Part shown: positions 1 to 58,158 of the stretch, one piece after another
Numbering within the stretch: position 1 is the first letter of the stretch
Layout: each line of letters starts with the position of its first letter
Virus record (IMG/VR): IMGVR_UViG_3300011116_000399
Coordinates: 1-58,158 of that record
Source: a virus
Taxonomy: Duplodnaviria > Caudoviricetes
DNA: 58,158 nt
Direction: 5' to 3' (one strand)
The notes under the pieces: generated by a model
Database searches by the model: none
Told to the model about the DNA's origin: nothing
What the model saw: only the letters and a program-made list of their open reading frames with translations
Made by a program: the position numbers and the translations under genes

Positions 1-191
1 GGTTATGGAAGCACAGCGTCGTTTGGGTTTTGCAATTAACAAAGCCCTAAATGATTTACCTTTTAACAAAGCGGTTTCAGTTGGTGACATGGTTTCATGG
101 CAATCATCAGGTGGCAGAGCAGAAGGCAAAGTTTTAAGAATTGCTCGCTCAGGTCGCATCAATGTTCCTGATTCATCTTTTAACATCCAAG
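1..191. repeat. Terminal direct overlap with 57968..58158 (circular or circularly permuted genome, unit about 57,967 bp)
   Basis: 1..191 matches 57968..58158 except A123/C58090 and C168/A58135. An ORF reads across the junction. Confidence 0.97.
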
Positions 192-298
192 GAACTGAAG
201 AAGACCCTGCCGCTTTAATTGTTTTGTACCGTGATGGAAAACCAACTGACACTAAAGTTGGACATAAGGTTTCTACTCTAAAAAAAAGTAGAGATTGA
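5..298 (+). CDS. 3' part of a junction-spanning head-associated protein (true start ATG 57831, 144 aa) with a DUF2945/Hva1 Tudor-like domain
   Basis: In frame with ATG 57831 across the overlap. VGDMVSW-S-GG...G.EEDPAALI...VGHKVSTL pattern. Confidence 0.8.
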   Translation: MEAQRRLGFAINKALNDLPFNKAVSVGDMVSWQSSGGRAEGKVLRIARSGRINVPDSSFNIQGTEEDPAALIVLYRDGKPTDTKVGHKVSTLKKSRD

Positions 299-500
299 AA
301 AGCACGGCGACCATGACCAATCAAGTCATGGAGACCGATACAACGCAGACGATTCTGAAGGAGAAGATTCTTCAGAGGCAAAGAATCCAAAACCAAATTT
401 CACTCCATACAAGGATGATTCTGAAGGTGAGTTTGAAGATTTAGATTATGATGACCCAAAGTACATGGACACTATGGATTTGAAACCGAGGAGAAAATGA
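282..500 (+). CDS. Start-less +1-frame extension carrying the KHGDHDQSSHG tag and an acidic peptide, reached via the A8 run at 280-287
   Basis: Open from after TAA 279-281 to TGA 498-500. Encodes VEIEKHGDHDQSSHG... and its stop overlaps ATG 497 (ATGA). Confidence 0.65.
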   Translation, partial: KKVEIEKHGDHDQSSHGDRYNADDSEGEDSSEAKNPKPNFTPYKDDSEGEFEDLDYDDPKYMDTMDLKPRRK

Positions 501-769
501 TGAGTGCATCGATAATTGATGACACCATCCAAGTTTTGACCTCGATGAATTTAACCGTCACCAAGGTGACAACCCCGCCTGGGTATGCAGGGATACAGGT
601 TTATTTACCCAACGACACTCAAGCATTTTTTATATGGGCAAAAATCGACAAAGATGATTTCCACTTTAGAATGGCTAGATTTTGGCAAAGCGAGAACCCT
701 TTTTCTATGTGGATTGCCCCTAATTTGATTCAAGCATTGGCTAAAACGAGGGTTCTAACCAATCAGTAA
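497..769 (+). CDS. Hypothetical protein
   Basis: 90-aa ORF with GAGGAG SD. Confidence 0.75.
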   Translation: MMSASIIDDTIQVLTSMNLTVTKVTTPPGYAGIQVYLPNDTQAFFIWAKIDKDDFHFRMARFWQSENPFSMWIAPNLIQALAKTRVLTNQ

Positions 770-792
770 ATAGGCTCGAATTACACTTGTGT

Positions 793-874
793 TATTATTT
801 GTTGGTCAAGACCCGAGGTTAGTTTTATTAGCCCTATGCTAAAAGACTTTCCTCTAGTTTGTTAGGAGCATAAA
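793..874 (+). promoter_or_regulatory. Probable head-operon promoter (-10 TATTAT) and structured leader before the TTG start
   Basis: TATTAT at 793-798; hairpin at about 825-854 (GAGG/CCTC, AGTTTT/AAGACT, TTAGC/GCTAA); AGGAG SD. Confidence 0.45.
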
Positions 875-1681
875 TTGGCAAAACCCCGTACCCGCAAAAT
901 GGTGAATTTAGCCATTGAGGAAACGAGTGGCGTAGACCATCCAGCGCATCTACATGAGGGTTGGCTTGTAATGAAGTCAGCCTCCGAATCTGAAGTTCAG
1001 AGGGTTCTCGACAAATCGCTGACCGAGGAGGACTCCAATATGGAGGATATGAAAACTACCGAGGCAACTGAAGATAAGGTTGAAAAAACCGTTGAGGAAG
1101 AACTAGCGGCGGCGCAAGCCCGTATCGCAGAACTCGAAGCCAAACTCGCCGAAAAGGAAGAAAAACCTGAATTGGAAGTTGAAATGGCGATGGGTCAAGA
1201 CTCAAAGGAACCTAAAAAGGAAGAAGAGGACTATATGAAGTCCGCTCCTGCTCCAGTTGTTAAAATGATTGAAGACTTGAGAAAACAGGCAGAGGAGGCA
1301 ACCGCTGAATTACGCAAAGAGCGTGAAGCCCGTGCCGATGCTCAAGCCGTTGAAAAAGCAAAGGGTTGGGCTAACCTCAACTTCGATGCAGAGAAAGTTG
1401 GACCAGCGCTTCGTCGTTTGTCCGAAACTGATTCAGAGTTAGCAAAGAGCATTGAAGAAGTTCTTTCTTCAGTAAACGCTCAAGCAGAATCAGCATCTAT
1501 TTTTGCAGAAATCGGCAAATCTGCGGACTTCAAATCAGGCAATGCTTATGAGCGTATGACTACGCTTGCTAAGTCTGCCGTTGAAGAGGGTGTAGCAAAG
1601 TCATTCGCTCAGGCGATGGCTGATGTTGCGTCAAAAAACCCTGACCTTTACAGCCAATACCTATCCGAGAAAGGTGCCTAA
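875..1681 (+). CDS. Capsid scaffolding protein with an N-terminal protease-like IEETSGVDHPA segment
   Basis: E/K-rich coiled coil; lies between protease and capsid genes; AGGAG plus TTG start. Confidence 0.8.
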   Translation: MAKPRTRKMVNLAIEETSGVDHPAHLHEGWLVMKSASESEVQRVLDKSLTEEDSNMEDMKTTEATEDKVEKTVEEELAAAQARIAELEAKLAEKEEKPELEVEMAMGQDSKEPKKEEEDYMKSAPAPVVKMIEDLRKQAEEATAELRKEREARADAQAVEKAKGWANLNFDAEKVGPALRRLSETDSELAKSIEEVLSSVNAQAESASIFAEIGKSADFKSGNAYERMTTLAKSAVEEGVAKSFAQAMADVASKNPDLYSQYLSEKGA

Positions 1682-1684
1682 AAC

Positions 1685-2080
1685 ATGGCATACGAAATCT
1701 CTAACTACTCGGTAAAGGTCACCCTCGTTGCAGGTGCCGACCTTTCCAGTAAGCAATACACATTCGTCAAGTTGGATTCATCAGGACAAGCAGTTGCCGC
1801 ATCAGGCGCTACTGATATTCCAATCGGCGTACTACAAAATGCTCCAACTTCAGGACAGGAAGCAGAAGTGCTTGTTGTCGGTGGAACAAAGATTGTTGCG
1901 GGAGCGGCAATCGGCGAAGGCGCACTTGTTGGCACATCTGCAACAGGCAAGGCAGTAGCCTTGGTTGCTGGTACAGATACCACTAAGTATGTTGTTGGAA
2001 CTCTTCTGACCGAATCTGCGGCAGATGGAAACATCGTCACAGCCGTAATCAACTGCGCTAATCCAGGCAGAGCGGCATAA
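1685..2080 (+). CDS. Capsid cement/decoration protein (DUF2190-like)
   Basis: Small A/G/V-rich protein (IGVLQN.P..GQ.A.V...G.TK) immediately before the major capsid gene. Confidence 0.8.
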   Translation: MAYEISNYSVKVTLVAGADLSSKQYTFVKLDSSGQAVAASGATDIPIGVLQNAPTSGQEAEVLVVGGTKIVAGAAIGEGALVGTSATGKAVALVAGTDTTKYVVGTLLTESAADGNIVTAVINCANPGRAA

Positions 2081-2093
2081 GGGGGAAAAATAA

Positions 2094-3071
2094 ATGCCAC
2101 AGCCAAACATTAACTCCGTCCATGTGGACGCAATTCTTACAAATATCTCGGTTGCATATTTACAAAACCAAGATAACTTTATCGCTGACAAGGTATTCCC
2201 AGTAATCCCTGTCGATAAGAAGAGCGATAAATACTTTACTTACACCAAGAACGATTGGTTCCGTGACGAGGCTCAACGCCGTGCGCCTGGAACTGAATCC
2301 GCAGGTGGCGGTTACAACCTATCAACAGGAACATATTCAGCAGATGTATGGGCTTTCCATAAAGATGTTGATGACCAAACTGTTGCAAACGCAGACGCTC
2401 CTCTAAACCCTCTTCGTGAGGCAACAGAGTTCGTTACTCGTCGTTTGATGCTTCGTCGTGAACTACAATGGGTATCCGATTTCTTCGGAACTGGTGTATG
2501 GGCTGACGATGTAACAGGTGTTGCTGGCGCCCCATCTTCAGGTGAGACAAAGCAATGGTCTGATTACACTTCTTCTGACCCAATTTCAGATATTGAAAAT
2601 GGTAAGGCAGAAATCCTAGGAAACACAGGAATGGAAGCAAACACTTTGGTTCTTGGATACGATGTATTCAAGGCACTAAAGAACCACCCTGACCTAGTAG
2701 ACCGCATCAAGTACACATCTTCACAAACAATCACAACCGACATGTTAGCCGCAATGTTTGACATTCCTCGAGTTATGGTTGCTAAGGCAGTCAAGGCAAC
2801 AAACAACGAAGGTGCATCAGAGGCTTATGCCTTTGCACACGGCAAGAAGGCTCTTCTATGCCATGTTGCTCCACAGCCTGGACTACTAACCCCTTCCGCT
2901 GGATACACATTCGCATGGACTGGTGTATCAGGTGGATTAGGTGCAACAATCGGAACTTCACAGTTCCGTATGGAATCCATTAAGTCAGACCGAGTAGAAG
3001 CAGAAATCGCTTTCGATAACAAAGTTATTTCTTCTGACCTTGGCTACTTTTGGAATACCATCGTCGCTTAA
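2094..3071 (+). CDS. Major capsid protein
   Basis: VDAILTNISVAY...FIADKVFP.IPV N-terminus typical of gpE-like capsid proteins; 325 aa; followed by a terminator. Confidence 0.9.
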   Translation: MPQPNINSVHVDAILTNISVAYLQNQDNFIADKVFPVIPVDKKSDKYFTYTKNDWFRDEAQRRAPGTESAGGGYNLSTGTYSADVWAFHKDVDDQTVANADAPLNPLREATEFVTRRLMLRRELQWVSDFFGTGVWADDVTGVAGAPSSGETKQWSDYTSSDPISDIENGKAEILGNTGMEANTLVLGYDVFKALKNHPDLVDRIKYTSSQTITTDMLAAMFDIPRVMVAKAVKATNNEGASEAYAFAHGKKALLCHVAPQPGLLTPSAGYTFAWTGVSGGLGATIGTSQFRMESIKSDRVEAEIAFDNKVISSDLGYFWNTIVA

Positions 3072-3081
3072 TTAGTTAAAC

Positions 3082-3126
3082 GAAGGGGGTGGGACTTTTG
3101 AAGGTCTCACTCCCTTCCTTTATTTA
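3082..3126 (+). terminator. Intrinsic terminator/stem-loop after the capsid gene
   Basis: GAAGGGGGTGGGACTT / AGGTCTCACTCCCTTC hairpin with T-rich tail. Confidence 0.75.
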
Positions 3127-3135
3127 GGAGAAAAA

Positions 3136-3480
3136 ATGGCATTAGTAAACAGACTTTCCAAGGGTGAAGTAGCAGTAGGCGCATTACAAGTTGGCGATAA
3201 CGACACCGTTTACGGTATCGAATTTGGAACTGTATCAATCGACCCTGCTTCAATCAACGCAACAACCCGTGGTGGAACAACCTTTACTTTGACTGGTGCG
3301 GCTACAACCGACATCATTATTGTGAATCCACCATCAGACTTAAATGATGACTTGATTTATTGTGGCGCCGCAGTTACAGCCGCAGATACAGTCACCGTTT
3401 ATCTTTACAACCCAACCGCAGGTTCAATTAACCAAGCGGCGGCAACATTCTCATATTGCTGGATTGACACAACCGCATAA
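3136..3480 (+). CDS. Head decoration/fibre-like structural protein
   Basis: T/A/V-rich beta protein, AGGAG SD, follows the capsid gene. Confidence 0.7.
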   Translation: MALVNRLSKGEVAVGALQVGDNDTVYGIEFGTVSIDPASINATTRGGTTFTLTGAATTDIIIVNPPSDLNDDLIYCGAAVTAADTVTVYLYNPTAGSINQAAATFSYCWIDTTA

Positions 3481-3481
3481 T

Positions 3482-3688
3482 ATGAAAGCACAAATTCTTA
3501 AATCAATGATTGTTGAAGGTCGCAAACTTGTGGCTGGAGATATTGTAGAAGTCAAGGGTTGGCGTCATGCTAAGGCTTTGGCTAATAATCGCTACATCAA
3601 ATTGATTGAAGAAGATGTAGTTGAAGAAAAAGTAGCAGAGGCTCCAAAGCCAAAGGCTACAAAAAAATCAAAAGAAGTCGCTGAATAG
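3482..3688 (+). CDS. Small head-associated protein (true start ATG 3482)
   Basis: MKAQILKSMIV...GDIVEV with a K/E-rich tail; abuts the previous stop. Confidence 0.7.
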   Translation: MKAQILKSMIVEGRKLVAGDIVEVKGWRHAKALANNRYIKLIEEDVVEEKVAEAPKPKATKKSKEVAE

Positions 3689-3691
3689 TGC

Positions 3692-3731
3692 AAAGGGCGA
3701 TTCGGTAAAATGAGTCGCCCTTTCTTTTCTT
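3692..3731 (+). terminator. Intrinsic terminator
   Basis: AAAGGGCGATTC / GAGTCGCCCTTT followed by CTTTTCTT. Confidence 0.8.
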
Positions 3732-3741
3732 AGGAGTTTAT

Positions 3742-4014
3742 ATGGCAGTATCACACCAAAGAGTTTCAGTAGGAACCACCGCTACACAATTAACATCCGA
3801 TGCGGATGGAAGAGATGGACAGACAATTAGTATTCAGGTTCCCTCAGCGGGAGCAACTGTCTATTTAGGTGGTGCAGGAGTAACAACAACAAGTTATGGT
3901 TATGAGTTGCTTGGGGGAACAAGTTTTTCTGTGGAGTTACAACAAGGAGAAAAAGTTTTTGGTGTTGTAGCCTCTAGCACACAAACTGTAAATGTATTCA
4001 GACAAGGCGCTTAA
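3742..4014 (+). CDS. Structural protein (spike/decoration-like)
   Basis: Beta-rich 90 aa; AGGAG SD. Confidence 0.7.
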   Translation: MAVSHQRVSVGTTATQLTSDADGRDGQTISIQVPSAGATVYLGGAGVTTTSYGYELLGGTSFSVELQQGEKVFGVVASSTQTVNVFRQGA

Positions 4015-4017
4015 ATT

Positions 4018-4563
4018 ATGGCGTTACCAGCATCATTATCAACTTGCACCGTTGTGGGTACTTATGTTGATTTAGTTGGTAACCCTGTTCGTGGTTCTAT
4101 CAACTTCACACCTCAAACAATCCTCAAAGAAGTTACAGCCAATGTCATTTTAATCCCAGTTGTAATTCAAAAAACTTTTGATTCAAGTGGTTCTTTTAGT
4201 GTTGTTTTACCTGTAACAAGCGATACAGATGTAATACCCCAACCTTTTATTTACACTATTGAAGAAAACTTTACTGGTGGTAGAACTATTGAGATTGCCT
4301 TGCCTCTATCAGTCGCAGGAACCACCCAAAACCTTGCAGATTTACTCCCTGCGCTATCTTCAGCGGACGCCGCTAGTTATGTGTCAGTAGACGCTTATCA
4401 GGCTCTATTAGCCCGTTACAACGATGCTGAGAGCATCCGTGTGCTTGTGGTAGACGCCGATGAATATGTAGATGATGCCGAGGGATATGCCTCAGATGCC
4501 TCAACAGCGGCGGCTTCTCTAAGTAACTATAATTCAAATCAGTTTATGTTAATGGGAGTCTAA
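4018..4563 (+). CDS. Fibre-anchoring structural protein (paralog of 4763..5440)
   Basis: MALP.SL.T..V.G.YVD..GNP..G N-terminus shared with 4763; ends FMLMGV. Confidence 0.75.
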   Translation: MALPASLSTCTVVGTYVDLVGNPVRGSINFTPQTILKEVTANVILIPVVIQKTFDSSGSFSVVLPVTSDTDVIPQPFIYTIEENFTGGRTIEIALPLSVAGTTQNLADLLPALSSADAASYVSVDAYQALLARYNDAESIRVLVVDADEYVDDAEGYASDASTAAASLSNYNSNQFMLMGV

Positions 4564-4564
4564 A

Positions 4565-4762
4565 GTGGCAGAGCCGTATGTACCCATAGCCGATTACACG
4601 ACCTATAACAATTTATTGATTGAACTTGAGGTTACGACAGACAGCGCTGAAACCAATGCTGATGCCCTCGACCTTGCAGTTGATAATGCTTTAGTTCATA
4701 AGCAAACGGCAGAGAACGCAGTTGCTTCTAAGTTTGATTTGTTCTTTTTGGTAGGTGCATAA
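4565..4762 (+). CDS. Small structural protein
   Basis: GTG start with tight coupling; ends FFLVGA. Confidence 0.7.
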   Translation: MAEPYVPIADYTTYNNLLIELEVTTDSAETNADALDLAVDNALVHKQTAENAVASKFDLFFLVGA

Positions 4763-5440
4763 ATGGCGCTCGCACCGAGTTTAACCACGGTTCAAATTAC
4801 TGGTAATTATGTAGATTTTGAGGGTAATCCAATCCAAGGTCAGGTTAGATTTACTTTAGGAGATGTAATCCGTAATGGTACTGATGACCAAATGATTGCA
4901 CCATCAAGTGTAGTTGTTGGTTTAAGTAGCGGTGCTTTTACGGTAACCCTTCCTGCTACAAATGACCCTGACACAGTTCCAATCCCTTTTACCTATACAG
5001 TTGAAGAATCATTTCCTGGGGGTCGCTCTTACACAATTTCAGTTCCTTATGACACCGTAGGCTCTTTAGATTTAGCAGATTTAAGCCCAACTCCTACATT
5101 AAGTGAAACATTCACTCAGGCTATCGACCAAACATCTTGGAACGCACTAGAGGCAGATATTGATGCCCTCGATGTTGAAATCAATCAGACAACAGACAAA
5201 ATTCTTGCTACGGGCAAGTATTGGTATATCCCTAGTACATACGCTACTTATACAGCGCTAGATACTGCGTTTGCTACCTATACCGCCTTAACCGCTGGTA
5301 CTTACAGTTTAGATGGCGCTGATATTGCCACCTTTGTAACTACGGCTCAGGGCTATGAGTCAGCGGCTTCAGCAAGTGCAACAACAGCCACAAATACTGC
5401 GACTGGTACAATCAGTCCATTACTTCTAATCGGAGGATAA
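4763..5440 (+). CDS. Fibre-anchoring structural protein
   Basis: Paralog of 4018; TYATYTAL repeats; ends LLLIGG. Confidence 0.75.
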   Translation: MALAPSLTTVQITGNYVDFEGNPIQGQVRFTLGDVIRNGTDDQMIAPSSVVVGLSSGAFTVTLPATNDPDTVPIPFTYTVEESFPGGRSYTISVPYDTVGSLDLADLSPTPTLSETFTQAIDQTSWNALEADIDALDVEINQTTDKILATGKYWYIPSTYATYTALDTAFATYTALTAGTYSLDGADIATFVTTAQGYESAASASATTATNTATGTISPLLLIGG

Positions 5441-5444
5441 CCGC

Positions 5445-5774
5445 ATGGCAACTACCTACAAAGTCCTAGGACAATCAAACCCTAGTGCGACGACTGCCAC
5501 GACGCTGTATACCTGTCCCGCCGCAACACAAACGGTTATCTCGACCATAACAGTTACCAATCAAGCGGGTACTTCAGGCACATACAGAATCGCAGTTCGT
5601 CCAAACGGAGCAACTTTAGCAACAGAACATTATCTAGTTTATGACGCAACAATTCCAGCAAACTCAGTCACCGCCTACACTTTAGGTATCACTATTGATG
5701 CTTCGGATGTAGTGACTGTTTATGCGTCATCAGGAAATTTTTCATTCAATGCGTTCGGAAGCGAGATAGCATAA
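5445..5774 (+). CDS. Small beta-sandwich fibre adaptor
   Basis: MATTYKVLGQ...LYT.P...FG.EI pattern of small virion proteins. Confidence 0.7.
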   Translation: MATTYKVLGQSNPSATTATTLYTCPAATQTVISTITVTNQAGTSGTYRIAVRPNGATLATEHYLVYDATIPANSVTAYTLGITIDASDVVTVYASSGNFSFNAFGSEIA

Positions 5775-5775
5775 T

Positions 5776-6765
5776 ATGGCAATTACAACCAATGGCAAAG
5801 TATCAATTACAAACTTACAGGTTGGTAGTTCTGCCGACCTAGCAAGTATCATTTCTGATGAATCAGGAACAGGCGTTCTCGCTTTCACTAATAGTCCAAC
5901 CTTTACAACCCCCAATCTTGGTACACCATCTGCTGTAACTCTTACTAATGGAACTGGTTTACCAGTAAGCGGAATTAGTGCCTCTACATCTGCGGCAATC
6001 GGCGTAGGAACGATTGAACTTGGACACGCAACCGATACTACTATCGCACGAAGTTCTGCTGGTGTTGTAACCATCGAAGGTGTTGTTGTTGATACGATTT
6101 CTGCCGCAAACACTTTGACAAATAAGACAATTAGCGGTTCAAATAACACAATTACAAATGTTTCTTTGACAACTGGCGTCACAGGAACCTTACCCGTCGC
6201 TAACGGCGGAACAGGTATTACTTCCCTAGGAACAGGTGTAGCAACATTTTTAGGAACACCATCAAGTGCTAATTTAATCTCAGCAATTACTGACGAAACA
6301 GGCACAGGTTCTCTTGTTTTTGGCACAAGCCCAACAATCGCTACACCTGCTATTTCGGGCGGAACTCTAGTTGATTCTGTAATTAGAGGTCTTGAAGAAG
6401 ATGTAAATGTTGTTGCTTCTGCGGCAACTGGAACTATTAACTTTGATATAGCAACAGCATCCGTTTGGTATTACACATCAAACGCAACCGCTAATCATAC
6501 TTTGAATTTTAGATATAATTCAGGCACTACTTTGAATAGCGCTTTGGCTGTTGGCGACGCAATTACTGTTGTATGGCTCAACACGAATGGCGCAACTGCC
6601 TACTATCCAAATGTTATTCAAATTGATGGTAACGCAGTAACTCCTAAAGTTCCAGCGGCGATTTCTGCTGGAAATGCTTCGGCTATCGATGCGTATTCAT
6701 TCACGATTATCAAGACTGCCTCTGCTACATTTACCGTCCTAGAAACACAAACTAAGTTCGCTTAA
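5776..6765 (+). CDS. Fibre protein
   Basis: T/G/S-rich; repeated ISDE(S/T)GTG.L.F..SPT; TLTNKTI and GTLPVANGGTG fibre motifs. Confidence 0.8.
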   Translation: MAITTNGKVSITNLQVGSSADLASIISDESGTGVLAFTNSPTFTTPNLGTPSAVTLTNGTGLPVSGISASTSAAIGVGTIELGHATDTTIARSSAGVVTIEGVVVDTISAANTLTNKTISGSNNTITNVSLTTGVTGTLPVANGGTGITSLGTGVATFLGTPSSANLISAITDETGTGSLVFGTSPTIATPAISGGTLVDSVIRGLEEDVNVVASAATGTINFDIATASVWYYTSNATANHTLNFRYNSGTTLNSALAVGDAITVVWLNTNGATAYYPNVIQIDGNAVTPKVPAAISAGNASAIDAYSFTIIKTASATFTVLETQTKFA

Positions 6766-6774
6766 GGGGATTCC

Positions 6775-7380
6775 ATGTCACCGATTATCGGTTCACTAGC
6801 GGGAGCCTCTGCTCAAGGTTTCGGCGGATTTAGAGTTGTTAGTAGTAGTGGTGGTGGTGAGACATTTGAGTCAATTCAAACAGTAACCAGCAGTAGTGCT
6901 TTCTTCTCAGCACAATTTAATTCTATTCCACAAACTTACAAACATCTACAATTAAGAATTTTATACGGTGAAAGTAGAACTGTTAATGATGTGGATTATT
7001 TACGAATTAGAGTTAATGGCAGAAGCGCAAATTATTGGAGAGTTGCGTATGGTAATTTCAATCTTACTGCCGCATCAGGTAACGCTGTTGGTAATGATGC
7101 CTTTTATTCCTCATTATCTGCCATAAGCAATGGAAGCACTTACACAGGCTCTTTTGGCACGGCTGTTCTTTATTTCATGGATTATACGAATACAAATAAA
7201 AAACCTAATTTAATGGGTTGGACTGGTGCGGCAAATTCAGGTGGTTATGTAGCCTCTGCGGAAGCGGGTATGACTTCTAATACTGCAAATGAAGCAATAA
7301 CTTCAATGGAAGTTTATATTGAGCCTACTTTGAACTTCAAGGCTTATAGCCATGTAGCATTATATGGAATAAGAGGATAA
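6775..7380 (+). CDS. Receptor-binding/adhesin-like subunit 1
   Basis: F.SIP.TY..L...Y.N...AIT...LYGI family; AT-rich. Confidence 0.7.
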   Translation: MSPIIGSLAGASAQGFGGFRVVSSSGGGETFESIQTVTSSSAFFSAQFNSIPQTYKHLQLRILYGESRTVNDVDYLRIRVNGRSANYWRVAYGNFNLTAASGNAVGNDAFYSSLSAISNGSTYTGSFGTAVLYFMDYTNTNKKPNLMGWTGAANSGGYVASAEAGMTSNTANEAITSMEVYIEPTLNFKAYSHVALYGIRG

Positions 7381-7382
7381 AA

Positions 7383-7883
7383 ATGGCAACCGCAACTTAT
7401 GAAGCAATAAAAACTTATACTGCCGCAAGTAATATCAGCACTTTTTCTTGGAACAGTATTCCCAGCACCTACACCGACTTAGTAATAATTGCTTATCTAA
7501 AAAACACAACAGGCAATAATTATGAATGTTATGTAAGATTTAATAATAATGCTTCAGGTAATCTTTATACTTACACTTTTGTTCAAAACTATAATGGTAC
7601 TTTGCAAGTAGGGCGTAATGCAACAATTAACGAAATAAGACAATTTAAGACTTCTGCCGCTAGATTTAGTGCGCATGAAATGAACATAATGCAATATAAA
7701 AATACTAATGTCTATAAACATACTCAGGGTAGAAGCGGAGATGTTTCTATAAATAGCGTGGTTAATGGTTATGGTCAATGGAGAGATTTGAGTGCTATTA
7801 CAGATATTACTTTAGTAATGGAGGCTGGTGCTGATATAGCAACTGGTAGTAGATTTGACCTCTATGGAATAAAGGCGGAATAA
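7383..7883 (+). CDS. Receptor-binding/adhesin-like subunit 2
   Basis: Paralog of 6775 and 7885 (SIPSTYTDL...LYGI). Confidence 0.7.
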   Translation: MATATYEAIKTYTAASNISTFSWNSIPSTYTDLVIIAYLKNTTGNNYECYVRFNNNASGNLYTYTFVQNYNGTLQVGRNATINEIRQFKTSAARFSAHEMNIMQYKNTNVYKHTQGRSGDVSINSVVNGYGQWRDLSAITDITLVMEAGADIATGSRFDLYGIKAE

Positions 7884-7884
7884 A

Positions 7885-8409
7885 ATGCCATCATCAATGA
7901 CTTTAATTCAAACTATAAATGGTACTGGTTCAAGTGGGGTATTTGATTTTACTTCAATACCCAATACTTACAAGCATTTAATGTTTATGTGGAGTTGCAG
8001 AGATACTGATGCCGCCGCACAAGGTGGTGGATTTAGTATTACATTAAACGGTTCTGGTGCTGATATGTTAGAAGGTTATTATTTTAATAATAATAATAAT
8101 GGTGCTATGAACGCTGGTGGTGGACCTTTTGCTGATTTTGGAATAACAATAAACGGAAATGGCAATGCCGCAGGAACTTATGGTGTAGGTGTTTTGTGTA
8201 TTCCTAATTATGCCAATACAAGTTATCCAAAACCTTCTTGGCAAAGTAGTATGCAATCTGTTTATGCGTCAGGAACTAACACCGCTTACCATTTTGGTAA
8301 AGCAAATCATTGGAATCAAACTGCCGCAATCAACAGAGTAACATTTACTAGTGGTGTAAATATAGATGCACAATCAAGAATATCTTTATACGGCATTTCA
8401 GGACTATAA
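7885..8409 (+). CDS. Receptor-binding/adhesin-like subunit 3
   Basis: Paralog (SIPNTYKHL...W..TAAI...LYGI). Confidence 0.7.
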   Translation: MPSSMTLIQTINGTGSSGVFDFTSIPNTYKHLMFMWSCRDTDAAAQGGGFSITLNGSGADMLEGYYFNNNNNGAMNAGGGPFADFGITINGNGNAAGTYGVGVLCIPNYANTSYPKPSWQSSMQSVYASGTNTAYHFGKANHWNQTAAINRVTFTSGVNIDAQSRISLYGISGL

Positions 8410-8422
8410 CTAAGGAGAAAAA

Positions 8423-8650
8423 ATGAGCAATATCGTAATAGAAGCAAACTGCACCACAGGTGAAGTAATTGAACGAGAAATGACAGCAGAAGAAATTGAA
8501 AACAGAGAAATAACAGGTGCGGCAATTAAGGCTGAGCGTGCTAAGTTAGAAGCCGAAGCACAAGCCAAGGCTGAACTTAAAGCATCTGCTCTTGCCAAAC
8601 TTGCTGAACTTGGTTTAACAGAAGATGAAGCCAAAGCCATCGCTGGCTAA
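8423..8650 (+). CDS. Fibre assembly chaperone-like protein
   Basis: N..TGE..EREMT.EE...KL..LGLTEDE; AAGGAG SD. Confidence 0.65.
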   Translation: MSNIVIEANCTTGEVIEREMTAEEIENREITGAAIKAERAKLEAEAQAKAELKASALAKLAELGLTEDEAKAIAG

Positions 8651-8675
8651 AGCATTTTGTAAAGGAGTATAAGTC

Positions 8676-9221
8676 ATGGCAGGTACAACGAGCAAAGGTC
8701 TACGCTATCCAACAGCGGGAGATAACCCTGCCGTTCATACTGATATTCTTAATTTAGCGACAGATGTAGATAGCGAGTTAGATAACTACATCCTTGCCTC
8801 ATCTCCAGCATTTACTTCAACAGTAACTCTTGGCGCTGGCAGTAACATTATTTTTGAAGGTTCAACAGATGATGGTTTTGAGACAACTCTTACAGTTGCC
8901 GACCCAACAGCAGATAGAACCGTCACTCTTCCTAACGCAACCACAACCCTTGTTGGAACCGATACAACTCAGACGCTAACTAACAAGACTCTAACTTCAC
9001 CAACAATTAGTAATGCCACTTTTACTGGTCAGCAATCAGGGCTACAAATTGCTTTCAATGATGCAATCGTATTTGAAGGTACAACAGCCGATGCTTATGA
9101 ATTGACTCTATCTGCTGGAGAGCCAACTTCAGATGTAACAGTTACCCTTCCTAATGAGTCAGATACTCTTGCCAACCAAAACTTTGTTCGAACATCTGTT
9201 TTAATGCTAGGTGGCATGTAA
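8676..9221 (+). CDS. Fibre protein
   Basis: Two copies of I.FEG.T.D..E.TL....PT.D.TVTLPN; ends LMLGGM. Confidence 0.75.
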   Translation: MAGTTSKGLRYPTAGDNPAVHTDILNLATDVDSELDNYILASSPAFTSTVTLGAGSNIIFEGSTDDGFETTLTVADPTADRTVTLPNATTTLVGTDTTQTLTNKTLTSPTISNATFTGQQSGLQIAFNDAIVFEGTTADAYELTLSAGEPTSDVTVTLPNESDTLANQNFVRTSVLMLGGM

Positions 9222-9667
9222 TGACTTTTACTTATTCGGGTGACCCAAGTACCTCCACCCGTAACTATGTTCGTTTTCTTCTAAACGATACAGATTCCAC
9301 AGATGCTCTTTTCAGCGATGAAGAATTAAATTATGTAATTACTGAGTGGGGTGGCGACGCATATAACGCCGCTAGAGAGTGCGCTGAAATCCTTATTGCT
9401 CGCTTTAGTCGTTTAGCAGATAGTAGTTCCAAGAGCGTTGGCGATATATCTGTTTCTGAGTCTTATTCTTCAAAGGTAACTCACTATAAAGAATTGGCTG
9501 AGAGTTTGTTACGCCGTCAAATGCGTAAGTCTCCTCCTAGCCCATGGGCTAACTCTGAAAGCCTTAAGTCCACAGATGATAGAAGTATTGACGATTACAA
9601 TACCGATTTCTATGTTGGTATCACAGATAATCCAAATAGCAATTACGAACAACGAGTTCCTGAATAG
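9221..9667 (+). CDS. Head-tail adaptor
   Basis: VRFL..DTD....LFSDEE motif; position in the neck module. Confidence 0.8.
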   Translation: MTFTYSGDPSTSTRNYVRFLLNDTDSTDALFSDEELNYVITEWGGDAYNAARECAEILIARFSRLADSSSKSVGDISVSESYSSKVTHYKELAESLLRRQMRKSPPSPWANSESLKSTDDRSIDDYNTDFYVGITDNPNSNYEQRVPE

Positions 9668-9675
9668 GATTACTT

Positions 9676-10011
9676 ATGGATGCGATATATCCAAAGGTAG
9701 CCGAGTTCATGACCGACTCGGTAGTTTTTACACCCAAAGCGTCTGTTGATAAATACAACAAACCTACCTTTGGTGCTTCCAATACAAATGTGACTGTTAC
9801 AGGTCGCCTAATTTATGACACAGTTAAATCTAAAGATGTTCAAGGAGTTGAAGTTGTAGATATTGGACGATTCATCACCTATGGTCCCGCTACCTCAATA
9901 ACGGTAGGTCATAGAATGGTCGTCGGGGCGGACACCTTTACAATCAATGCAGTTGATAACATCGCAGACGAAAACGGAGCGCATCACACCGTAATCAGAT
10001 TTGGGCGGTAG
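9676..10011 (+). CDS. Head closure/stopper protein
   Basis: D.Y..P motif; synteny. Confidence 0.75.
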   Translation: MDAIYPKVAEFMTDSVVFTPKASVDKYNKPTFGASNTNVTVTGRLIYDTVKSKDVQGVEVVDIGRFITYGPATSITVGHRMVVGADTFTINAVDNIADENGAHHTVIRFGR

Positions 10012-10013
10012 TT

Positions 10014-10424
10014 ATGGCAAAGTCGTCTTTTCGACTGGACTTATTTGGCGACAAAGAGTTAGTCAATGCTTTAGAGGCTGGTAAGGAAAATACCCCTCAA
10101 GCAATAGCCCAAGCAATATGGGAAGAAGCCAATTTAATTTTTGCTAAATCACAGATTTTAGTCCCAGTTGATACTGGAGTTCTTCGTGGTTCAGGTGGGG
10201 TATCTGCCCCACAAATGGGAAGCCAAGGCTACTTTGTAGATATTTTCTATGGAGGTCCAGCCGCACCTTACGCCCTATATGTTCATGAGATTATTGGTAA
10301 CTATCACAACCCACCGACACAGGCTAAATACCTTGAGCAACCAGTCATGGAAGCGATGTCCACTATCCAAGAAAACATAAAGGGTAGAATTATCGACATC
10401 ATACAGAAAGGTCACAGGGGCTAA
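10014..10424 (+). CDS. HK97 gp10-like neck protein
   Basis: VPVDTG.LR.S, YA.YVHE, KYLE.P. Confidence 0.85.
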   Translation: MAKSSFRLDLFGDKELVNALEAGKENTPQAIAQAIWEEANLIFAKSQILVPVDTGVLRGSGGVSAPQMGSQGYFVDIFYGGPAAPYALYVHEIIGNYHNPPTQAKYLEQPVMEAMSTIQENIKGRIIDIIQKGHRG

Positions 10425-10849
10425 TGGCAACTATTCTTGAATCAGTAGGTGATTACTTACAAAACACTTCAAGCGCTTTTGGCGCCCATGCTTCTCAAGG
10501 CACCCTTGGAACAAATATATTTCTAGGCACCCTTCCTGAGACCCCCGATGCTTGCGTGGCTATTTATGAGAACGCTGGCAGTTCCCCAACATTTACTATG
10601 GGCAACGGCGGTATCCGAATTGATTATCCAATGCTTCAAATTATCGCTCGGGCGACTCGTGAAGATTACCCAACGGCTAGAGATAAAGCCGACACGATTC
10701 GCATTTTACTTGCGTCGGTGCTTGAACAAACTGTCTCAGGGGTGCATATTATGAGGATTGAACCGATGGGTTCAGTAAACTTGTTAGGAGTAGACCCGAA
10801 GTATCGTCCTCTAGTTTCGGTGAATTTCCGATGTCTAGTACGAATGTAA
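10424..10849 (+). CDS. Tail terminator protein
   Basis: IF.G..P..PD, P..QI..R, LG.D...R....NF. Confidence 0.8.
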   Translation: MATILESVGDYLQNTSSAFGAHASQGTLGTNIFLGTLPETPDACVAIYENAGSSPTFTMGNGGIRIDYPMLQIIARATREDYPTARDKADTIRILLASVLEQTVSGVHIMRIEPMGSVNLLGVDPKYRPLVSVNFRCLVRM

Positions 10850-11019
10850 ACGAGGAGCCACAGGCTCCGATAGAGAGAGTGGCAGACCCTTATGGCAGAA
10901 ACGCAACAACGGATGAGTTCCAGCGATGCTGGAAATGCGACAGGCTCCTCTTCGAAAGCGCAACCCGCCCGTGGAGTATCAGATGCCCCCGCTGTAAATC
11001 TAAAAATAAATCAGGTTGA
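10831..11019 (+). CDS. Mu Com-like zinc-ribbon protein (start may be GTG 10879)
   Basis: RCWKCDRLL...IRCPRCK.KN matches the Com-family pattern. Confidence 0.65.
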   Translation: MSSTNVNEEPQAPIERVADPYGRNATTDEFQRCWKCDRLLFESATRPWSIRCPRCKSKNKSG

Positions 11020-11296
11020 TTTATTTAAGGATTTAGATTCTTTAGTTGGTAGAGGACGACAGCAAGAAGGTTGTTCTATTGGCAAAATGGTTAAACAGTT
11101 AGATGAACCATTGCGTAATAAACTAAATGAAATTTTTTGTAACTCAACAGTTGATTCATCTCAACTGGCTCAAGTTATGATTGCTTACGGACTTGCAGTA
11201 TCATCCTCTGATGTACTTCGTAGACATCGACGCAGACTTATGGGTAAAGAGGGTTGTAAGTGTCCAATAGACAATTTGGTGGTTCCGCTTAAATGA
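10892..11296 (+). CDS. Hypothetical Cys-containing protein (true start probably near 11010)
   Basis: GCSIG...LRRHRR...CKC; ATGA-coupled to the phosphoesterase. Confidence 0.6.
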   Translation: MAETQQRMSSSDAGNATGSSSKAQPARGVSDAPAVNLKINQVDLFKDLDSLVGRGRQQEGCSIGKMVKQLDEPLRNKLNEIFCNSTVDSSQLAQVMIAYGLAVSSSDVLRRHRRRLMGKEGCKCPIDNLVVPLK

Positions 11297-12486
11297 ATTT
11301 AGATGATGCCTTAGATAATTTACTCAAGACATCCGAGATGAATTCAGTTCAAAAGACTGAACCTCGTCAAAGACAAGCGGAGTGGTTACCTGGGGTTACT
11401 TGGCAAGGTGAAGAAGGAACAGTTACAACTCAGCCAATGGAGGGCGATAATGCCCCTGATTGGTCGGGAGTTCTACGAATGTGGGGTCTTGACCCTGAAC
11501 ATTTCCAAGTAGTAGAACCAGTTCTTTTCAATGTGTGGGGCGATACTTTAGGAATTCTAAATCGCCAATGGAAAGGTAAAGTAGTTCGCAAAGGCAAACA
11601 AGAGTTTGCTGATATTGAAGCCCTTATCCAAGAGATTAAAAAACATAAACCCCGTGAGCGCAAGCCAATGGTCGGTGGTGCCTCTCTAGTAGTTTGTGCC
11701 TCGGACTGGCAGGTAGGTAAAAGAGATGGCGATGGTCTAAAAGGTTTAGTTGGTCGATGGCTTCAGGCTATTGATGATGTTGAGTTCAGAATCAAAGAAT
11801 TAAAGAAAATTGGTCGTCCGATAGATTCAATTACGGTTTTATGTCTTGGTGATTTAGTTGAAGGATGCGATGGTCATTATGACATTCAAACTTTTACAGT
11901 TGAAGTTGATAGAAGAGACCAAGTAAAAATTGCTCGTCGTCTTTTAAGAGATGCCCTTATTCGATGGTCAAAGGTTGTCCCTGATATTACAGTCGCCGCT
12001 ATTGGTGGAAACCATGGGGAGAACCGAAAAAACGGTAAAGCCTTTACTACACTAAATGATAATGATGATGTAGCCCTAGTTGAGTCAGTTGCAGAAATCT
12101 TCCAAGCCAACCCTGAAGCATACGGTCATATTCGTTTTGCAATCCCAACAGATGAGTTAAGTTTGACTATTGAAGTTCAAGGAAAAATTATTGGAATTAC
12201 CCACGGTCATCTAGCCCGAAGCGCAGGAAGCCCTGAAGCCAAGTTGCGTCGATGGATTGCTGACCAAACACTAGGTCGTCAAAAAATTGGCGACTGTGAC
12301 ATTTTGGTAACTGGGCATTATCATTCATTTCGTCTATCAGATTGGGGAGGAGTCAAATGGCTACAAGCACCAGCCCTCGACGGAGGAAGCGTGTGGTGGA
12401 GACAATCAACGGGGGAGATTGCGGATGTGGGAGTCCTGACCTTTGTTGTGAGCAGTCAGGGAGTGTCGGACATCCAACTATTATGA
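11293..12486 (+). CDS. Calcineurin-like metallophosphoesterase
   Basis: SDWQ, GDLVE, GNHG, THGH and GHYH motifs. Confidence 0.88.
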
Positions 12487-12767
12487 ACGACCCAAGAGAT
12501 ATAGCCGCATACGCCGCAGAATTGGTCTCAGGAGACCGACAGGACGCCTATGGGCATCCGCTTGATAACTTTACCCGTGCCTCAAAGATATGGTCTGTAA
12601 TCCTCGGCTGTGAGGTTTCTGCCGAGCAGGTTGCCCTTTGTATGGTCGGAATGAAGGTAGCCCGTGAGGTCAATCAATCTAAGCCCGACACGGTGGTAGA
12701 TGGGATTGGCTACTTCCTTACTCTAGGCATGATTCAGGAAGAGCGTCTAAGAAGGTTGAATTCCTAA
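12483..12767 (+). CDS. DUF6378-like protein (putative nucleotide pyrophosphatase-related)
   Basis: GDR...YG.P.DNF....IWS...QVALCM...K..R...D..VD..GY; ATG 12483. Confidence 0.75.
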
Positions 12768-12810
12768 CCCCAGTTTGATATACTTGTGGTGTCAGAAAGG
12801 TGATGCCATG
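12756..12810 (+). promoter_or_regulatory. Early promoter with operator in the spacer and an SD-loop hairpin
   Basis: TTGAAT-17 nt (containing AACCCCAGTT)-TATACT; GGTGTCA-GAAAGG-TGATGCC hairpin directly before ATG 12808. Confidence 0.75.
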
Positions 12811-13914
12811 AAAGAGTTCAGAATCTCAGAGATTGATGTAGCGAAGACTTTATCCAAGGCTCAAAAACTTGCATCCCGTGGCAAAAGCAAAGGTTTAAGT
12901 GGCGGGTTTGAGGTTCGTATTGAATCACGCTCAGAAATAGTAAATGGCGTTCAAGGCGAGTATTTAGTTTTAGTAATCGAAGGTGAGCCAGTCAAGTTCA
13001 ACGGCTGGCAGTTTGTCGGAGTTGCTGAGTTTATTGAGGGCAAGGCTTTAACAAAAAACATCGCAGGTGGAATCGAAATCAAGCCATCAGATGTAAAGGT
13101 TGGTTACTGCGAGCATTGCCAAAAGACTCGTTCTCGTTCCAAGGTTATTTTTATTCAAAACCAAGAAGGCAAAATAAGTCAGGTCGGTTCAAGTTGCGTC
13201 AAAGATTTTCTTGGTTGGGAGTTCAGCGCCTCAGCCTTGGTAACCGAAGAAGATTTCCAACAGGAGTTTGGTGGTTTTACTGGTGGCAGTTACAGCGGAT
13301 TCGATACTTTAGGAGTTTTAGGAACAGCGGTTTGTGCAGTTGAGAAGACTGGCTATGTTCCTTCAGGTAGCGGTCTTTCTACAAAAGAGGTTGTTTGGGA
13401 TAAATTAAACGGTGGCTTCCACGGGCTTTCCAAATGGAAAGAATTAGTAGGGCAAGAAGTCACAGATGCTCACCGTGCCAAGGCTCAGGAATTGCTTGAG
13501 TTTGGAAAGAACTTCGAAGGCGATTCAGGTTACGCACAGAATGTCAGGATTGTCAGCGGATTGGCTTTCCAAAAGTACAGTACAGCGGGAATCTTGATAA
13601 GTTTGCTCAAGGCTTACCAGCGTCAAACTGAAGAGAAGATTGAGAAGAAAGTTTACAAGTCCGAGATTTTGGCTCCAGTTGGAGAAAAAATTGAGGTAGA
13701 GGTAACCGTTCTTGGCGAGAATACCTTCGAGTCTCAGTTTGGATTGACTACTTTGTACACCTTTGAAAGTGGGGAGTATCAGTTAAAGTGGTTCTCCAGC
13801 CGTGGCTTGAATGTGGAAATTGGCTCCAAGTTAAAATTAAAAGGAACCGTTAAAGGTATCGATGAATACAAGGGAACCTTCTCAACAGTTCTTACTCGAT
13901 GCAAAGCCGTCTAA
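12808..13914 (+). CDS. Hypothetical protein with a CxxC...C zinc site and a C-terminal OB-fold-like domain
   Basis: CEHC...VGSSC; C-terminal G.K.....ESQFG...KWF....KGTVK; has its own promoter. Confidence 0.75.
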   Translation: MKEFRISEIDVAKTLSKAQKLASRGKSKGLSGGFEVRIESRSEIVNGVQGEYLVLVIEGEPVKFNGWQFVGVAEFIEGKALTKNIAGGIEIKPSDVKVGYCEHCQKTRSRSKVIFIQNQEGKISQVGSSCVKDFLGWEFSASALVTEEDFQQEFGGFTGGSYSGFDTLGVLGTAVCAVEKTGYVPSGSGLSTKEVVWDKLNGGFHGLSKWKELVGQEVTDAHRAKAQELLEFGKNFEGDSGYAQNVRIVSGLAFQKYSTAGILISLLKAYQRQTEEKIEKKVYKSEILAPVGEKIEVEVTVLGENTFESQFGLTTLYTFESGEYQLKWFSSRGLNVEIGSKLKLKGTVKGIDEYKGTFSTVLTRCKAV

Positions 13915-13926
13915 AAATCCATACGC

Positions 13927-14038
13927 TATACTGAACCCAATGTGCGCTTAGTCGCCCGAGTTTTTCGTCTCTTCCGTGTCCGAGTGACCTGACGGTCACT
14001 TGGGCTATCTATGTGCCGTCACGGAGGAGGTACAGATG
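13927..14038 (+). promoter_or_regulatory. Tail-operon promoter and structured 5' leader that sequesters the SD
   Basis: TATACT 13927-13932; 12-bp hairpin 13978-14005; CTCTTCCGTG (13969-78) pairs with CACGGAGGAG (14020-29). Confidence 0.6.
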
Positions 14039-14347
14039 GCTCGTTATCGAGTCTTACAAGGTATTGATTACCCACCTAATAAAAGAGCCGAGGCTGGAAA
14101 AGTCGTAGATGACTTACCTGCAACCTCGGTTAAATGGCTTTTGGAATCAGGAATTATTGAAGATGCTGACAAGCCAAGTAAGAAATCAGAAGAGCCAGTT
14201 GTAGAAGAACCAAAAGTCGAACCAGTAGCCGAAAAGGTTGAAGAACCAATCGCCGAAGATGGTTTCGACCCTAACGCTGAAGATATTGATGGCGATGGTT
14301 TCCTTCAAGATGGCACACCACATCAACGCCCAGTTGAGGAGAAATAA
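14036..14347 (+). CDS. Small acidic protein before the tail tube genes
   Basis: GGAGGAGG SD, ATG 14036; C-terminal DIDGDGFLQDGTPHQRP. Confidence 0.8.
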   Translation: MARYRVLQGIDYPPNKRAEAGKVVDDLPATSVKWLLESGIIEDADKPSKKSEEPVVEEPKVEPVAEKVEEPIAEDGFDPNAEDIDGDGFLQDGTPHQRPVEEK

Positions 14348-15078
14348 TGCCTACTTTTCGCCACGGTAAAAATGTCAATATCTTTATTGATGAGTTTGAT
14401 TTTTCTACCTACTTTAATGATGTCAGCGCATCTACCTCAGTAGATACTGCTGAGACAAGCGCTTTTGGAACAAGTGCAAAAACTTATGTAGTCGGTCATC
14501 GAGATGGAACAGTCTCTTTATCAGGTATGTTTGAATCAACAACATCAGTTGGTACTGACCAATTCTTTGCAAACGCTCTTGGTTCAGCCACAAAAATTAA
14601 ACTAATTGTTGCTCCTGAAGGTCATTCAAATGGTGCAGGTGCAATTATGTTGCAAGCGGACGATACATCTTACGAAATCTCAAGTGCCATCGCAGATATT
14701 GTCCAAGCAAGCGCAGAATTCCAATCAACAGATGCAGTAGAACACGGAAAGATTCTTTCTTCAGGTTCGACTGTGACTGCAACTGGAAATGGAACAAGCG
14801 TAGACAATGGAGCCTCAACCGCTAATGGCGGAGCAGGATTCTTGTCAGTTCCAGTAAATACACGCAATGGAAATATCACAGTAAAAATTCAACATTCAGC
14901 AGATAACTCAACCTTTGCTGACTTGATTACTTTTACCGTGGTTTCAAGCACAAGCAAAACTTCACAAAGAGTTGAGGTTGCTAGTGGTACAACAATAAAC
15001 AGATACCTACGAGTGAATTACACAGTCGCAGGTTCAACAGGCTCGGCTACCCCTGTGGTGGCTTTTACTAGGAGGTAA
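14347..15078 (+). CDS. Tail tube protein paralog with an extra C-terminal beta domain
   Basis: MPTFRHGK...SVDTAETSAFG..AK.YVVG shared with 15086. Confidence 0.85.
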   Translation: MPTFRHGKNVNIFIDEFDFSTYFNDVSASTSVDTAETSAFGTSAKTYVVGHRDGTVSLSGMFESTTSVGTDQFFANALGSATKIKLIVAPEGHSNGAGAIMLQADDTSYEISSAIADIVQASAEFQSTDAVEHGKILSSGSTVTATGNGTSVDNGASTANGGAGFLSVPVNTRNGNITVKIQHSADNSTFADLITFTVVSSTSKTSQRVEVASGTTINRYLRVNYTVAGSTGSATPVVAFTRR

Positions 15079-15085
15079 AAAAACA

Positions 15086-15502
15086 ATGCCTACATTTCGT
15101 CATGGTAAATCCACCGTATTCAAAGTAGATAATTCAGGTGGCACACTTACCGATATTAGCAACACCCTTACCGATGTCTCATTCCCACAATCAGTAGACA
15201 CCGCCGAAACTTCCGCTTTTGGAAGTTCTGCAAAGTCTTATGTAGTTGGTTTGTCTGACTCAACTATTTCTATCTCAGGAAATTTTGATGCAACAGTTGA
15301 TGCTCACTTGGCTGGAATTCTTGGTCAAGCGGCTTCAGTTTCATTCGAGTATGGTCCTGAAGGTTCAACAAGCACTTATGTTAAGTACACAGGAGAGGCA
15401 TACCTTACTTCTTACGAGAAGAGTGGTGCTATCGGAGATGTAGTGACATACTCTGCTGAGTTCCAAGTGACAGGTGCCGTAACCCGTGGTACCTACGCAT
15501 AG
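15086..15502 (+). CDS. Major tail tube protein
   Basis: TTP-like fold motifs; GGAGG SD; precedes the tail chaperone. Confidence 0.85.
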   Translation: MPTFRHGKSTVFKVDNSGGTLTDISNTLTDVSFPQSVDTAETSAFGSSAKSYVVGLSDSTISISGNFDATVDAHLAGILGQAASVSFEYGPEGSTSTYVKYTGEAYLTSYEKSGAIGDVVTYSAEFQVTGAVTRGTYA

Positions 15503-15570
15503 TAGGAATTGATTCAAAAAAACTTAATAAATATCGTGACCAATCAATCTAGTGTCCAAGGAGAAAAGAA

Positions 15571-15933
15571 ATGACAGATTTACGCAAAAGCATATTTGAC
15601 GCCGATGATATTACGAAAGAGTTAGTGGAAGTCCCTGAATGGGGAGTGACAGTAGAAATTCGTTCTATGACGGCTGGACAAAGAGCAACACTTACTGAGG
15701 GTGTTACATCCACAGATAAAGTTGATGTTTCTAATATGTACGCAAAAACTGTAATTGCAACCGTGTTCGACCCTGCGACTGGCTTGCCAGTTTTCACAGA
15801 CCAAGACCGAGAAGCCATCCTTTCAAAGAATGGTGCAGTCATTGAGCGTTTGGCAACAAAGGCTCTTGGCAGTTCAGGTCTTAGTGAAAAGGCGGTAGAC
15901 CAAGCACAGGCTCGATTTCCTCAAGAATCCTGA
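15571..15933 (+). CDS. Tail assembly chaperone (gpG-like)
   Basis: EVPEWG..V.IRSM; sits between tube and tape measure genes. Confidence 0.85.
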   Translation: MTDLRKSIFDADDITKELVEVPEWGVTVEIRSMTAGQRATLTEGVTSTDKVDVSNMYAKTVIATVFDPATGLPVFTDQDREAILSKNGAVIERLATKALGSSGLSEKAVDQAQARFPQES

Positions 15934-16111
15934 GAGACGGTTTCTTTTCGAGATAGCAGAAAAGTTAGGTAGGACGGTGGGTGAACTTCTTTACGGAAGT
16001 CCCGCCCACCGACCTCTTAGCAGTATGGAATTGACAGAGTGGAACGCCTTTTATCTTGTCAAAGAAAAAGAGCGTGAGAAAGCGGAGAGAAAAGCGAAGG
16101 CTAGGAGATAA
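15899..16111 (+). CDS. Tail assembly chaperone extension (gpT-like), +1 frame
   Basis: FLFEIAEKLGRTVGELL...SSMELTEW; stop abuts the tape measure ATG. Confidence 0.75.
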   Translation, partial: TKHRLDFLKNPERRFLFEIAEKLGRTVGELLYGSPAHRPLSSMELTEWNAFYLVKEKEREKAERKAKARR

Positions 16112-19100
16112 ATGGCTGAATCACCAACCATGGAAGTCCGTGCCCGATTAACGGCTGACTCCGCACAATTTACAAAAGGTCTTAGCGAAGCAACAAAAAG
16201 CGCTGAAACTTTTCAAACCGCCGCTTCAAACTTAAATAAAGTTCTAGTTGCATCAGGAGCGGTTGCTGGTGGTTTTGCAATCGCCATGCTTGCTTTTGGA
16301 ACTAAGTCTTTCAAAGCGGCGGCTGAAGTTCAACAGTTAGATGTTGCTTTACAGGCTCTCGGTAAATCAACTCGCTATGGTTATACCGCATTAGCCGAAG
16401 CAGTTACACAAATTGAACAAGTTGGTATTCGCTCAACAGCGGCGCAACGAGCAGTAATCAAACTTGCTCAGTCAAATGTTGATTTATCTGAGGCTCAACA
16501 ATTAGCCACTATCGCTCAGAACTTATCTGTAACAGCAAGCGTTAATTCAGCAGATGCTTTGAATTCTTTGGTTTTTGCTATTACAACAGGTCAAACAAGA
16601 ATGTTGCGTCAGATTGGTATTACGGCTGGAGCAACCGAAGCCTTTGCTATTTATGGACGGACAATAGGCAAGAGCGCTAGTGACTTGACTATGGCTGAAA
16701 GACGCCAAGCAGTTCTTAATTTAGTATTAAAAGAAGGCGCCAAGGTTAGCGGTGCTTATGCGTTAGCCATGCAGAGTCCATCAAAGGCTCTTCAAGAGAT
16801 GGCTGACTCAACTAGAAAATTGCAAGAGGCAGTAGGTAAAAGATTGCTTGCGGCTTTTACAAAAATTATTTTAGCCACATTTACTATGTACGACAGATTC
16901 CAAAAAGCGGCTAATGGAACTGGGGCTTTGTCTAAATATCTTGATGCTATGGAAATGGTCTTAACTAAATTGGCAGACCCTTTTGCAAAAATCGCAGAAA
17001 ATGTTGGAAATTTTATTGAGAAAATAGATAAAAGCGAAGTGAGTATCAAATCAATAGCCTCTTCTATGGAAAAACTTTTACCTATTGCTGTTGGTTTTAC
17101 AACATTTTTTGGTATTAAAGCAGGTAAATCTTTAGCGCAAGCGGCGCCATTCTTTCAAGGTTTCTTTGGAGCATTATCACGATATGCAGGACTATTTACG
17201 GCTTTCACCGTAGTATTGACATCTCCTCAAATACGAAATGCAGTTGGACAAATAATCTCTGCTTTCAAACCATTGCTTCCAGTATTACAACAAGTTGGAG
17301 GAGTGCTATCTATTTTATCAGGAATCATAACGGGTGTAATTGCTAAAGCGCTTACTGGTTTAGCAAACCTCGTTAGAACAATTACAGGTTTCTTTTCAAA
17401 CAATGCAAGAGCCACACAAATCCTTGTCATAGCGTTTACGGGAATAGCAACTGCTATTGGTTTAGCAACAGTAGCCTTCTATGCTCATGCGGCGGCTATT
17501 AAAGTGGTTACTTTTACTCAGGCTTTATTGCAAGTCGCAACTGTTTTATTGACTGGTGGGCAACTTGCAAGCATCGCTTCAACAAATGGACTTGCGGCGT
17601 CAATGCTTAGACTCAATGCAGTTCTAGCGGCTAACCCAATTATGCGTATTGTTTTGATAATTGGCGCTTTGGTCACAGCCCTTGTAGTTGCTTACAAGAC
17701 TTCTGAGTCTTTCCGCAAGGTTGTAGGCATGGTCTTTAACTTTGTAGCAAAAGTAGTTATTACTGTGCTTGGTTACATCATTCAGTATTTTGGTCATGTT
17801 CTAAAAGCCTTGGCTTCAGCAATGAGAACCTTTGGATTCTTTGGCGAAGTTATAGCAAAAGTATTTGAGTTTGTTATAGATGTATTTTTGACCTTTGTTA
17901 AATTTGCATTAACCTCAATTAAAAATGTTATTGATGGTTTTGTTACTCTGATGGAAACAAACGACACTCTTCGTAAAATTGTAATTGCAGTATTCAACAC
18001 AATTATTAGAGTAATTGCTTTGGCGGTTACTACTATTGTTACAACTTTTGCTAATATCTTAAAGGCTATTGCAACCGCTATTTATTTCTTTGAAAGATTA
18101 TTAGATGTAGGTAAGACTATTGCAAAGGGAGTTATCTTAGCGTTCTTGGCTCTAGGTAAGGGTGTCGTAGGAGTATTTGGCAAAGTTGCAAGTGGCTTAG
18201 GTAATTTCCTTGATAACGCATTAACAACAGTAATAGACTGGGTTAAAAAAGTTACTGCTCCTTTGATGAAAATTCCTATTGTTTCTAATGCTGTAAGTGC
18301 GGCGCTTGGAGCATTAAATGGTATAGCGGCTTTTGCTAGTTCAAAACTTGAAGGTGTAGCAAAATCTATAACAGGTTTATTTAGTGCATCTGATGATGCT
18401 GGTGCTAAATCAGTTGATGCAATTACGGGTGTATCTAAAACTCTTATTAAGGCTTCACAAAGTTGGGGTAATTATTCCGAGGGTGCGGCTGGTGCTATTT
18501 CTAATGTTGCAAACAAAATGCTTGACTTCAATATAAAGGTTGTTGATTTAGCCGCACAAGATAATGGCACAAAGATTGTTGAAGGTTTAATTGCAGGTGC
18601 TAAAAAAGCATCCCCACTTCTTGAAAAAATGATTGCTGGTCTTGGTACTGCAATTAAGTTTGATTTTGCTGGAACCGTAGGAAAATTTATTGAGGAAGTC
18701 GCTAATAAGGCTGATGAAGCAGGAGATAAGTTAATTGAATTTGGTAAGAAAATGGTTGTCTTTGCTAAAGAGACGGACTTTGCCGAAGGCTTAAAAGATT
18801 TTATTGGAAATATCAAAGATAGTCTTGAGGAAGGTCTTGGCTTTGGTGACATTCTTGCTAAAGAAAAAGCAAAGGCTGAAGAAATTAAAGGTGGCGGAAT
18901 TGATGAAGGCGCTCTTGAAGATATACAGGGTTCAGCCGATTTGATGAAAAAAATCCGTGAGGCAATGAAGGCTGGTATCGAGTCTATGAGCGATGTTCTC
19001 AAAGACTTGCAACAAGCGGCTAAAGATTTTGCTGACTCACTCAAAGACACAATTTTAGGTTTTGCTGGACTCAAGGGAGTAGAACTGCCTGACGGATTTA

Positions 19101-19591
19101 TTCCAAAGGCTAAATCTCTCATTGAGAATATGCAAACAAGATTAAACAAGAGTAATCAGTTTGCTCAACAAATTACACAACTGCAAGCACTTGGACTTGA
19201 TGCAAAAGCCCTTCAAGACATTATCGAGTCAGGACCAATCAAAGGCGCTCAACTAGCGGCGTCAATTCTCGGTGGCGGAGCAGAGGCTATTGCTCAAATA
19301 AATGAAATTCAAAGAGCCATAAATATCACGGGTGCGGCAATAGGTAAGTTTGGTTCCGAAGCGGCTTTTGGTGAAAAGATTGCTAACGCTCAAATGAAAC
19401 TGGCTCAAGTTACAGATGCAGAAGCAAGAATCTCAGGAGTGAGCGGAAACAACATTGTTATTGAACAAGGTGCTTTTGTTGTAAATGTTGATACTACTGG
19501 AGCAACCAGTATAGATGAGAAGGCTGACATAATTACTCAAAGAATTCAAGAAACTTTTGCAATCTTGGCGAAGGAGTTGGCTAACAAATAA
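16112..19591 (+). CDS. Tape measure protein
   Basis: 1159 aa, A/G/I-rich helical with hydrophobic stretches; synteny. Confidence 0.93.
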   Translation: MAESPTMEVRARLTADSAQFTKGLSEATKSAETFQTAASNLNKVLVASGAVAGGFAIAMLAFGTKSFKAAAEVQQLDVALQALGKSTRYGYTALAEAVTQIEQVGIRSTAAQRAVIKLAQSNVDLSEAQQLATIAQNLSVTASVNSADALNSLVFAITTGQTRMLRQIGITAGATEAFAIYGRTIGKSASDLTMAERRQAVLNLVLKEGAKVSGAYALAMQSPSKALQEMADSTRKLQEAVGKRLLAAFTKIILATFTMYDRFQKAANGTGALSKYLDAMEMVLTKLADPFAKIAENVGNFIEKIDKSEVSIKSIASSMEKLLPIAVGFTTFFGIKAGKSLAQAAPFFQGFFGALSRYAGLFTAFTVVLTSPQIRNAVGQIISAFKPLLPVLQQVGGVLSILSGIITGVIAKALTGLANLVRTITGFFSNNARATQILVIAFTGIATAIGLATVAFYAHAAAIKVVTFTQALLQVATVLLTGGQLASIASTNGLAASMLRLNAVLAANPIMRIVLIIGALVTALVVAYKTSESFRKVVGMVFNFVAKVVITVLGYIIQYFGHVLKALASAMRTFGFFGEVIAKVFEFVIDVFLTFVKFALTSIKNVIDGFVTLMETNDTLRKIVIAVFNTIIRVIALAVTTIVTTFANILKAIATAIYFFERLLDVGKTIAKGVILAFLALGKGVVGVFGKVASGLGNFLDNALTTVIDWVKKVTAPLMKIPIVSNAVSAALGALNGIAAFASSKLEGVAKSITGLFSASDDAGAKSVDAITGVSKTLIKASQSWGNYSEGAAGAISNVANKMLDFNIKVVDLAAQDNGTKIVEGLIAGAKKASPLLEKMIAGLGTAIKFDFAGTVGKFIEEVANKADEAGDKLIEFGKKMVVFAKETDFAEGLKDFIGNIKDSLEEGLGFGDILAKEKAKAEEIKGGGIDEGALEDIQGSADLMKKIREAMKAGIESMSDVLKDLQQAAKDFADSLKDTILGFAGLKGVELPDGFIPKAKSLIENMQTRLNKSNQFAQQITQLQALGLDAKALQDIIESGPIKGAQLAASILGGGAEAIAQINEIQRAINITGAAIGKFGSEAAFGEKIANAQMKLAQVTDAEARISGVSGNNIVIEQGAFVVNVDTTGATSIDEKADIITQRIQETFAILAKELANK

Positions 19592-21162
19592 TGGCTACCT
19601 ACATCCTTAGACCTAACGCAAACTGGAACAATGCCTCTGCCTTTACTATCTCAGGAGGTTCAGGTTCAGTTCATGCGGCGCTCGCTGACAGTAGCGATTC
19701 AACTTACATAACTCGAACAAGTACAACAGTTCCAGCATCTTACGAAGCCGAGTTTGGTACAACCACCTTAGCGGCTACTGAGAAAGTTGAATATGTAAAT
19801 CTTCGTGCCCGAGCAACTATTGGAACTACTGGCAGTATCCAATTAAGCCTTGGTGTTATTACTGACCGTAATGGTCGAACAGTTAGTTATTCAGTTCCTT
19901 ATTCCAAAGCAAACACTCTTTCTTTAACCACCGTTGATACTGCCCTCAAACTTACAACTGCCCCAAGTGGTGAGGCTTGGTCACAAACTTTAATTGATAA
20001 TTTAGTTGTTAAGTTTACGGATAATGCAACAACAAGCGGTGACCGTGCTGGACTCTATGAATTGTTTGTTGATGTTGTAACTACTACTCAACCAACAGTT
20101 ACAGTTACCGCTCCAAGCGGAACCATCACGGATACAACTTTCCCGTCAGTCACTTGGACTTATGCAGATACAGATGGTGACCCACAAAGCGCTTACGAAA
20201 TTAAAGTATTTGACTCAACAACTTATGGCGCTGGAACCTTTAGCCCTGATACTTCTACGGCAACAGTCGAGACTGGCATTGTCGCCTCTACAAATGATGG
20301 TCAAACACTTGAGGCAGACTTAGCGGATGGTACAACTTATAGAGCCTATGTCAGAGTTGCTCAATTACTAAATGGTTCAAATTATTTTAGCAACTGGGCA
20401 TATAGCCAATTTACTATTGATGTTGATGCTCCAGCCACACCATTGATTACCGCTTTTTATGATGAGAACAATGGAGCAGTTGTTATTACGGTATTCGGTA
20501 GAACTAATGTTTTGAGTGCAAACCAAGCATCTTTAGAAACAAATACAACTGGTTGGACTGCTGTAACTAACTGCGCCATTGCTCGCTCAACGGCTCAGGC
20601 TTCAGTTGGAAGCGCCTCTTTAGAAATGACAGCAAGTGCCTCGGGTGACATAGTTGCCTCAACAACCACAGCAACAAAATTTACGGTTACAGCAAACCAA
20701 GAGTTCTCCGCTACGGCAGATTTCCGTGCTGGTACAACATCTCGTACCGCTCAGGTTGGCATCAGATATTTAACAAGCGCTGGTACAACAATCTCTACTA
20801 CTTATGGAACTGGAGTGACTGCAACAAGTTCAGCGTGGACAAATGCAACAGCAACAGTTCTTGCTCCACCAACAGCCACACACGCTCAAGTCTTTGTCAA
20901 AGTAACAAGCGCTGGCTCAAGTGAAATTCATTATGTAGACAAGATTGCTTTTCACGCTGGAGATACGCCTGTATTTACCCGTGGTGGTTTCAGCAATTTT
21001 GTTTTTGATGTTGAGCGTTCAGTTGATGGTGGAACAACTTATAGTGCAGTTCGAAACTCTCCAGTCACAGCAACCAGTTCACAAATTGCAGAGATAGATG
21101 ACTTTGAGGCACCTTTTGATTCAACAATTCGTTATAGAGCAAAAGCAAGGGCAGACATCTAA
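19591..21162 (+). CDS. Minor tail protein with FN3-like and carbohydrate-binding-like modules
   Basis: W.Y.D.DGDPQ.AYEI, N.L..N..S.E....GW; follows tape measure. Confidence 0.8.
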   Translation: MATYILRPNANWNNASAFTISGGSGSVHAALADSSDSTYITRTSTTVPASYEAEFGTTTLAATEKVEYVNLRARATIGTTGSIQLSLGVITDRNGRTVSYSVPYSKANTLSLTTVDTALKLTTAPSGEAWSQTLIDNLVVKFTDNATTSGDRAGLYELFVDVVTTTQPTVTVTAPSGTITDTTFPSVTWTYADTDGDPQSAYEIKVFDSTTYGAGTFSPDTSTATVETGIVASTNDGQTLEADLADGTTYRAYVRVAQLLNGSNYFSNWAYSQFTIDVDAPATPLITAFYDENNGAVVITVFGRTNVLSANQASLETNTTGWTAVTNCAIARSTAQASVGSASLEMTASASGDIVASTTTATKFTVTANQEFSATADFRAGTTSRTAQVGIRYLTSAGTTISTTYGTGVTATSSAWTNATATVLAPPTATHAQVFVKVTSAGSSEIHYVDKIAFHAGDTPVFTRGGFSNFVFDVERSVDGGTTYSAVRNSPVTATSSQIAEIDDFEAPFDSTIRYRAKARADI

Positions 21163-21587
21163 TGGCAACTATTTCTTCAGCATATACAACTTCAGAACCA
21201 ATCTTAATTGATAATCCTGCATATTGGTCTTTTACTGCCCCTGAAAGTCCAACTATCAAAGTAAATAATATAATTGTTGAACAGCCATTGAATCAAAACA
21301 TTGTTGAGTCTTATGGTGTATTCAAACCACTTGGCGCTTCAAAGTCAGTTGTTATTTCTCAATCTATTTACGGCGTAGATGGTACTTATCAAATAACAGT
21401 TCAGGGCGAAACCGCTTGGGATGCACTTTATCCAGTATTAACTTATCAAGGAACTCTGCATGTGCATGACCCTTTAGGTCGTCAGAAATATGTGCGTTTT
21501 GTTGATAGGTCATGGACTGAATCAGGAAACATTAACAACTTAATTAGAGTTGTTAAAGTCACCTATTACGAAGTTGATGCACCGTAA
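21162..21587 (+). CDS. Distal tail (Dit-like) protein
   Basis: Size, synteny and C-terminal Y.EVD.P. Confidence 0.65.
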   Translation: MATISSAYTTSEPILIDNPAYWSFTAPESPTIKVNNIIVEQPLNQNIVESYGVFKPLGASKSVVISQSIYGVDGTYQITVQGETAWDALYPVLTYQGTLHVHDPLGRQKYVRFVDRSWTESGNINNLIRVVKVTYYEVDAP

Positions 21588-22705
21588 TGTATCCAGTTTC
21601 CTCGGACTTCAAGGAGACCATTCGGAAATCCCATGTCACAAAAACTAAGGTTGAAATTTATGACATGGCGAATGGAACAATCTTAAGCACAGCCCAACCA
21701 ATATCGGGTGAGGTTAGTATTGATAATCGTCGTTCTATTCGGCGTGAATGTACTCTTGAGTTTATTGATAAAGATGGGACTTTAGTTCCTCAGAACAATA
21801 TCTCCTCAGTCCTTCTCCCGTATAACCGTGAAGTAAAGATTTACAGGGGCATTGTTTTTGCAGATGGAACCGAGGAGTTAGTTCCCCTTGGAGTTTTTGT
21901 AATTACCAGCGTCGATGTAGTTGATACCGCTCAAGGTATAAAGATTCAAATAAAAGGTTCTGATAGAAGTTTGATTCTTGCTAGAGCAAAATTTACTAAT
22001 CATGAATTTTATATTGAGGCAGGAACAGCAAAAGAAACTGCTATTGAACAGATTCTTAAATACCGCTATCCAAAAGTAAAAACTATTTTTCCAGCGACTA
22101 ATCAAGTAACCACTTTGCTTTATCCAACTCTTGACCAATCTAGTGACCCTTGGCGTGAGGCTTTGAAAATTGCAGAGTCAGCGGCTATGGATTTATATTT
22201 TGATGAAAACGGAACTGCTCGTATGAGACCTATTCCAAACCCTGACTTGGGTACTGCCGTCGCTGAATACACAGATGGTTCAGATTCAGTCCTTATTCAA
22301 ATCAATCGCTCTTTGAGTACAGATGATTCATATAACGGAGTTATTTTTACAGGCGAAGGAACTAATCTAAGTATTGGTGTTATTGGTGAGGCTTGGGATG
22401 ATAACCCTGCTTCCCCTACCTATCGCAAAACTTACGGTGAAGTTCCTAAGTTCATGAGTAGCCCTACCGTGCTTACAGTTGCAGAGGCTCAAGAAGCGGC
22501 GTCCGCTGAGTTGAAAAAAGTTATTGGCGCTACTGAAAAAATTACATGGGACCAAATAGTAAATCCAGCCCATGATGTTTACGACTTAGTTAAAGTAACC
22601 CGTTCACCTATTGGAGTTGATAAAATCTTAAGTCTTGACTCAATTACCATACCCCTAGGGGCAAACGGTACTATGAACGCTATTGGTAGAAGTAGGAGAT
22701 TCTAA
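21587..22705 (+). CDS. Baseplate hub/Tal-like protein (DUF5047-like)
   Basis: G.V..D....IRR.C, E.VPLGVF, Y..YG.VP. Confidence 0.8.
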   Translation: MYPVSSDFKETIRKSHVTKTKVEIYDMANGTILSTAQPISGEVSIDNRRSIRRECTLEFIDKDGTLVPQNNISSVLLPYNREVKIYRGIVFADGTEELVPLGVFVITSVDVVDTAQGIKIQIKGSDRSLILARAKFTNHEFYIEAGTAKETAIEQILKYRYPKVKTIFPATNQVTTLLYPTLDQSSDPWREALKIAESAAMDLYFDENGTARMRPIPNPDLGTAVAEYTDGSDSVLIQINRSLSTDDSYNGVIFTGEGTNLSIGVIGEAWDDNPASPTYRKTYGEVPKFMSSPTVLTVAEAQEAASAELKKVIGATEKITWDQIVNPAHDVYDLVKVTRSPIGVDKILSLDSITIPLGANGTMNAIGRSRRF

Positions 22706-22950
22706 TGGACTTAAATTATCTTGTTGGTCAAATTAAGGGCACGGACAATTTCCCTAGTTTAAGGCTTCGTCAGGCTTATGTTGTTGCCACCAACAACAGT
22801 CCCAAAACTATCGATATTCAAATAGCGGGGGATACAAATACTTTGCCCTCCGTAAAATACATACATAGTTATGCTCCACAGGTGGGAGACACAGTTTTTG
22901 TATTTACCAATGGGGCTGATATTTTATGTATTGGAGATATAGCAACCTAG
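22705..22950 (+). CDS. Small tail-tip (OB-fold spike-like) protein
   Basis: Y.PQVGD.V.V...G...IG. Confidence 0.65.
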   Translation: MDLNYLVGQIKGTDNFPSLRLRQAYVVATNNSPKTIDIQIAGDTNTLPSVKYIHSYAPQVGDTVFVFTNGADILCIGDIAT

Positions 22951-22998
22951 GTTCAGAAACCATAGGTTATTATTAACCACCTACAATTAGGAGATACA

Positions 22999-23268
22999 AT
23001 GGACAGTAAGACAAAAGCAATGCTCGCTTCATACGGACGGTCATTTTTAGCGGCAGTTACAACAGCCTTCATGATTACAGGCGGAAACATCCTTGCACTT
23101 GACGGTGATTCAGTTAAAGCAATTTTAGCGGCTGGAGTTTCAGCCGTCCTCCCAGTCGCCATCAGAGCGGCAAACCCTAAAGACCCTGCGTTTGGCAAGA
23201 TTGCAGACGGAGTTACCGAGGCAGTTGTTAAGAAAATGACAGCCAAGAAGTCGGCAAAGAAAAAATAA
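22999..23268 (+). CDS. Holin
   Basis: Two hydrophobic segments, SY.RSF and NP.D..FG, basic C-terminus; next to endolysin. Confidence 0.75.
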   Translation: MDSKTKAMLASYGRSFLAAVTTAFMITGGNILALDGDSVKAILAAGVSAVLPVAIRAANPKDPAFGKIADGVTEAVVKKMTAKKSAKKK

Positions 23269-23747
23269 TGTCTTTAGAAAAAGTCCTTGCATCTGCAAAA
23301 GCCGAGGTAGATGCCAACTATCGTGAGGGTACAAATAACGATACTAAATTCGGCAAGTGGTTTGGATTAAACAACCAACCTTGGTGTGCCATGTATGTTT
23401 CATGGTGTTTTAAGGAGGCAGGTCTTTCCCACTTAGTTGCGGCTCAATCTAAAAAAGGTTTTGCTTCATGCGACTTGGGACTTAAATGGTTTGCTAAAAA
23501 AGGACAAATAGTTCCAGTTGGTCAAGCACAGGCTGGAGATATTGCGTTTTTCCAATTTGATGATGATGCTCAAGCCGACCATGTTGGAATAGTTCAAAAA
23601 AATGATGGTAAAGGAACTCTTTGGGTCTACGAAGGAAATACAAGTGGAGATACCAAAGGAAGTCAATCAAATGGTGATGGCGCTTTCTTAAAGAAAAGAC
23701 CTTACAAACTAATCATGGGCGTGGCTCGTCCAGCCTACGAAGGTTAG
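23268..23747 (+). CDS. Endolysin, CHAP domain
   Basis: PWCAMYVSW, DHVGIV, EGNT. Confidence 0.92.
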   Translation: MSLEKVLASAKAEVDANYREGTNNDTKFGKWFGLNNQPWCAMYVSWCFKEAGLSHLVAAQSKKGFASCDLGLKWFAKKGQIVPVGQAQAGDIAFFQFDDDAQADHVGIVQKNDGKGTLWVYEGNTSGDTKGSQSNGDGAFLKKRPYKLIMGVARPAYEG

Positions 23748-23757
23748 AAGATAAAGA

Positions 23758-24039
23758 ATGAGCGAAGAAGTGAAACCCAGTTTAGGAGAAATAATGCGTA
23801 GGCTTGATGACCTGACCATGGAAGTCAAGCAGATGAATCTAAATGTGAGTCAAACTTATCTTCGCAAAGATGTTTACGAATCCGATTCAGAGCGATTCTC
23901 TCAAGCCATGGTTCATATAACTGACCGACTTGAAAAAATGGAGTCTCGCTCTGAATGGGTTGTGCGTACAGTCGGCGGTCTCATGATTGCCACGATTGTC
24001 GGTGCCTCCGTGTATGTTGGACAAATAATCGGGTTCTGA
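23758..24039 (+). CDS. Lysis-associated membrane protein
   Basis: Coiled coil plus C-terminal TM segment. Confidence 0.65.
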   Translation: MSEEVKPSLGEIMRRLDDLTMEVKQMNLNVSQTYLRKDVYESDSERFSQAMVHITDRLEKMESRSEWVVRTVGGLMIATIVGASVYVGQIIGF

Positions 24040-24044
24040 GGTAC

Positions 24045-24074
24045 TTGACAGACTAAACTAGGGTTTAGTATCCT
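24045..24074 (+). promoter_or_regulatory. Replication-operon promoter with operator in the spacer
   Basis: TTGACA...TATCCT; CTAAAC-TAGG-GTTTAG palindrome. Confidence 0.75.
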
Positions 24075-24097
24075 CTCCCCAAACGAGAGGAGTCCAC

Positions 24098-24640
24098 ATG
24101 GACAACGCATTAGAAGTTACACCAATCGATGATTTTGAAATCATCGAAGAGCCAGCCCGTGAACCATTCAAAGTTGATGATGATTCCAAGGCAGATTGGG
24201 CAATGCGAAAACTTGCCTCAATTCGACGCAAACAAGCAGAGAACAAAGACATCTTTGACCGAGAAGTTAAAAGGGTCATGGAATGGCTTGAGAAGGTCAA
24301 TACAGCCCTTGAGAGAGACGCTGAGTGGTTTGAGTCCAACCTCCGCCCATACGCCCTTCAGGAGCGCTCTAAAGACCGTAAAAGCATAGTTCTGCCCCAT
24401 GGCACAATCAAAACTGTCGCAGGTCGGGTCAAGTTCGATATTGAGGATGAATCTAAGTTAATCGAGTGGGCTGAGAAGAACGCCCCTGAATTAGTCCGAG
24501 TTAAAAAAGAAGTTGATAAAAAAGCCCTAGGTGCTTTGAATCAATCTGAAGATAAGGTAATATCAACCCAAGGTGAAATTATTCCAGCAGTAAAAGTTAT
24601 ACCTGCTGAGACTTCAGTTTCATTCGTAATAGCAGAGTAG
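24098..24640 (+). CDS. gam: Mu Gam-like host-nuclease inhibitor
   Basis: F.VDDD..ADWA.RK, KSI.LPHG, E.DK.AL. Confidence 0.8.
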   Translation: MDNALEVTPIDDFEIIEEPAREPFKVDDDSKADWAMRKLASIRRKQAENKDIFDREVKRVMEWLEKVNTALERDAEWFESNLRPYALQERSKDRKSIVLPHGTIKTVAGRVKFDIEDESKLIEWAEKNAPELVRVKKEVDKKALGALNQSEDKVISTQGEIIPAVKVIPAETSVSFVIAE

Positions 24641-24651
24641 AGAGAGGCAAC

Positions 24652-25320
24652 ATGGAAAACAAATTACCAATCGCTCAAGCATTGAGCGAAGTAATGAAGG
24701 CAGTTGGCGGTATCGCTAAGAAGGATAAAAACACATCTCAAGGATTTAATTTCCGTGGGATTGATTCAGTAGTTAATGCAGTCTCACCAGCCTTGCAAAA
24801 ATTTGGTGTGGTTGTAGTTCCATCAGTTGAGGAGTACGAATATCACACAGTTGAGATAGGACGGAATCGCACGGCTATGGGACATGTCAAAGTCAAAGTT
24901 AGTTATACATTCATCGGTGCAAACGGTGATGCAATCAAAGCAACAGTTGTTGGAGAAGCGATGGATTCAGGCGATAAGGCAACAGCCAAAGCCATGTCAG
25001 TTGCTTTCCGTACAGCCCTACTTCAATCATTGGCACTACCAACCGATGAAGTAGACCCTGATGCTCAGTCCTATGAACGCTCTTCCTCTGATGATGTTAT
25101 GGCGCCTTCAGCGGTGCTAACAAAAATTCATCAAGCGACTGACTTGGAATCCTTGGCATCAGTTGGTCAGTACATAACAGCCAACAAAGAAAAATACAAC
25201 GCCGAACTTTTAGAGCAGTTCCGTCTTAAGTTCCGTGAGCAACAGATAAAAATTAACCCACCAAAATTGGAAGAGGAATCCGATGAAGTCAAAGTCGAAG
25301 GAGTTACTGTTTCATCCTGA
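24652..25320 (+). CDS. erf: ERF-family ssDNA annealing protein
   Basis: K...N..Q.F.FRGID, GEAMD.GDKA..KA.S.A. Confidence 0.9.
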   Translation: MENKLPIAQALSEVMKAVGGIAKKDKNTSQGFNFRGIDSVVNAVSPALQKFGVVVVPSVEEYEYHTVEIGRNRTAMGHVKVKVSYTFIGANGDAIKATVVGEAMDSGDKATAKAMSVAFRTALLQSLALPTDEVDPDAQSYERSSSDDVMAPSAVLTKIHQATDLESLASVGQYITANKEKYNAELLEQFRLKFREQQIKINPPKLEEESDEVKVEGVTVSS

Positions 25321-25672
25321 ACTTCCATACGCAGGGACTTCGGGACATAGCGGAACAGATACATCTAGGGAGCGAGCGCTAAGTGCAGACAGGTCAGGTA
25401 AGACTGCTCTGCGTCAAGCACAAGCCTTAAACCTTTTATCTCAAAGAGAATTGGTTGGGCTTACTTGGAAAGAGTTATCTGAGATAACTGGACTTCACCA
25501 CGGAACCGCTTCGGGTGTATTGTCCGTCCTCCATAAATCAGGACGCATTGCCCGTCTCAAAGAGACTCGTAATGGTTGCAAGGTTTATGTAGATGTTTCT
25601 TGTATCGAAGGTCGATTAGTCGAAAGACAAGGGCGAAAGAAAAATTGCCCTCATTGTGGAGGAGATTTGTGA
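25283..25672 (+). CDS. Winged-HTH DNA-binding protein with C-terminal CxxC
   Basis: GLTWKEL....HHGTASG.LS.LH. Confidence 0.75.
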   Translation: MKSKSKELLFHPELPYAGTSGHSGTDTSRERALSADRSGKTALRQAQALNLLSQRELVGLTWKELSEITGLHHGTASGVLSVLHKSGRIARLKETRNGCKVYVDVSCIEGRLVERQGRKKNCPHCGGDL

Positions 25673-26385
25673 GCATTAGGTGGATTACAAAAGTTTGGGC
25701 AGATTCGCCTTATGACGGAACCAAACTTTTAATTCATCTTGCGCTCGCAGATATTTCTCACGATGACGGAAGATTCTTTGCCTCTCAGTCAAACCTTGCT
25801 TCCAAGGGTAGATGCTCGGTTGAGTATGTCCGAAAGGTCATCAACGAGATGATTGCCGACGGTCACCTAAAAATTATTACCAAGGGTAACTCCCGAGGTA
25901 ACGCAACTGTCTACCAGTTGTTATGGAAGAAACTCCCCAACTCAGTAGGGGACGAACAAAGTTTAGGAGGGGTAGAACTCCCCAACTCAGATACCCTCAA
26001 CTCCCCAACTTTGGAGGTTCAACTCCCCAACTCCACTCCGTACCATCCGTCCTATACATCCGTCCTATCTACAACGAAGAGTGACGAAACTGCTATCGCA
26101 GTTGTCGCACTCTCTGAAGCAGTAGCAAGAAAATGGTGGGAGAAGCAAAGAGTTAAACCATTGGGTAAAAGTGCTTGGCACTCTTTACTAGCAATCTGCC
26201 AAGCGGCAGAGAAGCGAGGCTACACAGCCGAACAAATTGAACAGGCGTTAGATTACATAGGCACAGTTCCATCTATGAGACAGATGGACTTAGTTCTAAG
26301 GGGAGTAGGTGTTAAAACAAAACATGAGCAATCAGCAATTAGAGCCATCGAATTATCAGAAAAACTCCGCAATGAGTCTCTCTGA
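25669..26385 (+). CDS. Replication initiator (N-terminal HTH, lambda O-like organisation)
   Basis: GTG 25669 with GGAGGAG SD; KL...LALAD....G.F.S...LA; internal iterons. Confidence 0.8.
   Translation: MSIRWITKVWADSPYDGTKLLIHLALADISHDDGRFFASQSNLASKGRCSVEYVRKVINEMIADGHLKIITKGNSRGNATVYQLLWKKLPNSVGDEQSLGGVELPNSDTLNSPTLEVQLPNSTPYHPSYTSVLSTTKSDETAIAVVALSEAVARKWWEKQRVKPLGKSAWHSLLAICQAAEKRGYTAEQIEQALDYIGTVPSMRQMDLVLRGVGVKTKHEQSAIRAIELSEKLRNESL
25931..26070 (+). repeat. Iterons / replication origin
   Basis: AACTCCCCAACT at 25931, 25976, 25999 and 26021, then CATCCGTCCTAT twice (26044, 26057). Confidence 0.85.
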
Positions 26386-26770
26386 CATAGCAGTCCTTGT
26401 GGGCTTCATCGGGATTTACGATTTACGAATTCAGGTAGATGAGTTAAAGGTTCGTGCATGGGCAGAATCTTTTGATTCAGATTTACCATTACAGGAAGCG
26501 AAGCGAATTGTTTCTTGGCATTATGCAAACTTTGACACGGCTATCCAACCATCACACATAAACAAAGAGTGGCGTCGTAGGATGTCTGATGAAAGAGAAA
26601 GAGAAAAAAGCCGTCTACTAAGTTTAGAGTTTGAGGAACGAGAAAAACAAAAAGCATCTCCTGAAGTTATTGCTAAATGGAAAAAAGAGTTTCGGGAGTA
26701 CATGGAAAGAAACAGGGTGACAGATGCTCCGTTGGAAACAGATAGCGGGACGATGGCACCTGACGCATGA
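26372..26770 (+). CDS. Putative helicase loader/replication accessory protein
   Basis: D.R......AW...PSHI pattern directly after the initiator. Confidence 0.65.
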   Translation: MSLSDIAVLVGFIGIYDLRIQVDELKVRAWAESFDSDLPLQEAKRIVSWHYANFDTAIQPSHINKEWRRRMSDEREREKSRLLSLEFEEREKQKASPEVIAKWKKEFREYMERNRVTDAPLETDSGTMAPDA

Positions 26771-26915
26771 AGATGTTTCGATTTGTCGATTGGTATTACA
26801 GATGGAGATTCAAACGACGGCAAAGGTATGCCCTGCTTGCTTGGACGCCCTCGCAGACGAGAGACTCCAATGGCAAACCCTAAACTTAAAGTTGATGATA
26901 AGACTCGATTCCTAG
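26724..26915 (+). CDS. Small Cys/His zinc-binding protein
   Basis: WH..H...C...CPAC; overlaps both neighbours. Confidence 0.5.
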   Translation: MLRWKQIAGRWHLTHEDVSICRLVLQMEIQTTAKVCPACLDALADERLQWQTLNLKLMIRLDS

Positions 26916-27238
26916 TTCTCGCTAGAGCCTTTTACAAATGTGAAAGATGTGGCAGAGATTTTTTAGGTTATCCAGTCTCAGTTCATCATCGGCGCCCAAG
27001 AATGATGGGCGGAAGTAAAAACCAAGAACTTCATAAATCAGCGAATCTTATTGTTTTATGCGGTACTGGAACTTCAGGTTGTCACGGTTGGGTTGAGTCT
27101 AATCGTGATAAGGCTAGGGAGTTAGGTTACCTAATTCAAAAGGTTGAGTCGGCTGAAGAGATACCTTTTCAGGATAACAACGGACTTTGGTGGTACTTGG
27201 ATAACTACGGCAGAAAGAGACAACTTGACATTGCTTAA
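26870..27238 (+). CDS. HNH endonuclease
   Basis: CERC, HHR.PR.MGG, NL..LC....GCH. Confidence 0.88.
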   Translation: MANPKLKVDDKTRFLVLARAFYKCERCGRDFLGYPVSVHHRRPRMMGGSKNQELHKSANLIVLCGTGTSGCHGWVESNRDKARELGYLIQKVESAEEIPFQDNNGLWWYLDNYGRKRQLDIA

Positions 27239-27259
27239 CCTGTACCTCACCTTTAAGTC

Positions 27260-27667
27260 ATGGATTGCTTATGTTATGCGGACGACGCTGAACAACTCAT
27301 CTATCGACTTGAGTTGGCTCAACGCCCATGGACGACAAACGCAGAGCGCTCAGGCAATCGATGGGAAAGAGCAAAACTTACAAAAGAGTGGCGCTCGGCT
27401 TTTCAACTACTGGCTAAATATGAGAAGATACCCCCTATGGCGTGGATTAGCGTCACCGTTGAACCTCACCAAAAAGGCGGGAGGCTTCAAGATGTAGGTG
27501 CATGTAATCCAGCAGTCAAAGCGGCTATCGACGGAATTGTTGATGCAGGAGTTCTTCCTGATGACTCTTCAAAATTTCTTCGTTCGTTAATTTTTCTGCC
27601 ACCACAGAACGACAGAAATTCTTTAGTGCTTTACATTCGAGGAGCGAGGAAAGAGAGGAAAGTATGA
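27260..27667 (+). CDS. rusA: RusA-like Holliday junction resolvase
   Basis: D....P..KA.IDG.VDAG..PDD; TTGACA promoter upstream. Confidence 0.8.
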   Translation: MDCLCYADDAEQLIYRLELAQRPWTTNAERSGNRWERAKLTKEWRSAFQLLAKYEKIPPMAWISVTVEPHQKGGRLQDVGACNPAVKAAIDGIVDAGVLPDDSSKFLRSLIFLPPQNDRNSLVLYIRGARKERKV

Positions 27668-27870
27668 ACTGGAGTTTAATATGGACAGTAGTTGGTTTAG
27701 CCATTGCCAGTTTTTTTATTTTGCCGATTTACATTGGTTACATAATTGCTTACAAAAAAGCAATGCTAAAAATTGAATTGGAGTTCGTTGCAACAGCGAA
27801 TCACATTCACAAAAAAGTAAAGTTTGATGATGCAGTCGAACGCCTGTTCGAAGAAGGAGAAGCGATATGA
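27664..27870 (+). CDS. Membrane protein
   Basis: N-terminal TM helix. Confidence 0.7.
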   Translation: MNWSLIWTVVGLAIASFFILPIYIGYIIAYKKAMLKIELEFVATANHIHKKVKFDDAVERLFEEGEAI

Positions 27871-28166
27871 GTACAGTAATGGAAGCAACAGAGTTAGACG
27901 GTAAAGGACTAGGTGAGGTCAAACTTCTAACAGATGCGATTCGTACCCACCAGTCGCAGATTCAAGACTTAGGTAAAAGACGCAAGCAGTTGATTCTTAG
28001 ATTACGAAAACAAAGAATCACTTACCGAGAGATTGCTGAAGCCATGGGTGTATCAGAGCAGTTAATTTACAAAATTATCCGCAACGATATTGAAAGAGTT
28101 CCTGAGTACGACAACGAAGGAAACCTAATTCGTAGACGAGGACGACCAGCGAAACAATTAGCCTAA
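27867..28166 (+). CDS. HTH transcription regulator with C-terminal AT-hook
   Basis: TYREIAEAMGVSEQ.IYKI; RRRGRP. Confidence 0.8.
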   Translation: MSTVMEATELDGKGLGEVKLLTDAIRTHQSQIQDLGKRRKQLILRLRKQRITYREIAEAMGVSEQLIYKIIRNDIERVPEYDNEGNLIRRRGRPAKQLA

Positions 28167-29137
28167 TGAAGTTCATAGAACTTTTTGCAGGTATTGGAGC
28201 CTTTCGACTTGGACTTGAAAGAACGGGTCATGAGTGCGTTTGGGCTAACGAATGGTTAGAGAGACCTAGGAGTATTTATGCAAGAAACTTCGGACACCAA
28301 CCTGACGGACGAGATATTAGAAATGTTTCCGCTGGAGACATTCCTGATGCCGACCTCCTCGTTGGCGGATTCCCTTGTGCGACTTTTTCAGTTGCAGGAA
28401 AGCGAACTGGATTCTCCTTGGATGACACCCGAGGGACACTCGCTTTTGAAATGTTTAGACTCGCTCACGAAAAATCAATACCGTATATCCTCTTTGAGAA
28501 TGTCAAAGGACTCCTCAATCACGACGGAGGAAGAACATTCGAAATCATCCTCGAAGTCTTGGATGGCTTGGGGTATGACTGTCAATGGGAATTGCTTAAC
28601 AGCGAAAATTTTGGAGTCCCACAACACAGAGAACGGGTATTCCTTATCGGACATCTTAGAGGAAACCCCCGACCAAAAGTATTTCCTATCGGACGAGCAA
28701 GTAACAGAAATCTTGAGACGGACAAAACAAAACAAAATGGAAGGTCGGGGTTTTTCTCCAACATTTCTCCAACACTAGATGCTCATTATTACAAAGGTGG
28801 GAACTCACGACCTTATGTATCAGTACAGGCAGTTGTGAATCCATCAATAAAAGTAAAGAATCAAAACGGGAGGTTAATAAAAAATCATAACGAATCAAGT
28901 TTCACTTTGACTGCAACCGACATACATGGAGTTGCGTTAGATGATGGAACAAAAATAAAATTAAGAAAATTAACCCCTTTGGAGTGCGAGCGCCTTCAAG
29001 GATTACCCGATGGATGGACGGAGTTCTACGAAGATGGAAGAAGAGTTTCAGATTCCGAAAGATACGAACGATGCGGACGGACAATCACTATCCCAGTCGT
29101 GGAAGCGATTGGTAGAAAACTTCATGACTTCTACTGA
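28166..29137 (+). CDS. C5 cytosine DNA methyltransferase homolog, predicted carboxymethyltransferase
   Basis: FAGIG, GFPC, ENV, Q.RER and LTP.ECERLQG motifs; motif X reads YERCGRT rather than the usual GN. Confidence 0.92.
   Translation: MKFIELFAGIGAFRLGLERTGHECVWANEWLERPRSIYARNFGHQPDGRDIRNVSAGDIPDADLLVGGFPCATFSVAGKRTGFSLDDTRGTLAFEMFRLAHEKSIPYILFENVKGLLNHDGGRTFEIILEVLDGLGYDCQWELLNSENFGVPQHRERVFLIGHLRGNPRPKVFPIGRASNRNLETDKTKQNGRSGFFSNISPTLDAHYYKGGNSRPYVSVQAVVNPSIKVKNQNGRLIKNHNESSFTLTATDIHGVALDDGTKIKLRKLTPLECERLQGLPDGWTEFYEDGRRVSDSERYERCGRTITIPVVEAIGRKLHDFY
28278..28778 (+). CDS. Nested alternate-frame MTase beta polypeptide (M.EcoHK31I-beta-like)
   Basis: Own AGGAG SD (28268-72) and ATG; SLSDILE...KYFLS....ILRR motif. 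Confidence 0.6.
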   Translation: MQETSDTNLTDEILEMFPLETFLMPTSSLADSLVRLFQLQESELDSPWMTPEGHSLLKCLDSLTKNQYRISSLRMSKDSSITTEEEHSKSSSKSWMAWGMTVNGNCLTAKILESHNTENGYSLSDILEETPDQKYFLSDEQVTEILRRTKQNKMEGRGFSPTFLQH

Positions 29138-29771
29138 GCCATTTTCGTTTGACACGATAAAAAACTTTGATGAGCATATCGCTCAATCAATCCCCAACTA
29201 TCAAACGCTGACTGAAGCAATCTGTGACCTGAGTACATACTTCATGACTGAAGATACCCAAGTGATTGACCTTGGTTGCTCAACTGGAAAACTTTTAGAA
29301 AGACTTCCTCACCGTGGTAGAAAAGTTGGCATCGATATAGCCGATAACCTTTTGCCTGAGTCCCATGATGAGACTTTATACATCCGCCGAGACTTAAGAG
29401 CCATAGAGAATTTTGGTAAGTCCAGTTTGATTCTTTCAATCTTCACCCTGCAATTCATTCCATACGAAGACCGACCAAACATCCTGAGTAACATCTATGA
29501 ATCTCTAGTTGAGGGTGGGGCTTTTATATGGGCTGAGAAAGTCCGAGAGGAAGACGGGGAACTAGAGCAAGCCATCAATGGCGCCTTTTTTGACTTCAAG
29601 CGTAAGGCTTTTACGCCCGAGCAGATATTAAACAAAGAGCGAGACTTGAGACCAATCATGAAAGTCAATTCATCTGTTAGGAATCAGATATTGGCTGAGA
29701 ACGCTGGCTTCACAGTTGGCACAATGTTTTGGAAGTTCTACAATTTCGAAGCGTGGATTTACATTAAATGA
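29124..29771 (+). CDS. cmoA: CmoA-like carboxy-SAM synthase / class I SAM-binding protein
   Basis: F.F....FD.HI..SIP.Y, DLGCSTG, FTLQF, GG....EK, DFKR, F.NF; overlaps the MTase stop. Confidence 0.8.
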   Translation: MTSTEPFSFDTIKNFDEHIAQSIPNYQTLTEAICDLSTYFMTEDTQVIDLGCSTGKLLERLPHRGRKVGIDIADNLLPESHDETLYIRRDLRAIENFGKSSLILSIFTLQFIPYEDRPNILSNIYESLVEGGAFIWAEKVREEDGELEQAINGAFFDFKRKAFTPEQILNKERDLRPIMKVNSSVRNQILAENAGFTVGTMFWKFYNFEAWIYIK

Positions 29772-30955
29772 AAGCGAAGATAAAAGTTGGTCAAGTTGCT
29801 TCAGTTGCTATCTCATCCCTTGAGGCGTACCCGACAAATCCTCGTCGTGGCGATATTGAAGCGATTGCTCAGTCACTCAAAGCCCATGGGCAGTACAGAC
29901 CGATTGTTGTTCAGATTGGTTCGAATTTTATCTTGGCAGGGAATCACACCTACAAAGCGGCAAAGAAACTTGGCTGGAAGAAAATCAAAATAACCTATGT
30001 CGATGTAGATGAAGAGAGCGCTCGCAAGATTGTCTTGGCTGATAATCGCATGACCGACCTTGCGACCTATAACGAACCTCTATTGAAATCTTTACTCTCA
30101 GCCCTACCTGAGTTAGAAGGAACAGGGTTCACTAAAGCCGAGGTTGAGATTTTAGATAGGTTAAGTAAGGGCGATGACAAAACTAGCGTTGGAGATTCTA
30201 AGTCTTTACCTAGCGACCCTGAAGTAAAGATTAGCGCTTGGAAGTTTACAGTTGAGATGGATGCCTATAAAGCGTGGAAAGAACAACTCTACATAGATGC
30301 ACCGACAAAACAGAAAGCCATCCGAGCCATCAAAGACAGATTAGGACTACCTGAACCCAAGCCAGTTAAACCTGAACCTGAGGGTGAGCGTTCTGAGATT
30401 GAGGTAAGCGATGTTGAGACAGTTGGCATCAACGAGATTAAAGTCCATCCGCTAAATCCTAGAGAGGGCGATATAGGCTCAATCATTCAGTCCCTTGAGG
30501 TAATGGGTCAGTATCGACCTATCGTGGTCAATAAAACTACTAAACACATCCTTTCAGGAAATCACACATATCAAGCGGCGGTTCAGTTAGGATGGGAAAA
30601 GATTGCAGTTCATTGGGTCGATGTCGATGATGTTGAGGAGATAAAAATTCTTATTGTCGATAACCGAACCTCTGACCTAGCAACTTATGACCCACAGGAA
30701 CTAAATAAACTTCTGACGACAACTGGCTTGCGGGGAACAGGCTTTAGTCCCGAAGAGGTTGCCGAAATCTTGGGTGGGGGAAAATCCAAGCCTGGGCATA
30801 TTCCTGTGGGTCGTACAACAATTCGGGTTGGCGAACACACTATGAGAGTTCATACCGAAGACCTAAATGAATGGGCTAACACCATAAATGGCTGGAAAGA
30901 TATTGCCGAGTTATTATTTATTCCTATTGAGGCATGTACAACCGAGGTAGAATAA
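29768..30955 (+). CDS. Tandem ParB/Srx-domain protein
   Basis: Two copies of P.NPR.GD...GQYRPIVV...IL.GNHTY.AA...DNR..DLATY. Confidence 0.85.
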   Translation: MKAKIKVGQVASVAISSLEAYPTNPRRGDIEAIAQSLKAHGQYRPIVVQIGSNFILAGNHTYKAAKKLGWKKIKITYVDVDEESARKIVLADNRMTDLATYNEPLLKSLLSALPELEGTGFTKAEVEILDRLSKGDDKTSVGDSKSLPSDPEVKISAWKFTVEMDAYKAWKEQLYIDAPTKQKAIRAIKDRLGLPEPKPVKPEPEGERSEIEVSDVETVGINEIKVHPLNPREGDIGSIIQSLEVMGQYRPIVVNKTTKHILSGNHTYQAAVQLGWEKIAVHWVDVDDVEEIKILIVDNRTSDLATYDPQELNKLLTTTGLRGTGFSPEEVAEILGGGKSKPGHIPVGRTTIRVGEHTMRVHTEDLNEWANTINGWKDIAELLFIPIEACTTEVE

Positions 30956-30959
30956 ACCC

Positions 30960-31091
30960 ATGAAGATTACCGTAAAGATTGAACGAGAGAAGAAAGAGTT
31001 CATAGATACCTCCTGCTTCCATTGCGGTAAGTCCTTGAAGATTCATGAGCGAAACATCCGAGCAGTTAATTTCTGCGATGGTTGTAAATGA
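30960..31091 (+). CDS. Small zinc-finger protein (43 aa, leaderless)
   Basis: TAGAAT-6 nt-ATG; CFHC...CDGC. Confidence 0.65.
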   Translation: MKITVKIEREKKEFIDTSCFHCGKSLKIHERNIRAVNFCDGCK

Positions 31092-31099
31092 GGAGACAC

Positions 31100-31228
31100 A
31101 TGGAAAAGAAAATAGGACGATACTGGTTCGCTTGGGGACGCACTAGCGGATTCGCTTTAGGGTTCTGCATTGATAAATACCATTGGACTATTGACTTGGG
31201 ATTTTGGTACATAGGGCAGGAGTTCTAG
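31100..31228 (+). CDS. Small aromatic-rich protein (42 aa)
   Basis: GAGGAG SD; stop overlaps the TerS GTG. Confidence 0.6.
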   Translation: MEKKIGRYWFAWGRTSGFALGFCIDKYHWTIDLGFWYIGQEF

Positions 31229-31746
31229 TGGCAACGGCAGTAGTGAAAAAGCAACCCGCTAAACCAAAGGGGCGACCTCAAGGGACGACGGTTCTTCTTG
31301 ATGATACAAAGCGAGAAGAGTTAATCAATTTGATTGTGCTTGGTCTGCCTGTAAACAAAGCGGTAGCCATGGTGAACATTGCTGAGTCCACTTTCTATAA
31401 CTGGATGAGCCGTGGAATGGTCGAGCGGGATAGGCTGGCAACGATTCCTGATGCTAAACCTAAACCCGAGGAGAAAATATATTTGGATTTTTTGGAGTCA
31501 CTCACACGGGCGAGAGCGGAGGCAATCGCTAAAAAAGTTGCAGTCGTATCAAGTGCGGCAAGCCAAGGAGACTGGAAAGCCTCGGCTTGGTGGCTTGAGC
31601 GTCAAGTACCTGAAGACTTTGGCAAGGTAGATAAACAGGAAGTGATGTCTCATTCTGTGTCAGAGGTCAAAGTTACAATCACCATGGGAGAACTCCAAGA
31701 GAAAATAGCCAAGGTTTTAGAATCCCGTAAAACGAAAAGCGCATGA
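31228..31746 (+). CDS. terS: Terminase small subunit
   Basis: GRP, HTH (AESTFYNW), WKA.AW.LER..P..FG. Confidence 0.8.
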   Translation: MATAVVKKQPAKPKGRPQGTTVLLDDTKREELINLIVLGLPVNKAVAMVNIAESTFYNWMSRGMVERDRLATIPDAKPKPEEKIYLDFLESLTRARAEAIAKKVAVVSSAASQGDWKASAWWLERQVPEDFGKVDKQEVMSHSVSEVKVTITMGELQEKIAKVLESRKTKSA

Positions 31747-31749
31747 GAA

Positions 31750-31914
31750 ATGACCCCATGCCGTCATGTTTATGAATATGTCAATGCTTCGATATGTCCC
31801 GATTGCGGAAAAGATACTCATGAGCCAAACTGGGAGCAGATAAACAAAGCCAATAAAAAATGGCGCAAGGATAATCCTGATGCGTGGCGACAAGTTGGAT
31901 GGTGGAGTATCTAG
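31750..31914 (+). CDS. Small zinc-binding protein between terS and terL (54 aa)
   Basis: C.H...CPDC; stop overlaps the TerL GTG. Confidence 0.6.
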   Translation: MTPCRHVYEYVNASICPDCGKDTHEPNWEQINKANKKWRKDNPDAWRQVGWWSI

Positions 31915-33518
31915 TGACCGAAAGACTTCTTGATAAATTCCTTGAAAGCGATTCAGTTAAACAAGCCGAGTTACTGGCGATGCTTACCCCTGAAGAGCGC
32001 CATGCTCTTATGGTCATTCTTGATGCTGAGTTAGATAACCCTTGGGCTAGATGGCAAAACGACCCTGTTGGATTTGTTGAACAAGGGTTAGGGGAAACTC
32101 TTTGGAGTAAACAAAAAGAGATTTTGAATTCTTTAATGGTTAATAAAAGAACGGTAGTACCTGCTTGCCATGCGCCTGGGAAATCTCACTTAGCGGCTAG
32201 AGCAGTTGCTTGGTGGTTATCTTGTCATCCAGCAGGAACAGCGGTTGCAATTACAACAGCGACTACACACCGACAGGTTCGAAACATTATGTGGCCGCAT
32301 ATTCGTAGAGTTCATGCAAAGAATAATCTGCCTGGGGAAGCCGACACGGTTCAATGGAAAATAAATGGCACCGTGGTTGGATACGGATTTAGCCCAAGCG
32401 CTCATGATGAAACAGCGGTTCAGGGTATTCACGCACCTAACTTGCTCGTAGTAGTTGATGAGGCTGGAGGTTTATCAGACACAATCGGTGGCGCCCTTGA
32501 GTCTTTGATGACAGGTGGCAACACAAAACTATTAGTTCTAGGTAACCCGCCAACAGATGCCGAGCAAACTTGGTTTGAAAGAATCTGCTCAAGTCCGCTT
32601 TACAACATAATTCCAATCAGCGCTTATGACACTCCAAACTTTACGGGTGAGGCTACGGGCAGATGTCGCTCATGCCCTGACTACATAGAAGCCCACGAAG
32701 TTAAAACCCACCTTGTAGACCAAACTTGGGTTAATGATGTTATCTCTGAATTCGGAGAAGATTCTCCATTCGTTGAAGCCCGTGTTATGGCGCAGTTTCC
32801 TAAATCAAGTACAGGCAAAGTTATCCCGTTTGCTTGGGCTGAGTTAGCCACAGAGAATGAAACACCGCTTGAATCTAAGGTAGTAAAACTGGGAGTCGAT
32901 ATTGCATCCGACGGCGGAGATGAATTTGTTATTGCAAGGCTAGACGGTTACGCAGTCAGCATCGTCCATCGCTCTTCAGGTAAACAAAATGCTAACGCAG
33001 TTGATGTGGCTGGAGTTGTCATGCGAGAGATTGAAGCCTGTATCAAGATTCATCAAGAAAGAGAAATACGAGACCGAGTTAGAGTCAAGGTAGATACCAT
33101 CGGATTAGGTTGGGGAGTTGTATCCATGTTGGATAGATGGGTAAAGGAAAGACAATTACCCGCTGACATCATCGGAGTCAATGTTGCCGAGAAGCCTAAA
33201 GACCAAGCCAAGTTTAAGAATCAAAGGGCTGAGATGTGGTGGAACGCTAGACAGATGATGCAACCTAAAGAGGGTAAACAAGATGTCAGATTAAATGTAG
33301 ATAGATTCGTTCTCTCGCAGTTGGCAGGACCAACCTATACATCAGACGCATCAGGTCGAATTGTTATTGAATCAAAAGTTGATATGAAGAAACGGGGTGT
33401 CGCTTCCCCTGACCGTGCTGAAGCAATACTCTTAGCGCTCTATGAAAACAAATCAGTTCTGCCTACCTTTGCACCTATCTCGATTGGACAATCAAACCCA
33501 TGGAATATGAATCTGTAA
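31914..33518 (+). CDS. terL: Terminase large subunit
   Basis: Walker A-like ACHAPGKS, Walker B VVVDEA, GNP, GVDIA, SPD.AEA. Confidence 0.93.
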   Translation: MTERLLDKFLESDSVKQAELLAMLTPEERHALMVILDAELDNPWARWQNDPVGFVEQGLGETLWSKQKEILNSLMVNKRTVVPACHAPGKSHLAARAVAWWLSCHPAGTAVAITTATTHRQVRNIMWPHIRRVHAKNNLPGEADTVQWKINGTVVGYGFSPSAHDETAVQGIHAPNLLVVVDEAGGLSDTIGGALESLMTGGNTKLLVLGNPPTDAEQTWFERICSSPLYNIIPISAYDTPNFTGEATGRCRSCPDYIEAHEVKTHLVDQTWVNDVISEFGEDSPFVEARVMAQFPKSSTGKVIPFAWAELATENETPLESKVVKLGVDIASDGGDEFVIARLDGYAVSIVHRSSGKQNANAVDVAGVVMREIEACIKIHQEREIRDRVRVKVDTIGLGWGVVSMLDRWVKERQLPADIIGVNVAEKPKDQAKFKNQRAEMWWNARQMMQPKEGKQDVRLNVDRFVLSQLAGPTYTSDASGRIVIESKVDMKKRGVASPDRAEAILLALYENKSVLPTFAPISIGQSNPWNMNL

Positions 33519-33922
33519 AACGCTCTGACTGGGATTTAGATTTAAGGTTCGGGCAAGAGGGAGAAGTTCTAGTTAATAATCTTTTGACTGCACCCATTGA
33601 AACAGTTGAGGTCAAACGAGATAGACGCTGGAAAGACACGGGGAATCTTTATATTGAAACCGAGTGTTGGTCAGATGTTCTTGGATGCTGGTACGCATCA
33701 GGGATTTCAGTTAGCAAGGCAAGCCATTGGTCATTCATTCTTGAGGATTCAGTAGTGACAGTTCCTACCGAGAGAGTTCGCTTGGCTATTGCTCAACACG
33801 GATTAAAGCGAGAGATGAATCGCCCTGAGTATTCAACCAAGGGCTACACAATTACAGTTGCCGAGTTACTTAAGGTTTCTCTTCGTCATCATCAAAGTTC
33901 CAGTCAATCTCAACCCACCTAG
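33500..33922 (+). CDS. PD-(D/E)xK-like nuclease
   Basis: D.DL..G..GE, VEVK.D, TGN.YIE. Confidence 0.65.
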   Translation: MEYESVKRSDWDLDLRFGQEGEVLVNNLLTAPIETVEVKRDRRWKDTGNLYIETECWSDVLGCWYASGISVSKASHWSFILEDSVVTVPTERVRLAIAQHGLKREMNRPEYSTKGYTITVAELLKVSLRHHQSSSQSQPT

Positions 33923-33992
33923 AATCTAGGTAAGCCTTAATAGAAAAACCTAGGGCAATTAAACTGATAGCGATTGCTAACCAATCAAGCAT
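33870..33992 (-). CDS. Small membrane protein (40 aa)
   Basis: MLDWLAIAISLIALGF TM segment with acidic tail. Confidence 0.5.
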   Translation of the reverse strand: MLDWLAIAISLIALGFSIKAYLDSRWVEIDWNFDDDEEKP

Positions 33993-34048
33993 GAGAAGTC
34001 CTAACTCTTGAGAGTCGAATCTTCCCACGCTTGCGGTAAATAAACCAG

Positions 34049-34495
34049 TTACGCATCAACCGTTTCTTTCTTGAACCTGACATCAATCTCATCGATGATG
34101 CCCTTTGGTGATATTGCGTACTCGCCATCCTTTTCCCATTCGCCTGTTTCAGTTTGGCGATATGGTGGATTGATAGTTTCATAAACATGCCATTCGCCAT
34201 CCTTGAACAAGTAGACAAATTCCGCACCAGCCTTGTCTGACTTGGCATATTCATAGATTGAAGCGTTTTTGCGAGATGGACAAACTTCTCCACGCTCGCC
34301 ATAACTATCTTTGATAGTTGGTTCAGGATGCAATGAAGAACGGTCACCAAGTTCTAGCAAGGTTCTAACTTGCTCTTCTCGGTACCACTTTGCAAGCACT
34401 ACACCAACATGCTCAGGATAACCGTCCCAATGGCAGTAGATAGTTTCTACTGAGCCATCCTGATTTACTATTCCTATATTTGACCTTGTACCCAT
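34049..34495 (-). CDS. Conserved phage protein (YCHWDGYP family)
   Basis: MGTRS.I...YCHWDGYP...G; GAGAGGA SD. Confidence 0.8.
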   Translation of the reverse strand: MGTRSNIGIVNQDGSVETIYCHWDGYPEHVGVVLAKWYREEQVRTLLELGDRSSLHPEPTIKDSYGERGEVCPSRKNASIYEYAKSDKAGAEFVYLFKDGEWHVYETINPPYRQTETGEWEKDGEYAISPKGIIDEIDVRFKKETVDA

Positions 34496-34507
34496 TTTTT
34501 TCCTCTC

Positions 34508-34915
34508 TTATAGCCTAGTTAATTTCTCGGCAAGTTCAGGACGCCGAGTGTTTTGGATTTCAAAACATCTATTTCTCCACCAAGCACTTTCCAAAGTCTT
34601 TGGCTTGCTTAGTAAATTTATGAAGGCGACTGAAGCCTCGTAGTAAACAGGTCCCTCAGTTTCTTCCATCTTCTTGATTAAGACTTGACCGTTCTTGCGC
34701 TTGACTAAATAAACGCAAGCATAAGTTTCGCCAGTCACGATACTTTTAACCGCAATATAAAACGCAGTTTTGAATTGACCTCTGCCAATTTTTTCTGCCA
34801 TGCCTTGCTCGATTTTTACAATCTCGTAAGACTCACCGTAGGAACGACCTACTTCATATTTAACAAACTTCTTTGTAGAGATATTGCTACCGACTTGGTA
34901 TTCGCTCCAACCCAT
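34508..34915 (-). CDS. Hypothetical protein (DUF6927-like)
   Basis: MGW...K.M.E..GP.YY...A..WR..C. Confidence 0.7.
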   Translation of the reverse strand: MGWSEYQVGSNISTKKFVKYEVGRSYGESYEIVKIEQGMAEKIGRGQFKTAFYIAVKSIVTGETYACVYLVKRKNGQVLIKKMEETEGPVYYEASVAFINLLSKPKTLESAWWRNRCFEIQNTRRPELAEKLTRL

Positions 34916-35127
34916 TAGTTGCTCACCCCGATTCCAAATTCTTCTTTCATAGCCTGTTGAAAACTTCTATTGATTTCTGCAACAGCCCACTCAAAGTTTT
35001 CTTTCTCAGAAATGTTTTCTACATGAACACCAGTTTCTTTAGTGCCGTAGTAGATTTCGTAGTAGCCGTAGCCTTCTACTTTGTAAAGCCTGTACTGACC
35101 TTTTTTCTTGACCGCTCTTTGACCCAC
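34915..35127 (-). CDS. Hypothetical early protein
   Basis: GTG start after the promoter-hairpin cassette. Confidence 0.7.
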   Translation of the reverse strand: MGQRAVKKKGQYRLYKVEGYGYYEIYYGTKETGVHVENISEKENFEWAVAEINRSFQQAMKEEFGIGVSN

Positions 35128-35174
35128 TTTGTTCTCCTCTCTAAGAACAAGTCCAGTATATCATAACTGGGGTT
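35125..35174 (-). promoter_or_regulatory. Early promoter/operator/SD-hairpin cassette
   Basis: AACCCCAGTT-ATGA-TATACT...TTGTTCT-TAGAGAGG-AGAACAA-AGTG. Confidence 0.75.
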
Positions 35175-35274
35175 GGTTATTCACCTTTTCAACAATGATT
35201 TCCTTGATTTTGTCCAAGTCTTCCTTGGATACCTCAACGCCTAAAACCGCGACTTTATCGAGCCAGTTACTCAT
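35161..35274 (-). CDS. Hypothetical protein (37 aa)
   Basis: ATGA-coupled; MSNWLDKVAVLG... Confidence 0.5.
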   Translation of the reverse strand: MSNWLDKVAVLGVEVSKEDLDKIKEIIVEKVNNQPQL

Positions 35275-35426
35275 TCCCCTGCCTCCTTTTTCAAATCTTG
35301 GGCTATGTTCCAAGCCTGACGCTTGTAGGATGGAAGTGTGCCTTCACCCTCTGAGTTGGCATATTCCTCAAGTAGTCGGGCGATGGTATGAGCCTTCACC
35401 CCTGCGATGGTAATTTCGTCTTTCAT
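35271..35426 (-). CDS. Hypothetical protein (51 aa)
   Basis: TAATG coupling, GAGGA SD. Confidence 0.6.
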   Translation of the reverse strand: MKDEITIAGVKAHTIARLLEEYANSEGEGTLPSYKRQAWNIAQDLKKEAGE

Positions 35427-35611
35427 TAGTCCTCATCCTTCTCTTCGATTTTGCCCTTGAACTGGATGCCTCTGATGTAAGCCCTGTTGTAAGCCAAGTA
35501 ATGCTCAATCTCGTCGATAGTCTCGAACTCGACCTCTCGCACCTCGATTACACCGTATGGGTCGCTGGCACTTCTACGCTCAATTTCTTTTTTAACGATT
35601 GCTGTTATCAC
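35426..35611 (-). CDS. Hypothetical protein
   Basis: GAGGAGG SD, GTGA coupling. Confidence 0.7.
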   Translation of the reverse strand: MITAIVKKEIERRSASDPYGVIEVREVEFETIDEIEHYLAYNRAYIRGIQFKGKIEEKDED

Positions 35612-35766
35612 TTTGCTACCTCCTCGTTGATGAAGATTGCTTGGATTCTGTATTGCTTGCCACCGAAGACCGCTTGAATAGTTGCGAAATCCTCAGCCTG
35701 TTGTTTAGTATCAAAAGTGTACTTTTGCTTTTGACCTCTGAACTCGACTTCGTAGACTTTCTTCAT
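35608..35766 (-). CDS. Hypothetical protein (52 aa)
   Basis: First gene after the promoter cassette; MKKVYEVEF... Confidence 0.7.
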   Translation of the reverse strand: MKKVYEVEFRGQKQKYTFDTKQQAEDFATIQAVFGGKQYRIQAIFINEEVAK

Positions 35767-35811
35767 TCTGTCCTCCTCTCAGGACAACACTAGTATAACA
35801 CAACGGGGGTT
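35764..35811 (-). promoter_or_regulatory. Early promoter/operator/SD-hairpin cassette
   Basis: AACCCCCGTT-GTGT-TATACT...TGTCCT-GAGAGG-AGGACA-GAATG. Confidence 0.75.
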
Positions 35812-35878
35812 AAAAATCATCCCCAAATAGGGCTAAATTTGTACTAAATTTTGTACGCACAATGTACGCACAAATTCT

Positions 35879-35901
35879 TCGAACAAGCGTTCGGGTACAC
35901 T
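35879..35901 (+). promoter_or_regulatory. LexA (SOS) box next to the -10 of a leaderless gene
   Basis: TCGAAC-AAGC-GTTCGG, then TACACT, with ATG 6 nt later. Confidence 0.7.
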
Positions 35902-35907
35902 TCCTCT

Positions 35908-36336
35908 ATGTCTCTTACACCAGCAGTATCCGCTCTATTGAAGGCTTCGTGCCCAACCGCAACTCAGGATGTAAGAGCCAACCTTGAGAACCGTGCAAAA
36001 GCCATAGAAACGGCTTCCTACGGTCCTTTGAACCCATCCCTGCCTAATGATGACTACTGGGAGAAGATGGGGGCTGAATGGGGCGTTAGCGCCGAAGAAG
36101 CCAAGAAACAGCGATGCGGGAACTGCGCCGCTTTTATTCAAACCAGCGAGATGCTCCAATGTATCGAGGGCGGATTAGCCCGAGGAGATAACCGCCAAAC
36201 CGCTTGGGATGTTACCGAGGCAGGGGAGTTGGGATATTGCGAGGCTTTTGATTTCAAGTGTGCGAGCGCTCGAACCTGCCGTGCTTGGATTGTGGGAGGT
36301 CCAGTTACAGATTCAAACGCAGGACGACTAAAGTAA
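35908..36336 (+). CDS. Cys-rich (HiPIP-like pattern) phage protein
   Basis: CP.ATQD...YGP.NP, CGNCAAF, GYC, C...RTC..W; leaderless ATG 35908. Confidence 0.75.
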   Translation: MSLTPAVSALLKASCPTATQDVRANLENRAKAIETASYGPLNPSLPNDDYWEKMGAEWGVSAEEAKKQRCGNCAAFIQTSEMLQCIEGGLARGDNRQTAWDVTEAGELGYCEAFDFKCASARTCRAWIVGGPVTDSNAGRLK

Positions 36337-36461
36337 TGCCAAAGAGAAAACCAACAGCATTTAATCCAATTCAAATTAAAGATGGGTGGATTGTGAGACT
36401 TCGTAAGGACGGAAGAATTGCAGAGCGGATTGAAAAATATCCACCTGAGAAGAAAAAATGA
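36336..36461 (+). CDS. Small basic protein (41 aa)
   Basis: TAATG/ATGA coupling on both sides. Confidence 0.6.
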   Translation: MPKRKPTAFNPIQIKDGWIVRLRKDGRIAERIEKYPPEKKK

Positions 36462-36664
36462 ACGGTTCAGTCTTAGCACCCATGGAGGTGTTTGAAGTCT
36501 GTGACCGATGTGGAGCCAAGGCTAAAGTTGGAGCAACTTTTTTAAGTGGTGAGTTATATTTTTGTGGACATCACGCCAAACTTCTACAACCGCATCTAAT
36601 TGCAAAGGCGATAACTATTTATGACCCCGAACGATATATGGAAAAACGAGAACCACTCGGCTGA
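36458..36664 (+). CDS. Small actinobacterial-type zinc-binding protein
   Basis: CDRCGA.A...GEL.FCGHH. Confidence 0.75.
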   Translation: MNGSVLAPMEVFEVCDRCGAKAKVGATFLSGELYFCGHHAKLLQPHLIAKAITIYDPERYMEKREPLG

Positions 36665-36713
36665 TTGTTACCGAGTAATTCCCGTTCCTAATCCAACTTA
36701 CTTTGAGTCTCGA

Positions 36714-36735
36714 GTAATCTGCGTTTGCGGATTAC
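36714..36735. terminator. Hairpin at a convergent junction
   Basis: GTAATCTGC-GTTT-GCGGATTAC. Confidence 0.4.
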
Positions 36736-36923
36736 AGCGCTTCGAGAACCGTAGTGACAACAGCGCTAATAACAATCAAGACAAAACTTCCAAGTAAAGC
36801 AATACCCCACAGGTATCGCAATTCAGGAAACTTTGCTGGCTCCCTTTTTTGTTTAATGACTTGTTGAATAATCTTTGGTTGTACTAAGTCATCAAACTTC
36901 TTATTAACCTCTTGTTCGTTCAT
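36732..36923 (-). CDS. Membrane protein
   Basis: C-terminal TM segment; GAGAGGA SD. Confidence 0.7.
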   Translation of the reverse strand: MNEQEVNKKFDDLVQPKIIQQVIKQKREPAKFPELRYLWGIALLGSFVLIVISAVVTTVLEAL

Positions 36924-36939
36924 GTAGTTCCTCTCCCGA

Positions 36940-37176
36940 TTACTTATTTAACTTTGGATAATAACCACTACGAATATCGTTTTGAATATGTTCAACTGCC
37001 ATGCTTCGACCATCGCCATCAGGGTTGTACCAATGGTTTAAGTCGGTTACACCGCAATTTCTACCGTCCTCAATGATTTCGTAAGTGTTGTCTGCAAAGG
37101 CTCTTATTTTGTAAGAACCATCTGAGTTTGACCACTCTTTGAGTAGTTCATGCTCGACATCAATTAACTTAGCCAT
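36940..37176 (-). CDS. Hypothetical early protein
   Basis: GAGAGGA SD; operator AACTAGGGTT at 37206-15. Confidence 0.7.
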   Translation of the reverse strand: MAKLIDVEHELLKEWSNSDGSYKIRAFADNTYEIIEDGRNCGVTDLNHWYNPDGDGRSMAVEHIQNDIRSGYYPKLNK

Positions 37177-37221
37177 CCTGTTCCTCTCCAGTTGTTAGGT
37201 TATACAACTAGGGTTAGGATA

Positions 37222-37785
37222 CTACTTTTTAGTTTTAGTTGCAACCTTCTGTCGTTTTTGTTGAGTATGAAAAATAAAAGGTGGAGATGTGTAGGCATCA
37301 TTCTCTGATGCAATCTTCAACGCTTCTCGCATAGTTGCGCCAGCGCTGAGTGCGCCGATTGCTATATCAGAACCCGAACCTACTCCGTAGTAACCTTTGC
37401 CATCCATTGACACGGAGAAGTCATCTGCAATTTCAAATATCTCTCCACCAATTAGAATCAGAAAACCAAAGCGACTCTCATCATCATCATAATCCCATTT
37501 ATATTCGTTTTCTTTGAAACAAACCTTGAGAGATGGAACTACTTTAGAAATCATGAAGTGATAAAGATTGTTCCAGTCCTTGCCAGTTGGCATCGGCGGA
37601 TTCCAAATATGTTGGGCAATATCGCAAGGCGCACATTCACCAGCGCCAGCAATAATAAAATCGCCACGCTGATTTATTTTTACCATCTGAGAGTGAATTG
37701 CTTTACGACCCGTGCTTCCAGTTGTTTGTGAGTCCGCACCAATTACTGCCTTGTCATCGTATTGAACAGCAATAATTGTTGTCAT
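37222..37785 (-). CDS. HslV/proteasome-beta-like Ntn hydrolase
   Basis: N-terminal MTTI, ADSQ.T, K, GSGS..A.GAL, D.YT. Confidence 0.85.
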   Translation of the reverse strand: MTTIIAVQYDDKAVIGADSQTTGSTGRKAIHSQMVKINQRGDFIIAGAGECAPCDIAQHIWNPPMPTGKDWNNLYHFMISKVVPSLKVCFKENEYKWDYDDDESRFGFLILIGGEIFEIADDFSVSMDGKGYYGVGSGSDIAIGALSAGATMREALKIASENDAYTSPPFIFHTQQKRQKVATKTKK

Positions 37786-37829
37786 TAGGCTTTGCCAGTT
37801 TCTCTCGATTTACCGCCTAATCTTAGCGT

Positions 37830-38753
37830 CTAGGGTTTTACAACCTCGGTAGGCACAGCCATGAGTCCGAGCGCAACCGTCGCCCATAGGTCAGGGGTTT
37901 CCGTATCGGGCTGGTATCCACCCGCTCCACCTAGAAGGATTGGATGCTCGGGGAACTGCTCTCTAATCAGGCGCATAGCCTTGAAATAGCCATCCTTGGT
38001 GTATTGCAAGGATGAGAGTGGGTCATTGGCTAGACCATCGGCTCCACACGCTACGAAAATCATCGTAGGCTGGAACTCGTTGCAAGCCTCGAGGAATCCC
38101 TCAGTAGCAGATAACAATTCTGCATCGCCTGACTTTGATGCAAGCGGGAAGTTATAGGCAAGATGTTTCCAATCGCTAATCAATCCCGTGCCTGGAAAAA
38201 TCCCATACTCATGAACTGAGTAAGTTAGAACATTTTTGTTCTTCTTTAACAGCATTTCAGTACCGTCACCATGGTGAGCATCGCAATCAAAGATAGCGAC
38301 CCTATGGTCATAATCTTGAGTTGCTCTAGTTGCGGCAATAGCAAAATCATTGAACACACAAAAACCGCTTGAGTAGTCACGCATTGCGTGATGCTTTGCA
38401 CCAGCAAAGTGAACAGCCAATTTAGTTTTGTAATCAATCAAAGCATCGAGAGCAGTCAAAGTACCGCCAGCAAACAACTTGGCTAAATCACCTAGGTCGT
38501 GGCGTTGTCCCATCCATTCACTTGATTCACCTCGGACAGTTACATCGAAAACATACTCCATGTCATGAACTAGATGCAGGTCATCAGTAGATGGCATCTC
38601 AGGTTCAATCTCCCAAACATTTAATCTACGGTCTTGCGCTCGCAACATAAGTTGATTACGAGCATGGAGAAACCTCCGCCCCTGAGTTGGGTGCGTCTTG
38701 TCAAAAACCCAATTCGCATACTCAGGCGAATGAACTAATACTGCATGTTCCAT
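37830..38753 (-). CDS. Zn-dependent deacetylase of the histone deacetylase/AcuC family
   Basis: HP....R, GAKHHA, SGFC.FND, D.DAHHGDG, GADG...DPL, GGY. Confidence 0.92.
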   Translation of the reverse strand: MEHAVLVHSPEYANWVFDKTHPTQGRRFLHARNQLMLRAQDRRLNVWEIEPEMPSTDDLHLVHDMEYVFDVTVRGESSEWMGQRHDLGDLAKLFAGGTLTALDALIDYKTKLAVHFAGAKHHAMRDYSSGFCVFNDFAIAATRATQDYDHRVAIFDCDAHHGDGTEMLLKKNKNVLTYSVHEYGIFPGTGLISDWKHLAYNFPLASKSGDAELLSATEGFLEACNEFQPTMIFVACGADGLANDPLSSLQYTKDGYFKAMRLIREQFPEHPILLGGAGGYQPDTETPDLWATVALGLMAVPTEVVKP

Positions 38754-38854
38754 AGTTTCTCCTCTCATAATATAAACCCCAGTTTACCTTATTTATTGAT
38801 TATTGACAAAACTTAATAAACCCATAAAATTCGTTTTGAGGTTAATCCCCTCGA

Positions 38855-38890
38855 AGCCCCTAGTTTTACCGCTAGGGGTTTCCCTTTTTT
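38855..38890. terminator. Stem-loop terminator
   Basis: AGCCCCTAG-N8-CTAGGGGTT with flanking T-run. Confidence 0.5.
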
Positions 38891-39059
38891 ACAAAGGAGC
38901 GTAACCTTTTAATTCTAATCTTTTGAATAATAACCATCCAGCGCCAGCAGGATTATCTACCTCCAAGCGCCGATGGATTATTGAAAATTGTTCATCAGTT
39001 GCGTTTATTAAAAAATCATCAACATCTTTGAACTTTCTTTTTTTCTTCTTACTTGTCAA
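38889..39059 (-). CDS. Hypothetical protein (56 aa)
   Basis: TTG start overlapping the upstream TGA, with AGGAG SD. Confidence 0.5.
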   Translation of the reverse strand: MTSKKKKRKFKDVDDFLINATDEQFSIIHRRLEVDNPAGAGWLLFKRLELKGYAPL

Positions 39060-39634
39060 GATAGTTGCTCCTGTAATACTGATTGCGGAGTTCCAATCTC
39101 ATCAAGCCAACTAATCACATTGTCATAATCTTTTTCTTTACAGAAAATATCCATGCCCATACTAAAGACATTTGATGTTGGTTCCGCCAAGAAGTAGATT
39201 GGATAAGGAGTTGGGATTGCACCCTCGGCTAAATCTTCTGCCCATCCATTGAAGACAGCCTTGCGCCTAGTTGTCTCATCCGCCCAACCAGTTGTCCAGC
39301 CACTAGCAATCTTCTTGATATTTTTGAATTTATCAAGAGTCTCATAGTGTCCACGCCAACCATCGGTCTTCTTGTAGTTGCGACCTTCCCATTTGTCAAA
39401 GAGTTCTTTGAACCAATCGGGCACCTCGCAGTTGTCATCCATTGCAAAGTAATCGCCAAACTTAACTTTGTTGTTGTCGCCATGAATTAGAATCAGTTGA
39501 GACGCATGTTCTAAATCTGATTCGTAGCACCCATAGCAATAGGTCTCATTGGTCAGTTCTGAGTAGAAAGAATCGACATCATCTTGGTCGAATAATTCCT
39601 CACAGCCAATACATTTGAATTTATTATCTGACAT
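39056..39634 (-). CDS. Hypothetical zinc-binding protein
   Basis: CIGC...CYGC; TDGWRG. Confidence 0.75.
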   Translation of the reverse strand: MSDNKFKCIGCEELFDQDDVDSFYSELTNETYCYGCYESDLEHASQLILIHGDNNKVKFGDYFAMDDNCEVPDWFKELFDKWEGRNYKKTDGWRGHYETLDKFKNIKKIASGWTTGWADETTRRKAVFNGWAEDLAEGAIPTPYPIYFLAEPTSNVFSMGMDIFCKEKDYDNVISWLDEIGTPQSVLQEQLS

Positions 39635-39900
39635 TATCCCTCCCAATAAGTTACGAATGAATGTAAGTGCAATCCCTCTACGATTCCACTCACGGTTTTT
39701 ACAACACCATTGGGTAATGTAATTTCAGTTTTCCAGTCACCCTCATTGGCAAGTTCAATCGCCTTCTTTGCTGGTGCTAGAAAATCAAGATGGATTGGCG
39801 GGTAATGATTACCTCGCAGATGCCATGTTAGCGCTTGGTCGAGTTGTATTGCACCCTCTTCGACTAAGTTAGAAAACTCTGATGCTTGAATTGACCCCAT
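39634..39900 (-). CDS. Hypothetical protein
   Basis: TAATG coupling; HL..NHYPP motif. Confidence 0.75.
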   Translation of the reverse strand: MGSIQASEFSNLVEEGAIQLDQALTWHLRGNHYPPIHLDFLAPAKKAIELANEGDWKTEITLPNGVVKTVSGIVEGLHLHSFVTYWEG

Positions 39901-40238
39901 TACGCAACCGCCTTTCCGAAGTCGGGATTTGAACGGAAGCAAGATGCTTGATAAGCAACCTCGCCTATGTTTTCGCAATAGACACCTTCTACGGTGCCTT
40001 TGTTGATGTATTGACCTTTACGCTTGAATTGACGAGTTACTGTATAAGTATCGTCCCAAGCAAGATAAATCTCAACGCTGTATCCATTGGATACTGGAAG
40101 AGTTATTGAACGGCAAGCCTGACCATCATTGGTGCGCCATACCTCAACACGACCACCTGAAATGGCAAAGACATTTTGTATGCCAATTTGTTTTAACAAT
40201 TCATCCTCATTAAAAGGACGATATTTTTCTTCTGTCAT
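39900..40238 (-). CDS. Hypothetical early protein
   Basis: QIG..N..AISGG, DDTY.V; first gene after the cassette. Confidence 0.75.
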   Translation of the reverse strand: MTEEKYRPFNEDELLKQIGIQNVFAISGGRVEVWRTNDGQACRSITLPVSNGYSVEIYLAWDDTYTVTRQFKRKGQYINKGTVEGVYCENIGEVAYQASCFRSNPDFGKAVA

Positions 40239-40283
40239 TTTGTCTCCTCTCTAAGACAATCTGAGTATATCATAACTAGGGTT
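40236..40283 (-). promoter_or_regulatory. Early promoter/operator/SD-hairpin cassette
   Basis: AACCCTAGTT-ATGA-TATACT...TTGTCT-TAGAGAGG-AGACAA-AATG. Confidence 0.75.
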
Positions 40284-40285
40284 AG

Positions 40286-40447
40286 TTATTCTTCACTATG
40301 GAGTGAAAGTGCGGTGGCGCCAAGTTGGTTTGCATATATGTCAATCCACTCTTGGTCGCCGTCTTTAATGGCTTGTTCAATCCAAACCACTTGGCGTCTA
40401 ATATCTTTGAGGATTGCTCTCTGAGCCTTCTTGGTTACTTTAGCCAT
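40286..40447 (-). CDS. Hypothetical protein
   Basis: GGAGG SD before ATG 40447. Confidence 0.65.
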   Translation of the reverse strand: MAKVTKKAQRAILKDIRRQVVWIEQAIKDGDQEWIDIYANQLGATALSLHSEE

Positions 40448-40772
40448 TGACAATTTCCTCCGCTTTCTTGAACTTAACTTGGGAAACTTTGACACCGTTT
40501 GCCTTGGCATAATCTTTCTTGAATTTCTTCAGGGCTTCTCCAGCCAAGAACTCAGCGGCGTTTATGTACGATTGACCTGTTTCTAAATCATCGCCCCACT
40601 CATAACTTAATAACCAGTCAATCGCCTGACATAAATCGCTTAAGTCGGCTTTCTGTGGCTTTGCCCAAGCGTTGTCACCAGCGGCGCCAAAGGCACCTCT
40701 TTCACCGCTCATCGCAGTTGTGATGATTTCTAACTGTTTTAAGTTCTTACCCTTGAATTGGTTCTTAGACAT
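40440..40772 (-). CDS. Hypothetical protein
   Basis: TAATG coupling. Confidence 0.7.
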   Translation of the reverse strand: MSKNQFKGKNLKQLEIITTAMSGERGAFGAAGDNAWAKPQKADLSDLCQAIDWLLSYEWGDDLETGQSYINAAEFLAGEALKKFKKDYAKANGVKVSQVKFKKAEEIVNG

Positions 40773-40993
40773 TACCTAACCACCTCTCTATCGCAGTTTG
40801 TAAATTCACAAGCACTCTCAGCGTTGCCTTTTACAATATCCTCTAACACCTCGGCAACTATTTCTTCAATTTCTTTTTTAGAACGAGCAACCCCGTCAAA
40901 ACTTTCTCTTTCTTTAGCCCAACTTTTGATATTGGCTCGTAAAGTTGATTCAGCGTGTTGAGGCTTGCAGATTCCATATCTTTTATTTTTCAT
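40772..40993 (-). CDS. Hypothetical protein
   Basis: ATG 40993 coupled to the upstream TAA. Confidence 0.65.
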   Translation of the reverse strand: MKNKRYGICKPQHAESTLRANIKSWAKERESFDGVARSKKEIEEIVAEVLEDIVKGNAESACEFTNCDREVVR

Positions 40994-41127
40994 TACTTCA
41001 ACCTCGCAACCTTCAAGGCGCTCTGAAATTCCTTTTCGAATTCCTCGGCATAACATTTAACGCAGATGCCTTTTTCAAAGACTTCGAACTCTTGCATGAA
41101 GGCACCGCAAGCAACGCACTTCTTCAT
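40993..41127 (-). CDS. Small zinc-finger protein (44 aa)
   Basis: CVAC...CVKC; first gene after the cassette. Confidence 0.65.
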   Translation of the reverse strand: MKKCVACGAFMQEFEVFEKGICVKCYAEEFEKEFQSALKVARLK

Positions 41128-41180
41128 ACCGTCCTCCTCTCGGACAGTCCCAGTATACCAAACTGGGGTTAGTAATGCAA
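41125..41180 (-). promoter_or_regulatory. Early promoter/operator/SD-hairpin cassette
   Basis: TTGCAT-17 nt (AACCCCAGTT)-TATACT...ACTGTCC-GAGAGGA-GGACGGT-ATG. Confidence 0.8.
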
Positions 41181-41266
41181 AGCGTGATTATGCCTAAACC
41201 CGTGTCAAATCGTGGCGTGTCGGGTCGGACTTGAGCGGGGCTGGCTCAACTTTAGGGATATTTCAT

Positions 41267-41314
41267 AACCCCCGTTTGATATAATGGGTCTTAACTACGA
41301 GAGGAGTAGGTATG
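41267..41314 (+). promoter_or_regulatory. Divergent early promoter/operator cassette
   Basis: AACCCCCGTT-TGA-TATAAT...CTAC-GAGAGGA-GTAG-GTATG. Confidence 0.75.
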
Positions 41315-41884
41315 AGAAAGAGAGACCAAGCAGGAAAGGTCTATAAGGCTGAGGGTCTTGCTATGAGTGTCTATGCAGGTGGAAACCGCAAAGAAGAGAT
41401 GACTCTGCAACAAGCCCAAAAGTTTGTAGATGCTGTACTGAAGAGAAGTTTCGTCCAACGAAATTATCCCTTCAAGTTTCCAATCAAAGTTTTAGATGGC
41501 AGGGGTCGTCGTTCGGCTTGTGCCACTTTCCGACATGGAGAGTTTGCAATCTGTCTACCAAAACACATGAGAAATAAATATGTGATTCTGCATGAGATTG
41601 CCCACCACATAAACAGAGGTCATGGACACCATGCCTATTTCACCACATGCCTTCTTGATTTAGTCAGGAATGTTTTAGGTAAGGAACAAGCCGATGCCCT
41701 TCAAGGTGCCTTTCACTTTACTGGAGTTAAGGTTAGAGGTAAGAACGGCGAGGTCAAAGCCCGACTACCAAAGTCTCGAGTCCAATGGTTGCAAGAAACT
41801 AAAGAACGATTCAAGAAAATTGAGACGGGTGAAATAAAGGTCTACACAGGTCTTGATGAATTAGTTGGGCGGAAAACCGCTTAG
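41312..41884 (+). CDS. Zincin (SprT-like) metallopeptidase
   Basis: ILHEIAH...H...F. Confidence 0.75.
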   Translation: MRKRDQAGKVYKAEGLAMSVYAGGNRKEEMTLQQAQKFVDAVLKRSFVQRNYPFKFPIKVLDGRGRRSACATFRHGEFAICLPKHMRNKYVILHEIAHHINRGHGHHAYFTTCLLDLVRNVLGKEQADALQGAFHFTGVKVRGKNGEVKARLPKSRVQWLQETKERFKKIETGEIKVYTGLDELVGRKTA

Positions 41885-41898
41885 GCTAGAATTGAGGC

Positions 41899-42195
41899 AT
41901 GAAAAAAGTTCAAGACATCCTTAGTCGAATGGTGGCTGTCTTTACCGTGGGCGCTCTTGGAACTCTTGGTGCTGGTGCTGTCATGGGAGTTGATACTTGG
42001 ATTGCTCTTTCAATGGCGGGACTACTTGCAGTTGCTTCAGTTGCAGAGAGACTAGCCCGTGAATATCTTGATGATGGAAAATTAACAATCGAAGAAATCA
42101 ATGATGCTTTTAATCCACTAAGCAAAAATACGGATGGACTTCCTACTCTTTCTCCCGACGAAGAGGGTAAGTCAAAATCCAAACGCCAAGGCTAA
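41899..42195 (+). CDS. Two-TM membrane protein with DDGKL motif (leaderless)
   Basis: TAGAAT-6 nt-ATG; hydrophobic hairpin. Confidence 0.75.
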   Translation: MKKVQDILSRMVAVFTVGALGTLGAGAVMGVDTWIALSMAGLLAVASVAERLAREYLDDGKLTIEEINDAFNPLSKNTDGLPTLSPDEEGKSKSKRQG

Positions 42196-42310
42196 TCAAA
42201 ATAGCGTAGCCAACAATTCCTTTTGCAACACCATCAAGAACAATCCAAGCAACAAACATTCCTAAGAGTGTCCAAAGTTGTCCTATGATGTCATTAAAAA
42301 ATGCTTTCAA
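42143..42310 (-). CDS. Small two-TM membrane protein (55 aa)
   Basis: TTG overlapping the upstream TGA; [17 protein letters not shown]. Confidence 0.7.
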
Positions 42311-44508
42311 GGTTTTCTCCTATATCCGACGCTTCCAATGGAAGCAGTCACTATTGCGTTGCTGGCGATATTGCCAACAATCGTTGCGGCAACAATCGTC
42401 TTAGTTGCCTCATCTCTTTCTTCTTCTGACATATCTGCTCCGAGATTTCCAAGAGCAAAAATAAGTTGAGCAGGACTCTCAAATATCGCTTGCAGAATTT
42501 CTGCTGGAGATTCAAGAAGTTGAAGAGCATCAGCAACAACGGCAGTAATTATGACAGCATTGCCATTTTCATCTTCTCTGACCTCAACAGGTGTAGCAGG
42601 TGGAAGGTCGGCTAAAGTAATTCCTGCTTCAGCAATAGCCTCAACAGTTACCGCTTCTCCTGCAAAAGATTCAATCAAAGCCTCGGCTACAAGTTCTTTT
42701 TCTGATTCTGTAAAGGTTCCATCCTCACTTAATTGTTCGGAAAGATTATTGACTTCATCTTGAGTAATTTCTCCATCCGCCGATAGTGCGTCGATTATCT
42801 CTTCGGCATCAGCGGGTGTAATATCGCCACCATCTAAAATGTCGGAGAGTATTTCTTCAACAATCTCGGAGGTGTCTAATGATTCAGAAGGTTGTTCTGT
42901 CGGCTCTAATTCTTCTTGGGGCGTGGCTTCTTCTTCATTTGATTCAGAAGTAGGTTCATCTAATGGTGGTTGTTCAGGTGTTTGATTTGTCGGGTCAGAT
43001 TCCTCTTGGTTTTCGGAAGGTTCATCCTGAGGTTCTTCGGAAGGCTGAGGAGTTGGCTCAGGCTCGGGGGTCGGTTGAGGTTCAGGGGTCGGTTCGGGTG
43101 TCACTTCAGGACTTGGACTTGGCTGAGGTTCAGGGGACGGAGTGGGAGTGGGTTGAGGCTGTGGGTCGGGAGTCGGCGTTACCGAAGGGGTATCGATTGG
43201 ACTCGGAGCAGGGCTTGGTACAGGATTTGGTTCAGGTGACTGAGATGGAATTGGGGTAGGCGATGGCGAAGGTGTGGGTTCAGTTGTGGACGGCGAAGGT
43301 TGCGGGGTCGGTTCAGGTTGAGGAGTCGGAGTTACGACAGGTTCAGGGCTTGGAGTCGGCGAAGGCGTTGGTTCCGATGTTGGTTGAGATTCGGGAGAAG
43401 GAGTGGGAGATGTTGCCGACGGTGTTGGTGAAGGAGTCACCGTTGGTTCAGGTGTCGGACTTGGAGAAGGCTGAGGAGTTGCTTGAGGTGTTGGAGCCGT
43501 GGCGGGATTAGCGTCGCCATATTCAAGAATTACTTCTAAGCGTTTAACAATTCCACCACAAGGGTCACCAAAGATTTGATTGATTGCTTGAATGACAGCA
43601 TTGTTTTTTCCAAGAAAAATTTCGGAAACTTTTGCTACTGAGTTAGCCGCATGGCATTGAGCATTGATTACATAATTTTCAGGAAGTCCATAACTAGCAA
43701 AAATTACATTTGTAAAAATCTTTCCGATTGGTGCAATTAAATTTAAGGAGCCACCTTCACCTACCGTACCATTTACCTGATTAGAAGGAGTAGTCGATGG
43801 AGTGGTTGTTGCTGTTGGGCTTTCTGATGGGATGGGTTGTGGGCTTGATTCAGGGGTCGGCTCAGGAGAAGAGGTTGGCTCAGGAGTTAAAGTGGGCGAA
43901 GGCGAAGGCTCGGGTGTTGGAGTTGGACTTGGCTCGCTGGTCGGAGAAGAACTCGAAGTGGGCGAAGGAGATGGTTGAACAGTTGAAGTCTCGGACGGAG
44001 ATGGAGAAGTCGTTGCAGTCGGAGTATCAGATGTCGGAGTCGGCGAAGGCTCAGGCGTTATCGAAGGGGTGGGCGTGGGTGTTGGGGCAGGAGAACTCAC
44101 CGAGACAGTAAAGATTGGTCCGTACCATCCAGCCCAAAATCCATTATCGATACCCGAAACATTGATAACAGTTTGACCCGAGGAAACAACACTTACAGAA
44201 GTTGCTTCGATTGAATTACCGCTAAAACTTTGACCGTTGATTGAAACGCTCCAACTATCAGCAATAGGAGTACAACTACCAATACAGTTGGCGATGGTGT
44301 TATTGATTGAGACGGTGACAGTTGAACCGTCGGCGACATTGATTCGATTATTAGCGCTACCGCCTCGATAGTCGAATTGGATTGAGTCGCCCGAGATATT
44401 GCCATTTACCACCTGTTGCCAAGTACCGTCGGCGCTTGCCGAGTCGGTAGGCAAAATCGTCCACCAAAAGGCGAGGCTACAAATTAGGAAAATACGCCAA
44501 ATACGCAG
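42307..44508 (-). CDS. Secreted/membrane-anchored Pro-Thr-rich protein with a SUEL-type lectin domain (probable CTG start)
   Basis: AGGAG-7 nt-CTG gives signal peptide [26 protein letters not shown]; FASYG.P...CHA.NS...FGDPC....K.L.V; C-terminal hydrophobic segment plus RRK. Confidence 0.85.
42960..44100 (-). repeat. Low-complexity (PT/PS/PE)n coding repeats flanking the lectin domain
   Basis: Degenerate PTPSPEP repeats; locally GC-rich. Confidence 0.85.
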
Positions 44509-44610
44509 GGCAAGACTCCTAGAACGGGGTCATCTAGGACACGATTGAGCCTATTGTACCAACCGTCAAATTCATGCTAAACTGGGGTTGTAAATACGAG
44601 AGGAGTTCCA

Positions 44611-45411
44611 ATGAGCGTGACCAAGGAGTTTGCGGTCAAGATTGATACCGAGTTGTCATCTTGCTATGACAAGCGCTGGAATTTAGTCAGCCAATTAGAA
44701 AGCGCTGAAGACACAAAGAAATTTTACGAGAAGAACTATCCAAACAGAGTTGAAGAAATCGAAAAAGCAACAGAGAAGATTACTGGTATCAAGGTAGAAA
44801 TCGCCAAGATAAATGTTCAGATTTCTTCGTTAAATAAGATTTACGACCAAGACCCTTGGACAAGAGCGTTCTTGGTAATCAACAGCAACGGGCATGTTCA
44901 CAGTTCAATGGATTGCAATACATGTTTCCCAACTACAAGATACCAATGGTTAATCCAGTACAGCAATGACGATGAGAAAACTATTGTGGAGGATGCTGGT
45001 CAAGATGCTTGCACAATTTGTTACCCAAGCGCTCCAGCCGAGGTCTTAAATCGTCCATCAAGAATTGTTACAGCGGACAAATTAGCCAAGGCAAAAGCCA
45101 AGGCTGAGAGAGATGCAAAGCGTGAGGCGAAGATTGCTAAAGAAAAAGCCAACGCTCCTACAAAAAGCGGTGAGTTCTTGTACTTCCAAGACGGAAGATA
45201 TACGCATGTGATTAAGACTGAGAGAACAGCAGTCTCAGAATGGTTAAACAACCAATACTGGATTTTGAATTCCAGTAACCCTGAATCTCAAGAATCCAAG
45301 AAGCGCATCAATGAAATTATATGCCAAAACCTTGCAGAGAAGAACGGCGTGTCATTTGACCAGCAGTTGAAAATCTTGGAAAATAAGTACAAGAAGAGAG
45401 GAGACCGATGA
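44611..45411 (+). CDS. Hypothetical protein with H..C..C...C..C zinc site
   Basis: W.RAF....GHVH....C.TC, ACTICYP.AP; operator at 44580-89. Confidence 0.8.
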   Translation: MSVTKEFAVKIDTELSSCYDKRWNLVSQLESAEDTKKFYEKNYPNRVEEIEKATEKITGIKVEIAKINVQISSLNKIYDQDPWTRAFLVINSNGHVHSSMDCNTCFPTTRYQWLIQYSNDDEKTIVEDAGQDACTICYPSAPAEVLNRPSRIVTADKLAKAKAKAERDAKREAKIAKEKANAPTKSGEFLYFQDGRYTHVIKTERTAVSEWLNNQYWILNSSNPESQESKKRINEIICQNLAEKNGVSFDQQLKILENKYKKRGDR

Positions 45412-45875
45412 CCAAGACACCAAGATTGATGTCCCGTGGTATAGCCGACCCGAGCAAAGCATTTGGTCAATGTTTGTGGCAAGCGAGTTTGTATGCCAAA
45501 AAATATAATCAAGGTTTAATCAGGGTTACTGGTGCAGAGTATTACAAAAGAGAGCATTGGGCTATTTATACCGATATAGGTCAAGATGGCAATGAAAGAT
45601 TTTTATACAGTCAAGGATTAAGCGGAACGATAATCGACTTGACCGCTCGACAATTTGATAAAACTCTTCCAGCAAGATACGAAGATGAAGCCTCCGAATG
45701 GATGGATAAGGCTTGCTTATGGTTAGGCGACAACTTAAATTACGAAGTATTTTTAACATCCAATTTCCAAGAAGAATCGGTCAGTTGGGGTTATTGGGAA
45801 TCAGATAATGAGGGAATTGAATTACCTAGAAAAATGATGGGTGAATGGAATTTATCGGAGAGGAAAAGCGCATGA
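45408..45875 (+). CDS. Hypothetical protein, possible papain/transglutaminase-like Cys-His-Asp triad
   Basis: GQC..AS, EHW, IIDLTARQF. Confidence 0.65.
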   Translation: MTKTPRLMSRGIADPSKAFGQCLWQASLYAKKYNQGLIRVTGAEYYKREHWAIYTDIGQDGNERFLYSQGLSGTIIDLTARQFDKTLPARYEDEASEWMDKACLWLGDNLNYEVFLTSNFQEESVSWGYWESDNEGIELPRKMMGEWNLSERKSA

Positions 45876-46006
45876 AGTGTTATACCTGTGGTAGCGAGTT
45901 CAGAATTACCTTCGTCAAAGGTAAACCTTATTGCTTTATCTGTGAGGCTGATGCTTCAATGGAGCAATACGGAATAGTTCGACAAATCAAAGAGAGGACA
46001 GCATGA
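45872..46006 (+). CDS. Small zinc-finger protein (44 aa)
   Basis: CYTC...CFIC; ATGA coupling. Confidence 0.65.
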   Translation: MKCYTCGSEFRITFVKGKPYCFICEADASMEQYGIVRQIKERTA

Positions 46007-46170
46007 ACGAGACCAGTTATATCGAACGAGTATGTCTGAGAAAAGGAATCCGATTAAGCACCAAGGGCAAGCGATGGGCTGAAAATGCTGAGGGCATAGC
46101 CTTCGTTTTGTTTATCTTGTTTGCTTTTGCAGTTGTAGGGTCAATAGAGAGTGGGAAGTGGTTCGGATGA
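46003..46170 (+). CDS. Small membrane protein (55 aa)
   Basis: TM segment; ATGA coupling. Confidence 0.6.
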   Translation: MNETSYIERVCLRKGIRLSTKGKRWAENAEGIAFVLFILFAFAVVGSIESGKWFG

Positions 46171-46334
46171 GGTTACTATCACGACTAACCCTAAAACAGC
46201 CTCTACGGGTCTCTGAAGGCTCATTAAGGGCTATCCGTAGGGCGCAACTAGAAAAGGCGCTCGCTGAGGAAGCCGATAAGCGTCGTGCGAGAAAAAAGGC
46301 TCGCATGTTCAGTTTGATTTCCAAACCCCAGTAG
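46167..46334 (+). CDS. Small basic protein (55 aa)
   Basis: ATGA coupling. Confidence 0.55.
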   Translation: MRLLSRLTLKQPLRVSEGSLRAIRRAQLEKALAEEADKRRARKKARMFSLISKPQ

Positions 46335-46369
46335 GATATACTTGGAATTGTCCGAGAGGAGGACACATG
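46314..46369 (+). promoter_or_regulatory. Early promoter/operator/SD-hairpin cassette
   Basis: TTGATT-17 nt (AACCCCAGTA)-TATACT...TGTCC-GAGAGGA-GGACA-CATG. Confidence 0.8.
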
Positions 46370-46780
46370 ACTCAAGTAGTTGAAGCCCCAGTTAAAAAAT
46401 TGGGCAAGCGTGAGTGCGCTCGAATTTACAAAGAGGCTTATGCCGCTGGCTTACAGGCTGGCAAAGAAGTCGGCGTTCCAAAGTTTGTAGTTGGTTCCCC
46501 AACTACTCCACTTGGTAACGATATTGACTTCAATAAAAAAACTTACATCCTTGAGGGTCTTTGCGGATTCGCATGGATAAACATTTCTCCAGCGAGAGGT
46601 GCCTTCGTTAATTATTTGAAGAGCATTGACGCTGGACACAAGGGCTATTACGGTGGCTACGAAATTTGGGTTCGAGAATTCGGACAAAGCGTAGACCGTA
46701 AGAGTGCTTTTGCTGGTGCCTTCGCCAAGGTTCTAAATAGTTACGGAATCAATGCGAGCGCTGGTAGCAGACTTGACTAA
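46367..46780 (+). CDS. Conserved phage protein (CGFAW...RLD family)
   Basis: G.CGFAW, QS..RK..A.AFA.VL...GI....SRLD. Confidence 0.8.
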   Translation: MTQVVEAPVKKLGKRECARIYKEAYAAGLQAGKEVGVPKFVVGSPTTPLGNDIDFNKKTYILEGLCGFAWINISPARGAFVNYLKSIDAGHKGYYGGYEIWVREFGQSVDRKSAFAGAFAKVLNSYGINASAGSRLD

Positions 46781-46796
46781 GTAACAAAACTGAATT

Positions 46797-46967
46797 CATC
46801 CCGTCAGTCGCTTCTTAGATTGGCGGGATGATTCTTATATCGTAAATCCTTTCTGCGATATAGGTTAGGTAGGGTATTCTTTACACGGGTACCCAAGTTC
46901 GGTGGGGTTGATGCCAGTCGTGCGTCCGTCCTCTCTCAAGCACGATGTAAGTGCGCCCCCACCGAGC
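46797..46967 (+). ncRNA. Candidate structured ncRNA with an anti-SD loop
   Basis: Successive hairpins whose G-U pairs work only on the + strand; apical loop contains UCCUCUC. Confidence 0.5.
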
Positions 46968-46979
46968 GCCCTAATATCC

Positions 46980-47122
46980 TTGACAGTCATTCATCTTGAT
47001 GATGTACCCTAATTGCAGGTCGCAAAACACCTACTTCTAAAAGTGAGGTCAGTCCGATACTGGCAACATAGAAGCGTTACAACCAGTAACGAATAAATGT
47101 TCACTCCTAACAATGGAGGAAT
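46980..47122 (+). promoter_or_regulatory. Promoter and structured leader of the transglycosylase gene
   Basis: TTGACA 46980; TACCCT about 47005; several short helices; CTCC/GGAG pairing over the SD. Confidence 0.45.
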
Positions 47123-47578
47123 ATGCGATTTTATGAAAACATTTTCAAACCTATTCCAAGTTTTATCTTCGTTCTTGGAATTATCATTATCAATCCGTTT
47201 CACATCCCGCCCGACCCAGTAGCCAAGGCTAATGATGTTCCAGTTATCAAAGCGATAACTATTGAACGAACCCCTGAAGCGGCTAAAGAGTTCGCTCAGA
47301 AACGCCTTGCTGATTACGGCTGGAAAAATCCTGTTGAGTGGGAGTGCCTCCTATCTCTTTGGACTAAAGAGTCAAATTGGCGTCCCGATGCCTACAATAA
47401 AAAAGCCGTGTATCAGGATGGCGAAAAACTTCACGCTGGCGGTATCCCACAGATACTCGGGCTTGACCCTGACTTAACAGTCGAGGAGCAAGTAACCCGT
47501 GGGCTTGTTTATATCGAACATCGCTATTCCAATCCCTGCTCGGCGTGGCGCTTTTGGGAAAAAAATTATTGGTACTAA
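47123..47578 (+). CDS. Lytic transglycosylase (SLT/lysozyme-like), membrane-anchored
   Basis: W.CL..LW.KES.W...A.N, A.GIPQ, Q...GL.YI..RY..PC.AW. Confidence 0.88.
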   Translation: MRFYENIFKPIPSFIFVLGIIIINPFHIPPDPVAKANDVPVIKAITIERTPEAAKEFAQKRLADYGWKNPVEWECLLSLWTKESNWRPDAYNKKAVYQDGEKLHAGGIPQILGLDPDLTVEEQVTRGLVYIEHRYSNPCSAWRFWEKNYWY

Positions 47579-47587
47579 CCTTCCTGA

Positions 47588-47848
47588 ATGGAAGAAGAGA
47601 AAAAGCCTTCACTAATTGACGATGCGCTCGCTCAAATCGGGCGCATCGCTTTTATTGAACCCGCTATCTGCACAGGATGGGTTTTAGTTTCTGAGTGGAT
47701 GGGCGAGGGCGAAAAAGATTATTGGACGCTAACACTTGCCGATGACCAAAATCCTGATTGGCGACACTTGGGATTAGTTCATCATGGACTGAAAAATTGG
47801 GAGGGGAATGATGATGTCGGACTCAGAGACAAACCCAGTAATGACTGA
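47588..47848 (+). CDS. Hypothetical protein (leaderless)
   Basis: TAACCT close upstream of ATG; TGWVLV.EW...P.W...G. Confidence 0.75.
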   Translation: MEEEKKPSLIDDALAQIGRIAFIEPAICTGWVLVSEWMGEGEKDYWTLTLADDQNPDWRHLGLVHHGLKNWEGNDDVGLRDKPSND

Positions 47849-47954
47849 AAAAGAGAGACAAGATTTATTAAACGATTTAATCAAGGAGCGATTTGGGGAG
47901 TGGGCAACACGCAAGGAACCCGAAATCAAGAATAATCAAGAAACATCAAGATAA
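47808..47954 (+). CDS. Hypothetical protein (up to 48 aa)
   Basis: GGAGG SD; fills the gap. Confidence 0.5.
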   Translation: MMMSDSETNPVMTEKERQDLLNDLIKERFGEWATRKEPEIKNNQETSR

Positions 47955-47963
47955 AATTTCAAC

Positions 47964-48305
47964 ATGGGTTTACCTGAATTTGTTAATGATGCTCCATGTC
48001 GCTCTGCCGACCCATGGCTCTTTGACCAACATCAAATTGATTTAGCGCAACCCGCTCTTTCTTATTGTTCAAGATGTAAATTTTGGAAAGAGTGTGACTC
48101 TCTAGTTCAGCCTCAGACTAATCACTATGACGGAATTGTTGCTGGAAAAGTGTGGCGCAACGGAAGAATTTTGGCTAAGTTAGACGCCTATTCCCCGAAT
48201 CGTTTAGTAGTTGGAGAGGAATCTATTGAAGAAAATAATTATGCCGTGGAAATTCGAGGGAGCGAGTTGTTGGGGAATCGAGACGAATTACTTCTTCCCG
48301 AATGA
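47964..48305 (+). CDS. whiB: WhiB-family regulator (divergent)
   Basis: C...DP.LF...C..C.....C...GIVAG. Confidence 0.75.
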   Translation: MGLPEFVNDAPCRSADPWLFDQHQIDLAQPALSYCSRCKFWKECDSLVQPQTNHYDGIVAGKVWRNGRILAKLDAYSPNRLVVGEESIEENNYAVEIRGSELLGNRDELLLPE

Positions 48306-48507
48306 TGAAGGAGGAACAAGCACAGAGTATGGAATAGCAAAGAGAATTTGTAAGGGATGCTATTGGCAAGAGGAATGTCTTACCTATGCGTTACATTACA
48401 AAGTGTTAGGGATTTGGGGTGGAACAACACTAAATCAGCGAGACATAATGAGAAAAAAACTAAACATAATCGCCAAACCAATAACCAATGAAAGGCACAC
48501 AGCATGA
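48241..48507 (+). CDS. whiB: WhiB-family regulator
   Basis: C......FFP...AK.IC..C.....CL.YAL.....GIWGG. Confidence 0.92.
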   Translation: MPWKFEGASCWGIETNYFFPNDEGGTSTEYGIAKRICKGCYWQEECLTYALHYKVLGIWGGTTLNQRDIMRKKLNIIAKPITNERHTA

Positions 48508-48947
48508 CAGCAATAGCAATAGCAGGAAACTTAGCGGGTGACCCTGAGTTGCGCTTTACTCCAAACGGTAAAGCAATGGCAACCTTCACAATCATTTCTT
48601 CTAAGTCACAGAAAAAACCCGATGGCACTTGGGAAAATACCGATGTAACTCCATGGTCAATTAAGTGCTGGAACAAACTTGCAGAGAATGTAGCCGATTC
48701 CTTGAAAAAGGGAATGGGTGTAATTATCCAAGGAACCGCAGTTTGGGAATCTTGGGATGATAAAAAAACTGGTGAGAAAAAAGGACGGATGACGGTCACC
48801 GCTTTTAATGTTGGAGTGGACTTAAAGCGCCACATAGTTCAAGTAATCGATGTTCGCCGTAATGCTGAGGGCGATTCCGAGATTGACCCTTGGACTGCCC
48901 CTACTTGGAAGACTGAAGCCACGGTACCCGAATCGTTCCCTTTCTAA
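48504..48947 (+). CDS. ssb: Single-stranded DNA-binding protein
   Basis: GNL..DPELRFTP.G, W..LAENV..SL.KG, DPW...PF tail (actinobacterial type). Confidence 0.93.
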   Translation: MTAIAIAGNLAGDPELRFTPNGKAMATFTIISSKSQKKPDGTWENTDVTPWSIKCWNKLAENVADSLKKGMGVIIQGTAVWESWDDKKTGEKKGRMTVTAFNVGVDLKRHIVQVIDVRRNAEGDSEIDPWTAPTWKTEATVPESFPF

Positions 48948-48995
48948 CCCTGATGTAGTATTATTGGGGTTGAAAAACTCTCGAAGGGGGTTGAA

Positions 48996-49298
48996 ATGGC
49001 AATATGGGTTGATTTCTTTACAGAGAAATTACAAGGCTCAAAAGTTGTTGTTGATTCAAACGGTAAGCCATATATCTCAAAGGAGATTGCTCCAAAAGAA
49101 TATGTGGAGATTGAATTGAACATCTCACAACAGTTCTTGCCTTATCACATCTATTTCCGCCGTTACGATGCCAATGGCAATGAGTTAGAGAATCGTCTCT
49201 TCGCTCAAGTTGGTGATAGGGATTTGGCTCTTAAATCTTTCAATGACTTAACTTCCAAAAGAATTAACTCTTTTGAGTTGGTCTTGGACGGAGAATAA
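48996..49298 (+). CDS. Hypothetical protein
   Basis: 100-aa ORF with own promoter-like region. Confidence 0.7.
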   Translation: MAIWVDFFTEKLQGSKVVVDSNGKPYISKEIAPKEYVEIELNISQQFLPYHIYFRRYDANGNELENRLFAQVGDRDLALKSFNDLTSKRINSFELVLDGE

Positions 49299-49332
49299 AA
49301 GAGCAAAATTCGCTTAACGGTATAATCGACGG

Positions 49333-49491
49333 GTGTACGATAACCTTTCGCCGAACCGTGATGGTGTCGTCTCTATGCTCGGGGCTTTTGCTATACAGTC
49401 TCACGAATTATATTCGGAGTTGGTGAACGCAGGGTTCAACGAGCAACAGGCAATTTCTATCGTTGTTGGATTAGCCAATAAAGATAAATAG
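49333..49491 (+). CDS. Small helical protein (52 aa, leaderless)
   Basis: TATAAT-6 nt-GTG; HELY..LV.AGF.E.QA. Confidence 0.65.
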   Translation: MYDNLSPNRDGVVSMLGAFAIQSHELYSELVNAGFNEQQAISIVVGLANKDK

Positions 49492-49507
49492 TAGTCGAGA
49501 GGTATAG

Positions 49508-50947
49508 ATGGCAGACAAACCAACCCCCGATTTAACTGAACTCGGAGCCACGGGTTTACGCCGTTCAGGTGGAACGGTCTATGAAGAATTCTTAGTAAAT
49601 CTACGAGGTATTCGTGGCGCAAAAGTTTATCGAGAGATGGCGGACAATGACCCAACCATCGGCTCAATGTTATTCGCAATCGAGAAAGTTATTACCCGTC
49701 TTGAATGGCGTGTAGACCCATACTCAGATAATTCTGAAGATGGAGAGATTACTAAAGAGGATAAAGAAGTAGCGGCGTTCGTAGAATCTTGCTTAAACGA
49801 TATGTCAGATTCTTGGGATTCAACACTATCCCAAATGTTGTCGATGTTAATTTTTGGTTATTCATATCATGAGATTGTTTACAAAGTTCGAGGCGGAGAT
49901 GTAAACGACCCACAGAAAAATTCTAAGTTTAATGATGGTCGTATTGGCTGGCGCAAAATGCCAATCCGTGCCCAAGAAACTTTATTTAGATGGATGATGG
50001 ATGAAGATGGTGGCATCCAAGGAATGATTCAAGTAGACCCATCAACGGGTGGAACTCACGCTATCCCGATTGAGAAATCTTTGTTATTCCGTACATCTTC
50101 ACAAAAGAATAACCCTGAAGGTCGTTCTATTCTTCGTAATGCTTACCGCCCTTGGTATTTCAAGCGCCGTATTGAAGAGATTGAAGCAATCGGTATTGAG
50201 CGTGACTTAGCAGGTTTGCCAGTTGCTTATGTACCACCTGAGTTCTTATCTTCAACAGCAACCGCAGAGCAAGCGGCAGTTCTAGCATCAATCCAAAATA
50301 TCGTTACCTCTATCAAGCGTAATGAGCAAGAAGGAATTGTTATGCCTTCTATGTACGATGATGCTGGACATAAAGTATTTGATTTAGTTTTATTATCATC
50401 AGGCGGAAGCCGTCAGTTCGACACAGACAAGATTATTCAAAGATATGACCAAAGAATTTCTATGTCTATCCTTTCAGACTTTATTCTTCTTGGCTCTGAC
50501 CGAGTTGGCTCATACGCTCTTGGAACCTCCAAGATGGATTTGTGGTCAATGGCAGTTGATTCAATCGCTAAAAATATCGCTGAGGTAATGAACCAATATG
50601 CGATTCCAAGATTACTAAAACTTAACGGAATGAATCCATCCCGTGCCCCTTATCTAACTTATGGTGAAGTAAGCCATGTTGATTTGAACGAAATCTCAGC
50701 CTTTGTTTCTAACTTGGCTCAGGTTGGCGTACTTGTTCCTGACCCTAAGTTGGAAGAGTATCTACGAGACTTGGCTGGATTACCACCTGCTGAACACGAT
50801 GGACAAAATTTTGGTATGCCTCCAATGCCTGAAGGTATGGGAATTCCTCCTGCACCTGAAGAAGCCGATGGCGCTGGTGAAGAAGAATTACCTCCACCTC
50901 CACCAACACCTGAAGGATTGAATCCACCCGCACCTGAAGTTGGTTAA
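49508..50947 (+). CDS. Portal protein (DUF935-like)
   Basis: Y.EM...D..I, NPEG.S.LR.AY.PW.FK, GSYALG; precedes MuF. Confidence 0.88.
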   Translation: MADKPTPDLTELGATGLRRSGGTVYEEFLVNLRGIRGAKVYREMADNDPTIGSMLFAIEKVITRLEWRVDPYSDNSEDGEITKEDKEVAAFVESCLNDMSDSWDSTLSQMLSMLIFGYSYHEIVYKVRGGDVNDPQKNSKFNDGRIGWRKMPIRAQETLFRWMMDEDGGIQGMIQVDPSTGGTHAIPIEKSLLFRTSSQKNNPEGRSILRNAYRPWYFKRRIEEIEAIGIERDLAGLPVAYVPPEFLSSTATAEQAAVLASIQNIVTSIKRNEQEGIVMPSMYDDAGHKVFDLVLLSSGGSRQFDTDKIIQRYDQRISMSILSDFILLGSDRVGSYALGTSKMDLWSMAVDSIAKNIAEVMNQYAIPRLLKLNGMNPSRAPYLTYGEVSHVDLNEISAFVSNLAQVGVLVPDPKLEEYLRDLAGLPPAEHDGQNFGMPPMPEGMGIPPAPEEADGAGEEELPPPPPTPEGLNPPAPEVG

Positions 50948-50949
50948 AG

Positions 50950-51957
50950 ATGCCGTTTCGTTTTGCGAAAGCCGAAAGACCTAGGCGCATACCTTTAACA
51001 CCTCAAGAGCAAGCCTTGGCTCGCACACTTTTTGAATCTATTCAGCGAGCCACAGATAGCATCTCTCTTCGACAGTTAGAGAGTTTGCTTCGTAATCTTG
51101 ACCCACAAACTTTAGAAAGATTGTTGAATTCAATAACAATCGCTAATCAAAAAAAGATTCAAGATTCTTTATTATCCTCGATTGATATTGGTGGTAATGA
51201 AGCAATCAAACAGATTAGAGAGATTGCACCTAAGTTAGCCCTACCTGCATTTATACCAACCAAGGTAAAGATAGAAAACCGTCCAGCAATGGCTAACATG
51301 GAGTTCACAAAACTTCCTGCGTGGGCACAATCTAAACAACCTAAAGTTGAATTCAAAATGTCATTCAATAAAACAAACCCAAACTCTTTAGCCTTTGCTC
51401 AACGCCGTGCTGGTGAACTTATTACATCTATTGACACATTAACCCGTGAATCAATTCGTCGAACAATTATTGACGCTTTTAATGAGCAGATAGATTACCG
51501 AGCCGCCGCTAGAAGAATTAAAAATGTTGTTGGGTTGCATCCACGATGGGCTGATGCAGTTACTAAATTTGAAAAAGATGAGTTTGCTAGATTACTTAAA
51601 CGAGGATTAAAAGAAGAAGTTGCTCGGGCTAAGGCTATGGATAGAGCCACTAGATATTCAGATTCTCTAAAGAGTAAAAGAGCAACGATGATTGCTAGAA
51701 CCGAAATTCAGATTGCTCAAAACGAGGGACGCTACGAAGGATGGAAGCAAGCGGCTGAAGAAGGTTATGTTGATGTTGAGTCACAGAAAATGTGGATTAT
51801 TGCTCAAGATGAACGCACCTGTGAAATTTGTACAGAATTAGATGGAGAAGTTGTTGGTTGGAATGAACCATTTTCTAGCGGTGATGAAACTCCAGGCAGG
51901 GTGCATCCTAATTGTCGTTGCACCATGGTAATCATTCCACCTGAGAGACGCTCATGA
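50950..51957 (+). CDS. MuF-like minor head protein
   Basis: RA.MIARTE, K.W....DERTC..C..LDG, HPNCRC. Confidence 0.92.
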   Translation: MPFRFAKAERPRRIPLTPQEQALARTLFESIQRATDSISLRQLESLLRNLDPQTLERLLNSITIANQKKIQDSLLSSIDIGGNEAIKQIREIAPKLALPAFIPTKVKIENRPAMANMEFTKLPAWAQSKQPKVEFKMSFNKTNPNSLAFAQRRAGELITSIDTLTRESIRRTIIDAFNEQIDYRAAARRIKNVVGLHPRWADAVTKFEKDEFARLLKRGLKEEVARAKAMDRATRYSDSLKSKRATMIARTEIQIAQNEGRYEGWKQAAEEGYVDVESQKMWIIAQDERTCEICTELDGEVVGWNEPFSSGDETPGRVHPNCRCTMVIIPPERRS

Positions 51958-53258
51958 GTATTACTCTCACATTCCCTGCTGGCTATAAGCCAGTTCTTAA
52001 GCACGGTGAACACGACCAAAGTTCTCATGGTAGTTGGGCGCACGGAAATTCTTCATTGCAAAAAGAGTATGCGGGATTGAGGGAAAGCGGAATTATAGAA
52101 AATGGAAAATACTACCCTGAGTACGATTCCGTAGCGACATCAGGCTTTGACCCCTCTAAATACTCAAGACCTTATGACCCAAGGGCGCTGACTAATGACG
52201 CCAAGGTTCATTCAGGTCCTCAGTTACGAGAAATAATTCAACAACTTATGGATAGGGAAGAATATACCCCTGAAATACAAAAAAAAGTTGAGGAAATTTC
52301 TAAAAGTTTTTTAACAGCCAATTTAGAAAATGTACAAACTTATTTTGAACAAGAAGCGGCAAAACAGAATTTAGGCGCAACAAATTCTAAGATTTATGTA
52401 GCGGGTCAGACTCAAAGATTATCTAACTACCTTGATGCTAATAATGCAGAAGTTAGATATGAAATTGCAAAAGCCATCTATCCCCTCCTTGGCGAATTAC
52501 GAGGTATGCAATTAGGTAATTATTTACAAAATCACGAAAGAGTAACAAAGGAAATTCAAGAGAATGTTTCCAAGGGATTTCCCGTCATAGCCGTTGATTC
52601 AAGAGATTTTGAAAAAGTTTTAACAGATGGTAGATTTAAGTCACAATTTGAGTCAAATAAAAGTGGGGGAATGTACGATTTAGGCAGGAGAAAAATCGAA
52701 GAAGTAGAGCAAGGAATTCCAGTAAACAGTAAATTGAAGGATAGACCAATTTACGGATACCTTGCAAGCCAACTATCTGTTGATGAAAATTCTGCAAGAG
52801 ATGTAAATAACGAAAAACCTACCAATACATTTACCGTGAACACAAGCCGAGTAGAACAATATGGCGACTTAAGGGTATTATTAAATGATGATGTAAAAGA
52901 AAGAACCACTTATACTTTAAGAGATTCTTTACAACAAGGCTCACTTCCACAACCCTTGTCCGAGAAAGTGACTAGAGATAATCTTGTAACTGCGGGTTTA
53001 CATGCGAGAAGTTCCTATGGAAGCGGCGGTAAACATACAAGCGAGTATGTTGAAGTACAAATCAAAAATGGTGTAAAAGTTACAGATATTAAACAAATTT
53101 ATATTGTTAGTCGAAGTAGTGATTCACAAGACAGGGAGCGTCGAGTTAATGAGGTTAAAAGCATGTTGAGTGCTTCAGGTAATACAAATTTAATTGATAA
53201 AGTTAAATTTTTACCCGCAGAAAAAGATGGTTTGTCAGATTATGGGTGGTCAGATTAA
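51954..53258 (+). CDS. Head-cargo effector 1: His tag plus DUF3626-like domain (possible ADP-ribosyltransferase fold)
   Basis: KHGEHDQSSHGSW; GRFKSQFE...SGG, RP.YGYL, QYG, RTT.T..DSL, YVEVQI. Confidence 0.75.
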   Translation: MSITLTFPAGYKPVLKHGEHDQSSHGSWAHGNSSLQKEYAGLRESGIIENGKYYPEYDSVATSGFDPSKYSRPYDPRALTNDAKVHSGPQLREIIQQLMDREEYTPEIQKKVEEISKSFLTANLENVQTYFEQEAAKQNLGATNSKIYVAGQTQRLSNYLDANNAEVRYEIAKAIYPLLGELRGMQLGNYLQNHERVTKEIQENVSKGFPVIAVDSRDFEKVLTDGRFKSQFESNKSGGMYDLGRRKIEEVEQGIPVNSKLKDRPIYGYLASQLSVDENSARDVNNEKPTNTFTVNTSRVEQYGDLRVLLNDDVKERTTYTLRDSLQQGSLPQPLSEKVTRDNLVTAGLHARSSYGSGGKHTSEYVEVQIKNGVKVTDIKQIYIVSRSSDSQDRERRVNEVKSMLSASGNTNLIDKVKFLPAEKDGLSDYGWSD

Positions 53259-55280
53259 ATGGACAATACGCTCAATATAGAAAAAGGCACCGTTTTATAC
53301 AAACGCTCAGATGGTAGTGAGATTGTATTTACAAAAATGGATGATGAAGATTTCTACGGTTTTGTTCGTAATCCCAAAGGTAAAGTTTTTGAAGAACAAT
53401 TATTAGGGTCGATACTTCGTCGAGGTGATTGGGAAGCCACCTATGAACCTGTGAAAAAGCACGGTGACCACGACCAATCAACCCATGGTGCTTGGGCGCA
53501 TGGCGTTCAAGTAGCCCCTGAAAAGATTCGAGAGGCTATCCAGCAAGTCAAGGACAATGAAGGTCTGACCATCGATATGAAAGATGGGGATATGCCCAAA
53601 ACGGGCTTTACCGTGGCTAAGGGTAAGAAATTCGCCGAAATCGTCAAGGCTGAGGATTTCTATGGGGAAAAAGGCGAGGAGATTCTGACTTCCTACCTAA
53701 AACAATACAGGTCAGAACTTAATAAAGAGAATAACTACCTCGGTTTATGGCATAATAAGAAAGATGGACAGGTTTATCTTGATGTTTCTGAAAACATCCA
53801 AGATGAAACGGAGGCTATAAACCGTGGTCGTGACAGAGACCAAATCTCAATATGGGATGTAGTAAATCTAAAAGAAATACCAACAGGAGGTACAGGTGCC
53901 ACAAAAACTAGAAGTAGTCAAACTTCCCGATTTGTCAAAGATGACAGACGAGCAGATAGAAGCATACGCCAAGGAGATTTGGGCGAAGTTAGCAAAAGGC
54001 AAGAACGAGTCAAAGTAATTTATTTTGATTACGGATTAAAACCCGTATTCAAACATGAAGGTCACGAAGACCAGTCAAGCCACGGTAACTGGGCTAGAGG
54101 ATTTACTGAGCAAGAACAATCTCGTATTGAGTCTATGGACAAAGTTGGTCCATCAAAAGATGATTTAAGTAGATTACTAAAAGGCAAAAAAGAATATACC
54201 GACGAAGATAAAACTCTTGTCGTAGAAAATGATTCTGATTTATATGCCGATGCAACTCAAGATATTGATTCTAGGGTTGAGGAAAGACTTGCTCGACTTC
54301 AAGCAGAGTTTCCAAATCATGTTTATACAGAACAAGAAAAAGCAACTATCTATGAGGACACACAAAGAGACATGGTTGCTGAATATGTAGATTCCAATAG
54401 TGAGACATTAGACGAATATCTCCAAGCAAGCGAGGGAGATTCTTTTGACCCTCAAGAATCAATCGATTCATTCCAAGATGTTTACGGTGTAAGCCATACT
54501 GGAACAACTAGAGATGGAAGAGAAGTAACCCTAAGTGCGAATGTTGGCGATGTTAGCGCCGACGGTTACAACATTTATATTCGTGGAGATGTTATTAGTG
54601 ACGATGGAAATTTGGCTGGAGAGTTTGAGCGACGCATTTTTCAAAAAGACGGAGTTTGGAATGTTGAACACGCAGTCTTGAGGTTAGATGATGAATACCA
54701 AGGTACGGGTTTTGGTAAAGAGTTTATTGAGCAATCAGAGGCTTGGTATACCGCTAAAGGTTTTGGTTTCATCGAAGTTGGAACAGCATGGGACGGCGCT
54801 CGCCATTGGGCTAGAGCGGGGTATGACTGGAAGCCTGACAGAGTTTCAGAAAACTTAGATAACATTTCTCAAAGAGTTGCTTCTATGGTCGATGAGGATA
54901 GTGGCTGGTTCAAAGAGGGTTCTCCCGAAAGAATTGAGTTTGATAATTTAATGTCAAGAGCAACAAACGAATACAGCCCTTATTTTGAAGATGAAAGCGG
55001 ATATAAGTATCCCGCTTTTAGTTCAGTCAAAGATTTGAAAGCAGATGACTTCCCACTACCTGCTCATTTTGCAAACATTGGATATTCAAAAGAAAAAGCA
55101 GAAGAAGTTGGTACTTGGGCTGGTAAAGAATTGATGTATGACTTGAGAATGAAATACACGAAGTCATTAACCGCTGAGGGACAAAAACTCTTACAAGGTC
55201 CTATTGACCTTGACGGGGATGGATTGGTTTATGATGGAACAGCCCGTGAAAAGCCAGCACCAAGTAGCGCAAAGAACTAA
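53259..55280 (+). CDS. Head-cargo polyprotein 2: small N-domain, tag plus unknown domain, tag plus GNAT acetyltransferase, DGDG tail
   Basis: Tags at 53457 and 54051; GNAT motif A YQGTGFG and G..HWARAGY. Confidence 0.8.
   Translation: MDNTLNIEKGTVLYKRSDGSEIVFTKMDDEDFYGFVRNPKGKVFEEQLLGSILRRGDWEATYEPVKKHGDHDQSTHGAWAHGVQVAPEKIREAIQQVKDNEGLTIDMKDGDMPKTGFTVAKGKKFAEIVKAEDFYGEKGEEILTSYLKQYRSELNKENNYLGLWHNKKDGQVYLDVSENIQDETEAINRGRDRDQISIWDVVNLKEIPTGGTGATKTRSSQTSRFVKDDRRADRSIRQGDLGEVSKRQERVKVIYFDYGLKPVFKHEGHEDQSSHGNWARGFTEQEQSRIESMDKVGPSKDDLSRLLKGKKEYTDEDKTLVVENDSDLYADATQDIDSRVEERLARLQAEFPNHVYTEQEKATIYEDTQRDMVAEYVDSNSETLDEYLQASEGDSFDPQESIDSFQDVYGVSHTGTTRDGREVTLSANVGDVSADGYNIYIRGDVISDDGNLAGEFERRIFQKDGVWNVEHAVLRLDDEYQGTGFGKEFIEQSEAWYTAKGFGFIEVGTAWDGARHWARAGYDWKPDRVSENLDNISQRVASMVDEDSGWFKEGSPERIEFDNLMSRATNEYSPYFEDESGYKYPAFSSVKDLKADDFPLPAHFANIGYSKEKAEEVGTWAGKELMYDLRMKYTKSLTAEGQKLLQGPIDLDGDGLVYDGTAREKPAPSSAKN
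53896..54018 (+). CDS. Nested overprinted 40-aa gene (candidate partner/immunity protein)
   Basis: AGGAGG-5 nt-GTG; MPQKLEVVKLPDLSKMTDEQIEAYAKEIWAKLAKGKNESK. Confidence 0.65.
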   Translation: MPQKLEVVKLPDLSKMTDEQIEAYAKEIWAKLAKGKNESK

Positions 55281-55299
55281 ACTGGGGTATAATTAGATT

Positions 55300-55461
55300 A
55301 TGAATAGACGAGAGACACAAAAGGCTATCCAAGAGGCTTATGCAAAATGGTCTGAGAAGGTGGAATTTACCTCTGAGACTGGAGCATCCGATAAAGACGA
55401 GTCTGAGATTATGGCTCAGATTTCAACCATACTTCAAGGAAATAAACCGCAGTCAGAATAG
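55300..55461 (+). CDS. Leaderless 53-aa protein (candidate GNAT partner)
   Basis: AACTGGGG-TATAAT-6 nt-ATG right after the GNAT gene. Confidence 0.7.
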   Translation: MNRRETQKAIQEAYAKWSEKVEFTSETGASDKDESEIMAQISTILQGNKPQSE

Positions 55462-55480
55462 TGTGCGCTATTCTTAGAAC

Positions 55481-57124
55481 ATGGCGGATATAGCACCGAA
55501 ACTTATTCATCTAAGCGCTGAGAAACTCAATGCGCTACATGAGCGTGTCCATAAGTCTGAGGCTACCCCTGCAACTATCGAGGTTCACCACACCATCCTC
55601 AATGAGATGGCTAGGCGCAAGATGGAACGCCCCCAAGATGATTGGGATAAGTACGAGATTTTAATTGATTCAATCGATAATGTAGACCTGACAAGTATTG
55701 GTGGATTATCAGCCGATACAGTTCTTGATGTTATTAAATCCACGGGCGACATCGTTGGAAATATAAAAACCTTTTTGACTATCCATGGCTATCAAATGCG
55801 TATTGAGCCAGTTGAAAAACGGATTCAACAAGAGGGTAGTAAATGGGTTGTTTACAACGAAGAGGGAACTCAGAAATTTGGAAGTTATGAAACAAAAGAA
55901 GAGGCTGAAGACCGTTTGCGCCAAATGCACATGTTCAAAGCCGATGATACTTACACGCCACCAAAGTCTGTAAGACAAGCGGCTCAAAGAGCAATCGAGT
56001 GGATTGGTGAAGGTTTTGCAGGTCAAGGATTTACTTCAACTGGTCGAGTTCGAGCAGGTCAATTAGCCCGAGGCGAAGCAGTATCTATTCAAACTCTAAA
56101 GCGTATGAAGTCTTTCTTCTCACGCCATGAAGTTGATAAAAAAGCAAAAGGTTTTAATCGTGGCGAAGAAGGTTTTCCTAGTGGTGGTCGAGTTGCATGG
56201 GACGCTTGGGGTGGCGATGCAGGATTCGCTTGGGCTGAAGCAATGGTTTCAAGATACGAAAATCAACAAGGGGTAAAAAAACATGAAGGACACGAAGACC
56301 AATCCGTCCACGGAAGTTGGGCTACTGGAGTTGGTAGTGGAAAAGATGAGAGTTCAAATGGTCGTCCCGCTTTATCACCTGACAAAAAGCCAAGTGCAGA
56401 ACGAAGCCCTGACGCAGTTAAGCAAGCCGAGAGATTACGAAGAGATGCTGAGGCAGTTGAGCCAGTAATTACAGGCTTGATGGAAGGTATTGCTAAAAAT
56501 ATCAATGCGGATTTCGCTGAGGTAGATGGCAAAAGTTCTTTAACGGAAAGACTTAAATCTACTGATTCTCTTGCTCGCAAGATTGATGCAGATGCAGAAA
56601 AAGACCATGGTGGCGATAGGGAGAAAGCGGCTAACGCAATTTCTGATGCAGTTCGCTATACATTAAATGTTGATGAATCTGATTACACAGACGGTGTAGA
56701 AAAAACTCTTGACACATTAAAAGAAACTGGTTGGAAAGTTGAATCAGTTAAAAACTTTTGGCAAGCAGGTGACCCTTATGATGGCACCAACATTAAGTTA
56801 AGCAAAGAAGGCGTCAAAGTAGAACTTCAATTACATACTCCAACATCTCATAAAATTAAAGAAGTTGGATTACATGATGATTACGAAAAATATCGTGTAT
56901 CAAAAGATGACAATGAACGCAGAAATCTTTGGGACAAAATGACCGAAACTGCTAAATCCATTCCACGCCCTGCCAATATGGGCAAACTTTTAAGTATTGG
57001 CACTCTAGTTGTGCAAACTTTTGAGACTGCTCAACAGGCTGGCTTGGTAAAATCAACTGGGGTTGATATAATATGGAGAATAACGAGAGAGGGTGTAGCC
57101 GTATGCGGTATTTTGCAAAACTAG
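55481..57124 (+). CDS. Head-cargo polyprotein 3 with C-terminal RelA/SpoT-like nucleotidyltransferase
   Basis: RLKS..SL.RK, I.D.VRY, Y.G.N, ELQ.HT, H..YE..R; tag at 56279; RA.QLA...AW..WGG domain. Confidence 0.85.
   Translation: MADIAPKLIHLSAEKLNALHERVHKSEATPATIEVHHTILNEMARRKMERPQDDWDKYEILIDSIDNVDLTSIGGLSADTVLDVIKSTGDIVGNIKTFLTIHGYQMRIEPVEKRIQQEGSKWVVYNEEGTQKFGSYETKEEAEDRLRQMHMFKADDTYTPPKSVRQAAQRAIEWIGEGFAGQGFTSTGRVRAGQLARGEAVSIQTLKRMKSFFSRHEVDKKAKGFNRGEEGFPSGGRVAWDAWGGDAGFAWAEAMVSRYENQQGVKKHEGHEDQSVHGSWATGVGSGKDESSNGRPALSPDKKPSAERSPDAVKQAERLRRDAEAVEPVITGLMEGIAKNINADFAEVDGKSSLTERLKSTDSLARKIDADAEKDHGGDREKAANAISDAVRYTLNVDESDYTDGVEKTLDTLKETGWKVESVKNFWQAGDPYDGTNIKLSKEGVKVELQLHTPTSHKIKEVGLHDDYEKYRVSKDDNERRNLWDKMTETAKSIPRPANMGKLLSIGTLVVQTFETAQQAGLVKSTGVDIIWRITREGVAVCGILQN
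57055..57105 (+). promoter_or_regulatory. Internal promoter/operator driving the protease gene
   Basis: AACTGGGGTT-GA-TATAAT inside the 3' end of the RelA-like gene; GAGAGG SD; ATG 57103. Confidence 0.7.
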
Positions 57125-57834
57125 GCGCAAACAACGAAGCGGTAAACATCTATCGTTTCGAAGTAGGCAATACCACTATTACCGAAGACAGATGGGATTC
57201 AAGAAAAAATTCTTGGGTAAATAATCCTGATGCAGATGTTGTTGGATATTTAACTCAAGGCGAAGGCGATTTTCAGGAACTTAGTGAAGATGTAGCCCGT
57301 CAAATTTTTCCTCAAGCATTTACCGAAGAGGCTACAAAGGCTTTAGGTAAATTTGATTTACAAAAAGCCGAGGGCGAAAAGCGTTACACACTTGGCGCTA
57401 TGTATATCCCTGATATGGAAGATGCTCATGGAGAATGGACAGATTCAGATGAATTACAAAGAGCAGTTTGGGATTATGTAAGAAGCAATGACCGCCGTAT
57501 TCGTTTACAACATAATAAAGATGTTGTTGCTGGTGAATGGGTAGAAGTCATGGCTTTTCCATATTCACTAACAGTTCCAATCAAAACTCCTGAGGGTCAA
57601 GAGATGCAACATACCTATCCGCCTAACACAGTTTTCCTAGGAGTTATTTGGGAGCCTTGGGCTTGGGAAATGGTAAGCGAAGGAAAGATTCGTGGATACT
57701 CTATTGGCGGAAAAGCCGAGAGATTATTTGTCGATATTGATGTTGAAAAAGGCGACCCAACAGTCTCCGATGTACATGTTGATACAATAATGTCTCCCTC
57801 AAAGAAAAAGCCAAAGAAGGAAGAAAATAAATGA
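57103..57834 (+). CDS. XkdF-like prohead serine protease with an extra N-terminal ~75-aa domain
   Basis: D.HGE...EL..A, QH....AG..VE, WE.V..G...GYSIGG. Confidence 0.85.
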   Translation: MRYFAKLGANNEAVNIYRFEVGNTTITEDRWDSRKNSWVNNPDADVVGYLTQGEGDFQELSEDVARQIFPQAFTEEATKALGKFDLQKAEGEKRYTLGAMYIPDMEDAHGEWTDSDELQRAVWDYVRSNDRRIRLQHNKDVVAGEWVEVMAFPYSLTVPIKTPEGQEMQHTYPPNTVFLGVIWEPWAWEMVSEGKIRGYSIGGKAERLFVDIDVEKGDPTVSDVHVDTIMSPSKKKPKKEENK

Positions 57835-58158
57835 AAAAAGACCTCAAAATTTTAGGCGAACTCCGCAAAGGACCTTTGGCTGGTATGGACGAGGACGAGT
57901 TCAAAATGATTGAGGCAGATGTAAAAAAGTTTGGTTTTAAGGGTTTGAGCGGTTATGCAAAGTCAATGGTTATGGAAGCACAGCGTCGTTTGGGTTTTGC
58001 AATTAACAAAGCCCTAAATGATTTACCTTTTAACAAAGCGGTTTCAGTTGGTGACATGGTTTCATGGCAATCATCAGGTGGCAGAGCAGCAGGCAAAGTT
58101 TTAAGAATTGCTCGCTCAGGTCGCATCAATGTTCATGATTCATCTTTTAACATCCAAG
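57831..58158 (+). CDS. 5' part of the junction-spanning DUF2945-like head protein (continues to 298)
   Basis: ATGA-coupled to the protease; in frame with 5..298. Confidence 0.8.
   Translation, partial: MKKDLKILGELRKGPLAGMDEDEFKMIEADVKKFGFKGLSGYAKSMVMEAQRRLGFAINKALNDLPFNKAVSVGDMVSWQSSGGRAAGKVLRIARSGRINVHDSSFNIQ
57968..58158. repeat. Second copy of the terminal overlap
   Basis: Matches 1..191 with 2 mismatches. Confidence 0.97.

Follow-up and report, generated by a model that had tools for sequence, protein, structure and literature searches.

The CmoA/CmoX(/CmoY) system of DNA modification is already published and was first described in a cyanophage, the Synechococcus phage S-B43 (Yang et al. 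2025, Nat Commun 17:281, PMC12783734; PDB 8YF3). As reported there, SpCmoA is a proven, faster synthase of carboxy-SAM (Cx-SAM), wild-type SpCmoX takes Cx-SAM only and not SAM, and in the crystal structure of SpCmoX the Arg R350 touches the carboxymethyl group of Cx-SAM (PMC12783734). The literal 'SPPC' motif (S95 P96 P97 C98) was the filter that yielded 5,615 CmoX candidates in that study (PMC12783734). No other paper describing a natural CmoX was found in the literature searched. Carboxymethyl transfer was also obtained with a basic residue replacing the motif X Asn, in M.MpeI N374K and M.MedI N377K (PMC12015181). Two conserved-motif positions of M.HhaI were enlarged by Lukinavicius et al. 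(2012) for the transfer of bigger groups, and the exchange Q82A lowered methylation about 16-fold while extended-group transfer rose (PMC3526304).

The window, that is, the whole stretch of 58,158 nucleotides analysed here (IMG/VR record IMGVR_UViG_3300011116_000399), originates from an uncultivated freshwater phage. It very probably carries an operon of the CmoA/CmoX kind, a three-gene phage DNA-modification unit predicted to make 5-carboxymethylcytosine (5cxmC) in phage DNA. The preliminary description of the locus had proposed this product and had referred to reported phage clusters of CmoA and a methyltransferase (MTase). Such clusters are described as CmoA/CmoX (PMC12783734), and the 5cxmC interpretation is supported as far as can be judged from sequence.

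The locus resembles the published system in several respects. A phage CmoA gene lies beside a C5-MTase homolog with Arg for the motif X Asn, the MTase has the string ER.GR and its catalytic Cys is followed by a small residue, which is Ser in SpCmoX and Ala in the window, and a ParBc-domain protein is a neighbour, as reported for many CmoX contigs (PMC12783734). The differences concern gene order, motif IV, the ligase, the host and the target. The order is CmoA-CmoY-CmoX in S-B43 and MTase then CmoA, with overlapping frames, in the window. SpCmoX has SPPC where the window enzyme has GFPC, and S-B43 encodes CmoY, an asparagine-synthetase-like amide ligase, which was not found in the window phage. 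The host of S-B43 is cyanobacterial and that of the window phage probably actinobacterial. Finally, SpCmoX is reported to target GC (PMC12783734), whereas the candidate for the window enzyme, a weak one, is GCGC.

The methyltransferase and its cofactor pocket

The open reading frame at 28166-29137 on the plus strand encodes 323 aa and represents a complete C5 DNA methyltransferase homolog, putatively a CmoX-type cytosine (carboxy)methyltransferase. PF00145 matched it end to end (E 9.3e-72, 242.6 bits versus a cutoff of 22) and TIGR00675 dcm reached 259.6 bits (cutoff 100.65). The closest solved structure by sequence was M.HhaI, a GCGC enzyme, with the N-terminal 162 aa aligned (E 7e-48); SpCmoX (8yf3) matched with E 2.7e-11. 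The motifs were present in order, with I (FAGIGAF, aa 7-13), IV (PC, here GFPC, aa 68-71), VI (ENV, aa 111-113), VIII (QxRxR, here QHRER, aa 153-157), IX (RKLTPLECERLQG, aa 267-279) and X (ERCGRTIT, aa 301-308) all located in the translation. Motifs I, IV, VI and VIII had been called intact before, and this held. A search of 185,579 species genomes gave 5 loci and no relative above 40% identity, and in isolate phages (418 records, E up to 1e-30) none exceeded 42.3%. A search at the DNA level matched the conserved MTase core alone; these matches, in Streptococcus phages among others, spanned 6-10% of the query.

Motif X had been read as YERCG-R-TIT with a CGG codon in place of the usual Asn codon. 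The codon, at 29078-29080 on the plus strand, is that of Arg305 in ERCGRTIT. Alignment to M.HhaI had been suggested as a check, and phmmer alignments with M.HhaI chains, in which Asn304 was counted from the printed chain numbering, place Arg305 on the motif X Asn (N304). It also aligns with R350 of SpCmoX within the common ER.GR string. The residue at this position was surveyed in the 150 nearest 50%-identity cluster representatives, of which 146 aligned and four truncated rows were left out. Asn was present in 136 rows, Arg in seven, and Met, Leu and Asp in one each. The seven Arg-type rows were the closest to the window MTase among the 146, and Arg occurred in 120 of 120 close homologs among the matches listed, so that Arg305, judged by its relatives, is not a chance change. 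The accompanying claim that a basic residue at the motif X Asn turns such an enzyme into a carboxymethyltransferase agrees with the reports on both mutants (PMC12015181) and on the natural SpCmoX (PMC12783734).

A second change in the pocket lies in motif IV (GFPC-A, 28367-28381, plus strand), where the catalytic Cys71 is followed by Ala72 at the position of the C5-MTase Gln (M.HhaI Gln82). This change from PC-Gln to PC-Ala, equivalent to M.HhaI Q82A, co-varies with the Arg. Ala was present in all seven complete Arg-type rows of the window clade, Ser in two cyanophage CmoX and Gln in 132 Asn-type rows. The window enzyme is thus naturally altered at the Gln82 and Asn304 positions that were exchanged in the engineered M.HhaI Q82A/Y254S/N304A (PMC3526304). 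It differs from this mutant in carrying a charged Arg instead of N304A, and its natural cofactor would be Cx-SAM rather than a synthetic analog. M.MpeI N374K and M.MedI N377K share with it the basic residue for the motif X Asn, which in these mutants confers carboxymethyl transfer from carboxy-SAM to cytosine C5. Unlike the window enzyme, they are described as laboratory mutants with Lys that are CG-specific, still methylate with SAM and have no partner CmoA (PMC12015181).

Over 186 aa, in the N-terminal part alone, the window MTase showed 30% identity with SpCmoX; it lacks the 'SPPC' motif. It appears to belong to a divergent GFPC-A/ER.GR subfamily with about 30% identity to SpCmoX. SpCmoX scored no better with the window clade (median 75 bits) than with Asn-type relatives (70.5 bits). 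For the trees, Asn-type rows of 290-450 aa were represented by a random 42 or 30 plus a few chosen ones, and the rows P0124, P0154, P0189, P0196, P0236 and P0198, which were truncated or misaligned, were omitted. A quick tree with the trait columns dropped placed the window clade (support 99) inside the Asn types and SpCmoX with fused Asn types (support 96). In the AU test, a tree with all Arg types together was likelier than this free quick tree (+13.2 lnL, p-AU 0.805). A careful tree showed the window clade and the SpCmoX group as neighbours, separated by a weak branch (13/75). A separate gain of the Arg in the window clade and in SpCmoX, which the quick tree had seemed to show, was dropped in view of the AU test and the careful tree, with which a shared origin is compatible.

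The CmoA homolog and its linkage to Arg-type methyltransferases

The reading frames of the MTase and cmoA overlap by 14 nt, with the cmoA ATG at 29124 and the MTase TGA at 29135-29137. The gene at 29124-29771 (plus strand, 215 aa) encodes a CmoA-like putative carboxy-SAM synthase. By far its best NCBIfam match was CmoA TIGR00740 (E 6.2e-28), at 98.1 bits versus an equivalog cutoff of 193.3 bits, and phrog_4752 matched with E 1e-55. The best solved relatives were the CmoA/YecO structures 1im8, 4iwn and 4gek (E 2e-21 to 1e-16). Identity to SpCmoA of cyanophage S-B43 was 37% over 230 aligned positions (E 7e-45), and the homolog is closest in sequence to this biochemically proven phage synthase. 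A CmoA-like gene overlapping the MTase stop had been recognised in the preliminary description and is confirmed by these results.

The cofactor-binding residues reported for E. coli CmoA, Y39, D62, G64, S66, D89, D117, F137 and E164 (PMC3663124), correspond to Y26, D49, G51, S53, D71, D90, F111 and E138 in the window protein. N90 and N132 of E. coli CmoA are conserved neither in the window CmoA nor in SpCmoA. Arg199, which is described as forming a salt bridge with the carboxylate in E. coli CmoA (PMC3663124), aligns with Glu172 and there is no Arg at this position (KERDLR versus the E. coli K-R-S-M-L-E stretch). SpCmoA has the same Glu. In the window CmoA, Arg173 and Arg176 are close to Glu172; among 69 distinct homologs, the former position holds Arg or Lys in 55 and the latter Arg in 58.

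Directly after the MTase, cmoA was present in 79 of 80 related viral loci, and the 80th ends 15 nt past the MTase. Other queries were used to fetch 164 further loci, comprising 15 Arg-type, 139 Asn-type and one Thr-type MTase and nine cut before motif X. Here, cmoA lay downstream in 15 of 15 Arg-type and none of 139 Asn-type loci. Pooled, it was present at 94 of 94 evaluable Arg-type loci and at 0 of 139 Asn-type loci. The partner CmoAs of the 164-locus set showed 23-49% identity to the window CmoA or SpCmoA, so the link between the Arg and cmoA is not the inheritance of one lineage. A two-residue signature, with a small residue following the catalytic Cys and Arg in motif X, separated cmoA-linked from ordinary MTases without error in 233 evaluable loci.

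The pair is embedded between two genes for DNA-binding proteins. Upstream, a small HTH protein of 99 aa is encoded at 27867-28166 on the plus strand (PF13384 HTH_23, E 1.1e-08; phrog_6223 'transcriptional repressor', E 9e-07). Its TAA stop overlaps the MTase ATG by 1 nt, and the gene opens a translationally coupled run. In 70 of the 80 related loci, an HTH homolog immediately precedes the MTase. Downstream, cmoA overlaps by 4 nt (ATGA) a gene at 29768-30955 (plus strand) for a protein of 395 aa with two ParB_N (ParB/Srx) domains. PF02195 matched in two stretches (E 7.9e-15, 55.1 bits versus a cutoff of 26.3), each domain holds a GNHT motif (aa 58 and aa 264), and phrog_8071 matched over the full length with E 6.7e-164. 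A ParB-like homolog was found in 60 of the 80 loci, and most of the other 20 stop at or just past cmoA. ParBc proteins were reported beside CmoX in 1660 contigs (PMC12783734). Promoter and terminator consensus sites near the operon were no commoner than in shuffled sequences, and no tRNA genes were found.

Recognition cassette, restriction sites and host

Comparison with related locus L007 and with contigs from sequencing runs delimited a swappable core of the target-recognition domain (TRD) at 28704-28963 (plus strand), containing one 'PTL' module (SPTLDAHYYKGG, aa 201-212). Between the window and L007, the catalytic parts were 95-100% identical and the 28704-28963 stretch 55-65%, with a length difference of 33 aa; the L007 allele has 356 aa and two modules. 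In a contig of run X16, position 28703 is followed by 359 other letters in place of the 260 and then by 28964, and loose ends in runs X1, X4 and X8 start at 28693-28703 and at 28964. The comparison of contigs covered four runs, and depth dips over the cassette were not used as evidence. The 24 listed runs are labelled viral, freshwater, riverine and aquaculture metagenomes. The cassette is exchanged among near-identical phages.

Two TL modules were present in 69 of 77 rows of relatives, and the window allele has a single one. Multispecific C5-methyltransferases of Bacillus phages (SPR, phi3T and relatives) contain tandem short target-recognising TL modules in their variable region; they are methyltransferases with Asn. 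Most relatives of the window enzyme resemble them in having two modules, whereas the window allele has one. The TRD showed no detectable likeness to any solved chain (0 PDB matches at E up to 10), which sets it apart from M.HhaI. In isolate phages, tblastn with the TRD matched only uncharacterised Firmicutes phage MTases, and weakly, with 31-40% identity among the matches listed, 20 Bacillus phage records being among them.

The genome is free of GATC, AGCT, CCGG and ACGT and nearly free of GGCC and CGCG. GCGC is spared, as the sole four-base palindrome of G and C that was not purged. Among the other palindromes, those cut by TaqI, HpyCH4V, NlaIII, BfaI and RsaI are also spared. The genome is under strong restriction pressure. 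GCGC is a weak candidate for the MTase target; it occurred about as often as expected in two of four loci without the TRD module of the window and was depleted in one locus having the module. A second TRD module was considered as an explanation for the retention of CGCG and rejected, because L006-L008 have two modules yet no CGCG. The loss of CGCG tracks phage lineage and not module number.

The phage had been described as an actinophage. A WhiB gene above the Pfam cutoff, of a family that matched only Corynebacterium among 14 control genomes, and a TerL 51-53% identical to Arthrobacter phage terminases point the same way. The host is probably an actinobacterium.

Proposed pathway and alternative readings

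The analysis shows gene content, residue identities, the association of the Arg with cmoA and the cassette polymorphism; we infer the chemistry at every step, its product and target, and any protective role. CmoA (29124-29771) would convert SAM and host prephenate to carboxy-SAM. The C5 methyltransferase homolog (28166-29137) would flip the target cytosine, Cys71 would attack C6, and the carboxymethyl group of carboxy-SAM would be moved to C5, giving 5cxmC in phage DNA. Arg305 in place of Asn may bind the cofactor carboxylate, and Ala72 in place of Gln may make space for the larger group and work against methyl transfer; together they would cause carboxy-SAM to be preferred over SAM. The modified base would shield the MTase target sites, set by the swappable recognition cassette, from host nucleases. 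An anti-restriction purpose had been put forward before, and the extreme avoidance of restriction sites by the genome strengthens this suggestion.

Alternatively, 5cxmC could be an intermediate whose carboxylate is converted further, for example to an amide, by a phage or host enzyme unrelated to CmoY. Virion DNA of S-B43 was reported to give the glycine amide only and no 5cxmC, and ligases of several kinds were reported on 2251 CmoX contigs (PMC12783734). Many window ORFs are without a Pfam match, and an amidohydrolase-family gene (PF00850, E 9e-58) is located at 37830-38768 on the minus strand. However, tblastn with SpCmoY against the window and 81 other loci gave a best E of 0.58. PF00733 (Asn_synthase) had no match in the record, estimated to be 96% complete, and matched in 14 of 14 control genomes. 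A Pfam scan of 36 window ORFs brought up no ligase family. Judged from ORF lists, the genes flanking the MTase-cmoA pair vary from locus to locus among ten Arg-type loci of other phage lineages, and in S-CRM01 cmoA and cmoX are adjacent with no ligase in between. Further conversion is considered unlikely and, because no CmoY or amide ligase was found, 5cxmC is probably the final base.

It is highly improbable that the MTase still makes 5-methylcytosine from SAM, with CmoA serving host tRNA cmo5U or draining SAM against SAM-dependent defences. The catalytic motifs for methyl transfer are all intact, the native role of CmoA is described as tRNA modification (PMC3663124), and SAM depletion by CmoA was posed as an open question by the S-B43 authors (PMC12783734). 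Yet the exclusive pairing of cmoA with MTases of the Arg and Ala72 type would be left unexplained, and a non-exhaustive Pfam scan of 36 ORFs revealed no CmoB-like partner. In addition, SpCmoX is reported not to use SAM (PMC12783734), and Q82A lowers methylation by M.HhaI (PMC3526304). An action of the pair on host DNA or RNA, as a takeover or regulatory device, is scarcely credible: some enzymes of the C5-MTase fold methylate tRNA, DNMT2 chains were among the PDB matches (E 6.6e-11) and the flanking HTH and ParB-like proteins could suggest site-directed action, but the MTase resembles DNA MTases of bacteria and phages (M.HhaI, E 7e-48) far more than DNMT2, its TRD is of the usual variable type with a TL module, and phage genomic DNA is what the proven homologous system was reported to modify (PMC12783734).

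Returning to 5cxmC formation in phage DNA, a broader proposal is advanced tentatively, with its chances put somewhat below even. The window enzyme may represent a distinct CmoX subfamily (GFPC-Ala, ER.GR, HhaI-like core, MTase-then-cmoA order) that the criterion 'SPPC + R350' misses. Its cassettes would be swapped between near-identical phages in single samples, so that freshwater phage populations would contain a natural library of sequence-specific carboxymethyltransferases with bare 5cxmC as the final base, and the window allele may cover GCGC.

So far, a single cyanophage has been shown to contain natural 5-carboxymethylcytosine; with this locus, the system reaches a large group of uncultivated freshwater phages whose hosts are probably actinobacteria. 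The locus represents the pathway in a minimal form of two genes and no ligase. The varying recognition cassettes could be useful for carboxymethylating DNA at chosen sequences, a task for which present tools depend on CG-specific mutants. A phage that avoids many restriction sites almost completely and would also modify its DNA chemically is a good case for studying how both strategies share the work.

Motif X arginine and gene surroundings

The methyltransferase was encoded in a run of four translationally coupled plus-strand genes of the record (58,158 bases, G+C about 43%, completeness estimate 96%). The run comprised a small HTH protein (27867-28166), the C5 cytosine methyltransferase homolog (MTase, 28166-29137), a CmoA homolog of 215 aa (29124-29771) and a ParB-like protein containing two ParB_N domains (29768-30955). 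The junctions overlapped by 1, 14 and 4 nt in this order, the second being the MTase stop overlap noted in the preliminary description. Just upstream, a recombination and replication set (24098-27667, plus strand) included Mu Gam-like (24098-24640), ERF (24652-25320), HTH_36, HNH endonuclease (26783-27238) and RusA-like resolvase (27260-27667) proteins. Small and large terminase subunit genes were located downstream. The spacer between the ParB-like and small terminase genes (30956-31260) varied between contigs; those of the metagenome runs X1, X4 and X8 skipped 141 or 296 bases, and 28 other letters were once found instead. The portal gene (49508-50947) was about 16 kb from the large terminase gene (31884-33518). 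The interval between them (33500-49500) included a mostly minus-strand gene block with a 715-aa SUEL lectin domain protein (42307-44454) and a histone-deacetylase-family amidohydrolase (37830-38768, minus strand; PF00850, E 9.4e-58), the latter having no PHROG match.

PF00145 covered the MTase at full length (E 9.3e-72), and motifs I, IV, VI, VIII, IX and X were present in the correct order, the first four having already been described as intact. The previously proposed replacement of the motif X Asn by Arg305 (CGG, 29078-29080) was borne out by the phmmer alignment to M.HhaI chains, which placed Asn304 opposite Arg305. In a MAFFT alignment, Arg350 of SpCmoX, the carboxymethyltransferase of cyanophage S-B43, was opposite the same residue, inside a common ER.GR string (window ERCGR, S-B43 ERVGR, S-CRM01 ERIGR). 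Arg occupied this position in 120/120 among the matches listed, all close homologs with 66-99% identity. The nearest 150 representatives of 50%-identity clusters, 146 of them alignable, had Asn in 136 cases, Arg in the seven closest and Met, Leu or Asp in three. Judged from these alignments, chance variation does not account for the motif X Arg.

Directly following the catalytic Cys, Ala was present in all complete Arg-type rows of the window clade, Ser in both cyanophage CmoX and Gln in 132 Asn-type rows. According to the accessible text of Lukinavicius et al. (PMC3526304), Gln82 and Asn304 of M.HhaI are the two conserved-motif positions crowding the transferable group, and Q82A lowered methylation about 16-fold while extended-group transfer increased. 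Ala72 may provide space for the carboxymethyl group and disfavour SAM, and Arg305 would hold the carboxylate of carboxy-SAM (Cx-SAM). The Ser/Ala point was not found in the accessible portions of the S-B43 paper (PMC12783734). A relative from outside the window, P0141, was nested in the Arg-type clade as sister to P0127 (97/87). It had Met at motif X, with Gln next to the catalytic Cys, and may have reverted to methyl transfer; the contig encoding it did not turn up.

Association with cmoA

The strongest evidence of this analysis is the association of the motif X Arg with cmoA. In 79 of 80 viral loci with close MTase relatives, the start of a cmoA homolog preceded the MTase stop by a few bases; the contig of the 80th ended 15 nt past the MTase. 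A control set of 164 further loci was obtained with divergent Arg-type, Asn-type and Met-type proteins as three queries. Here, cmoA was just downstream in 15/15 Arg-type loci and within the flanks of none of the 139 Asn-type loci; the remainder were one Thr locus and nine loci cut before motif X. L200, one of the 15, was a contig of the first set again, and L213 repeated L104. The control-set partners were 23-49% identical to the window CmoA or to SpCmoA, the S-B43 Cx-SAM synthase, and the genes around the pair varied in the ten control-set loci with ORFs listed. Thus, the link holds across deep divergence.

The described CmoA-like identity of the 29124-29771 product stood. TIGR00740 was its top-scoring family (E 6.2e-28, score below the equivalog cutoff), CmoA/YecO structures were its best solved relatives and cyanophage CmoAs its best isolate-phage matches (71 records), with 37% identity to SpCmoA (E 7e-45). 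SpCmoA converts SAM and prephenate to Cx-SAM about 10 times faster than E. coli CmoA (Yang et al., PMC12783734). The cofactor-binding residues named in the accessible text of Byrne et al. (PMC3663124) were kept with the exception of E. coli Arg199, which aligned with Glu172, adjoined by Arg173 and Arg176. SpCmoA shows the same replacement, so the functional call rests on kinship to SpCmoA and not on Arg199. CmoA-like genes beside Arg-type MTases of other phage lineages (L111, L173, L183, L196, L074) lacked Arg at the positions of Arg173 and Arg176, and only L173 had a basic residue (Lys) at the Arg199 equivalent.

Recognition cassette, host and restriction sites

Locus L007 was 95-100% identical to the window in flanking genes and MTase catalytic parts, whereas MTase residues ~175-263 showed 55-65% identity and a 33-aa length difference. 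Two 'PT[LI]' modules were present in 69 of 77 relatives (A+B type 65, B+C type 4) and one by pattern in eight, including the window; four of these eight were a short 107-aa form. Contigs of four public runs were compared. The X16 contig matched 27845-28703 and 28964-29533, with 359 other letters replacing 260, and X1, X4 and X8 contained loose ends from 28693-28703 with at least three different continuations. The window allele was also on an X4 contig, alongside other continuations. The public assemblies confirm a sharp cassette, and target specificity would vary within populations of one phage type.

The actinophage assignment was upheld by a WhiB gene (48256-48444, plus strand; Pfam E 3.7e-13, above cutoff) and a TerL 51-53% identical to Arthrobacter phage terminases. 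A weaker second WhiB-like gene (47988-48146, plus strand; E 1.1e-4) adjoined the first within 47964-48507. Among control genomes, the WhiB family matched only in Corynebacterium, and by sequence these genes appear to mark an actinobacterial host. Eighteen runs contained at least half of the sampled words of the stretch; the 20 containing runs came from 11 studies, labelled as viral, freshwater, riverine or aquaculture metagenomes.

Many restriction sites have been purged from the window genome. GATC (228 expected), AGCT (226), CCGG (108), ACGT (100) and CASTG (29) were absent, GGCC (145 expected) and CGCG (117) occurred once each, at 32293 and 35248, and GCWGC was observed at 0.5 against 39. 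CCAGA/TCTGG was almost missing, and more than 12 six-base palindromes had no copy, for example TTTAAA, AATATT, CAATTG, GATATC and ATTAAT. TCGA, TGCA, CATG and CTAG were close to expected counts, as was GCGC with 136 against 152. Nearly all loci sharing the target-recognition module of the window likewise had GCGC close to expectation, one such locus was depleted, and the few loci without this module were mixed. GCGC as MTase target is a lead and not a result.

Relation to the CmoX family and predicted product

S-B43 encodes CmoA and CmoX as well as CmoY, a glycine ligase, and SpCmoX was solved with Cx-SAM (Yang et al., PMC12783734). The accessible text of that paper reports 5,615 CmoX candidates from IMG/VR and other sources, selected by 'SPPC' and R350, and candidate contigs with CmoA (4,257), ligases (2,251) or ParBc proteins (1,660). 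The window system is of the same kind, although the MTase has GFPC instead of 'SPPC', and its 30% identity to SpCmoX is confined to the N-terminal 186 aa. M.HhaI (E 7e-48) was much nearer than the SpCmoX structure 8YF3 (E 2.7e-11), and SpCmoX scored the window clade no better than Asn-type relatives of that clade. A quick tree set the two Arg groups apart; a tree constrained to unite them was more likely (p-AU 0.805), and a careful search placed them side by side with a weak branch between. On this sequence comparison, the window enzyme is tentatively filed as a divergent CmoX family member, not as a convergent one.

No relative of the amide ligase SpCmoY was found in the window or 81 other loci (tblastn, best E 0.58). 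PF00733 (Asn synthase) had no match in the window, with matches in 14/14 control genomes, and no ligase family was detected among 36 window ORFs scanned against Pfam. Since no ligase was found, bare 5-carboxymethylcytosine (5cxmC) is the likely end product, window ORFs without a family remaining. S-CRM01 likewise has adjacent cmoA and cmoX without a ligase. The Arg alignment, CmoA kinship and Arg-cmoA association support the earlier 5cxmC interpretation, and the system probably makes 5cxmC in phage DNA, as a member of the kind published in December 2025.

Follow-up and report, generated by a model that had tools for sequence, protein, structure and literature searches.

A conserved plus-strand RNA hairpin with an anti-Shine-Dalgarno-like loop at an operon border of a tailed virus

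At the border between two operons of a tailed virus (Duplodnaviria; Caudoviricetes) we found a 71-nt, three-part hairpin, termed H4 (46897..46967, plus strand), which is well supported as a new, real and conserved structured RNA family without a match in Rfam. Its 16-nt apical loop is complementary to the GAGAGGA ribosome-binding sites that precede many non-structural genes of the same genome. We document the structure, the strand, the conservation and the position of H4 together with this complementarity, and from these sequence features we infer pairing and repression: our tentative reading, to which we give a probability of about 0.4, is that of a base-pairing regulatory hairpin which would act from the 3' UTR of the upstream gene as an anti-Shine-Dalgarno (anti-SD) element.

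Results

Genomic setting

The window, i.e. the whole stretch of DNA that was analysed, is an IMG/VR virus record of 58,158 bp with a completeness of about 96%. According to PHROG and Pfam matches, portal, head and tail genes occupy 49.5-58 kb and 1-23 kb, the region 24-31 kb holds genes for Gam, Erf, replication, methylase and ParB-like proteins, the large terminase follows at 31.9 kb, while small genes to which PHROG and Pfam assign no function fill 34-41 kb on the minus strand and 41.3-46.8 kb on the plus strand. Neither tRNA nor tmRNA genes were found in the window. A gap of 342 nt (46781-47122) separates the gene p137 upstream (46367..46780, plus strand) from p151 downstream (47123-47578), a 151-aa transglycosylase-like gene by PHROG/Pfam; next in order are a WhiB-like gene, SSB and the portal gene. 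Small early-like genes thus form the block before the gap, and the operon behind it leads into the structural genes, the label "early" being derived from gene content and promoter motifs.

The capsid protein shares 53-57% identity with capsids of Arthrobacter and Microbacterium phages and 85% and 63% with those of contigs binned in Actinomycetota MAGs. Based on these identities and the WhiB-like gene, the host is likely an actinobacterium, with no assignment beyond Actinomycetota. Metagenomes from freshwater, rivers and drinking water, produced by several studies, contain the stretch, as do four RNA libraries.

The 137-aa product of p137, which was defined by the list of open reading frames and by synteny and always lies directly 5' of the RNA element, belongs to phrog_22149 (unknown function); it matched no Pfam family and only unnamed viral clusters in the Atlas, and its AlphaFold model (pLDDT 73.6) gave no PDB fold match at E 0.001 or better. 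As a possible RNA-binding partner of H4, p137 thus yielded no lead. The protein is widespread in this phage group and has many invariant residues, e.g. in GFAW, SPARGAF and YYGG.

Structure and strand of H4

The initial annotation had placed hairpins and a long stem at 46797-46967 and had assigned them to the plus strand. Folding returned four stem-loops (H1 to H4) in just this region, of which H4 is the long stem of the annotation. Folding, covariation and the covariance model R1 agree on a hairpin of 11 + 3-4 + 7 bp: a strong, G+C-rich outer stem of 11 bp (GUUCGGUGGGG/CCCCACCGAGC) and an inner stem of 7 bp (GUCGUGC/GCACGAU) carry the apical loop GUCCGUCCUCUCUCAA (46924..46939, plus strand) with its anti-SD-like core. 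All 16 nt of this loop are unpaired in both the MFE and the centroid fold.

The gap 46781-47122 folds with -117.9 kcal/mol on the plus strand (z -5.35; 0 of 100 shuffles as good) versus -97.4 kcal/mol on the minus strand (z -1.71; 5 of 100). H4 alone behaves in the same way, with -34.5 kcal/mol (z -4.33; 0 of 200 shuffles) versus -27.0 kcal/mol (z -2.17; 6 of 200). In the alignment fitted to R1 (45 distinct rows) 95.5% of the cells form pairs compared with 32-47% for slid partners, and both sides have changed in 11 of the 22 H4 pairs; a model-fitted alignment leans towards the structure, and a MAFFT-based count agrees. The latter used alignment A2, which holds 48 of 50 distinct stretches (L093 was dropped as it has no H4 and L054 for a tandem duplication), and a hand-drawn three-helix structure: 92% of the cells pair versus 34-49% with slid partners, and ten pairs show compensatory changes. 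Furthermore, G-U pairs are frequent at four H4 positions (in 14, 17, 22 and 23 of the 45 rows). The opposite strand would have A-C mismatches in their place, so that plus-strand RNA, and neither DNA nor the minus strand, is on comparative grounds the form in which H4 functions. The strand chosen by the initial annotation thus held in the z scores as well as in the G-U pairs.

A peptide-coding reading, for which small open reading frames at 46902-47012 (plus) and 46865-46990 (minus) were considered, was rejected in view of indels that are not multiples of three, of the covarying stems and of a loop that is more conserved than the stems. An SD role of the loop complement on the minus strand was rejected too, no start codon lying within SD distance. 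Rfam 15 gave no match in the whole window at gathering thresholds; with E values up to 10, the region 46700-47200 yielded only two chance snoRNA rows with 12-20 bits versus cut-offs of 45-50.

The accompanying hairpins H1 to H3

Upstream of H4, H1 (46796..46831, plus strand) is a 14-bp hairpin with a CU-rich loop in the CGCUUCUUAG region. By the terminator scan it is terminator-like in the window only, its T-rich tail not being conserved in alignment A1, and compensatory changes and a conserved loop were judged by eye in A1 without a count. H2 (46835..46863, plus strand) is a variable hairpin with CCUUUC in its loop, which according to folding and A1 is missing from some relatives. H3 (46872..46894, plus strand) has as its 3' arm the nearly invariant palindrome GGGUACCC; at the DNA level positions 46887-46894 form a perfect 8-bp palindrome, GGGTACCC, nearly invariant in most relatives. 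In L115 and L117 the GGGUACCC arms are swapped for a GCGC-type, G+C-rich hairpin in the same place. This replacement by a different hairpin suggests that structure rather than sequence matters, and H3, too, is a real hairpin. The TAnnnT-like hexamers TATTCT and TACCAT in the 5' arm of H3 offer a lead to a possible promoter.

Conservation across relatives

Relatives were collected by blastn of the gap, which gave 75 distinct homologous stretches with 69-98% identity, and by scanning viral contigs with the proteins p151 and p137 as queries (loci L002-L120). Alignment A1 comprises 65 stretches and the window (66 rows) and leaves out L006, L009, L020, L055, L062, L069, L088, L102, L116 and L119 as truncated or near-duplicate. 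R1 scores 89.6 bits at H4 in the window, where the next best match reaches 14.9 bits, and it gave 93 matches in 98 sources; the search with Infernal in related phages that the initial annotation had suggested thus recovers the element in related viral contigs, with no Rfam family. A 14-mer scan of viral contigs produced 80 loci, of which R1 confirms 49, the scan being partly noise with no R1 match in the other 31. H4 is flanked by homologues of p137 and p151 in 14 of 15 newly checked loci, the fifteenth being cut by the contig end, even though these homologues are sometimes only 37-60% identical.

The loop is the most constant part. Its 14-mer GUCCGUCCUCUCUC is kept in 37 of 44 distinct full-length versions of H4, its 9-mer core UCCUCUCUC in 43 of 44 and CCUCU in all 44, so that the conservation of the loop, on which the initial proposal turned, is clear. 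An unpaired loop kept to this extent indicates strong purifying selection.

Outside this group of contigs the searches were negative. The DNA of the gap region found no match among 50,697 phage records in either near or distant mode, a pattern of outer stem plus loop gave no match in 185,579 species genomes, and R1 reached E 0.14 at best in the four cultured phages with the nearest capsids, namely the Arthrobacter phages Ottawa, Laroye and Kovu and the Microbacterium phage ValentiniPuff.

Two loci deviate in their architecture. L054 (2130-2290) carries a tandem duplication of about 84 nt with a full H4 and a second, partial copy (45 bits with R1), both of which end in the terminator-like GCTCATTTTT. 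L093 (3440-3500) has a natural deletion in which the 3' arm of H3, H4 and the TTGACA/TACCYT promoter are missing, so that the 5' arm of H3 (GGTACCATT) now stands 11 nt before the conserved leader start AGGTTCGC. Unless L093 is an assembly artefact, H4 is dispensable in at least one lineage.

Promoter-like sites and position in the transcript

Consensus and regex scans together with a comparison of upstream regions located a putative promoter of p137, TTGATT-17-TATACT, at 46314..46342 (plus strand), preceded by the early-type motif AACCCCAGT. The motif AACCCYMGTT, which marks this family of p137-type promoters, occurs at 12 sites in the window versus 0.43 expected, e.g. at 35165-35174, 35802-35811, 40274-40283, 41161-41170 and 44580-44589 on the minus strand and at 41267-41276 on the plus strand, and is probably an early promoter or operator motif of the phage. 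In at least six cases it stands a few bases 5' of a TATACT-like -10 element and a short leader hairpin with GAGAGGA in its loop; some copies have the opposite orientation. Between the end of p137 and H4 (46781-46896) no sigma-70-type site was called and no early-type AACCCYMGTT..TATACT motif was found.

A putative promoter of the downstream operon, TTGACA-N19-TACCCT, follows H4 at 46980..47010 (plus strand). In the alignment, TTGACA-N19-TACCYT is present in 55 of 66 rows and one more row has TTGATT-N17 under a wider pattern, while most of the remaining ten keep an extended -10-like TGnTACCTT without a -35 element. The 19-nt spacer is unusually long and strictly kept. Since H4 lies upstream of the transcription start of the next operon, it forms part of the 3' UTR of the p137 transcript.

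About 7 nt after this promoter begins the structured 5' leader of p151 (47017..47128, plus strand), the best-conserved block, which always accompanies H4 and is separate from it. RNAalifold assigns 23 pairs to it, 12 of them with compensatory changes, and the p151 start codon and SD both fall into helices with its 5' part. Two local hairpins covary (GUCAGU..ACUGAC and GCGUUAC..GUAACG), a long-range closure joins two segments of the 5' part, CGCA and CCU, to UGCG in the start codon region and to AGG in the SD, respectively, and a further helix covaries as well (CG in 21 rows versus UA in 19). The leader resembles a translational riboregulator or a riboswitch-like leader; it has no Rfam match.

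The metatranscriptome contig X20 (173 nt) matches 46902-47074 with no differences, extending from H4 over the promoter as far as the leader, and X15 contigs of relatives likewise span the promoter. The RNA runs are contigs that show neither strand nor ends, and X20 fits read-through transcription or DNA in the library. Gaps in cover, differences in depth between bins and RNA runs of small share were excluded as evidence.

GAGAGGA sites and their complementarity to the loop

The initial annotation had noted that the loop complements GAGAGGA and that most early genes use this site. The complementarity stands and proved longer than described. The window contains GAGAGGA 20 times versus 6.96 +/- 2.95 expected, and none of 100 shuffles reached 20. 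At 17 of the 20 sites a start codon follows after 4-7 nt and opens a reading frame of 44 codons or more; these 17 are confined to the non-structural blocks. Of the other three sites, one is intragenic and two are complements, namely of the H4 loop and of a cis anti-SD at 24071. The sites cluster at 24-28 kb (plus), 34-41 kb (minus) and 41-48 kb (plus), whereas the structural genes, in a crude gene list, mostly have AGGAG-type sites. Six of these 17 are displayed in a hairpin loop closed by 4-7 bp, shortly downstream of an early-type promoter.

The H4 loop offers 7-11 nt of complementarity to the 17 start regions. Three leaders carry GAGAGGAGGAC (GAGAGGA plus GGAC) at a chance expectation of 0.01, and GAGAGGAGGAC pairs with the loop segment GUCC-G-UCCUCUC over 11 bp with one bulged G. 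The 5' leader of p137 itself forms the hairpin (U)GUCC-GAGAGGA-GGAC(A) (46349..46365, plus strand), in which folding puts the SD into a 7-nt loop with an unpaired probability of 1.00. This leader, GUCCGAGAGGAGGAC, is the predicted binding partner of the H4 RNA: among 91 crudely defined initiation regions it gave the strongest predicted duplex with the H4 loop, at about -20 to -21.0 kcal/mol. The duplex check on the leaders that the initial annotation had called for therefore singled out the mRNA in which H4 itself resides.

Mean duplex energies were -12.5 kcal/mol for the 40 non-structural regions versus -9.2 kcal/mol for the 51 others. Permuted loops of the same composition equalled the H4 loop in 6 of 300 trials for the non-structural set; over all 91 initiation regions the H4 loop was no better than permuted loops (55 of 300), and CU-rich loops in general pair with any SD, including that of p151. 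An inverted repeat at 24071-24091 (UCCUCUC-N7-GAGAGGA) forms a 7-bp hairpin in which the SD of the Mu Gam-like gene (24098-24640) is sequestered (unpaired probability of the SD 0.02), and its cis anti-SD heptamer has the same sequence as the core of the H4 loop. This cis hairpin indicates that such pairing is used in this genome.

Among relatives, 39 distinct p137 leaders with H4 downstream comprise 21 with GAGAGGAGGA, eight more with GAGAGG and ten with neither, start codons having been picked by a heuristic, and the three loci without H4 (L112, L113 and L118) have no GAGAGGA leaders. Counted over whole genomes and both strands, GAGAGGA versus a reversed-motif control amounts to 20/7, 14/3 and 13/8 in three H4-bearing relatives; the genome behind L112, which is without H4, has 4/2. 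L115 comes from a genome that bears H4 and has only 7/3; its loop has the standard core, and its nearby leaders use GAAAGGGG. In L093, from which H4 is lost, 3 of 12 crudely called leaders still contain GAGAGGA. Overall, three of four H4-bearing complete relatives and the window are rich in GAGAGGA and one H4-less genome lacks both, an association that rests on few, related lineages. As the H4 loop barely varies, covariation of loop and target cannot be shown, and a small table of cognate versus non-cognate loop-leader duplexes for variant loops, which includes stem bases, revealed no clear pattern.

Discussion

Several features favour the anti-SD reading of H4: its structure and strand, the selection on its loop, its 3' position, and the complementarity of the loop both to the SD hairpin of its own mRNA and to SDs of the same class. 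Of the four stem-loops in the 3' UTR of p137, a short unit transcribed from an early-type promoter, H4 would be the one that comes last and is most strongly conserved, ending just 5' of the promoter of the next operon. The 16-nt apical loop would serve as an anti-SD sequence for GAGAGGA(GGAC) initiation regions. Its first partner would be the leader hairpin of its own mRNA, which displays the SD in its loop and could be reached by a 5'-3' fold-back within the p137 mRNA. As this RNA, or a stable 3' fragment protected by the hairpin, accumulates, it could pair with other non-structural GAGAGGA mRNAs, and translation of genes of the GAGAGGA type would drop as infection proceeds. The mechanism put forward in the initial annotation thus stays a plausible candidate. 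The far-reaching form of this model, a private SD/anti-SD code of this phage clade in which one 3'-UTR loop titrates all promoter-proximal non-structural genes with GAGAGGA(GGAC), a site often shown in the loop of a 5' hairpin, by loop-loop pairing, strikes us as doubtful. If true, early translation would be shut down throughout the genome by RNA alone, at the border with the following operon.

The main rival, which we judge possible though on the unlikely side, is that H4 serves as a terminator or as a barrier to 3' exonucleases that stabilises the upstream mRNA, its loop being bound by a protein of the phage or of the host and the match to GAGAGGA a by-product of a loop rich in pyrimidines encountering ribosome-binding sites rich in purines. 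Like an intrinsic terminator, H4 is a G+C-rich hairpin with a strong 11-bp outer stem at the end of a transcription unit, here immediately 5' of a conserved promoter, and a T-rich tail follows it in 12 of 44 distinct versions. The loops of H1 to H3 are pyrimidine-rich as well, which suggests a general avoidance of SD-like sequence, and one H4-bearing genome (L115) hardly uses GAGAGGA. However, the tail is absent in the window, where H4 is followed by GCGCCCUAAUAUCC without a U tract, and in 32 of the 44 versions. The 16-nt loop (versus about 3-8 nt) and the 71-nt three-part stem are unlike simple intrinsic terminators, and the terminator scan of the window called H1 and did not call H4. Two of the three features that define intrinsic terminators are lacking in H4. 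Moreover, a terminator does not explain a loop invariant over 9-14 nt, the 11-nt match to three leaders far exceeds its chance expectation, and no binding protein is known, the adjacent p137 product offering neither a family nor a fold. The position between two operons would also suit a control of processing or read-through, as an RNase III-type site or as an antiterminator target that gates the SSB/structural operon. Intergenic hairpins of phage T7 are RNase III sites, H4 is likewise a long irregular hairpin with internal loops at an operon boundary, it always travels with the promoter and the structured leader, and the RNA-library contig bridges H4 and that leader. RNase III sites, on the other hand, usually need no invariant apical loop, PHROG and Pfam identified no N- or Q-like protein nearby, and read-through is not needed given that the downstream operon has its own well-conserved promoter, which makes this explanation improbable in our view.

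The proposal of the initial annotation that the element is a separate small RNA gained no support. The early-type promoter motif is lacking from 46781-46896 and no promoter of its own was found there, H4 falls into the 3' UTR of p137, and the contig from the RNA library crosses the next promoter. An independent small RNA directed at host mRNAs or, by imitating the 3' terminus of 16S rRNA, at the translational machinery would account for the high conservation of the loop relative to the flanking sequence, since its partner would not change along with the phage, and for the loop sequence CCUCUCUC, which we take to resemble the pyrimidine-rich anti-SD tail of 16S rRNA; with no homologue found by pattern in the species genomes, we nevertheless consider this quite improbable. 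Least probable by far is a conserved feature that acts as DNA, in the form of an operator or origin hairpin, or on the minus strand. The perfect, nearly invariant palindrome directly upstream and the SD-like GAGAGAGGAC read by the loop on the minus strand speak for it, but the frequent G-U pairs would be A-C mismatches there, the minus strand folds weakly and offers no start codon at SD distance, and the palindromic hairpin is replaced by a different one in L115 and L117.

H4 belongs to none of the known systems with which it was compared, differing from them in position and architecture. In phages P1 and P7, the c4 RNA (Rfam C4 family) precedes its target and is excised by RNase P. As outlined in PMC12197685, it shares a transcription unit with its target, and its loops pair around the ribosome-binding site and block translation. 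H4 resembles it as a phage RNA with a target in the same unit and complementarity between a loop and a ribosome-binding site, where the pairing of H4 is predicted. In contrast to c4, H4 lies in a 3' UTR, has a single long loop, faces about 17 possible initiation regions instead of one, matches no Rfam model and belongs to a phage of another host phylum. The 6C small RNA of Mycobacterium and Streptomyces pairs through C-rich loops with many mRNAs without a chaperone (PMC6486639) and is a precedent from the host phylum. With 6C, H4 shares this phylum and the combination, predicted for H4, of pyrimidine-rich loops with purine-rich mRNA segments; however, 6C is a chromosomal, free-standing small RNA with two C-rich loops, whereas H4 is phage-borne, part of a 3' UTR and equipped with one CU-alternating loop, and the Rfam scan gave no 6C match for H4.

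In the hok mRNA and in phage T7 gene 1.2, the 3' end folds back and pairs with the mRNA's own 5' initiation region, which is thereby silenced. The best predicted partner of the H4 loop is likewise the leader of the same mRNA. There is no sequence relation, however; with H4 both the 3' side and the 5' site are hairpin loops, possibly forming a kissing complex, and its target site recurs on other mRNAs. The start-associated sequences of cluster K mycobacteriophages are an extended, phage-specific SD motif of a subset of genes, for which the trans factor is not known, and we know of no complementary RNA proposed for them. In the present virus the motif is a different one (GAGAGGA), and the same genome provides a conserved complementary loop. 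A literature search at the level of abstracts returned no described phage RNA with an anti-SD loop and nothing specific on H4.

Should the pairing model be true, a phage of lytic type would time its expression with one RNA loop that reads a phage-specific ribosome-binding site. A loop acting on a ribosome-binding site is documented for single genes, as for c4 of P1, and not for a whole class of genes, and chaperone-free loop pairing as in the actinobacterial 6C RNA would then be used by phages of these bacteria, too. Should the pairing model fail, H4 would still be a useful marker and a well-defined RNA-protein or terminator puzzle.

Follow-up and report, generated by a model that had tools for sequence, protein, structure and literature searches.

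The locus described here bears on what the toxin-like enzymes encoded among phage head genes are for. Both the purpose of MuF toxins and their carriage in the capsid are stated as open questions in two reports (PMC10083569; PMC12226406). The DNA analyzed, referred to as the window, is a stretch of 58,158 nucleotides from a viral record that is about 96% complete. The genome encodes a ParB_N protein, and an actinobacterial host is suggested because it also encodes WhiB. A scan of 69 other ORFs of the window and the 8 ORFs of the region detected neither an integrase nor an Aph1-type HD hydrolase. Metagenomic relatives are numerous, with 60 loci from a single metagenome scan, which do not represent independent samples.

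Organization of the locus

The genes in question make up a cargo region among the head genes of an uncultured siphovirus, in the order portal, MuF, cargo (genes A, B, and C), and XkdF-type prohead protease.

49508-50947, portal (Pfam and PHROG)
50950-51957, + strand, MuF, the minor head protein (PF04233, E 8e-17; phrog_3517, E 4.6e-60)
51954-53258, + strand, gene A, 434 aa
53259-55280, + strand, gene B, 673 aa
55300-55461, + strand, 53-aa ORF between genes B and C
55481-57124, + strand, gene C, 547 aa
57073-57834, + strand, protease ORF (Peptidase_S78_2/XkdF by Pfam and PHROG)

MuF is an ORF of its own with a stop codon, which overlaps the start of gene A in an ATGA. It closes as a separate ORF directly 5' of the first cargo gene in all 15 representative loci listed, and wherever a related locus extends far enough, the cargo genes are flanked by MuF on one side and the protease on the other. 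The three genes between MuF and the protease encode four enzyme-like modules, one or two per gene, and each module is accompanied by a tag and a small coding unit.

51999..52046, + strand, tag copy 1, gene A residues 16-31, KHGEHDQSSHGSWAHG
52494..53255, + strand, module 1, SopF/DUF3626-like ADP-ribosyltransferase fold (PF12294 homologues; 7dn8_C profile match)
53259..53453, + strand, unit 1, first 65 residues of gene B, 5' of tag copy 2
53457..53504, + strand, tag copy 2, gene B residues 67-82, KHGDHDQSTHGAWAHG
53514..53890, + strand, module 2, alpha/beta domain of unknown function (phrog_17808, E 4.4e-9)
53885..54018, + strand, unit 2, nested 40-aa gene (AGGAGG at 53885-53890; GTG at 53896 to TAA at 54018)
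54051..54101, + strand, tag copy 3, gene B residues 265-281, KHEGHEDQSSHGNWARG
54114..55277, + strand, module 3, helical region and GNAT acetyltransferase fold (core at about gene B residues 412-545)
55288..55461, + strand, unit 3, 53-aa gene (TATAAT at 55288-55293; ATG at 55300)
55481..56266, + strand, untagged N-terminal part of gene C: helical region, DUF2188-like stretch, and phage-head-gene domain (phrog_2859)
56279..56329, + strand, tag copy 4, gene C residues 267-283, KHEGHEDQSVHGSWATG
56357..57121, + strand, module 4, Apk2tox-like RelA/SpoT-type pyrophosphokinase (tblastn to MuF toxin C-termini)
57103..57327, + strand, unit 4, IapK/Tis1-like immunity domain at the protease N terminus (family HMM, co-fold)
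57328..57834, + strand, XkdF-type prohead protease domain (PF14550, E 2.6e-11)

The modules lie where a first-pass annotation of this DNA had placed them, and its assignments (DUF3626-like, unknown domain, GNAT, and RelA/SpoT-like) hold. The window proteins alone give matches that all fall short of the Pfam cut-offs (DUF3626, E 0.078; GNAT, E 0.05; RelA_SpoT, E 0.017), and each of these matches is strengthened by further evidence. The four small coding units that it described are likewise real and conserved.

A histidine-rich tag N-terminal to each module

The tag consists of about 16 residues with the consensus K-H-x-x-H-D-Q-S-x-H-G-x-W-A, one version of which reads K-H-G-E-H-D-Q-S-S-H-G-S-W-A. 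The same tag had been noted before each of the four modules, and this is borne out: the pattern DQ..HG.W matches four times in a six-frame translation of the whole window, where by our own arithmetic about 0.04 matches are expected by chance, and all four matches are in frame in the cargo genes. At the DNA level the copies vary at synonymous positions, so that conservation lies in the peptide. Copies 2 and 3 are situated within gene B segments 58-84 and 194-280, each with a pLDDT below 50, and the tag is predicted to be disordered.

Outside the window, the tag is present in more than 100 database proteins; in one set of 118 proteins, most carry it. Many database proteins share the leader of tag copy 1, followed by the tag at about position 17; elsewhere the tag is internal, with up to three copies per protein. 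The tagged proteins bear ADP-ribosyltransferase, GNAT, HAD, or unknown domains, and the domain is C-terminal to the tag wherever domain coordinates were checked. Variants in other lineages read KHLAGQHDQ and KHLPGQHDQ, and in two related loci (L057 and L061) the tag also occurs in the gene 3' of the protease. A search of the literature outside subscription journals found no published occurrence of the tag sequence. We infer that the tag directs the module into the prohead, marks a cut site for the prohead protease, or does both.

The first three modules

For module 1, four homologues (P0074, P0101, P0112, and P0116) carry PF12294, and two homologues are fusions of MuF with PF12294; the module from the window alone scores 12.4 bits against Pfam DUF3626, for which the cut-off is 27. 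Three candidate catalytic residues, R47, S145, and E187, do not vary among the 16 sequences of alignment A2. The A2 profile matches PDB entry 7dn8_C (E 1.8e-4) with Y-x-E-A-Q-I-H-G-G aligned, and the invariant Glu of A2 aligns with Y-I-E-A-H-I-H-G of 7dn8. SopF is described as containing DUF3626 (PMC6682159).

Module 2 (pLDDT 68-83) is known from phages only, and its nearest Atlas clusters are viral and without a Pfam family. Module 3 is modeled with a pLDDT of about 88, and Foldseek pairs it mostly with GNATs (probability 0.98-1.00, E 1e-3 to 1e-2). Its homologues are named GNAT by JGI, and its score against Pfam GNAT is 14.3 bits, under the gathering cut-off of 20.7.

A putative synthetase and an immunity-like domain on the prohead protease

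Gene C starts with 262 untagged residues that were absent from the earlier description, and its residues 157-238 align with stretches of Roseobacter, Synechococcus, and Vibrio phages that carry protease, capsid, or portal annotations. Module 4 follows tag copy 4 and is predicted from its sequence to be a (p)ppApp synthetase. In tblastn it matches the C-termini of MuF toxins, including characterized Apk2 toxin domains, with E values of 1e-20 to 8e-23 and 33-39% identity over about 180-200 residues; these toxins come from prophages of Streptococcus, Pasteurella, Mannheimia, Aggregatibacter, and Ralstonia. The module keeps RLKSTDSLARKI, DAVRYT, VELQLHT, and YEKYR, the same as in Apk2 of phage IPP32, and the core residues of R-x-K-x-x-x-S-x-x-x-K, D-x-x-R-Y, E-x-Q-x-H-T, and Y-E-K-Y-R are invariant or nearly so in the 17 sequences of alignment A6. 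We take these to be the RelA/SpoT synthetase motifs. Against Pfam RelA_SpoT, module 4 reaches 14.2-15.9 bits (cut-off 27), and IPP32 Apk2 is likewise without a RelA_SpoT match.

The XkdF-type protease domain is 72-100% identical across relatives and is preceded by unit 4, a stretch of 75 residues whose coding sequence shares 22 nt with the 3' end of gene C. A start of the protease at the ATG at 57103 (MRYF...) is more likely because the stand-alone homologues begin there. The unit 4 family has 94 library matches, mostly stand-alone proteins of 66-90 aa (about 72 aa). When its HMM was run against 282 ORFs, the four known iapK ORFs took the top four places (E 1.3e-4, 4.2e-4, 0.029, and 0.98), and hhalign of the family with IapK gave 82.9% and E 9e-6 over 41 columns. 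Conversely, the IapK HMM ranks the protease ORF first of the 572 ORFs of the window (E 0.024). These comparisons point, with moderate confidence, to a relationship of unit 4 with the IapK/Tis1 immunity proteins. The unit is modeled with a pLDDT of 95. VIA-align places the model on Tis1 (6ox6_B) with Z 3.3 and an rmsd of 3.6 Å over 61 residues, rank 9 of 48161, a weak match that is tied with unrelated chains, and Foldseek found nothing for this fold in the PDB.

The co-folding of a module with its downstream unit against control pairs, which the first-pass annotation had proposed, separated the cognate pair clearly in the case of module 4. Its co-fold with unit 4 reached a median of 0.89, and the best of three controls reached 0.00, on a measure whose mark is attained by 116 of 157 solved complexes and by 2 of 215 mismatched pairs. 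The partner pLDDT is at least 89, and contacts agree between runs to at least 96%. Because a Tas1-Tis1-like complex has already been solved, the pass may stem from the memory of the model. The predicted interface includes module 4 residues 97, 141, 143, 145, 147, 158, 173, 176, 179, and 180, all of which are invariant or nearly invariant in A6, and unit 4 is thus predicted to sit across the conserved active-site motifs of the synthetase.

That module 4 and unit 4 are a toxin and its antidote is well supported by the IapK/Tis1 homology, the co-fold, and the joint replacement of both in L057 described below. The toxin and antidote logic earlier proposed for the whole array therefore stands for this pair, and the other three units are seen only to travel with their modules.

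Companions of the other modules

Unit 1 occurs only alongside module 1, in two lineages (L013/L068 and L032/34/35/69-72), and various B-mid types come after it in relatives. Its fold is predicted with low confidence. A search found no stand-alone homologue, and comparison with the small ORF after the DUF3626 gene of phage DSL-LC01 gave no significant match (rank 2 of 125, E 0.23).

Unit 2 (ORF 53896-54018) lies inside gene B in frame +1 relative to it. All 29 distinct sequences keep the AGGAGG, a start codon (GTG or ATG), the peptide LPDxSxMTDEQIDxYAKxIWxKL, and the stop, and tblastn detected the unit in 40 loci. The gene B frame across it is open, Arg-rich, and less conserved. A nested gene with its own ribosome-binding site in the linker of a polyprotein presents a clean case of dual coding. 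A tail like unit 2 is also attached to an IapK-like protein (P0157).

Unit 3 has no Shine-Dalgarno sequence, and a TATAAT ends 6 nt 5' of its ATG. There are 28 distinct versions of the unit, with diverged forms in L021 and L060. Most of the 30 distinct unit 3 sequences listed show GGTATAAT followed by 6 nt and ATG; in three of those listed, the ATG is displaced 3' by a few bases, and L057 reads GGTAGGAT. Promoters of their own had been suggested for the units, and this found no support, since promoter-like sites are not enriched (15 versus 19.4 ± 3.9 in shuffles). The identity of unit 3 tracks that of module 3 (rho 0.83) and not that of the N-terminal part of gene C (rho 0.40).

Units 1-3 are conserved companions that travel with the module upstream of each. 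Most likely they, like unit 4, serve as cognate inhibitors or as loading adaptors.

Exchange of cassettes among relatives

What is exchanged is the whole stretch from one tag to the next. A joint swap of module and partner had been proposed as a test, and such a swap is seen in L057, where a Zeta toxin (PF06414, E 7e-22) is the last module instead of the synthetase and the N terminus of the protease is replaced as well. Its roughly 85 residues do not align with those of the window at E <= 100, and the protease domains are 74% identical. This N-terminal domain has no match in Pfam or among PDB sequences, and to call it epsilon-like is a guess. Zeta toxins have bacterial targets. Two other module and leader pairs stay together though their downstream domain changes; a module X and its 45-aa leader are kept together (43% and 56% identity) while a B-mid downstream gives way to an ADP-ribosyltransferase. 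The earlier proposal that a partner can be joined to the 5' end of the following gene also stands, for an IapK-like domain precedes tagged ADP-ribosyltransferase proteins elsewhere.

The slot after MuF is the most variable among relatives and often holds PF03496. The leaders that come next after PF03496 modules have only about 20 residues and are therefore too short for a folded partner, which speaks against one antidote per module as a general rule. Recombination that simply occurs at the tags would likewise cause a companion to be inherited together with the module upstream of it.

Proposed mechanism and alternative explanations

The explanation that accounts best for the whole, and one that we consider reasonably probable, is that tagged toxin modules are prohead cargo with companions, and that an IapK-like antidote is carried on the protease. 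The tag would bring each separate module into the prohead, be cut by the prohead protease, or both. The antidote on the protease would silence the synthetase in the producing cell and may help to load it into the prohead. Self-digestion of the protease after head maturation would then destroy the antidote, and the armed enzyme would be injected along with the DNA. Delivery by the virion and cleavage at the tag are both inferred steps. A protease-fused antidote would tie the control of a toxin to capsid maturation, and it suggests how a packaged toxin could spare the producing cell and yet act in the next.

The companions may also be read differently. Units other than the IapK-like domain would then not be antidotes: unit 1 would act as a spacer or as a pro-peptide cleaved off at the tag, units 2 and 3 would encode small proteins for assembly, scaffold binding, or regulation, and their linkage to modules would result from breakpoints at the tags. 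The marking of both ends of exchanged cassettes by the tag agrees with this, as do the low fold confidence of unit 1 and its lack of stand-alone relatives, the absence of a sizeable companion for PF03496 modules, and the unit 2-like tail on P0157, which suggests a portable docking peptide. However, unit 3 follows the GNAT module far more closely than it follows the equally near N-terminal part of gene C, module X and its leader persist together across a change of the downstream domain, and the sole companion that could be tested, unit 4, behaves as an inhibitor in the predicted complex. We regard this reading as rather unlikely, and as the one that survives best among the alternatives.

A further possibility, to which we give less credence, is that the enzymes of the array are injected to take over the host or to counter its defences, in the manner of T4 Alt and the T4 internal proteins, and need no antidotes; the tag would serve capsid targeting and cleavage only, and the IapK-like domain would mainly be a loading adaptor. 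The tag lies N-terminal to each enzyme, as does the targeting peptide of T4 Alt, and is predicted to be disordered. Against this, Apk2tox domains are reported to be toxic in E. coli and to be neutralized by IapK (PMC12226406), and the predicted interface lies over the catalytic motifs and therefore fits inhibition. This explanation overlaps the preferred one and differs mainly in emphasis.

A more elaborate scheme, which we hold to be doubtful, is a non-covalent daisy chain with a timer. Each toxin would be held by an inhibitor that fronts the next protein or is hidden as an overlapping gene in a linker, with the last inhibitor on the protease. Cuts at the tags and self-digestion of the protease would arm all toxins at once in the closed, substrate-free capsid before injection, and cassettes from tag to tag would swap toxin and antidote jointly.

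It is improbable that the modules are made late and act unpackaged in the infected cell or after lysis, with the tag serving metal binding, regulation, or export: a "Trojan horse" role against eukaryotic grazers has been proposed for VIP2-like ADP-ribosyltransferases of freshwater phages, some predicted to infect Actinobacteria (PMC6802176), and PF03496 is frequent in the variable slot of relatives, but the position of the cargo genes between MuF and the protease in all related loci that extend that far, the covalent fusion of the same toxin types to MuF elsewhere, the action on bacterial targets of Zeta toxins and, as given in PMC12226406, of (p)ppApp synthetases, and an antidote fused to the protease, which makes little sense unless head assembly is involved, all argue against it. 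If the modules are tagged prohead cargo, as we prefer, the tag offers a handle to find packaged cargo in uncultured phages and to load foreign proteins into capsids.

Comparison with known systems

T4 Alt is an ADP-ribosyltransferase that enters the prohead by means of an N-terminal targeting peptide. The prohead protease removes this peptide, and Alt is injected together with the DNA. Unlike the peptides of Alt and the T4 internal proteins, the tag described here, which is unrelated to them in sequence, is His-rich and also occurs internally, with up to three copies per protein. Zeta toxin and epsilon antitoxin are known pairs, and L057 resembles them in having Zeta_toxin at the last cargo position together with a different protease N terminus. 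Tas1, a type VI effector, is a (p)ppApp synthetase toxin blocked by Tis1, an immunity protein of 76 residues. The likeness to Tas1-Tis1 (PDB code 6OX6) lies in a small immunity protein directed against a (p)ppApp synthetase, with only a weak match of unit 4 to Tis1; delivery is by a secretion system there, whereas a phage head is proposed here.

The Apk2-IapK-Aph1 system is found in Streptococcus, Pasteurella, and Mannheimia prophages (PMC12226406; PMC10083569). In this system iapK comes after apk2, and the IapK protein blocks the acceptor site of the toxin (PMC12226406). Apart from this report, a search of the literature outside subscription journals gave no paper on IapK or Apk2 that could be recognized as relevant from the title or the start of the abstract among the 10 matches listed of 228. 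Module 4 resembles its counterparts there in identity and retained motifs, and the IapK-like domain comes directly after it and is predicted to lie over the active site. In contrast, the domain here is the N terminus of the protease and not a free protein of 70 aa, the ORFs scanned include no gene for an Aph1 hydrolase, and the synthetase stands behind a head-associated region of 262 aa and the tag instead of behind MuF.

A further framework is given by the polymorphic MuF toxins that temperate phages carry (Jamet et al. 2017, PMC5576092). As in those, RelA-like and ADP-ribosyltransferase domains are encoded in the head module beside the portal gene and MuF, and small genes lie directly 3'; modules 1 and 4 also have homologues fused to MuF. 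In many prophages MuF and a C-terminal toxin domain form a single protein. In the present array, however, MuF is separate and the modules are chained over three genes, and the His-rich tag is present, of which the cultured-phage MuF toxins examined have none. The known MuF polymorphic toxins are tied to temperate phages; in the present record a ParB_N protein is encoded, and no integrase was detected among the ORFs scanned. We conclude that the array is a variant of the MuF-associated phage toxins.

Architecture of the cargo region

The record, 58,158 bases long and estimated to be 96% complete, encodes a tail tube, a tail terminator, a tape-measure-type protein and a CHAP lysin, as well as Mu Gam, ERF, a C5 methylase, an SSB and a WhiB protein. 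A scan of 69 other ORFs of the window and the 8 ORFs of the cargo region found no integrase. The presence of WhiB together with a G+C content of 38–46% suggests a low-GC actinobacterial host. WhiB-like Cys patterns occur in two overlapping ORFs (47964–48305 and 48211–48507), and the second alone passes Pfam (E 8.2e-12). Neither a megablast of the cargo region nor a tblastn search with gene B matched cultured phages, and a literature search returned no paper that links ADP-ribosylation and whiB in phages of freshwater actinobacteria.

Downstream of the portal gene come MuF, genes A and B, a 53-aa ORF, gene C and an XkdF-type prohead protease, in that order. Cargo genes A, B and C contain four modules:

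Module 1, gene A residues ~181–434: similar to DUF3626 homologues, with a profile match in the PDB
Module 2, gene B residues 85–210: small alpha/beta domain, found only in phages, with no assigned function
Module 3, gene B residues 285–646: good structure model, with mostly GNATs among its Foldseek matches
Module 4, gene C residues ~293–547: similar to the C-terminal toxin domains of MuF proteins

The same His-rich peptide, of the type K-H-x-x-H-D-Q-S-x-H-G-x-W-A and here called the tag, precedes each module, as the first-pass annotation had stated. Six-frame translation of the window yields four copies and none elsewhere, all in frame in A, B (two copies) and C. The further claim that modules 1, 3 and 4 are DUF3626-like, GNAT and RelA/SpoT-like is upheld by profile, Foldseek and tblastn matches, respectively.

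A 16-sequence profile of module 1 matched the PDB chain 7dn8_C (E 1.8e-4) with an invariant Y-x-E-A-Q-I-H-G-G aligned, and we take 7dn8 to be the structure of SopF. SopF is an ADP-ribosyltransferase. Homologues of module 1 carry PF12294 (DUF3626), and two of them are fusions of MuF with DUF3626. This domain is placed in Salmonella SopF in the available text of one report (PMC6682159).

The N-terminal part of gene C, 262 residues long, is untagged; in unrelated phages, residues 157–238 recur as part of a protease, capsid or portal gene. The minus strand at 37830–38768 encodes a member of the histone deacetylase family (PF00850, E 9.4e-58), in the same phage that has a GNAT cargo module. That it might undo acetylation by the GNAT cargo, as Aph1 reverses the product of Apk2, is pure speculation.

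An Apk2-like module and an IapK-like protease N terminus

By tblastn, module 4 matches the toxin domains at the C termini of MuF proteins from prophages of Streptococcus, Pasteurella, Mannheimia, Aggregatibacter and Ralstonia, with E-values of 1e-20 to 8e-23. Two reports describe the matched domains as Apk2 adenosine 3'-pyrophosphokinases, enzymes toxic to E. coli that produce (p)ppApp (PMC12226406; PMC10083569). The synthetase motifs are retained in module 4, and the core residues are invariant or nearly so in 17 relatives. In that system iapK comes after apk2, and its product of ~70 residues occludes the acceptor site of the toxin (PMC12226406).

The protease probably starts 22 nt upstream of the end of gene C, with MRYFAKLG... 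A profile of its residues 1–75 retrieved 94 proteins at E <= 1e-3 from a library of 1.84 billion, and 64 of these are stand-alone proteins of 60–100 residues that match the full profile. The domain is also found fused to an XkdF protease (database proteins P0146 and P0197), to the tag and a PF03496 ADP-ribosyltransferase (P0176, P0185 and P0193), and to the tag and another domain (P0180). Viral and metagenome contigs searched for the genomic context of P0193 gave tag-level matches only, and viral scans found nothing for the stand-alone P0133 and P0148. An uncharacterised Cys-rich domain of ~120 residues (KCFKWWCxxC ... PNWV), for which Pfam has no family, is the partner in P0132, P0137, P0139, P0142, P0144, P0145 and P0130, the last with the two domains in reversed order.

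An HMM built from the family of the protease N terminus placed the four annotated iapK ORFs at ranks 1–4 of 282 six-frame ORFs from five Apk2 phage loci (E 1.3e-4, 4.2e-4, 0.029 and 0.98). Comparison of this family with IapK by hhalign gave 82.9% probability over 41 columns, and in the reverse search the IapK HMM gave the top rank among 572 window ORFs to the protease ORF (E 0.024). The IapK comparison drew on the loci of four phages instead of a word-indexed search with Pasteurella IapK, which returned close relatives only. Pfam has no family for IapK proteins or the protease N-terminal domain, and a small profile of this domain (A1) gave nothing meaningful against PDB sequences. The domain was modelled with a pLDDT of 95, and Foldseek found nothing for the model in the PDB at E <= 0.001. 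With an exhaustive aligner, Tis1 (6ox6_B, 76 residues) came ninth of 48,161 chains, a weak match tied with unrelated rows (Z 3.3, rmsd 3.6 Å, 61 residues).

When module 4 was co-folded with the protease N terminus, the median score was 0.89, against 0.00 for the best of three controls. The partner had a pLDDT of 89 or higher, and runs shared 96% or more of their contacts. The co-fold mark was attained by 116 of 157 solved complexes and by 2 of 215 mismatched pairs, counts that hold only roughly because our own alignments were used for the co-fold. The predicted interface takes in the conserved module 4 residues 97, 141, 143, 145, 147, 158, 173, 176, 179 and 180. Because the Tas1-Tis1 complex is solved, the pass may mirror likeness to that pair and not binding by this copy.

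Immediately upstream of the first ATG of the protease ORF is a promoter-like site (TTGGTA-17-TATAAT with TG, 57044–57072), and GAGGG lies 9 nt upstream of the ATG at 57103. Taken as a class, promoter-like sites show no enrichment across the cargo region.

Natural variation of the last pair

In the related locus L057, the Apk2-like module is replaced. The counterpart of gene C (2087–4456) encodes a tag, a stretch that by eye looks ParB/Srx-like and has a DGHH motif, another tag and a Zeta toxin domain (PF06414, E 7e-22). The first ~85 residues of the L057 protease do not align with those of the window at E <= 100 and have no PDB sequence match; the protease domains are 74% identical. Both the last module and the protease N terminus have thus changed, in agreement with the expectation that modules and partners swap together. 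The proposed toxin-antidote pairing is accordingly supported for the last pair by the HMM and hhalign relationship to IapK, the co-fold score over its controls and this exchange.

In L061, L059 and L060, the synthetase falls to 51–55% identity, and the IapK-like domain persists in diverged form. Across 52 distinct identity profiles, which come from mutually related loci and are not independent points, the protease N terminus correlates somewhat better with module 4 (Spearman 0.71) than with the protease domain of its own gene (0.53).

The other companions and the variable slot

The other three companions, the small units that follow modules 1 to 3, are residues 1–65 of gene B, a 40-aa ORF nested in B and the 53-aa gene. 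The nested ORF is the clearest of them. All 29 distinct sequences have AGGAGG 5–8 nt upstream of a GTG or ATG in frame +1, then a well-conserved peptide and a stop. By our own reading of these sequences, the synonymous bases of AGGAGG are invariant and the next synonymous base varies. The nested frame is the more conserved, at 53–87% identity against 45–81% for the B frame; the latter is open across the nested ORF in all of them, and was not detected over this stretch in L060. By tblastn and our own count, the peptide is present in 40 loci (39 with this type of module 2 and also L037, truncated at its end) and in 0 of 3 loci with the other type. In the 110-residue protein P0157, an IapK-like domain is followed by a C-terminal tail (LPTIAEMSDDQIDQLAKDVWNRL) resembling the nested peptide, which hints at a portable docking role for the peptide.

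No relative whose sequence extends to this point lacks the 53-aa gene; L021 and L060 carry diverged forms of it. The element GGTATAAT lies 6 nt upstream of the ATG of this gene in most of the listed distinct sequences; L057 instead reads GGTAGGAT, and in three the ATG is a few bases further on. The identity of this gene tracks module 3 (rho 0.83) rather than the N-terminal part of gene C (rho 0.40). Homology to the nested gene was rejected (hhalign 0.6%). The spacer before gene C (55462–55480; CCGCTAYYCTTAGAAC plus ATG), conserved in most relatives with small variations at its end, has no Shine-Dalgarno sequence, and its geometry resembles the element preceding the 53-aa gene.

The B N terminus was found only with module 1, in two lineages and with either type of module 2 downstream; no stand-alone relatives were found. 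A kinship with the small ORF after the DUF3626 gene of phage DSL-LC01 was rejected (only 13 residues were alike; rank 2 of 125, E 0.23). L022 has a 270-residue module, module X, that shares 43% identity with the last module of an 830-residue L060 protein. The 45-residue leaders of the genes that follow are 56% identical, and the domain after the next tag differs, being module 2 in L022 and an ADP-ribosyltransferase in L060.

Taken together, these comparisons show that each companion belongs with the module upstream of it. Such linkage is expected of a cognate partner, and also of recombination at the tags. The idea that a small unit follows every module stands for the four units of the window, which are conserved. 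Counting against a general rule, PF03496 modules in relatives are followed by leaders of only ~20 residues.

Relatives differ in the distance between MuF and module 2, from about 100 to 4,300 nt. The occupants of this variable slot are PF03496 ADP-ribosyltransferases, small GNATs, HAD phosphatases, module X or module 1; modules 2 to 4, with their companions, hardly change.

The tag

The four DNA copies of the tag use different synonymous codons, and so what is conserved is the peptide rather than a DNA repeat. The two tags of B fall in segments of the AlphaFold model with pLDDT below 50 (58–84 and 194–280). A search with gene A returned 118 proteins, and in most of them the tag is the sole similarity to A, located at about residue 17 or internally, with up to three copies per protein. 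Where the source lists Pfam families for tagged proteins, these are PF03496 ADP-ribosyltransferases and GNATs. Other lineages have the variant KHLAGQHDQxxHG, and the variant KHLPGQHDQEAHG occurs in a protein whose C-terminal part resembles, by eye, the GNAT region of B. Not every module comes after its tag, since in L043 (1592–2896) and L053 (4186–7149) the first cargo gene after MuF has the usual leader, then a HAD phosphatase domain, and only then the first tag.

A tblastn search of cultured phages with the 36-residue leader and tag gave no match at E <= 1. Microbacterium phage Alakazam and Gordonia phage Mareelih have no tag in their MuF or ADP-ribosyltransferase proteins, nor do Lactococcus phage P1045 and phage DSL-LC01 in their DUF3626 proteins. 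A literature search found the tag sequence in no paper.

In the divergent loci L057 (5135–5941) and L061 (1484–2152), the gene after the protease bears one or two tag copies followed by an acidic tail, and that of L061 has a clear DUF2945/TUDOR-like motif in addition. No tag is seen in the portion of the corresponding window gene before the record ends. The post-protease gene of L057 and L061 is presumed to be scaffold-like from its position alone, and its tag is a hint of a loading and/or cleavage signal.

Proposed mechanism and relation to known systems

Beyond the observed anatomy, the module families at their respective levels of match, the family membership of the protease N terminus, the predicted interface and the L057 exchange, a mechanism can be proposed. 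The cargo would be packaged into the head, because it lies between MuF and the protease and has MuF-fused homologues. The tag could serve as the signal for loading, cleavage or both, and self-destruction of the protease would then release active toxin. A different target has been proposed for the ADP-ribosyltransferases of freshwater phages, namely eukaryotic grazers, in the available text of one report (PMC6802176).

The array is proposed to work like the MuF toxins. Since a MuF-toxin fusion is absent, it is outside the MuF toxin family as defined, and it differs in how the cargo is attached and in where the antidote resides. In the Apk2-IapK system iapK is a separate small ORF, whereas here the IapK-like domain is the N terminus of the prohead protease.

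What the first reader, a model, noticed from the sequence alone, without database searches (positions are those of the whole stretch)
53885..54018. Hidden nested gene inside the polyprotein linker
Seen: a perfect AGGAGG, 5 nt, then GTG opens a 40-codon ORF in the +1 frame encoding an amphipathic helix (MTDEQIEAYAKEIWAKL). The host frame there is an Arg/Ser-rich, unstructured-looking linker. The nested stop falls just before IYFDYGLKPVFKH, which resembles the N-terminus of gene 51954 (ITLTFPAGYKPVLKH). It is absent from the ORF track. Inference: two cargo genes fused by reading through the intervening immunity gene, which stays expressed by overprinting.
Basis: partly seen in the sequence, partly recalled or inferred. 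Interest (0 to 1): 0.78.

Follow-up and report, generated by a model that had tools for sequence, protein, structure and literature searches.

The report
Small gene hidden inside phage polyprotein linker
A roughly 40-codon gene is written in a second reading frame inside the spacer between two domains of a phage virion protein, and evolution has preserved the small gene's protein sequence while only keeping the big gene's frame open there.

Summary
AGGAGG (53885-53890), 5 nt, then GTG opens a 40-codon +1-frame ORF (53896-54018) inside the 673-codon ORF 53259-55280.

In this window alone the motif and ORF are unremarkable. Comparison with relatives is decisive:
- Across 39 unique relatives the nested frame has pN/pS 0.27. 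The host frame over the same bases has 2.20, like an off-frame control.
- Variable sites move from host codon position 3 to position 1 from about the GTG to the nested stop.
- Of 58 unique homologous small ORFs, 54 lie +1 inside long ORFs.
- Start signals differ by lineage (GTG at N5, ATG at N8, GTG at N10, ATG at N6), usually behind AGGAG(G).
- Only 0.04-2% of synonymous recodings of the peptide keep the host frame open, so read-through is also selected.
- Free-standing homologues exist.

Best reading: a separately initiated embedded gene, sitting after a phage-specific domain and before the His-rich motif that starts the next module, which has a GNAT-like core. A +1 frameshift tail is disfavoured.

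The "immunity gene" role has no support. The "fusion by read-through" origin is plausible but unshown. No expression data exist, and the peptide's function is unknown.

The parts
53885..53890 (+). Shine-Dalgarno sequence AGGAGG of the nested gene, written in host codons Thr-Gly-Gly (ACA GGA GGT)
   Evidence: AGGAGG followed by N5 and GTG is present in 34 of the 34 first-scan loci that hold the peptide. Host codons 209 ACA, 210 GGA, 212 ACA and 213 GGT are invariant in 30 of 30 unique relatives, while neighbouring third positions vary.
53896..54018 (+). Nested small gene: GTG start, 40 codons, TAA stop, +1 relative to the host ORF. The product has a short N-terminal hydrophobic stretch, LPD-x-S-x-MTDE and an amphipathic helix.
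   Evidence: Its pN/pS is 0.27. Variation sits at nested codon position 3. A profile search found about 35 small ORFs of 38-62 aa with the same core. There are 58 unique homologous ORFs, 54 of them nested.
53259..55280 (+). Host ORF (673 codons): a multi-module virion or cargo-type protein downstream of the portal and MuF genes
   Evidence: The frame is open stop-to-stop in all 37 first-scan loci.
53457..53897 (+). Module 1: His-rich motif plus an alpha/beta domain of about 125 aa ending in ...DQISIWDV..EIPTGGTG. It directly precedes the nested gene in most lineages.
   Evidence: Alignment A4. The AlphaFold model has pLDDT 83.5. There are 23 BFVD matches at E<=1e-3, all phage proteins. No solved fold matches: Foldseek PDB gave none at E<=1e-3 and VIA-align gave a best Z of 4.0. 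A tblastn hit falls in Synechococcus phage P60 gp34, annotated 'internal virion protein'.
53895..54017 (+). Host-frame spacer (host codons 213-253). It is translated as a linker but is under no amino-acid constraint and is only kept free of stops.
   Evidence: Host-frame pN/pS here is 2.20, against 0.24 upstream. Only 0.045% (usage-weighted) or 0.84% (uniform) of synonymous recodings of the nested peptide leave this frame open.
54018..54101 (+). His-rich module-start motif IYFDYGLKPVFKHEGHEDQSSHGNWARG. It recurs at 53442-53504 and at the N-terminus of the 51954 gene.
54018..55277 (+). Module 2 (420 aa): a helical region followed by a GNAT-like acetyltransferase core
   Evidence: Alignment A5. 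The model has pLDDT 80.1. The top Foldseek PDB matches are mostly GNAT acetyltransferases, best E 5e-04 and probability about 1.0, but with low TM-scores.
53903..53907 (+). A5 run (A6-A7 in most relatives), considered as a possible +1 slip site and disfavoured
   Evidence: It is absent in L062 and in the L086 type.

Best explanation
Bases 53896-54018 are a genuine embedded (overprinted) small gene. Ribosomes start on their own at AGGAGG-N5-GTG inside the mRNA of the large virion-protein gene. They read the +1 frame for 40 codons and stop at TAA. The product is a peptide of about 40 aa: a short hydrophobic N-terminal stretch, LPD-x-S-x-MTDE, and a roughly 20-residue amphipathic helix.

The same bases in the host frame form a sequence-indifferent spacer. 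Its only selected property is the absence of stop codons, so that the downstream module is made fused to the upstream domain. That module has no in-frame ATG, GTG or TTG in the bases just after the nested stop.

Shown here: purifying selection on the nested frame; loss of amino-acid constraint on the host frame; selection for host-frame openness; conserved but lineage-specific start signals.

Inferred: that the peptide is made in infected cells. Also inferred, from synteny alone at about 35%, that it acts together with the upstream module as an assembly, chaperone or inhibitory partner made in the producing cell, rather than as an unrelated passenger.
For: 1. Frame-specific selection. In 39 unique relatives, mean pairwise pN/pS in the overlap is 0.27 for the nested frame (pS 0.314, pN 0.083), 2.20 for the host frame and 1.21 for the third frame. 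In the 90 host codons upstream the host frame has 0.24 and its off-frames 1.55 and 1.27.

2. Phase switch. Host third-position diversity is 0.18-0.56 elsewhere and 0.00-0.08 in host codons 210-250, where first-position diversity rises to 0.15-0.26. Per codon, the switch begins at codons 212-218 and ends at the nested TAA. Minimum changes by host position 1/2/3 are 48/25/13 in the overlap against 132/125/246 in the flanks (chi-square p 1.5e-09).

3. Deep conservation. In the first viral scan, 34 of 37 loci hold the peptide at 73-97% identity, even where the host protein is 46-50% identical. A divergent upstream-domain variant (L026/L039, L035, L040, L041) carries a homologous +1 peptide that is 22-28% identical to the window's. 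In further lineages (L068-72, L074/75, L085, L086/89/90, L091, L092-94) it again lies +1 inside ORFs of 463 to more than 2372 aa. Final census: 58 unique small-ORF DNAs, of which 54 are nested in a long -1-frame ORF.

4. Initiation signals.
- AGGAGG-N5-GTG in the window type, L062 and L091.
- AGGAGG-N8-ATG in L068-72.
- GGAG-N10-GTG in L085, L086 and L092.
- AGGAG-N6-ATG in L074/75.
- Overall, 42 of 46 unique copies have AGGAG(G) 3-10 nt before a start codon.
- Genes of this window commonly carry such Shine-Dalgarno sites.

5. L097/L098 keep the peptide ORF with an ATG and a GGGAGGGA-type site, although the upstream domain is gone. Stops lie in all three frames, and a host-frame stop lies about 18 codons upstream.

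6. Free-standing homologues begin with their own Met: L109 at 58-60 aa, and L106/L107 at 108 aa.

7. Read-through is selected. The host frame stays open in only 0.035-2.0% (usage-weighted) or 0.5-9% (uniform) of 20,000 synonymous recodings, in each of 8 lineages tested. It is open in all 37 first-scan loci.
Against: - There is no direct evidence of translation. The virus is known only from metagenomes, and no cultured phage in the GenBank phage collection holds the peptide.
- The four L026-type copies have only weak or no Shine-Dalgarno sites.
- Part of the Shine-Dalgarno conservation could come from the host protein. The upstream domain ends in PTGG even in phage P60, which has no nested ORF.
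- An A5-A7 run follows the start in most copies, and nested-frame conservation begins about there. A +1 slip is therefore not formally excluded for those lineages.
- The sequences are phylogenetically related, so the p-values overstate independence.
- The proposed partnership with the upstream module rests on gene order alone.
Confidence: 0.8

Rival explanations
1. Programmed +1 ribosomal frameshift, or transcriptional slippage, at the A-run just after the GTG. A fraction of ribosomes translating the host ORF shift, add the helix as a C-terminal tail to module 1 and terminate. Two products result, as with dnaX tau/gamma or lambda G/GT (both recalled).
For: An A5-A7 run, or a host AAA followed by A or G, is present at the right place in the window type, L068-72 and the L026 type. 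Nested-frame constraint begins about there. An upstream AGGAGG could in principle act as a stimulator.
Against: - L086/L089 have no host-frame AAA-purine or A-run at the junction, and L062 has only AAA-G.
- The AGGAGG is 13-16 nt from the putative slip codon. That is unlike the roughly 3 nt used for +1 stimulation in prfB (recalled), whereas its 5-10 nt distance from a start codon fits initiation.
- A start codon is present in every lineage, which a frameshift would not need.
- L097/98 keep the peptide ORF without an upstream ORF to shift from.
- No protein carrying the peptide in frame behind module 1 was found ('longer' search). This is weak evidence.
- Stand-alone module-1 homologues of 120-139 aa align over their whole length (TMt 0.75-0.84) and so lack such a tail.
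Confidence: 0.09
2. The ORF is not translated. The stretch is conserved at the DNA or RNA level, for example as a recombination linker between exchangeable modules or as an RNA structure, and the open +1 frame is incidental.
For: The stretch is unusually conserved at the nucleotide level and lies exactly at a module boundary where downstream modules are exchanged. The RNA fold z-score of -1.89 is mildly negative.
Against: - Nucleotide-level constraint does not predict three-base periodicity of variation in the +1 phase, nor pN/pS of 0.27 in one frame only.
- L026-type copies share only 22-28% peptide identity, yet keep the ORF, the start and the MT.E...F/Y...I motif.
- Free-standing protein homologues exist.
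- The one candidate long-range pairing (CCAAATCTC with GAGATTTGG) is broken without compensation in L045 and L047.
Confidence: 0.04
3. Double shift: ribosomes go +1 at the A-run and return -1 at A-AAG-TAA. The helix would then be an integral part of one continuous polyprotein.
For: A-AAG-TAA, a Lys codon able to slip back onto AAA before a stop, is invariant in window-type copies.
Against: L026-type copies end in ...AAT CGC/CGT TAA/TAG, which cannot slip. The A-AAG-TAA conservation is explained by host K-V-I together with the nested K-stop. The model requires two efficient shifts and leaves the selected openness of the host frame unexplained.
Confidence: 0.02

Closest known systems
Rz1 embedded in Rz (lambda spanin genes) and similar same-strand embedded phage genes such as phiX174 E within D
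   Same: A small gene lies wholly inside a larger one, on the same strand, in the +1 frame. It has its own Shine-Dalgarno site and start codon, and both products are needed.
   Different: The peptide has no Cys, lipobox or signal sequence, so it is not a spanin. The locus is in the head and virion-protein block, not the lysis cassette. Here the host frame over the overlap shows no amino-acid constraint at all and serves only as a spacer.
Polyvalent proteins and MuF-associated packaged multi-domain proteins of phages (Iyer et al. 2017, PMC5512222; search listing and 'find' passages seen)
   Same: The host ORF is a multi-module protein next to portal and MuF genes. Its modules recombine between relatives. 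One relative is more than 2372 aa.
   Different: The passages I saw mention no embedded out-of-frame gene, no frameshift ('frameshift' 0 occurrences, 'linker' 0) and no His-rich module-start motif. The paper's supplementary domain lists could not be seen and might name module 1.
MuF polymorphic toxin plus immunity gene pairs of temperate phages (Jamet et al. 2017; recalled, not read here)
   Same: A variable 'cargo' region sits downstream of MuF, and a small gene is associated with a cargo module.
   Different: MuF is a separate gene here (50950-51957). The small gene is inside the ORF, not after it. The adjacent upstream module has no toxin-like or known fold. No immunity family matched.
Programmed frameshifts that give two products from one phage or bacterial gene: dnaX tau/gamma, lambda G/GT, prfB (recalled)
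   Same: There is an A-rich run with an upstream Shine-Dalgarno-like element, and a short alternative-frame tail ends in a stop.
   Different: The slippery site is not conserved across lineages, and the Shine-Dalgarno spacing fits initiation. A start codon is always present, and the peptide survives without an upstream ORF.

Membership tests
Embedded (overprinted) same-strand protein-coding gene | ORF lies wholly inside another ORF in a different frame | tested here: met
   53896-54018 lies inside 53259-55280 in the +1 frame. 54 of 58 unique homologues are likewise nested.
Embedded (overprinted) same-strand protein-coding gene | Purifying selection on the embedded frame, beyond that explained by the host frame | tested here: met
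   pN/pS is 0.27 for the nested frame against 2.20 for the host frame in the overlap. Off-frame controls give 1.05-1.55. Codon-phase switch seen.
Embedded (overprinted) same-strand protein-coding gene | Own translation-initiation signals | tested here: met
   42 of 46 unique copies have AGGAG(G) 3-10 nt before ATG, GTG or TTG. The position and type of start differ by lineage.
Embedded (overprinted) same-strand protein-coding gene | Protein product detected | not testable with these tools
   Metagenome-only virus. Only contigs of RNA libraries were available, and these cannot show translation.
Programmed +1 ribosomal frameshift site | Conserved slippery codon context at the shift point | tested here: not met
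   An A-run is present in the window type but absent in L086/L089 and reduced to AAA-G in L062.
Programmed +1 ribosomal frameshift site | Dependence on an upstream zero-frame ORF | tested here: not met
   L097/L098 keep the peptide ORF with ATG although a host-frame stop lies about 18 codons upstream and module 1 is gone. Free-standing homologues exist.
MuF polymorphic toxin / immunity pair | MuF domain fused N-terminally to the toxin-bearing protein | tested here: not met
   Pfam Phage_Mu_F matches only the separate gene 50950-51957. The host protein and the 51954 product have no Pfam match.
MuF polymorphic toxin / immunity pair | Small gene is a recognisable immunity or antitoxin protein, or binds the adjacent domain | tested here: inconclusive
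   No family match in Pfam, NCBIfam, PADLOC or PHROGs. Binding could not be assessed.
Polyvalent / packaged multi-domain phage proteins (Iyer 2017) | Several unrelated domains in one polypeptide, shuffled between relatives, linked to head-packaging genes | tested here: met
   Portal and MuF lie immediately upstream. Modules are inserted or exchanged in L026/L035, L004, L085, L086, L092 and L075. Module 2 is GNAT-like, and module 1 also occurs in a P60 internal virion protein.
Rz1-type embedded spanin | Lipoprotein signal with lipobox Cys; location in the lysis cassette | tested here: not met
   The peptide has no Cys. Its neighbours are portal, MuF and head-morphogenesis or protease-like genes.

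The most novel reading that the evidence does not exclude
A pre-existing free-standing small-protein family was engulfed when flanking virion-cargo genes fused by reading through it. Cellular-type members of this family lie beside a type I restriction gene. The peptide would now be the dedicated non-packaged partner (chaperone, inhibitor or loading adaptor) of the phage-specific upstream domain, made in fixed genetic linkage with it. The host-frame spacer would be a 'coding shell' whose only function is frame continuity. This would be a general and so far unannotated way for phage polyproteins to carry hidden accessory genes at domain boundaries.
Probability: 0.2. Interest if true: 0.8.

Novelty: new member of a known kind. 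Interest (0 to 1): 0.62.

Why it matters
Gene callers discard ORFs embedded in longer ORFs, so elements like this are systematically missing from phage annotation.

- This one is short but has an unusually clean evolutionary signature. It is conserved across many lineages of environmental phages, inside proteins that are probably packaged and injected.
- It gives a concrete, testable case of two-frame coding in a dsDNA phage. One frame carries the information, and the other is selected only to stay open.
- It suggests that inter-domain linkers of polyvalent virion proteins are places to look for further hidden genes.
- It marks an unnamed small-protein family, with core h-x-h-h-x-LPD-x-S-x-MTDEEIDAYA-x-x-IW-x-K, and an unnamed phage domain (module 1) as a probable functional pair worth studying.

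Tried and rejected
- Binding of the peptide to module 1: complex prediction gave no verdict (score 0.01, mark 0.32). This is not evidence either way.
- Long-range RNA pairing between CCAAATCTC (in DQISIWDV) and GAGATTTGG (in KEIW): rejected. L045 and L047 break it without compensation, and the fold of 53815-54045 has z -1.89, with 8 of 200 shuffles as good.
- In-frame relatives of the peptide in longer proteins: the search for homologous proteins 'longer' scored none of 4 candidates. The tool itself calls this weak evidence.
- GenBank phages: blastn of 51900-55400 gave no match, and tblastn of the peptide gave no match.
- GTDB genomes: two scans, with A3 and with P0054, confirmed no relative. 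IMG/VR with P0054 gave none.
- Family libraries for the peptide and its homologues: Pfam, NCBIfam, PHROGs and PADLOC gave nothing above threshold. One member gave E 0.038 to DUF6887 over 16 residues, which I do not count.
- The long multi-stretch hits of the profile search are repeat proteins plus an artificial construct of ubiquitin-interaction motifs (P0008). I treat the resemblance as spurious.
- ESM Atlas: the window peptide is not held, and the homologue P0019 gave no usable hit.
- Module 1 against solved structures: Foldseek gave none at E<=1e-3. VIA-align wide gave a best Z of 4.0. A PDB sequence profile gave a best E of 0.16. The host protein against PDB gave a best E of 0.11.
- Public runs: two metatranscriptome studies (X1, X3) have short contigs (61-200 nt laid) over 53838-54083 at 85-95% likeness. 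The tool states that this does not show transcription. Only Logan contigs were available, so no starts, ends or strand can be read.
- Double-frameshift model: rejected (see rivals).
- Literature: five searches and passages of PMC5512222 showed no description of an embedded gene in MuF-linked or polyvalent proteins. Only search listings and abstract starts were seen for the other papers. Supplements were closed, so the domain tables of PMC5512222 and small-gene catalogues of phage genomes could not be checked.
- Rows dropped before counts:
  - One search left out 7 of 38 sequences (L011, L024, L026, L032, L035, L036, L037; partial or with an inserted module) and merged 1 duplicate.
  - One search used 39 unique sequences from the 55 loci that carry AGGAGG-N5-GTG with enough flank, so the L026-type and ATG-type lineages are not in those statistics.
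  - One search's regular expression also caught 5 unrelated ORFs, which I excluded by eye.
  - Many locus ids are the same contig fetched more than once, so I count unique DNA sequences.
Full report
WHAT IS THERE

The window is a near-complete virus record: 58,158 bases, CheckV completeness 96%. Around the finding lie four genes:
- a Mu-type portal gene (49508-50947);
- a separate MuF gene (50950-51957);
- a 434-codon gene with no Pfam family (51954-53258);
- the 673-codon host ORF (53259-55280), also with no Pfam family.

Downstream are head-morphogenesis-like and protease-like genes.

The finding's sequence statements are all correct. AGGAGG lies at 53885-53890. After 5 nt a GTG at 53896 opens a 40-codon +1-frame ORF ending at TAA 54016-54018. 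The ORF encodes VPQKLEVVKLPDLSKMTDEQIEAYAKEIWAKLAKGKNESK. The host frame over the same bases is an Arg/Ser-rich stretch. The nested stop abuts IYFDYGLKPVFKHEGHEDQSSHGNWARG. BLASTP aligns that segment to the N-terminus of the 51954 product (E 4e-07), and aligns host residues 58-82 to it as well (E 6e-10).

This His-rich motif marks the start of every module. A fourth copy lies near base 303.

IS IT MORE THAN CHANCE?

Not within the window alone. The pattern AGGAGGNNNNNGTG occurs once, and 27 of 100 shuffles give at least one match. Alternative-frame ORFs of 30-50 codons are common here. The case rests on comparison with relatives.

COMPARATIVE EVIDENCE

A scan of IMG/VR with the host protein gave 37 loci.
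- In 34 of them one tblastn segment in one frame runs across the linker.
- L026 and L035 have an extra module of about 630 nt.
- L036 does not reach the linker.
- The host frame is open stop-to-stop in all 37.

The nested peptide is found in the +1 frame in 34 of 37 loci at 73-97% identity. This includes loci whose host protein is only 46-50% identical. All 34 carry AGGAGG-N5-GTG and a TAA stop.

A codon alignment of 30 unique sequences shows a change of phase. Seven partial or insert-bearing loci were left out.
- Host third-position diversity is 0.18-0.56 elsewhere and falls to 0.00-0.08 in host codons 210-250.
- First-position diversity rises there to 0.15-0.26.
- Codon by codon, variation moves from position 3 to position 1 (nested position 3) between codons 212 and 218. 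It moves back exactly after the nested TAA.

Nei-Gojobori estimates on 39 unique sequences:

| Region and frame | pN/pS |
|---|---|
| Overlap, nested frame | 0.27 |
| Overlap, host frame | 2.20 |
| Overlap, third frame | 1.21 |
| Upstream 90 codons, host frame | 0.24 |
| Upstream 90 codons, off-frames | 1.55 and 1.27 |

The distribution of minimum changes over codon positions differs from the flanks with p about 1.5e-09. The sequences are related, so this p-value is only indicative.

DEEPER RELATIVES

L026/L039, L035, L040 and L041 have a divergent upstream domain and a different following module. At the same place, in the +1 frame, they carry MTEQTKPFMVEVPIPIKDMTKEEKDAFIEKILKAIEENR. This peptide is 22-28% identical to the window's but alignable along its length.

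A profile of the peptides was searched against 1.84 billion representatives. It found 50 proteins at E<=1e-3. About 35 are small ORFs of 38-62 aa with the core h-x-h-h-x-LPD-x-S-x-MTDEEIDAYA-x-x-IW-x-K. The long multi-stretch hits are repeats or an artificial construct.

I fetched DNA for such peptides from IMG/VR and from metagenome contigs. In lineage after lineage the peptide ORF is again +1 inside a long ORF of 463 to more than 2372 aa. It sits directly after the same upstream domain (...YLG.WH...GKVYLDVS.N...Q.SIWDV..EI.TGGTG) and before the next His-rich motif, whatever module follows. The one exception is L074/L075, where the upstream sequence is different.

The final census by hmmsearch over all fetched loci gave 58 unique small-ORF DNA sequences.
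- 54 are nested in a long -1-frame ORF.
- L106 and L107 hold a free-standing 108-aa protein with a Cys-rich N-terminus.
- L109 holds a free-standing protein of 58-60 aa.
- L097/L098 keep the peptide gene although the upstream domain is gone.

BOTH FRAMES ARE USED

I recoded the peptide synonymously 20,000 times in each of 8 lineages. The host frame stayed free of stops in only 0.035-2.0% of usage-weighted recodings, or 0.5-9% of uniform ones. Yet the host frame is open in every nested copy.

In the window no in-frame ATG, GTG or TTG follows the nested stop before the His motif (reading). The motif and the module after it evolve in the host frame, with variation at position 3. So the host frame is read through. 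Its amino-acid sequence in the overlap does not matter, but its openness does.

HOW IS THE NESTED FRAME ENTERED?

Two models were weighed: internal initiation, and a +1 shift at the A-run that follows the GTG.

For initiation:
- Every lineage has a start codon behind a Shine-Dalgarno-like site at 5-10 nt, but by different solutions.
  - AGGAGG-N5-GTG in the window type, L062 and L091.
  - AGGAGG-N8-ATG in L068-72.
  - GGAG-N10-GTG in L085, L086 and L092.
  - AGGAG-N6-ATG in L074/75.
- Overall, 42 of 46 unique copies have such a site. The four L026-type copies have weak sites or none.
- This phage's ordinary genes use such sites.
- Host Gly and Thr codons that spell the Shine-Dalgarno site and the GTG are invariant in 30 of 30 sequences, while neighbouring synonymous sites vary.
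- L086/L089 have no slippery context, and L062 has only AAA-G.
- L097/L098 and the free-standing homologues show the gene working without an upstream ORF.
- Stand-alone homologues of the upstream domain are complete at 120-139 aa.

For a shift:
- The A-run is present in most copies, and nested-frame constraint begins about there.

Caveat: the PTGG ending of the upstream domain is older than the nested gene. It is present in phage P60 gp34, which has no nested ORF. Part of the Shine-Dalgarno conservation may therefore be a protein constraint.

I put internal initiation at about 0.8-0.85 and a shift at about 0.09.

WHAT THE PARTS ARE

Module 1 (53457-53897) folds confidently, with pLDDT 83.5. 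It matches only phage proteins in BFVD: 23 at E<=1e-3, both stand-alone proteins and parts of 800-1100 aa proteins. It matches no solved structure. By tblastn it also occurs in an 'internal virion protein' of Synechococcus phage P60.

Module 2 (54018-55277) has a GNAT-like core. The top Foldseek PDB rows are mostly GNAT acetyltransferases, best E 5e-04.

The host ORF therefore fits the picture of packaged multi-domain ('polyvalent') phage proteins beside portal and MuF (PMC5512222; passages seen).

The peptide matches no curated family. Its function is not shown. Because it travels with module 1 whatever follows, my working guess (about 35%) is a partner of that domain made in the producing cell.

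ORIGIN

Free-standing homologues show that the peptide family is not confined to the overlap. They are about 60% identical to the phage peptides over the core and were found only in non-viral metagenome contigs. One lies beside a type I restriction R-subunit gene. No intermediate with three separate genes was found, and L097/L098 show that escape from the overlap is also possible. The direction is open.

COMPARISON AND NOVELTY

Architecturally this works like Rz1 within Rz or the embedded genes of phiX174 (recalled). It is not a spanin, since it has no Cys or signal sequence. It fails the tests for a frameshift site and for a MuF toxin-immunity pair (see Membership tests).

Five literature searches and the passages read gave no description of it. 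Supplements were closed.

I rate it a new member of a known kind (embedded overprinted phage gene). Its notable features are an exceptionally clean signature, wide conservation, and a host frame reduced to a spacer.

LIMITS

- There are no expression data. The RNA-library contigs that cover the stretch do not show transcription, let alone translation.
- The complex prediction gave no verdict.

Noticed in passing
window 268-500: ORF 5-298 ends just after an A8 run (276-283). The +1 frame immediately after the run reads KKVEIEKHGDHDQSSHGDRYNADDSEGE... for about 70 codons and carries the same His-rich module-start motif. This is a candidate slippage or frameshift site, or a homopolymer sequencing error.
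   Followed up: partly
window 52002, 53460, 54050 and 303 (motif positions): The motif KHG.HDQ..HG(.W) opens every module of the genes after MuF, in the window and in all relatives. It could be a packaging or targeting signal, a metal site or a protease site. Nothing was tested.
   Followed up: partly
L106:1-352, L107:371-694, L109:219-558: Free-standing homologues of the peptide (58-60 aa, or 108 aa with a Cys-rich N-terminal half) are each followed by an overlapping conserved ORF of 59-60 aa (MM..IPR...L..VQ..H/YAKWSEIY...). In L106 a type I restriction R-subunit-like gene follows as well. The contigs are non-viral.
   Followed up: partly
L097/L098:2000-2830: Two contigs carry identical sequence over the stretch examined. 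The peptide gene is intact with an ATG, but the upstream domain is replaced by sequence with stops in all three forward frames. Only a 119-codon remnant of the host frame is left.
   Followed up: partly
L112:1-230: In a 1157-base contig the peptide core continues in frame with a different, hydrophobic N-terminus (MREYLVTVLLAAVITYLI...), and the host frame has a stop just upstream. This may be a recombinant or an assembly chimera.
   Followed up: no
L074/L075 (host ORF more than 2372 aa): A very large polyvalent-type ORF carries the nested peptide gene (AGGAG-N6-ATG) after a different upstream sequence. Its host-frame overlap is Gly/Arg/Ser-rich, and a Thr-Pro repeat lies further on.
   Followed up: no
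window 54018-55277: Module 2 of the host protein has a GNAT-like acetyltransferase core with a YQGTGFGKEF motif. The C-terminus ...GPIDLDGDGLVYDGTAREKPAP is conserved across relatives.
   Followed up: partly
window 53838-53861 (host DQISIWDV): These eight host codons are almost invariant at synonymous sites too (one variable site among 30 sequences), just upstream of the nested gene and outside it. I have no explanation. The candidate pairing with the KEIW codons was rejected.
   Followed up: partly
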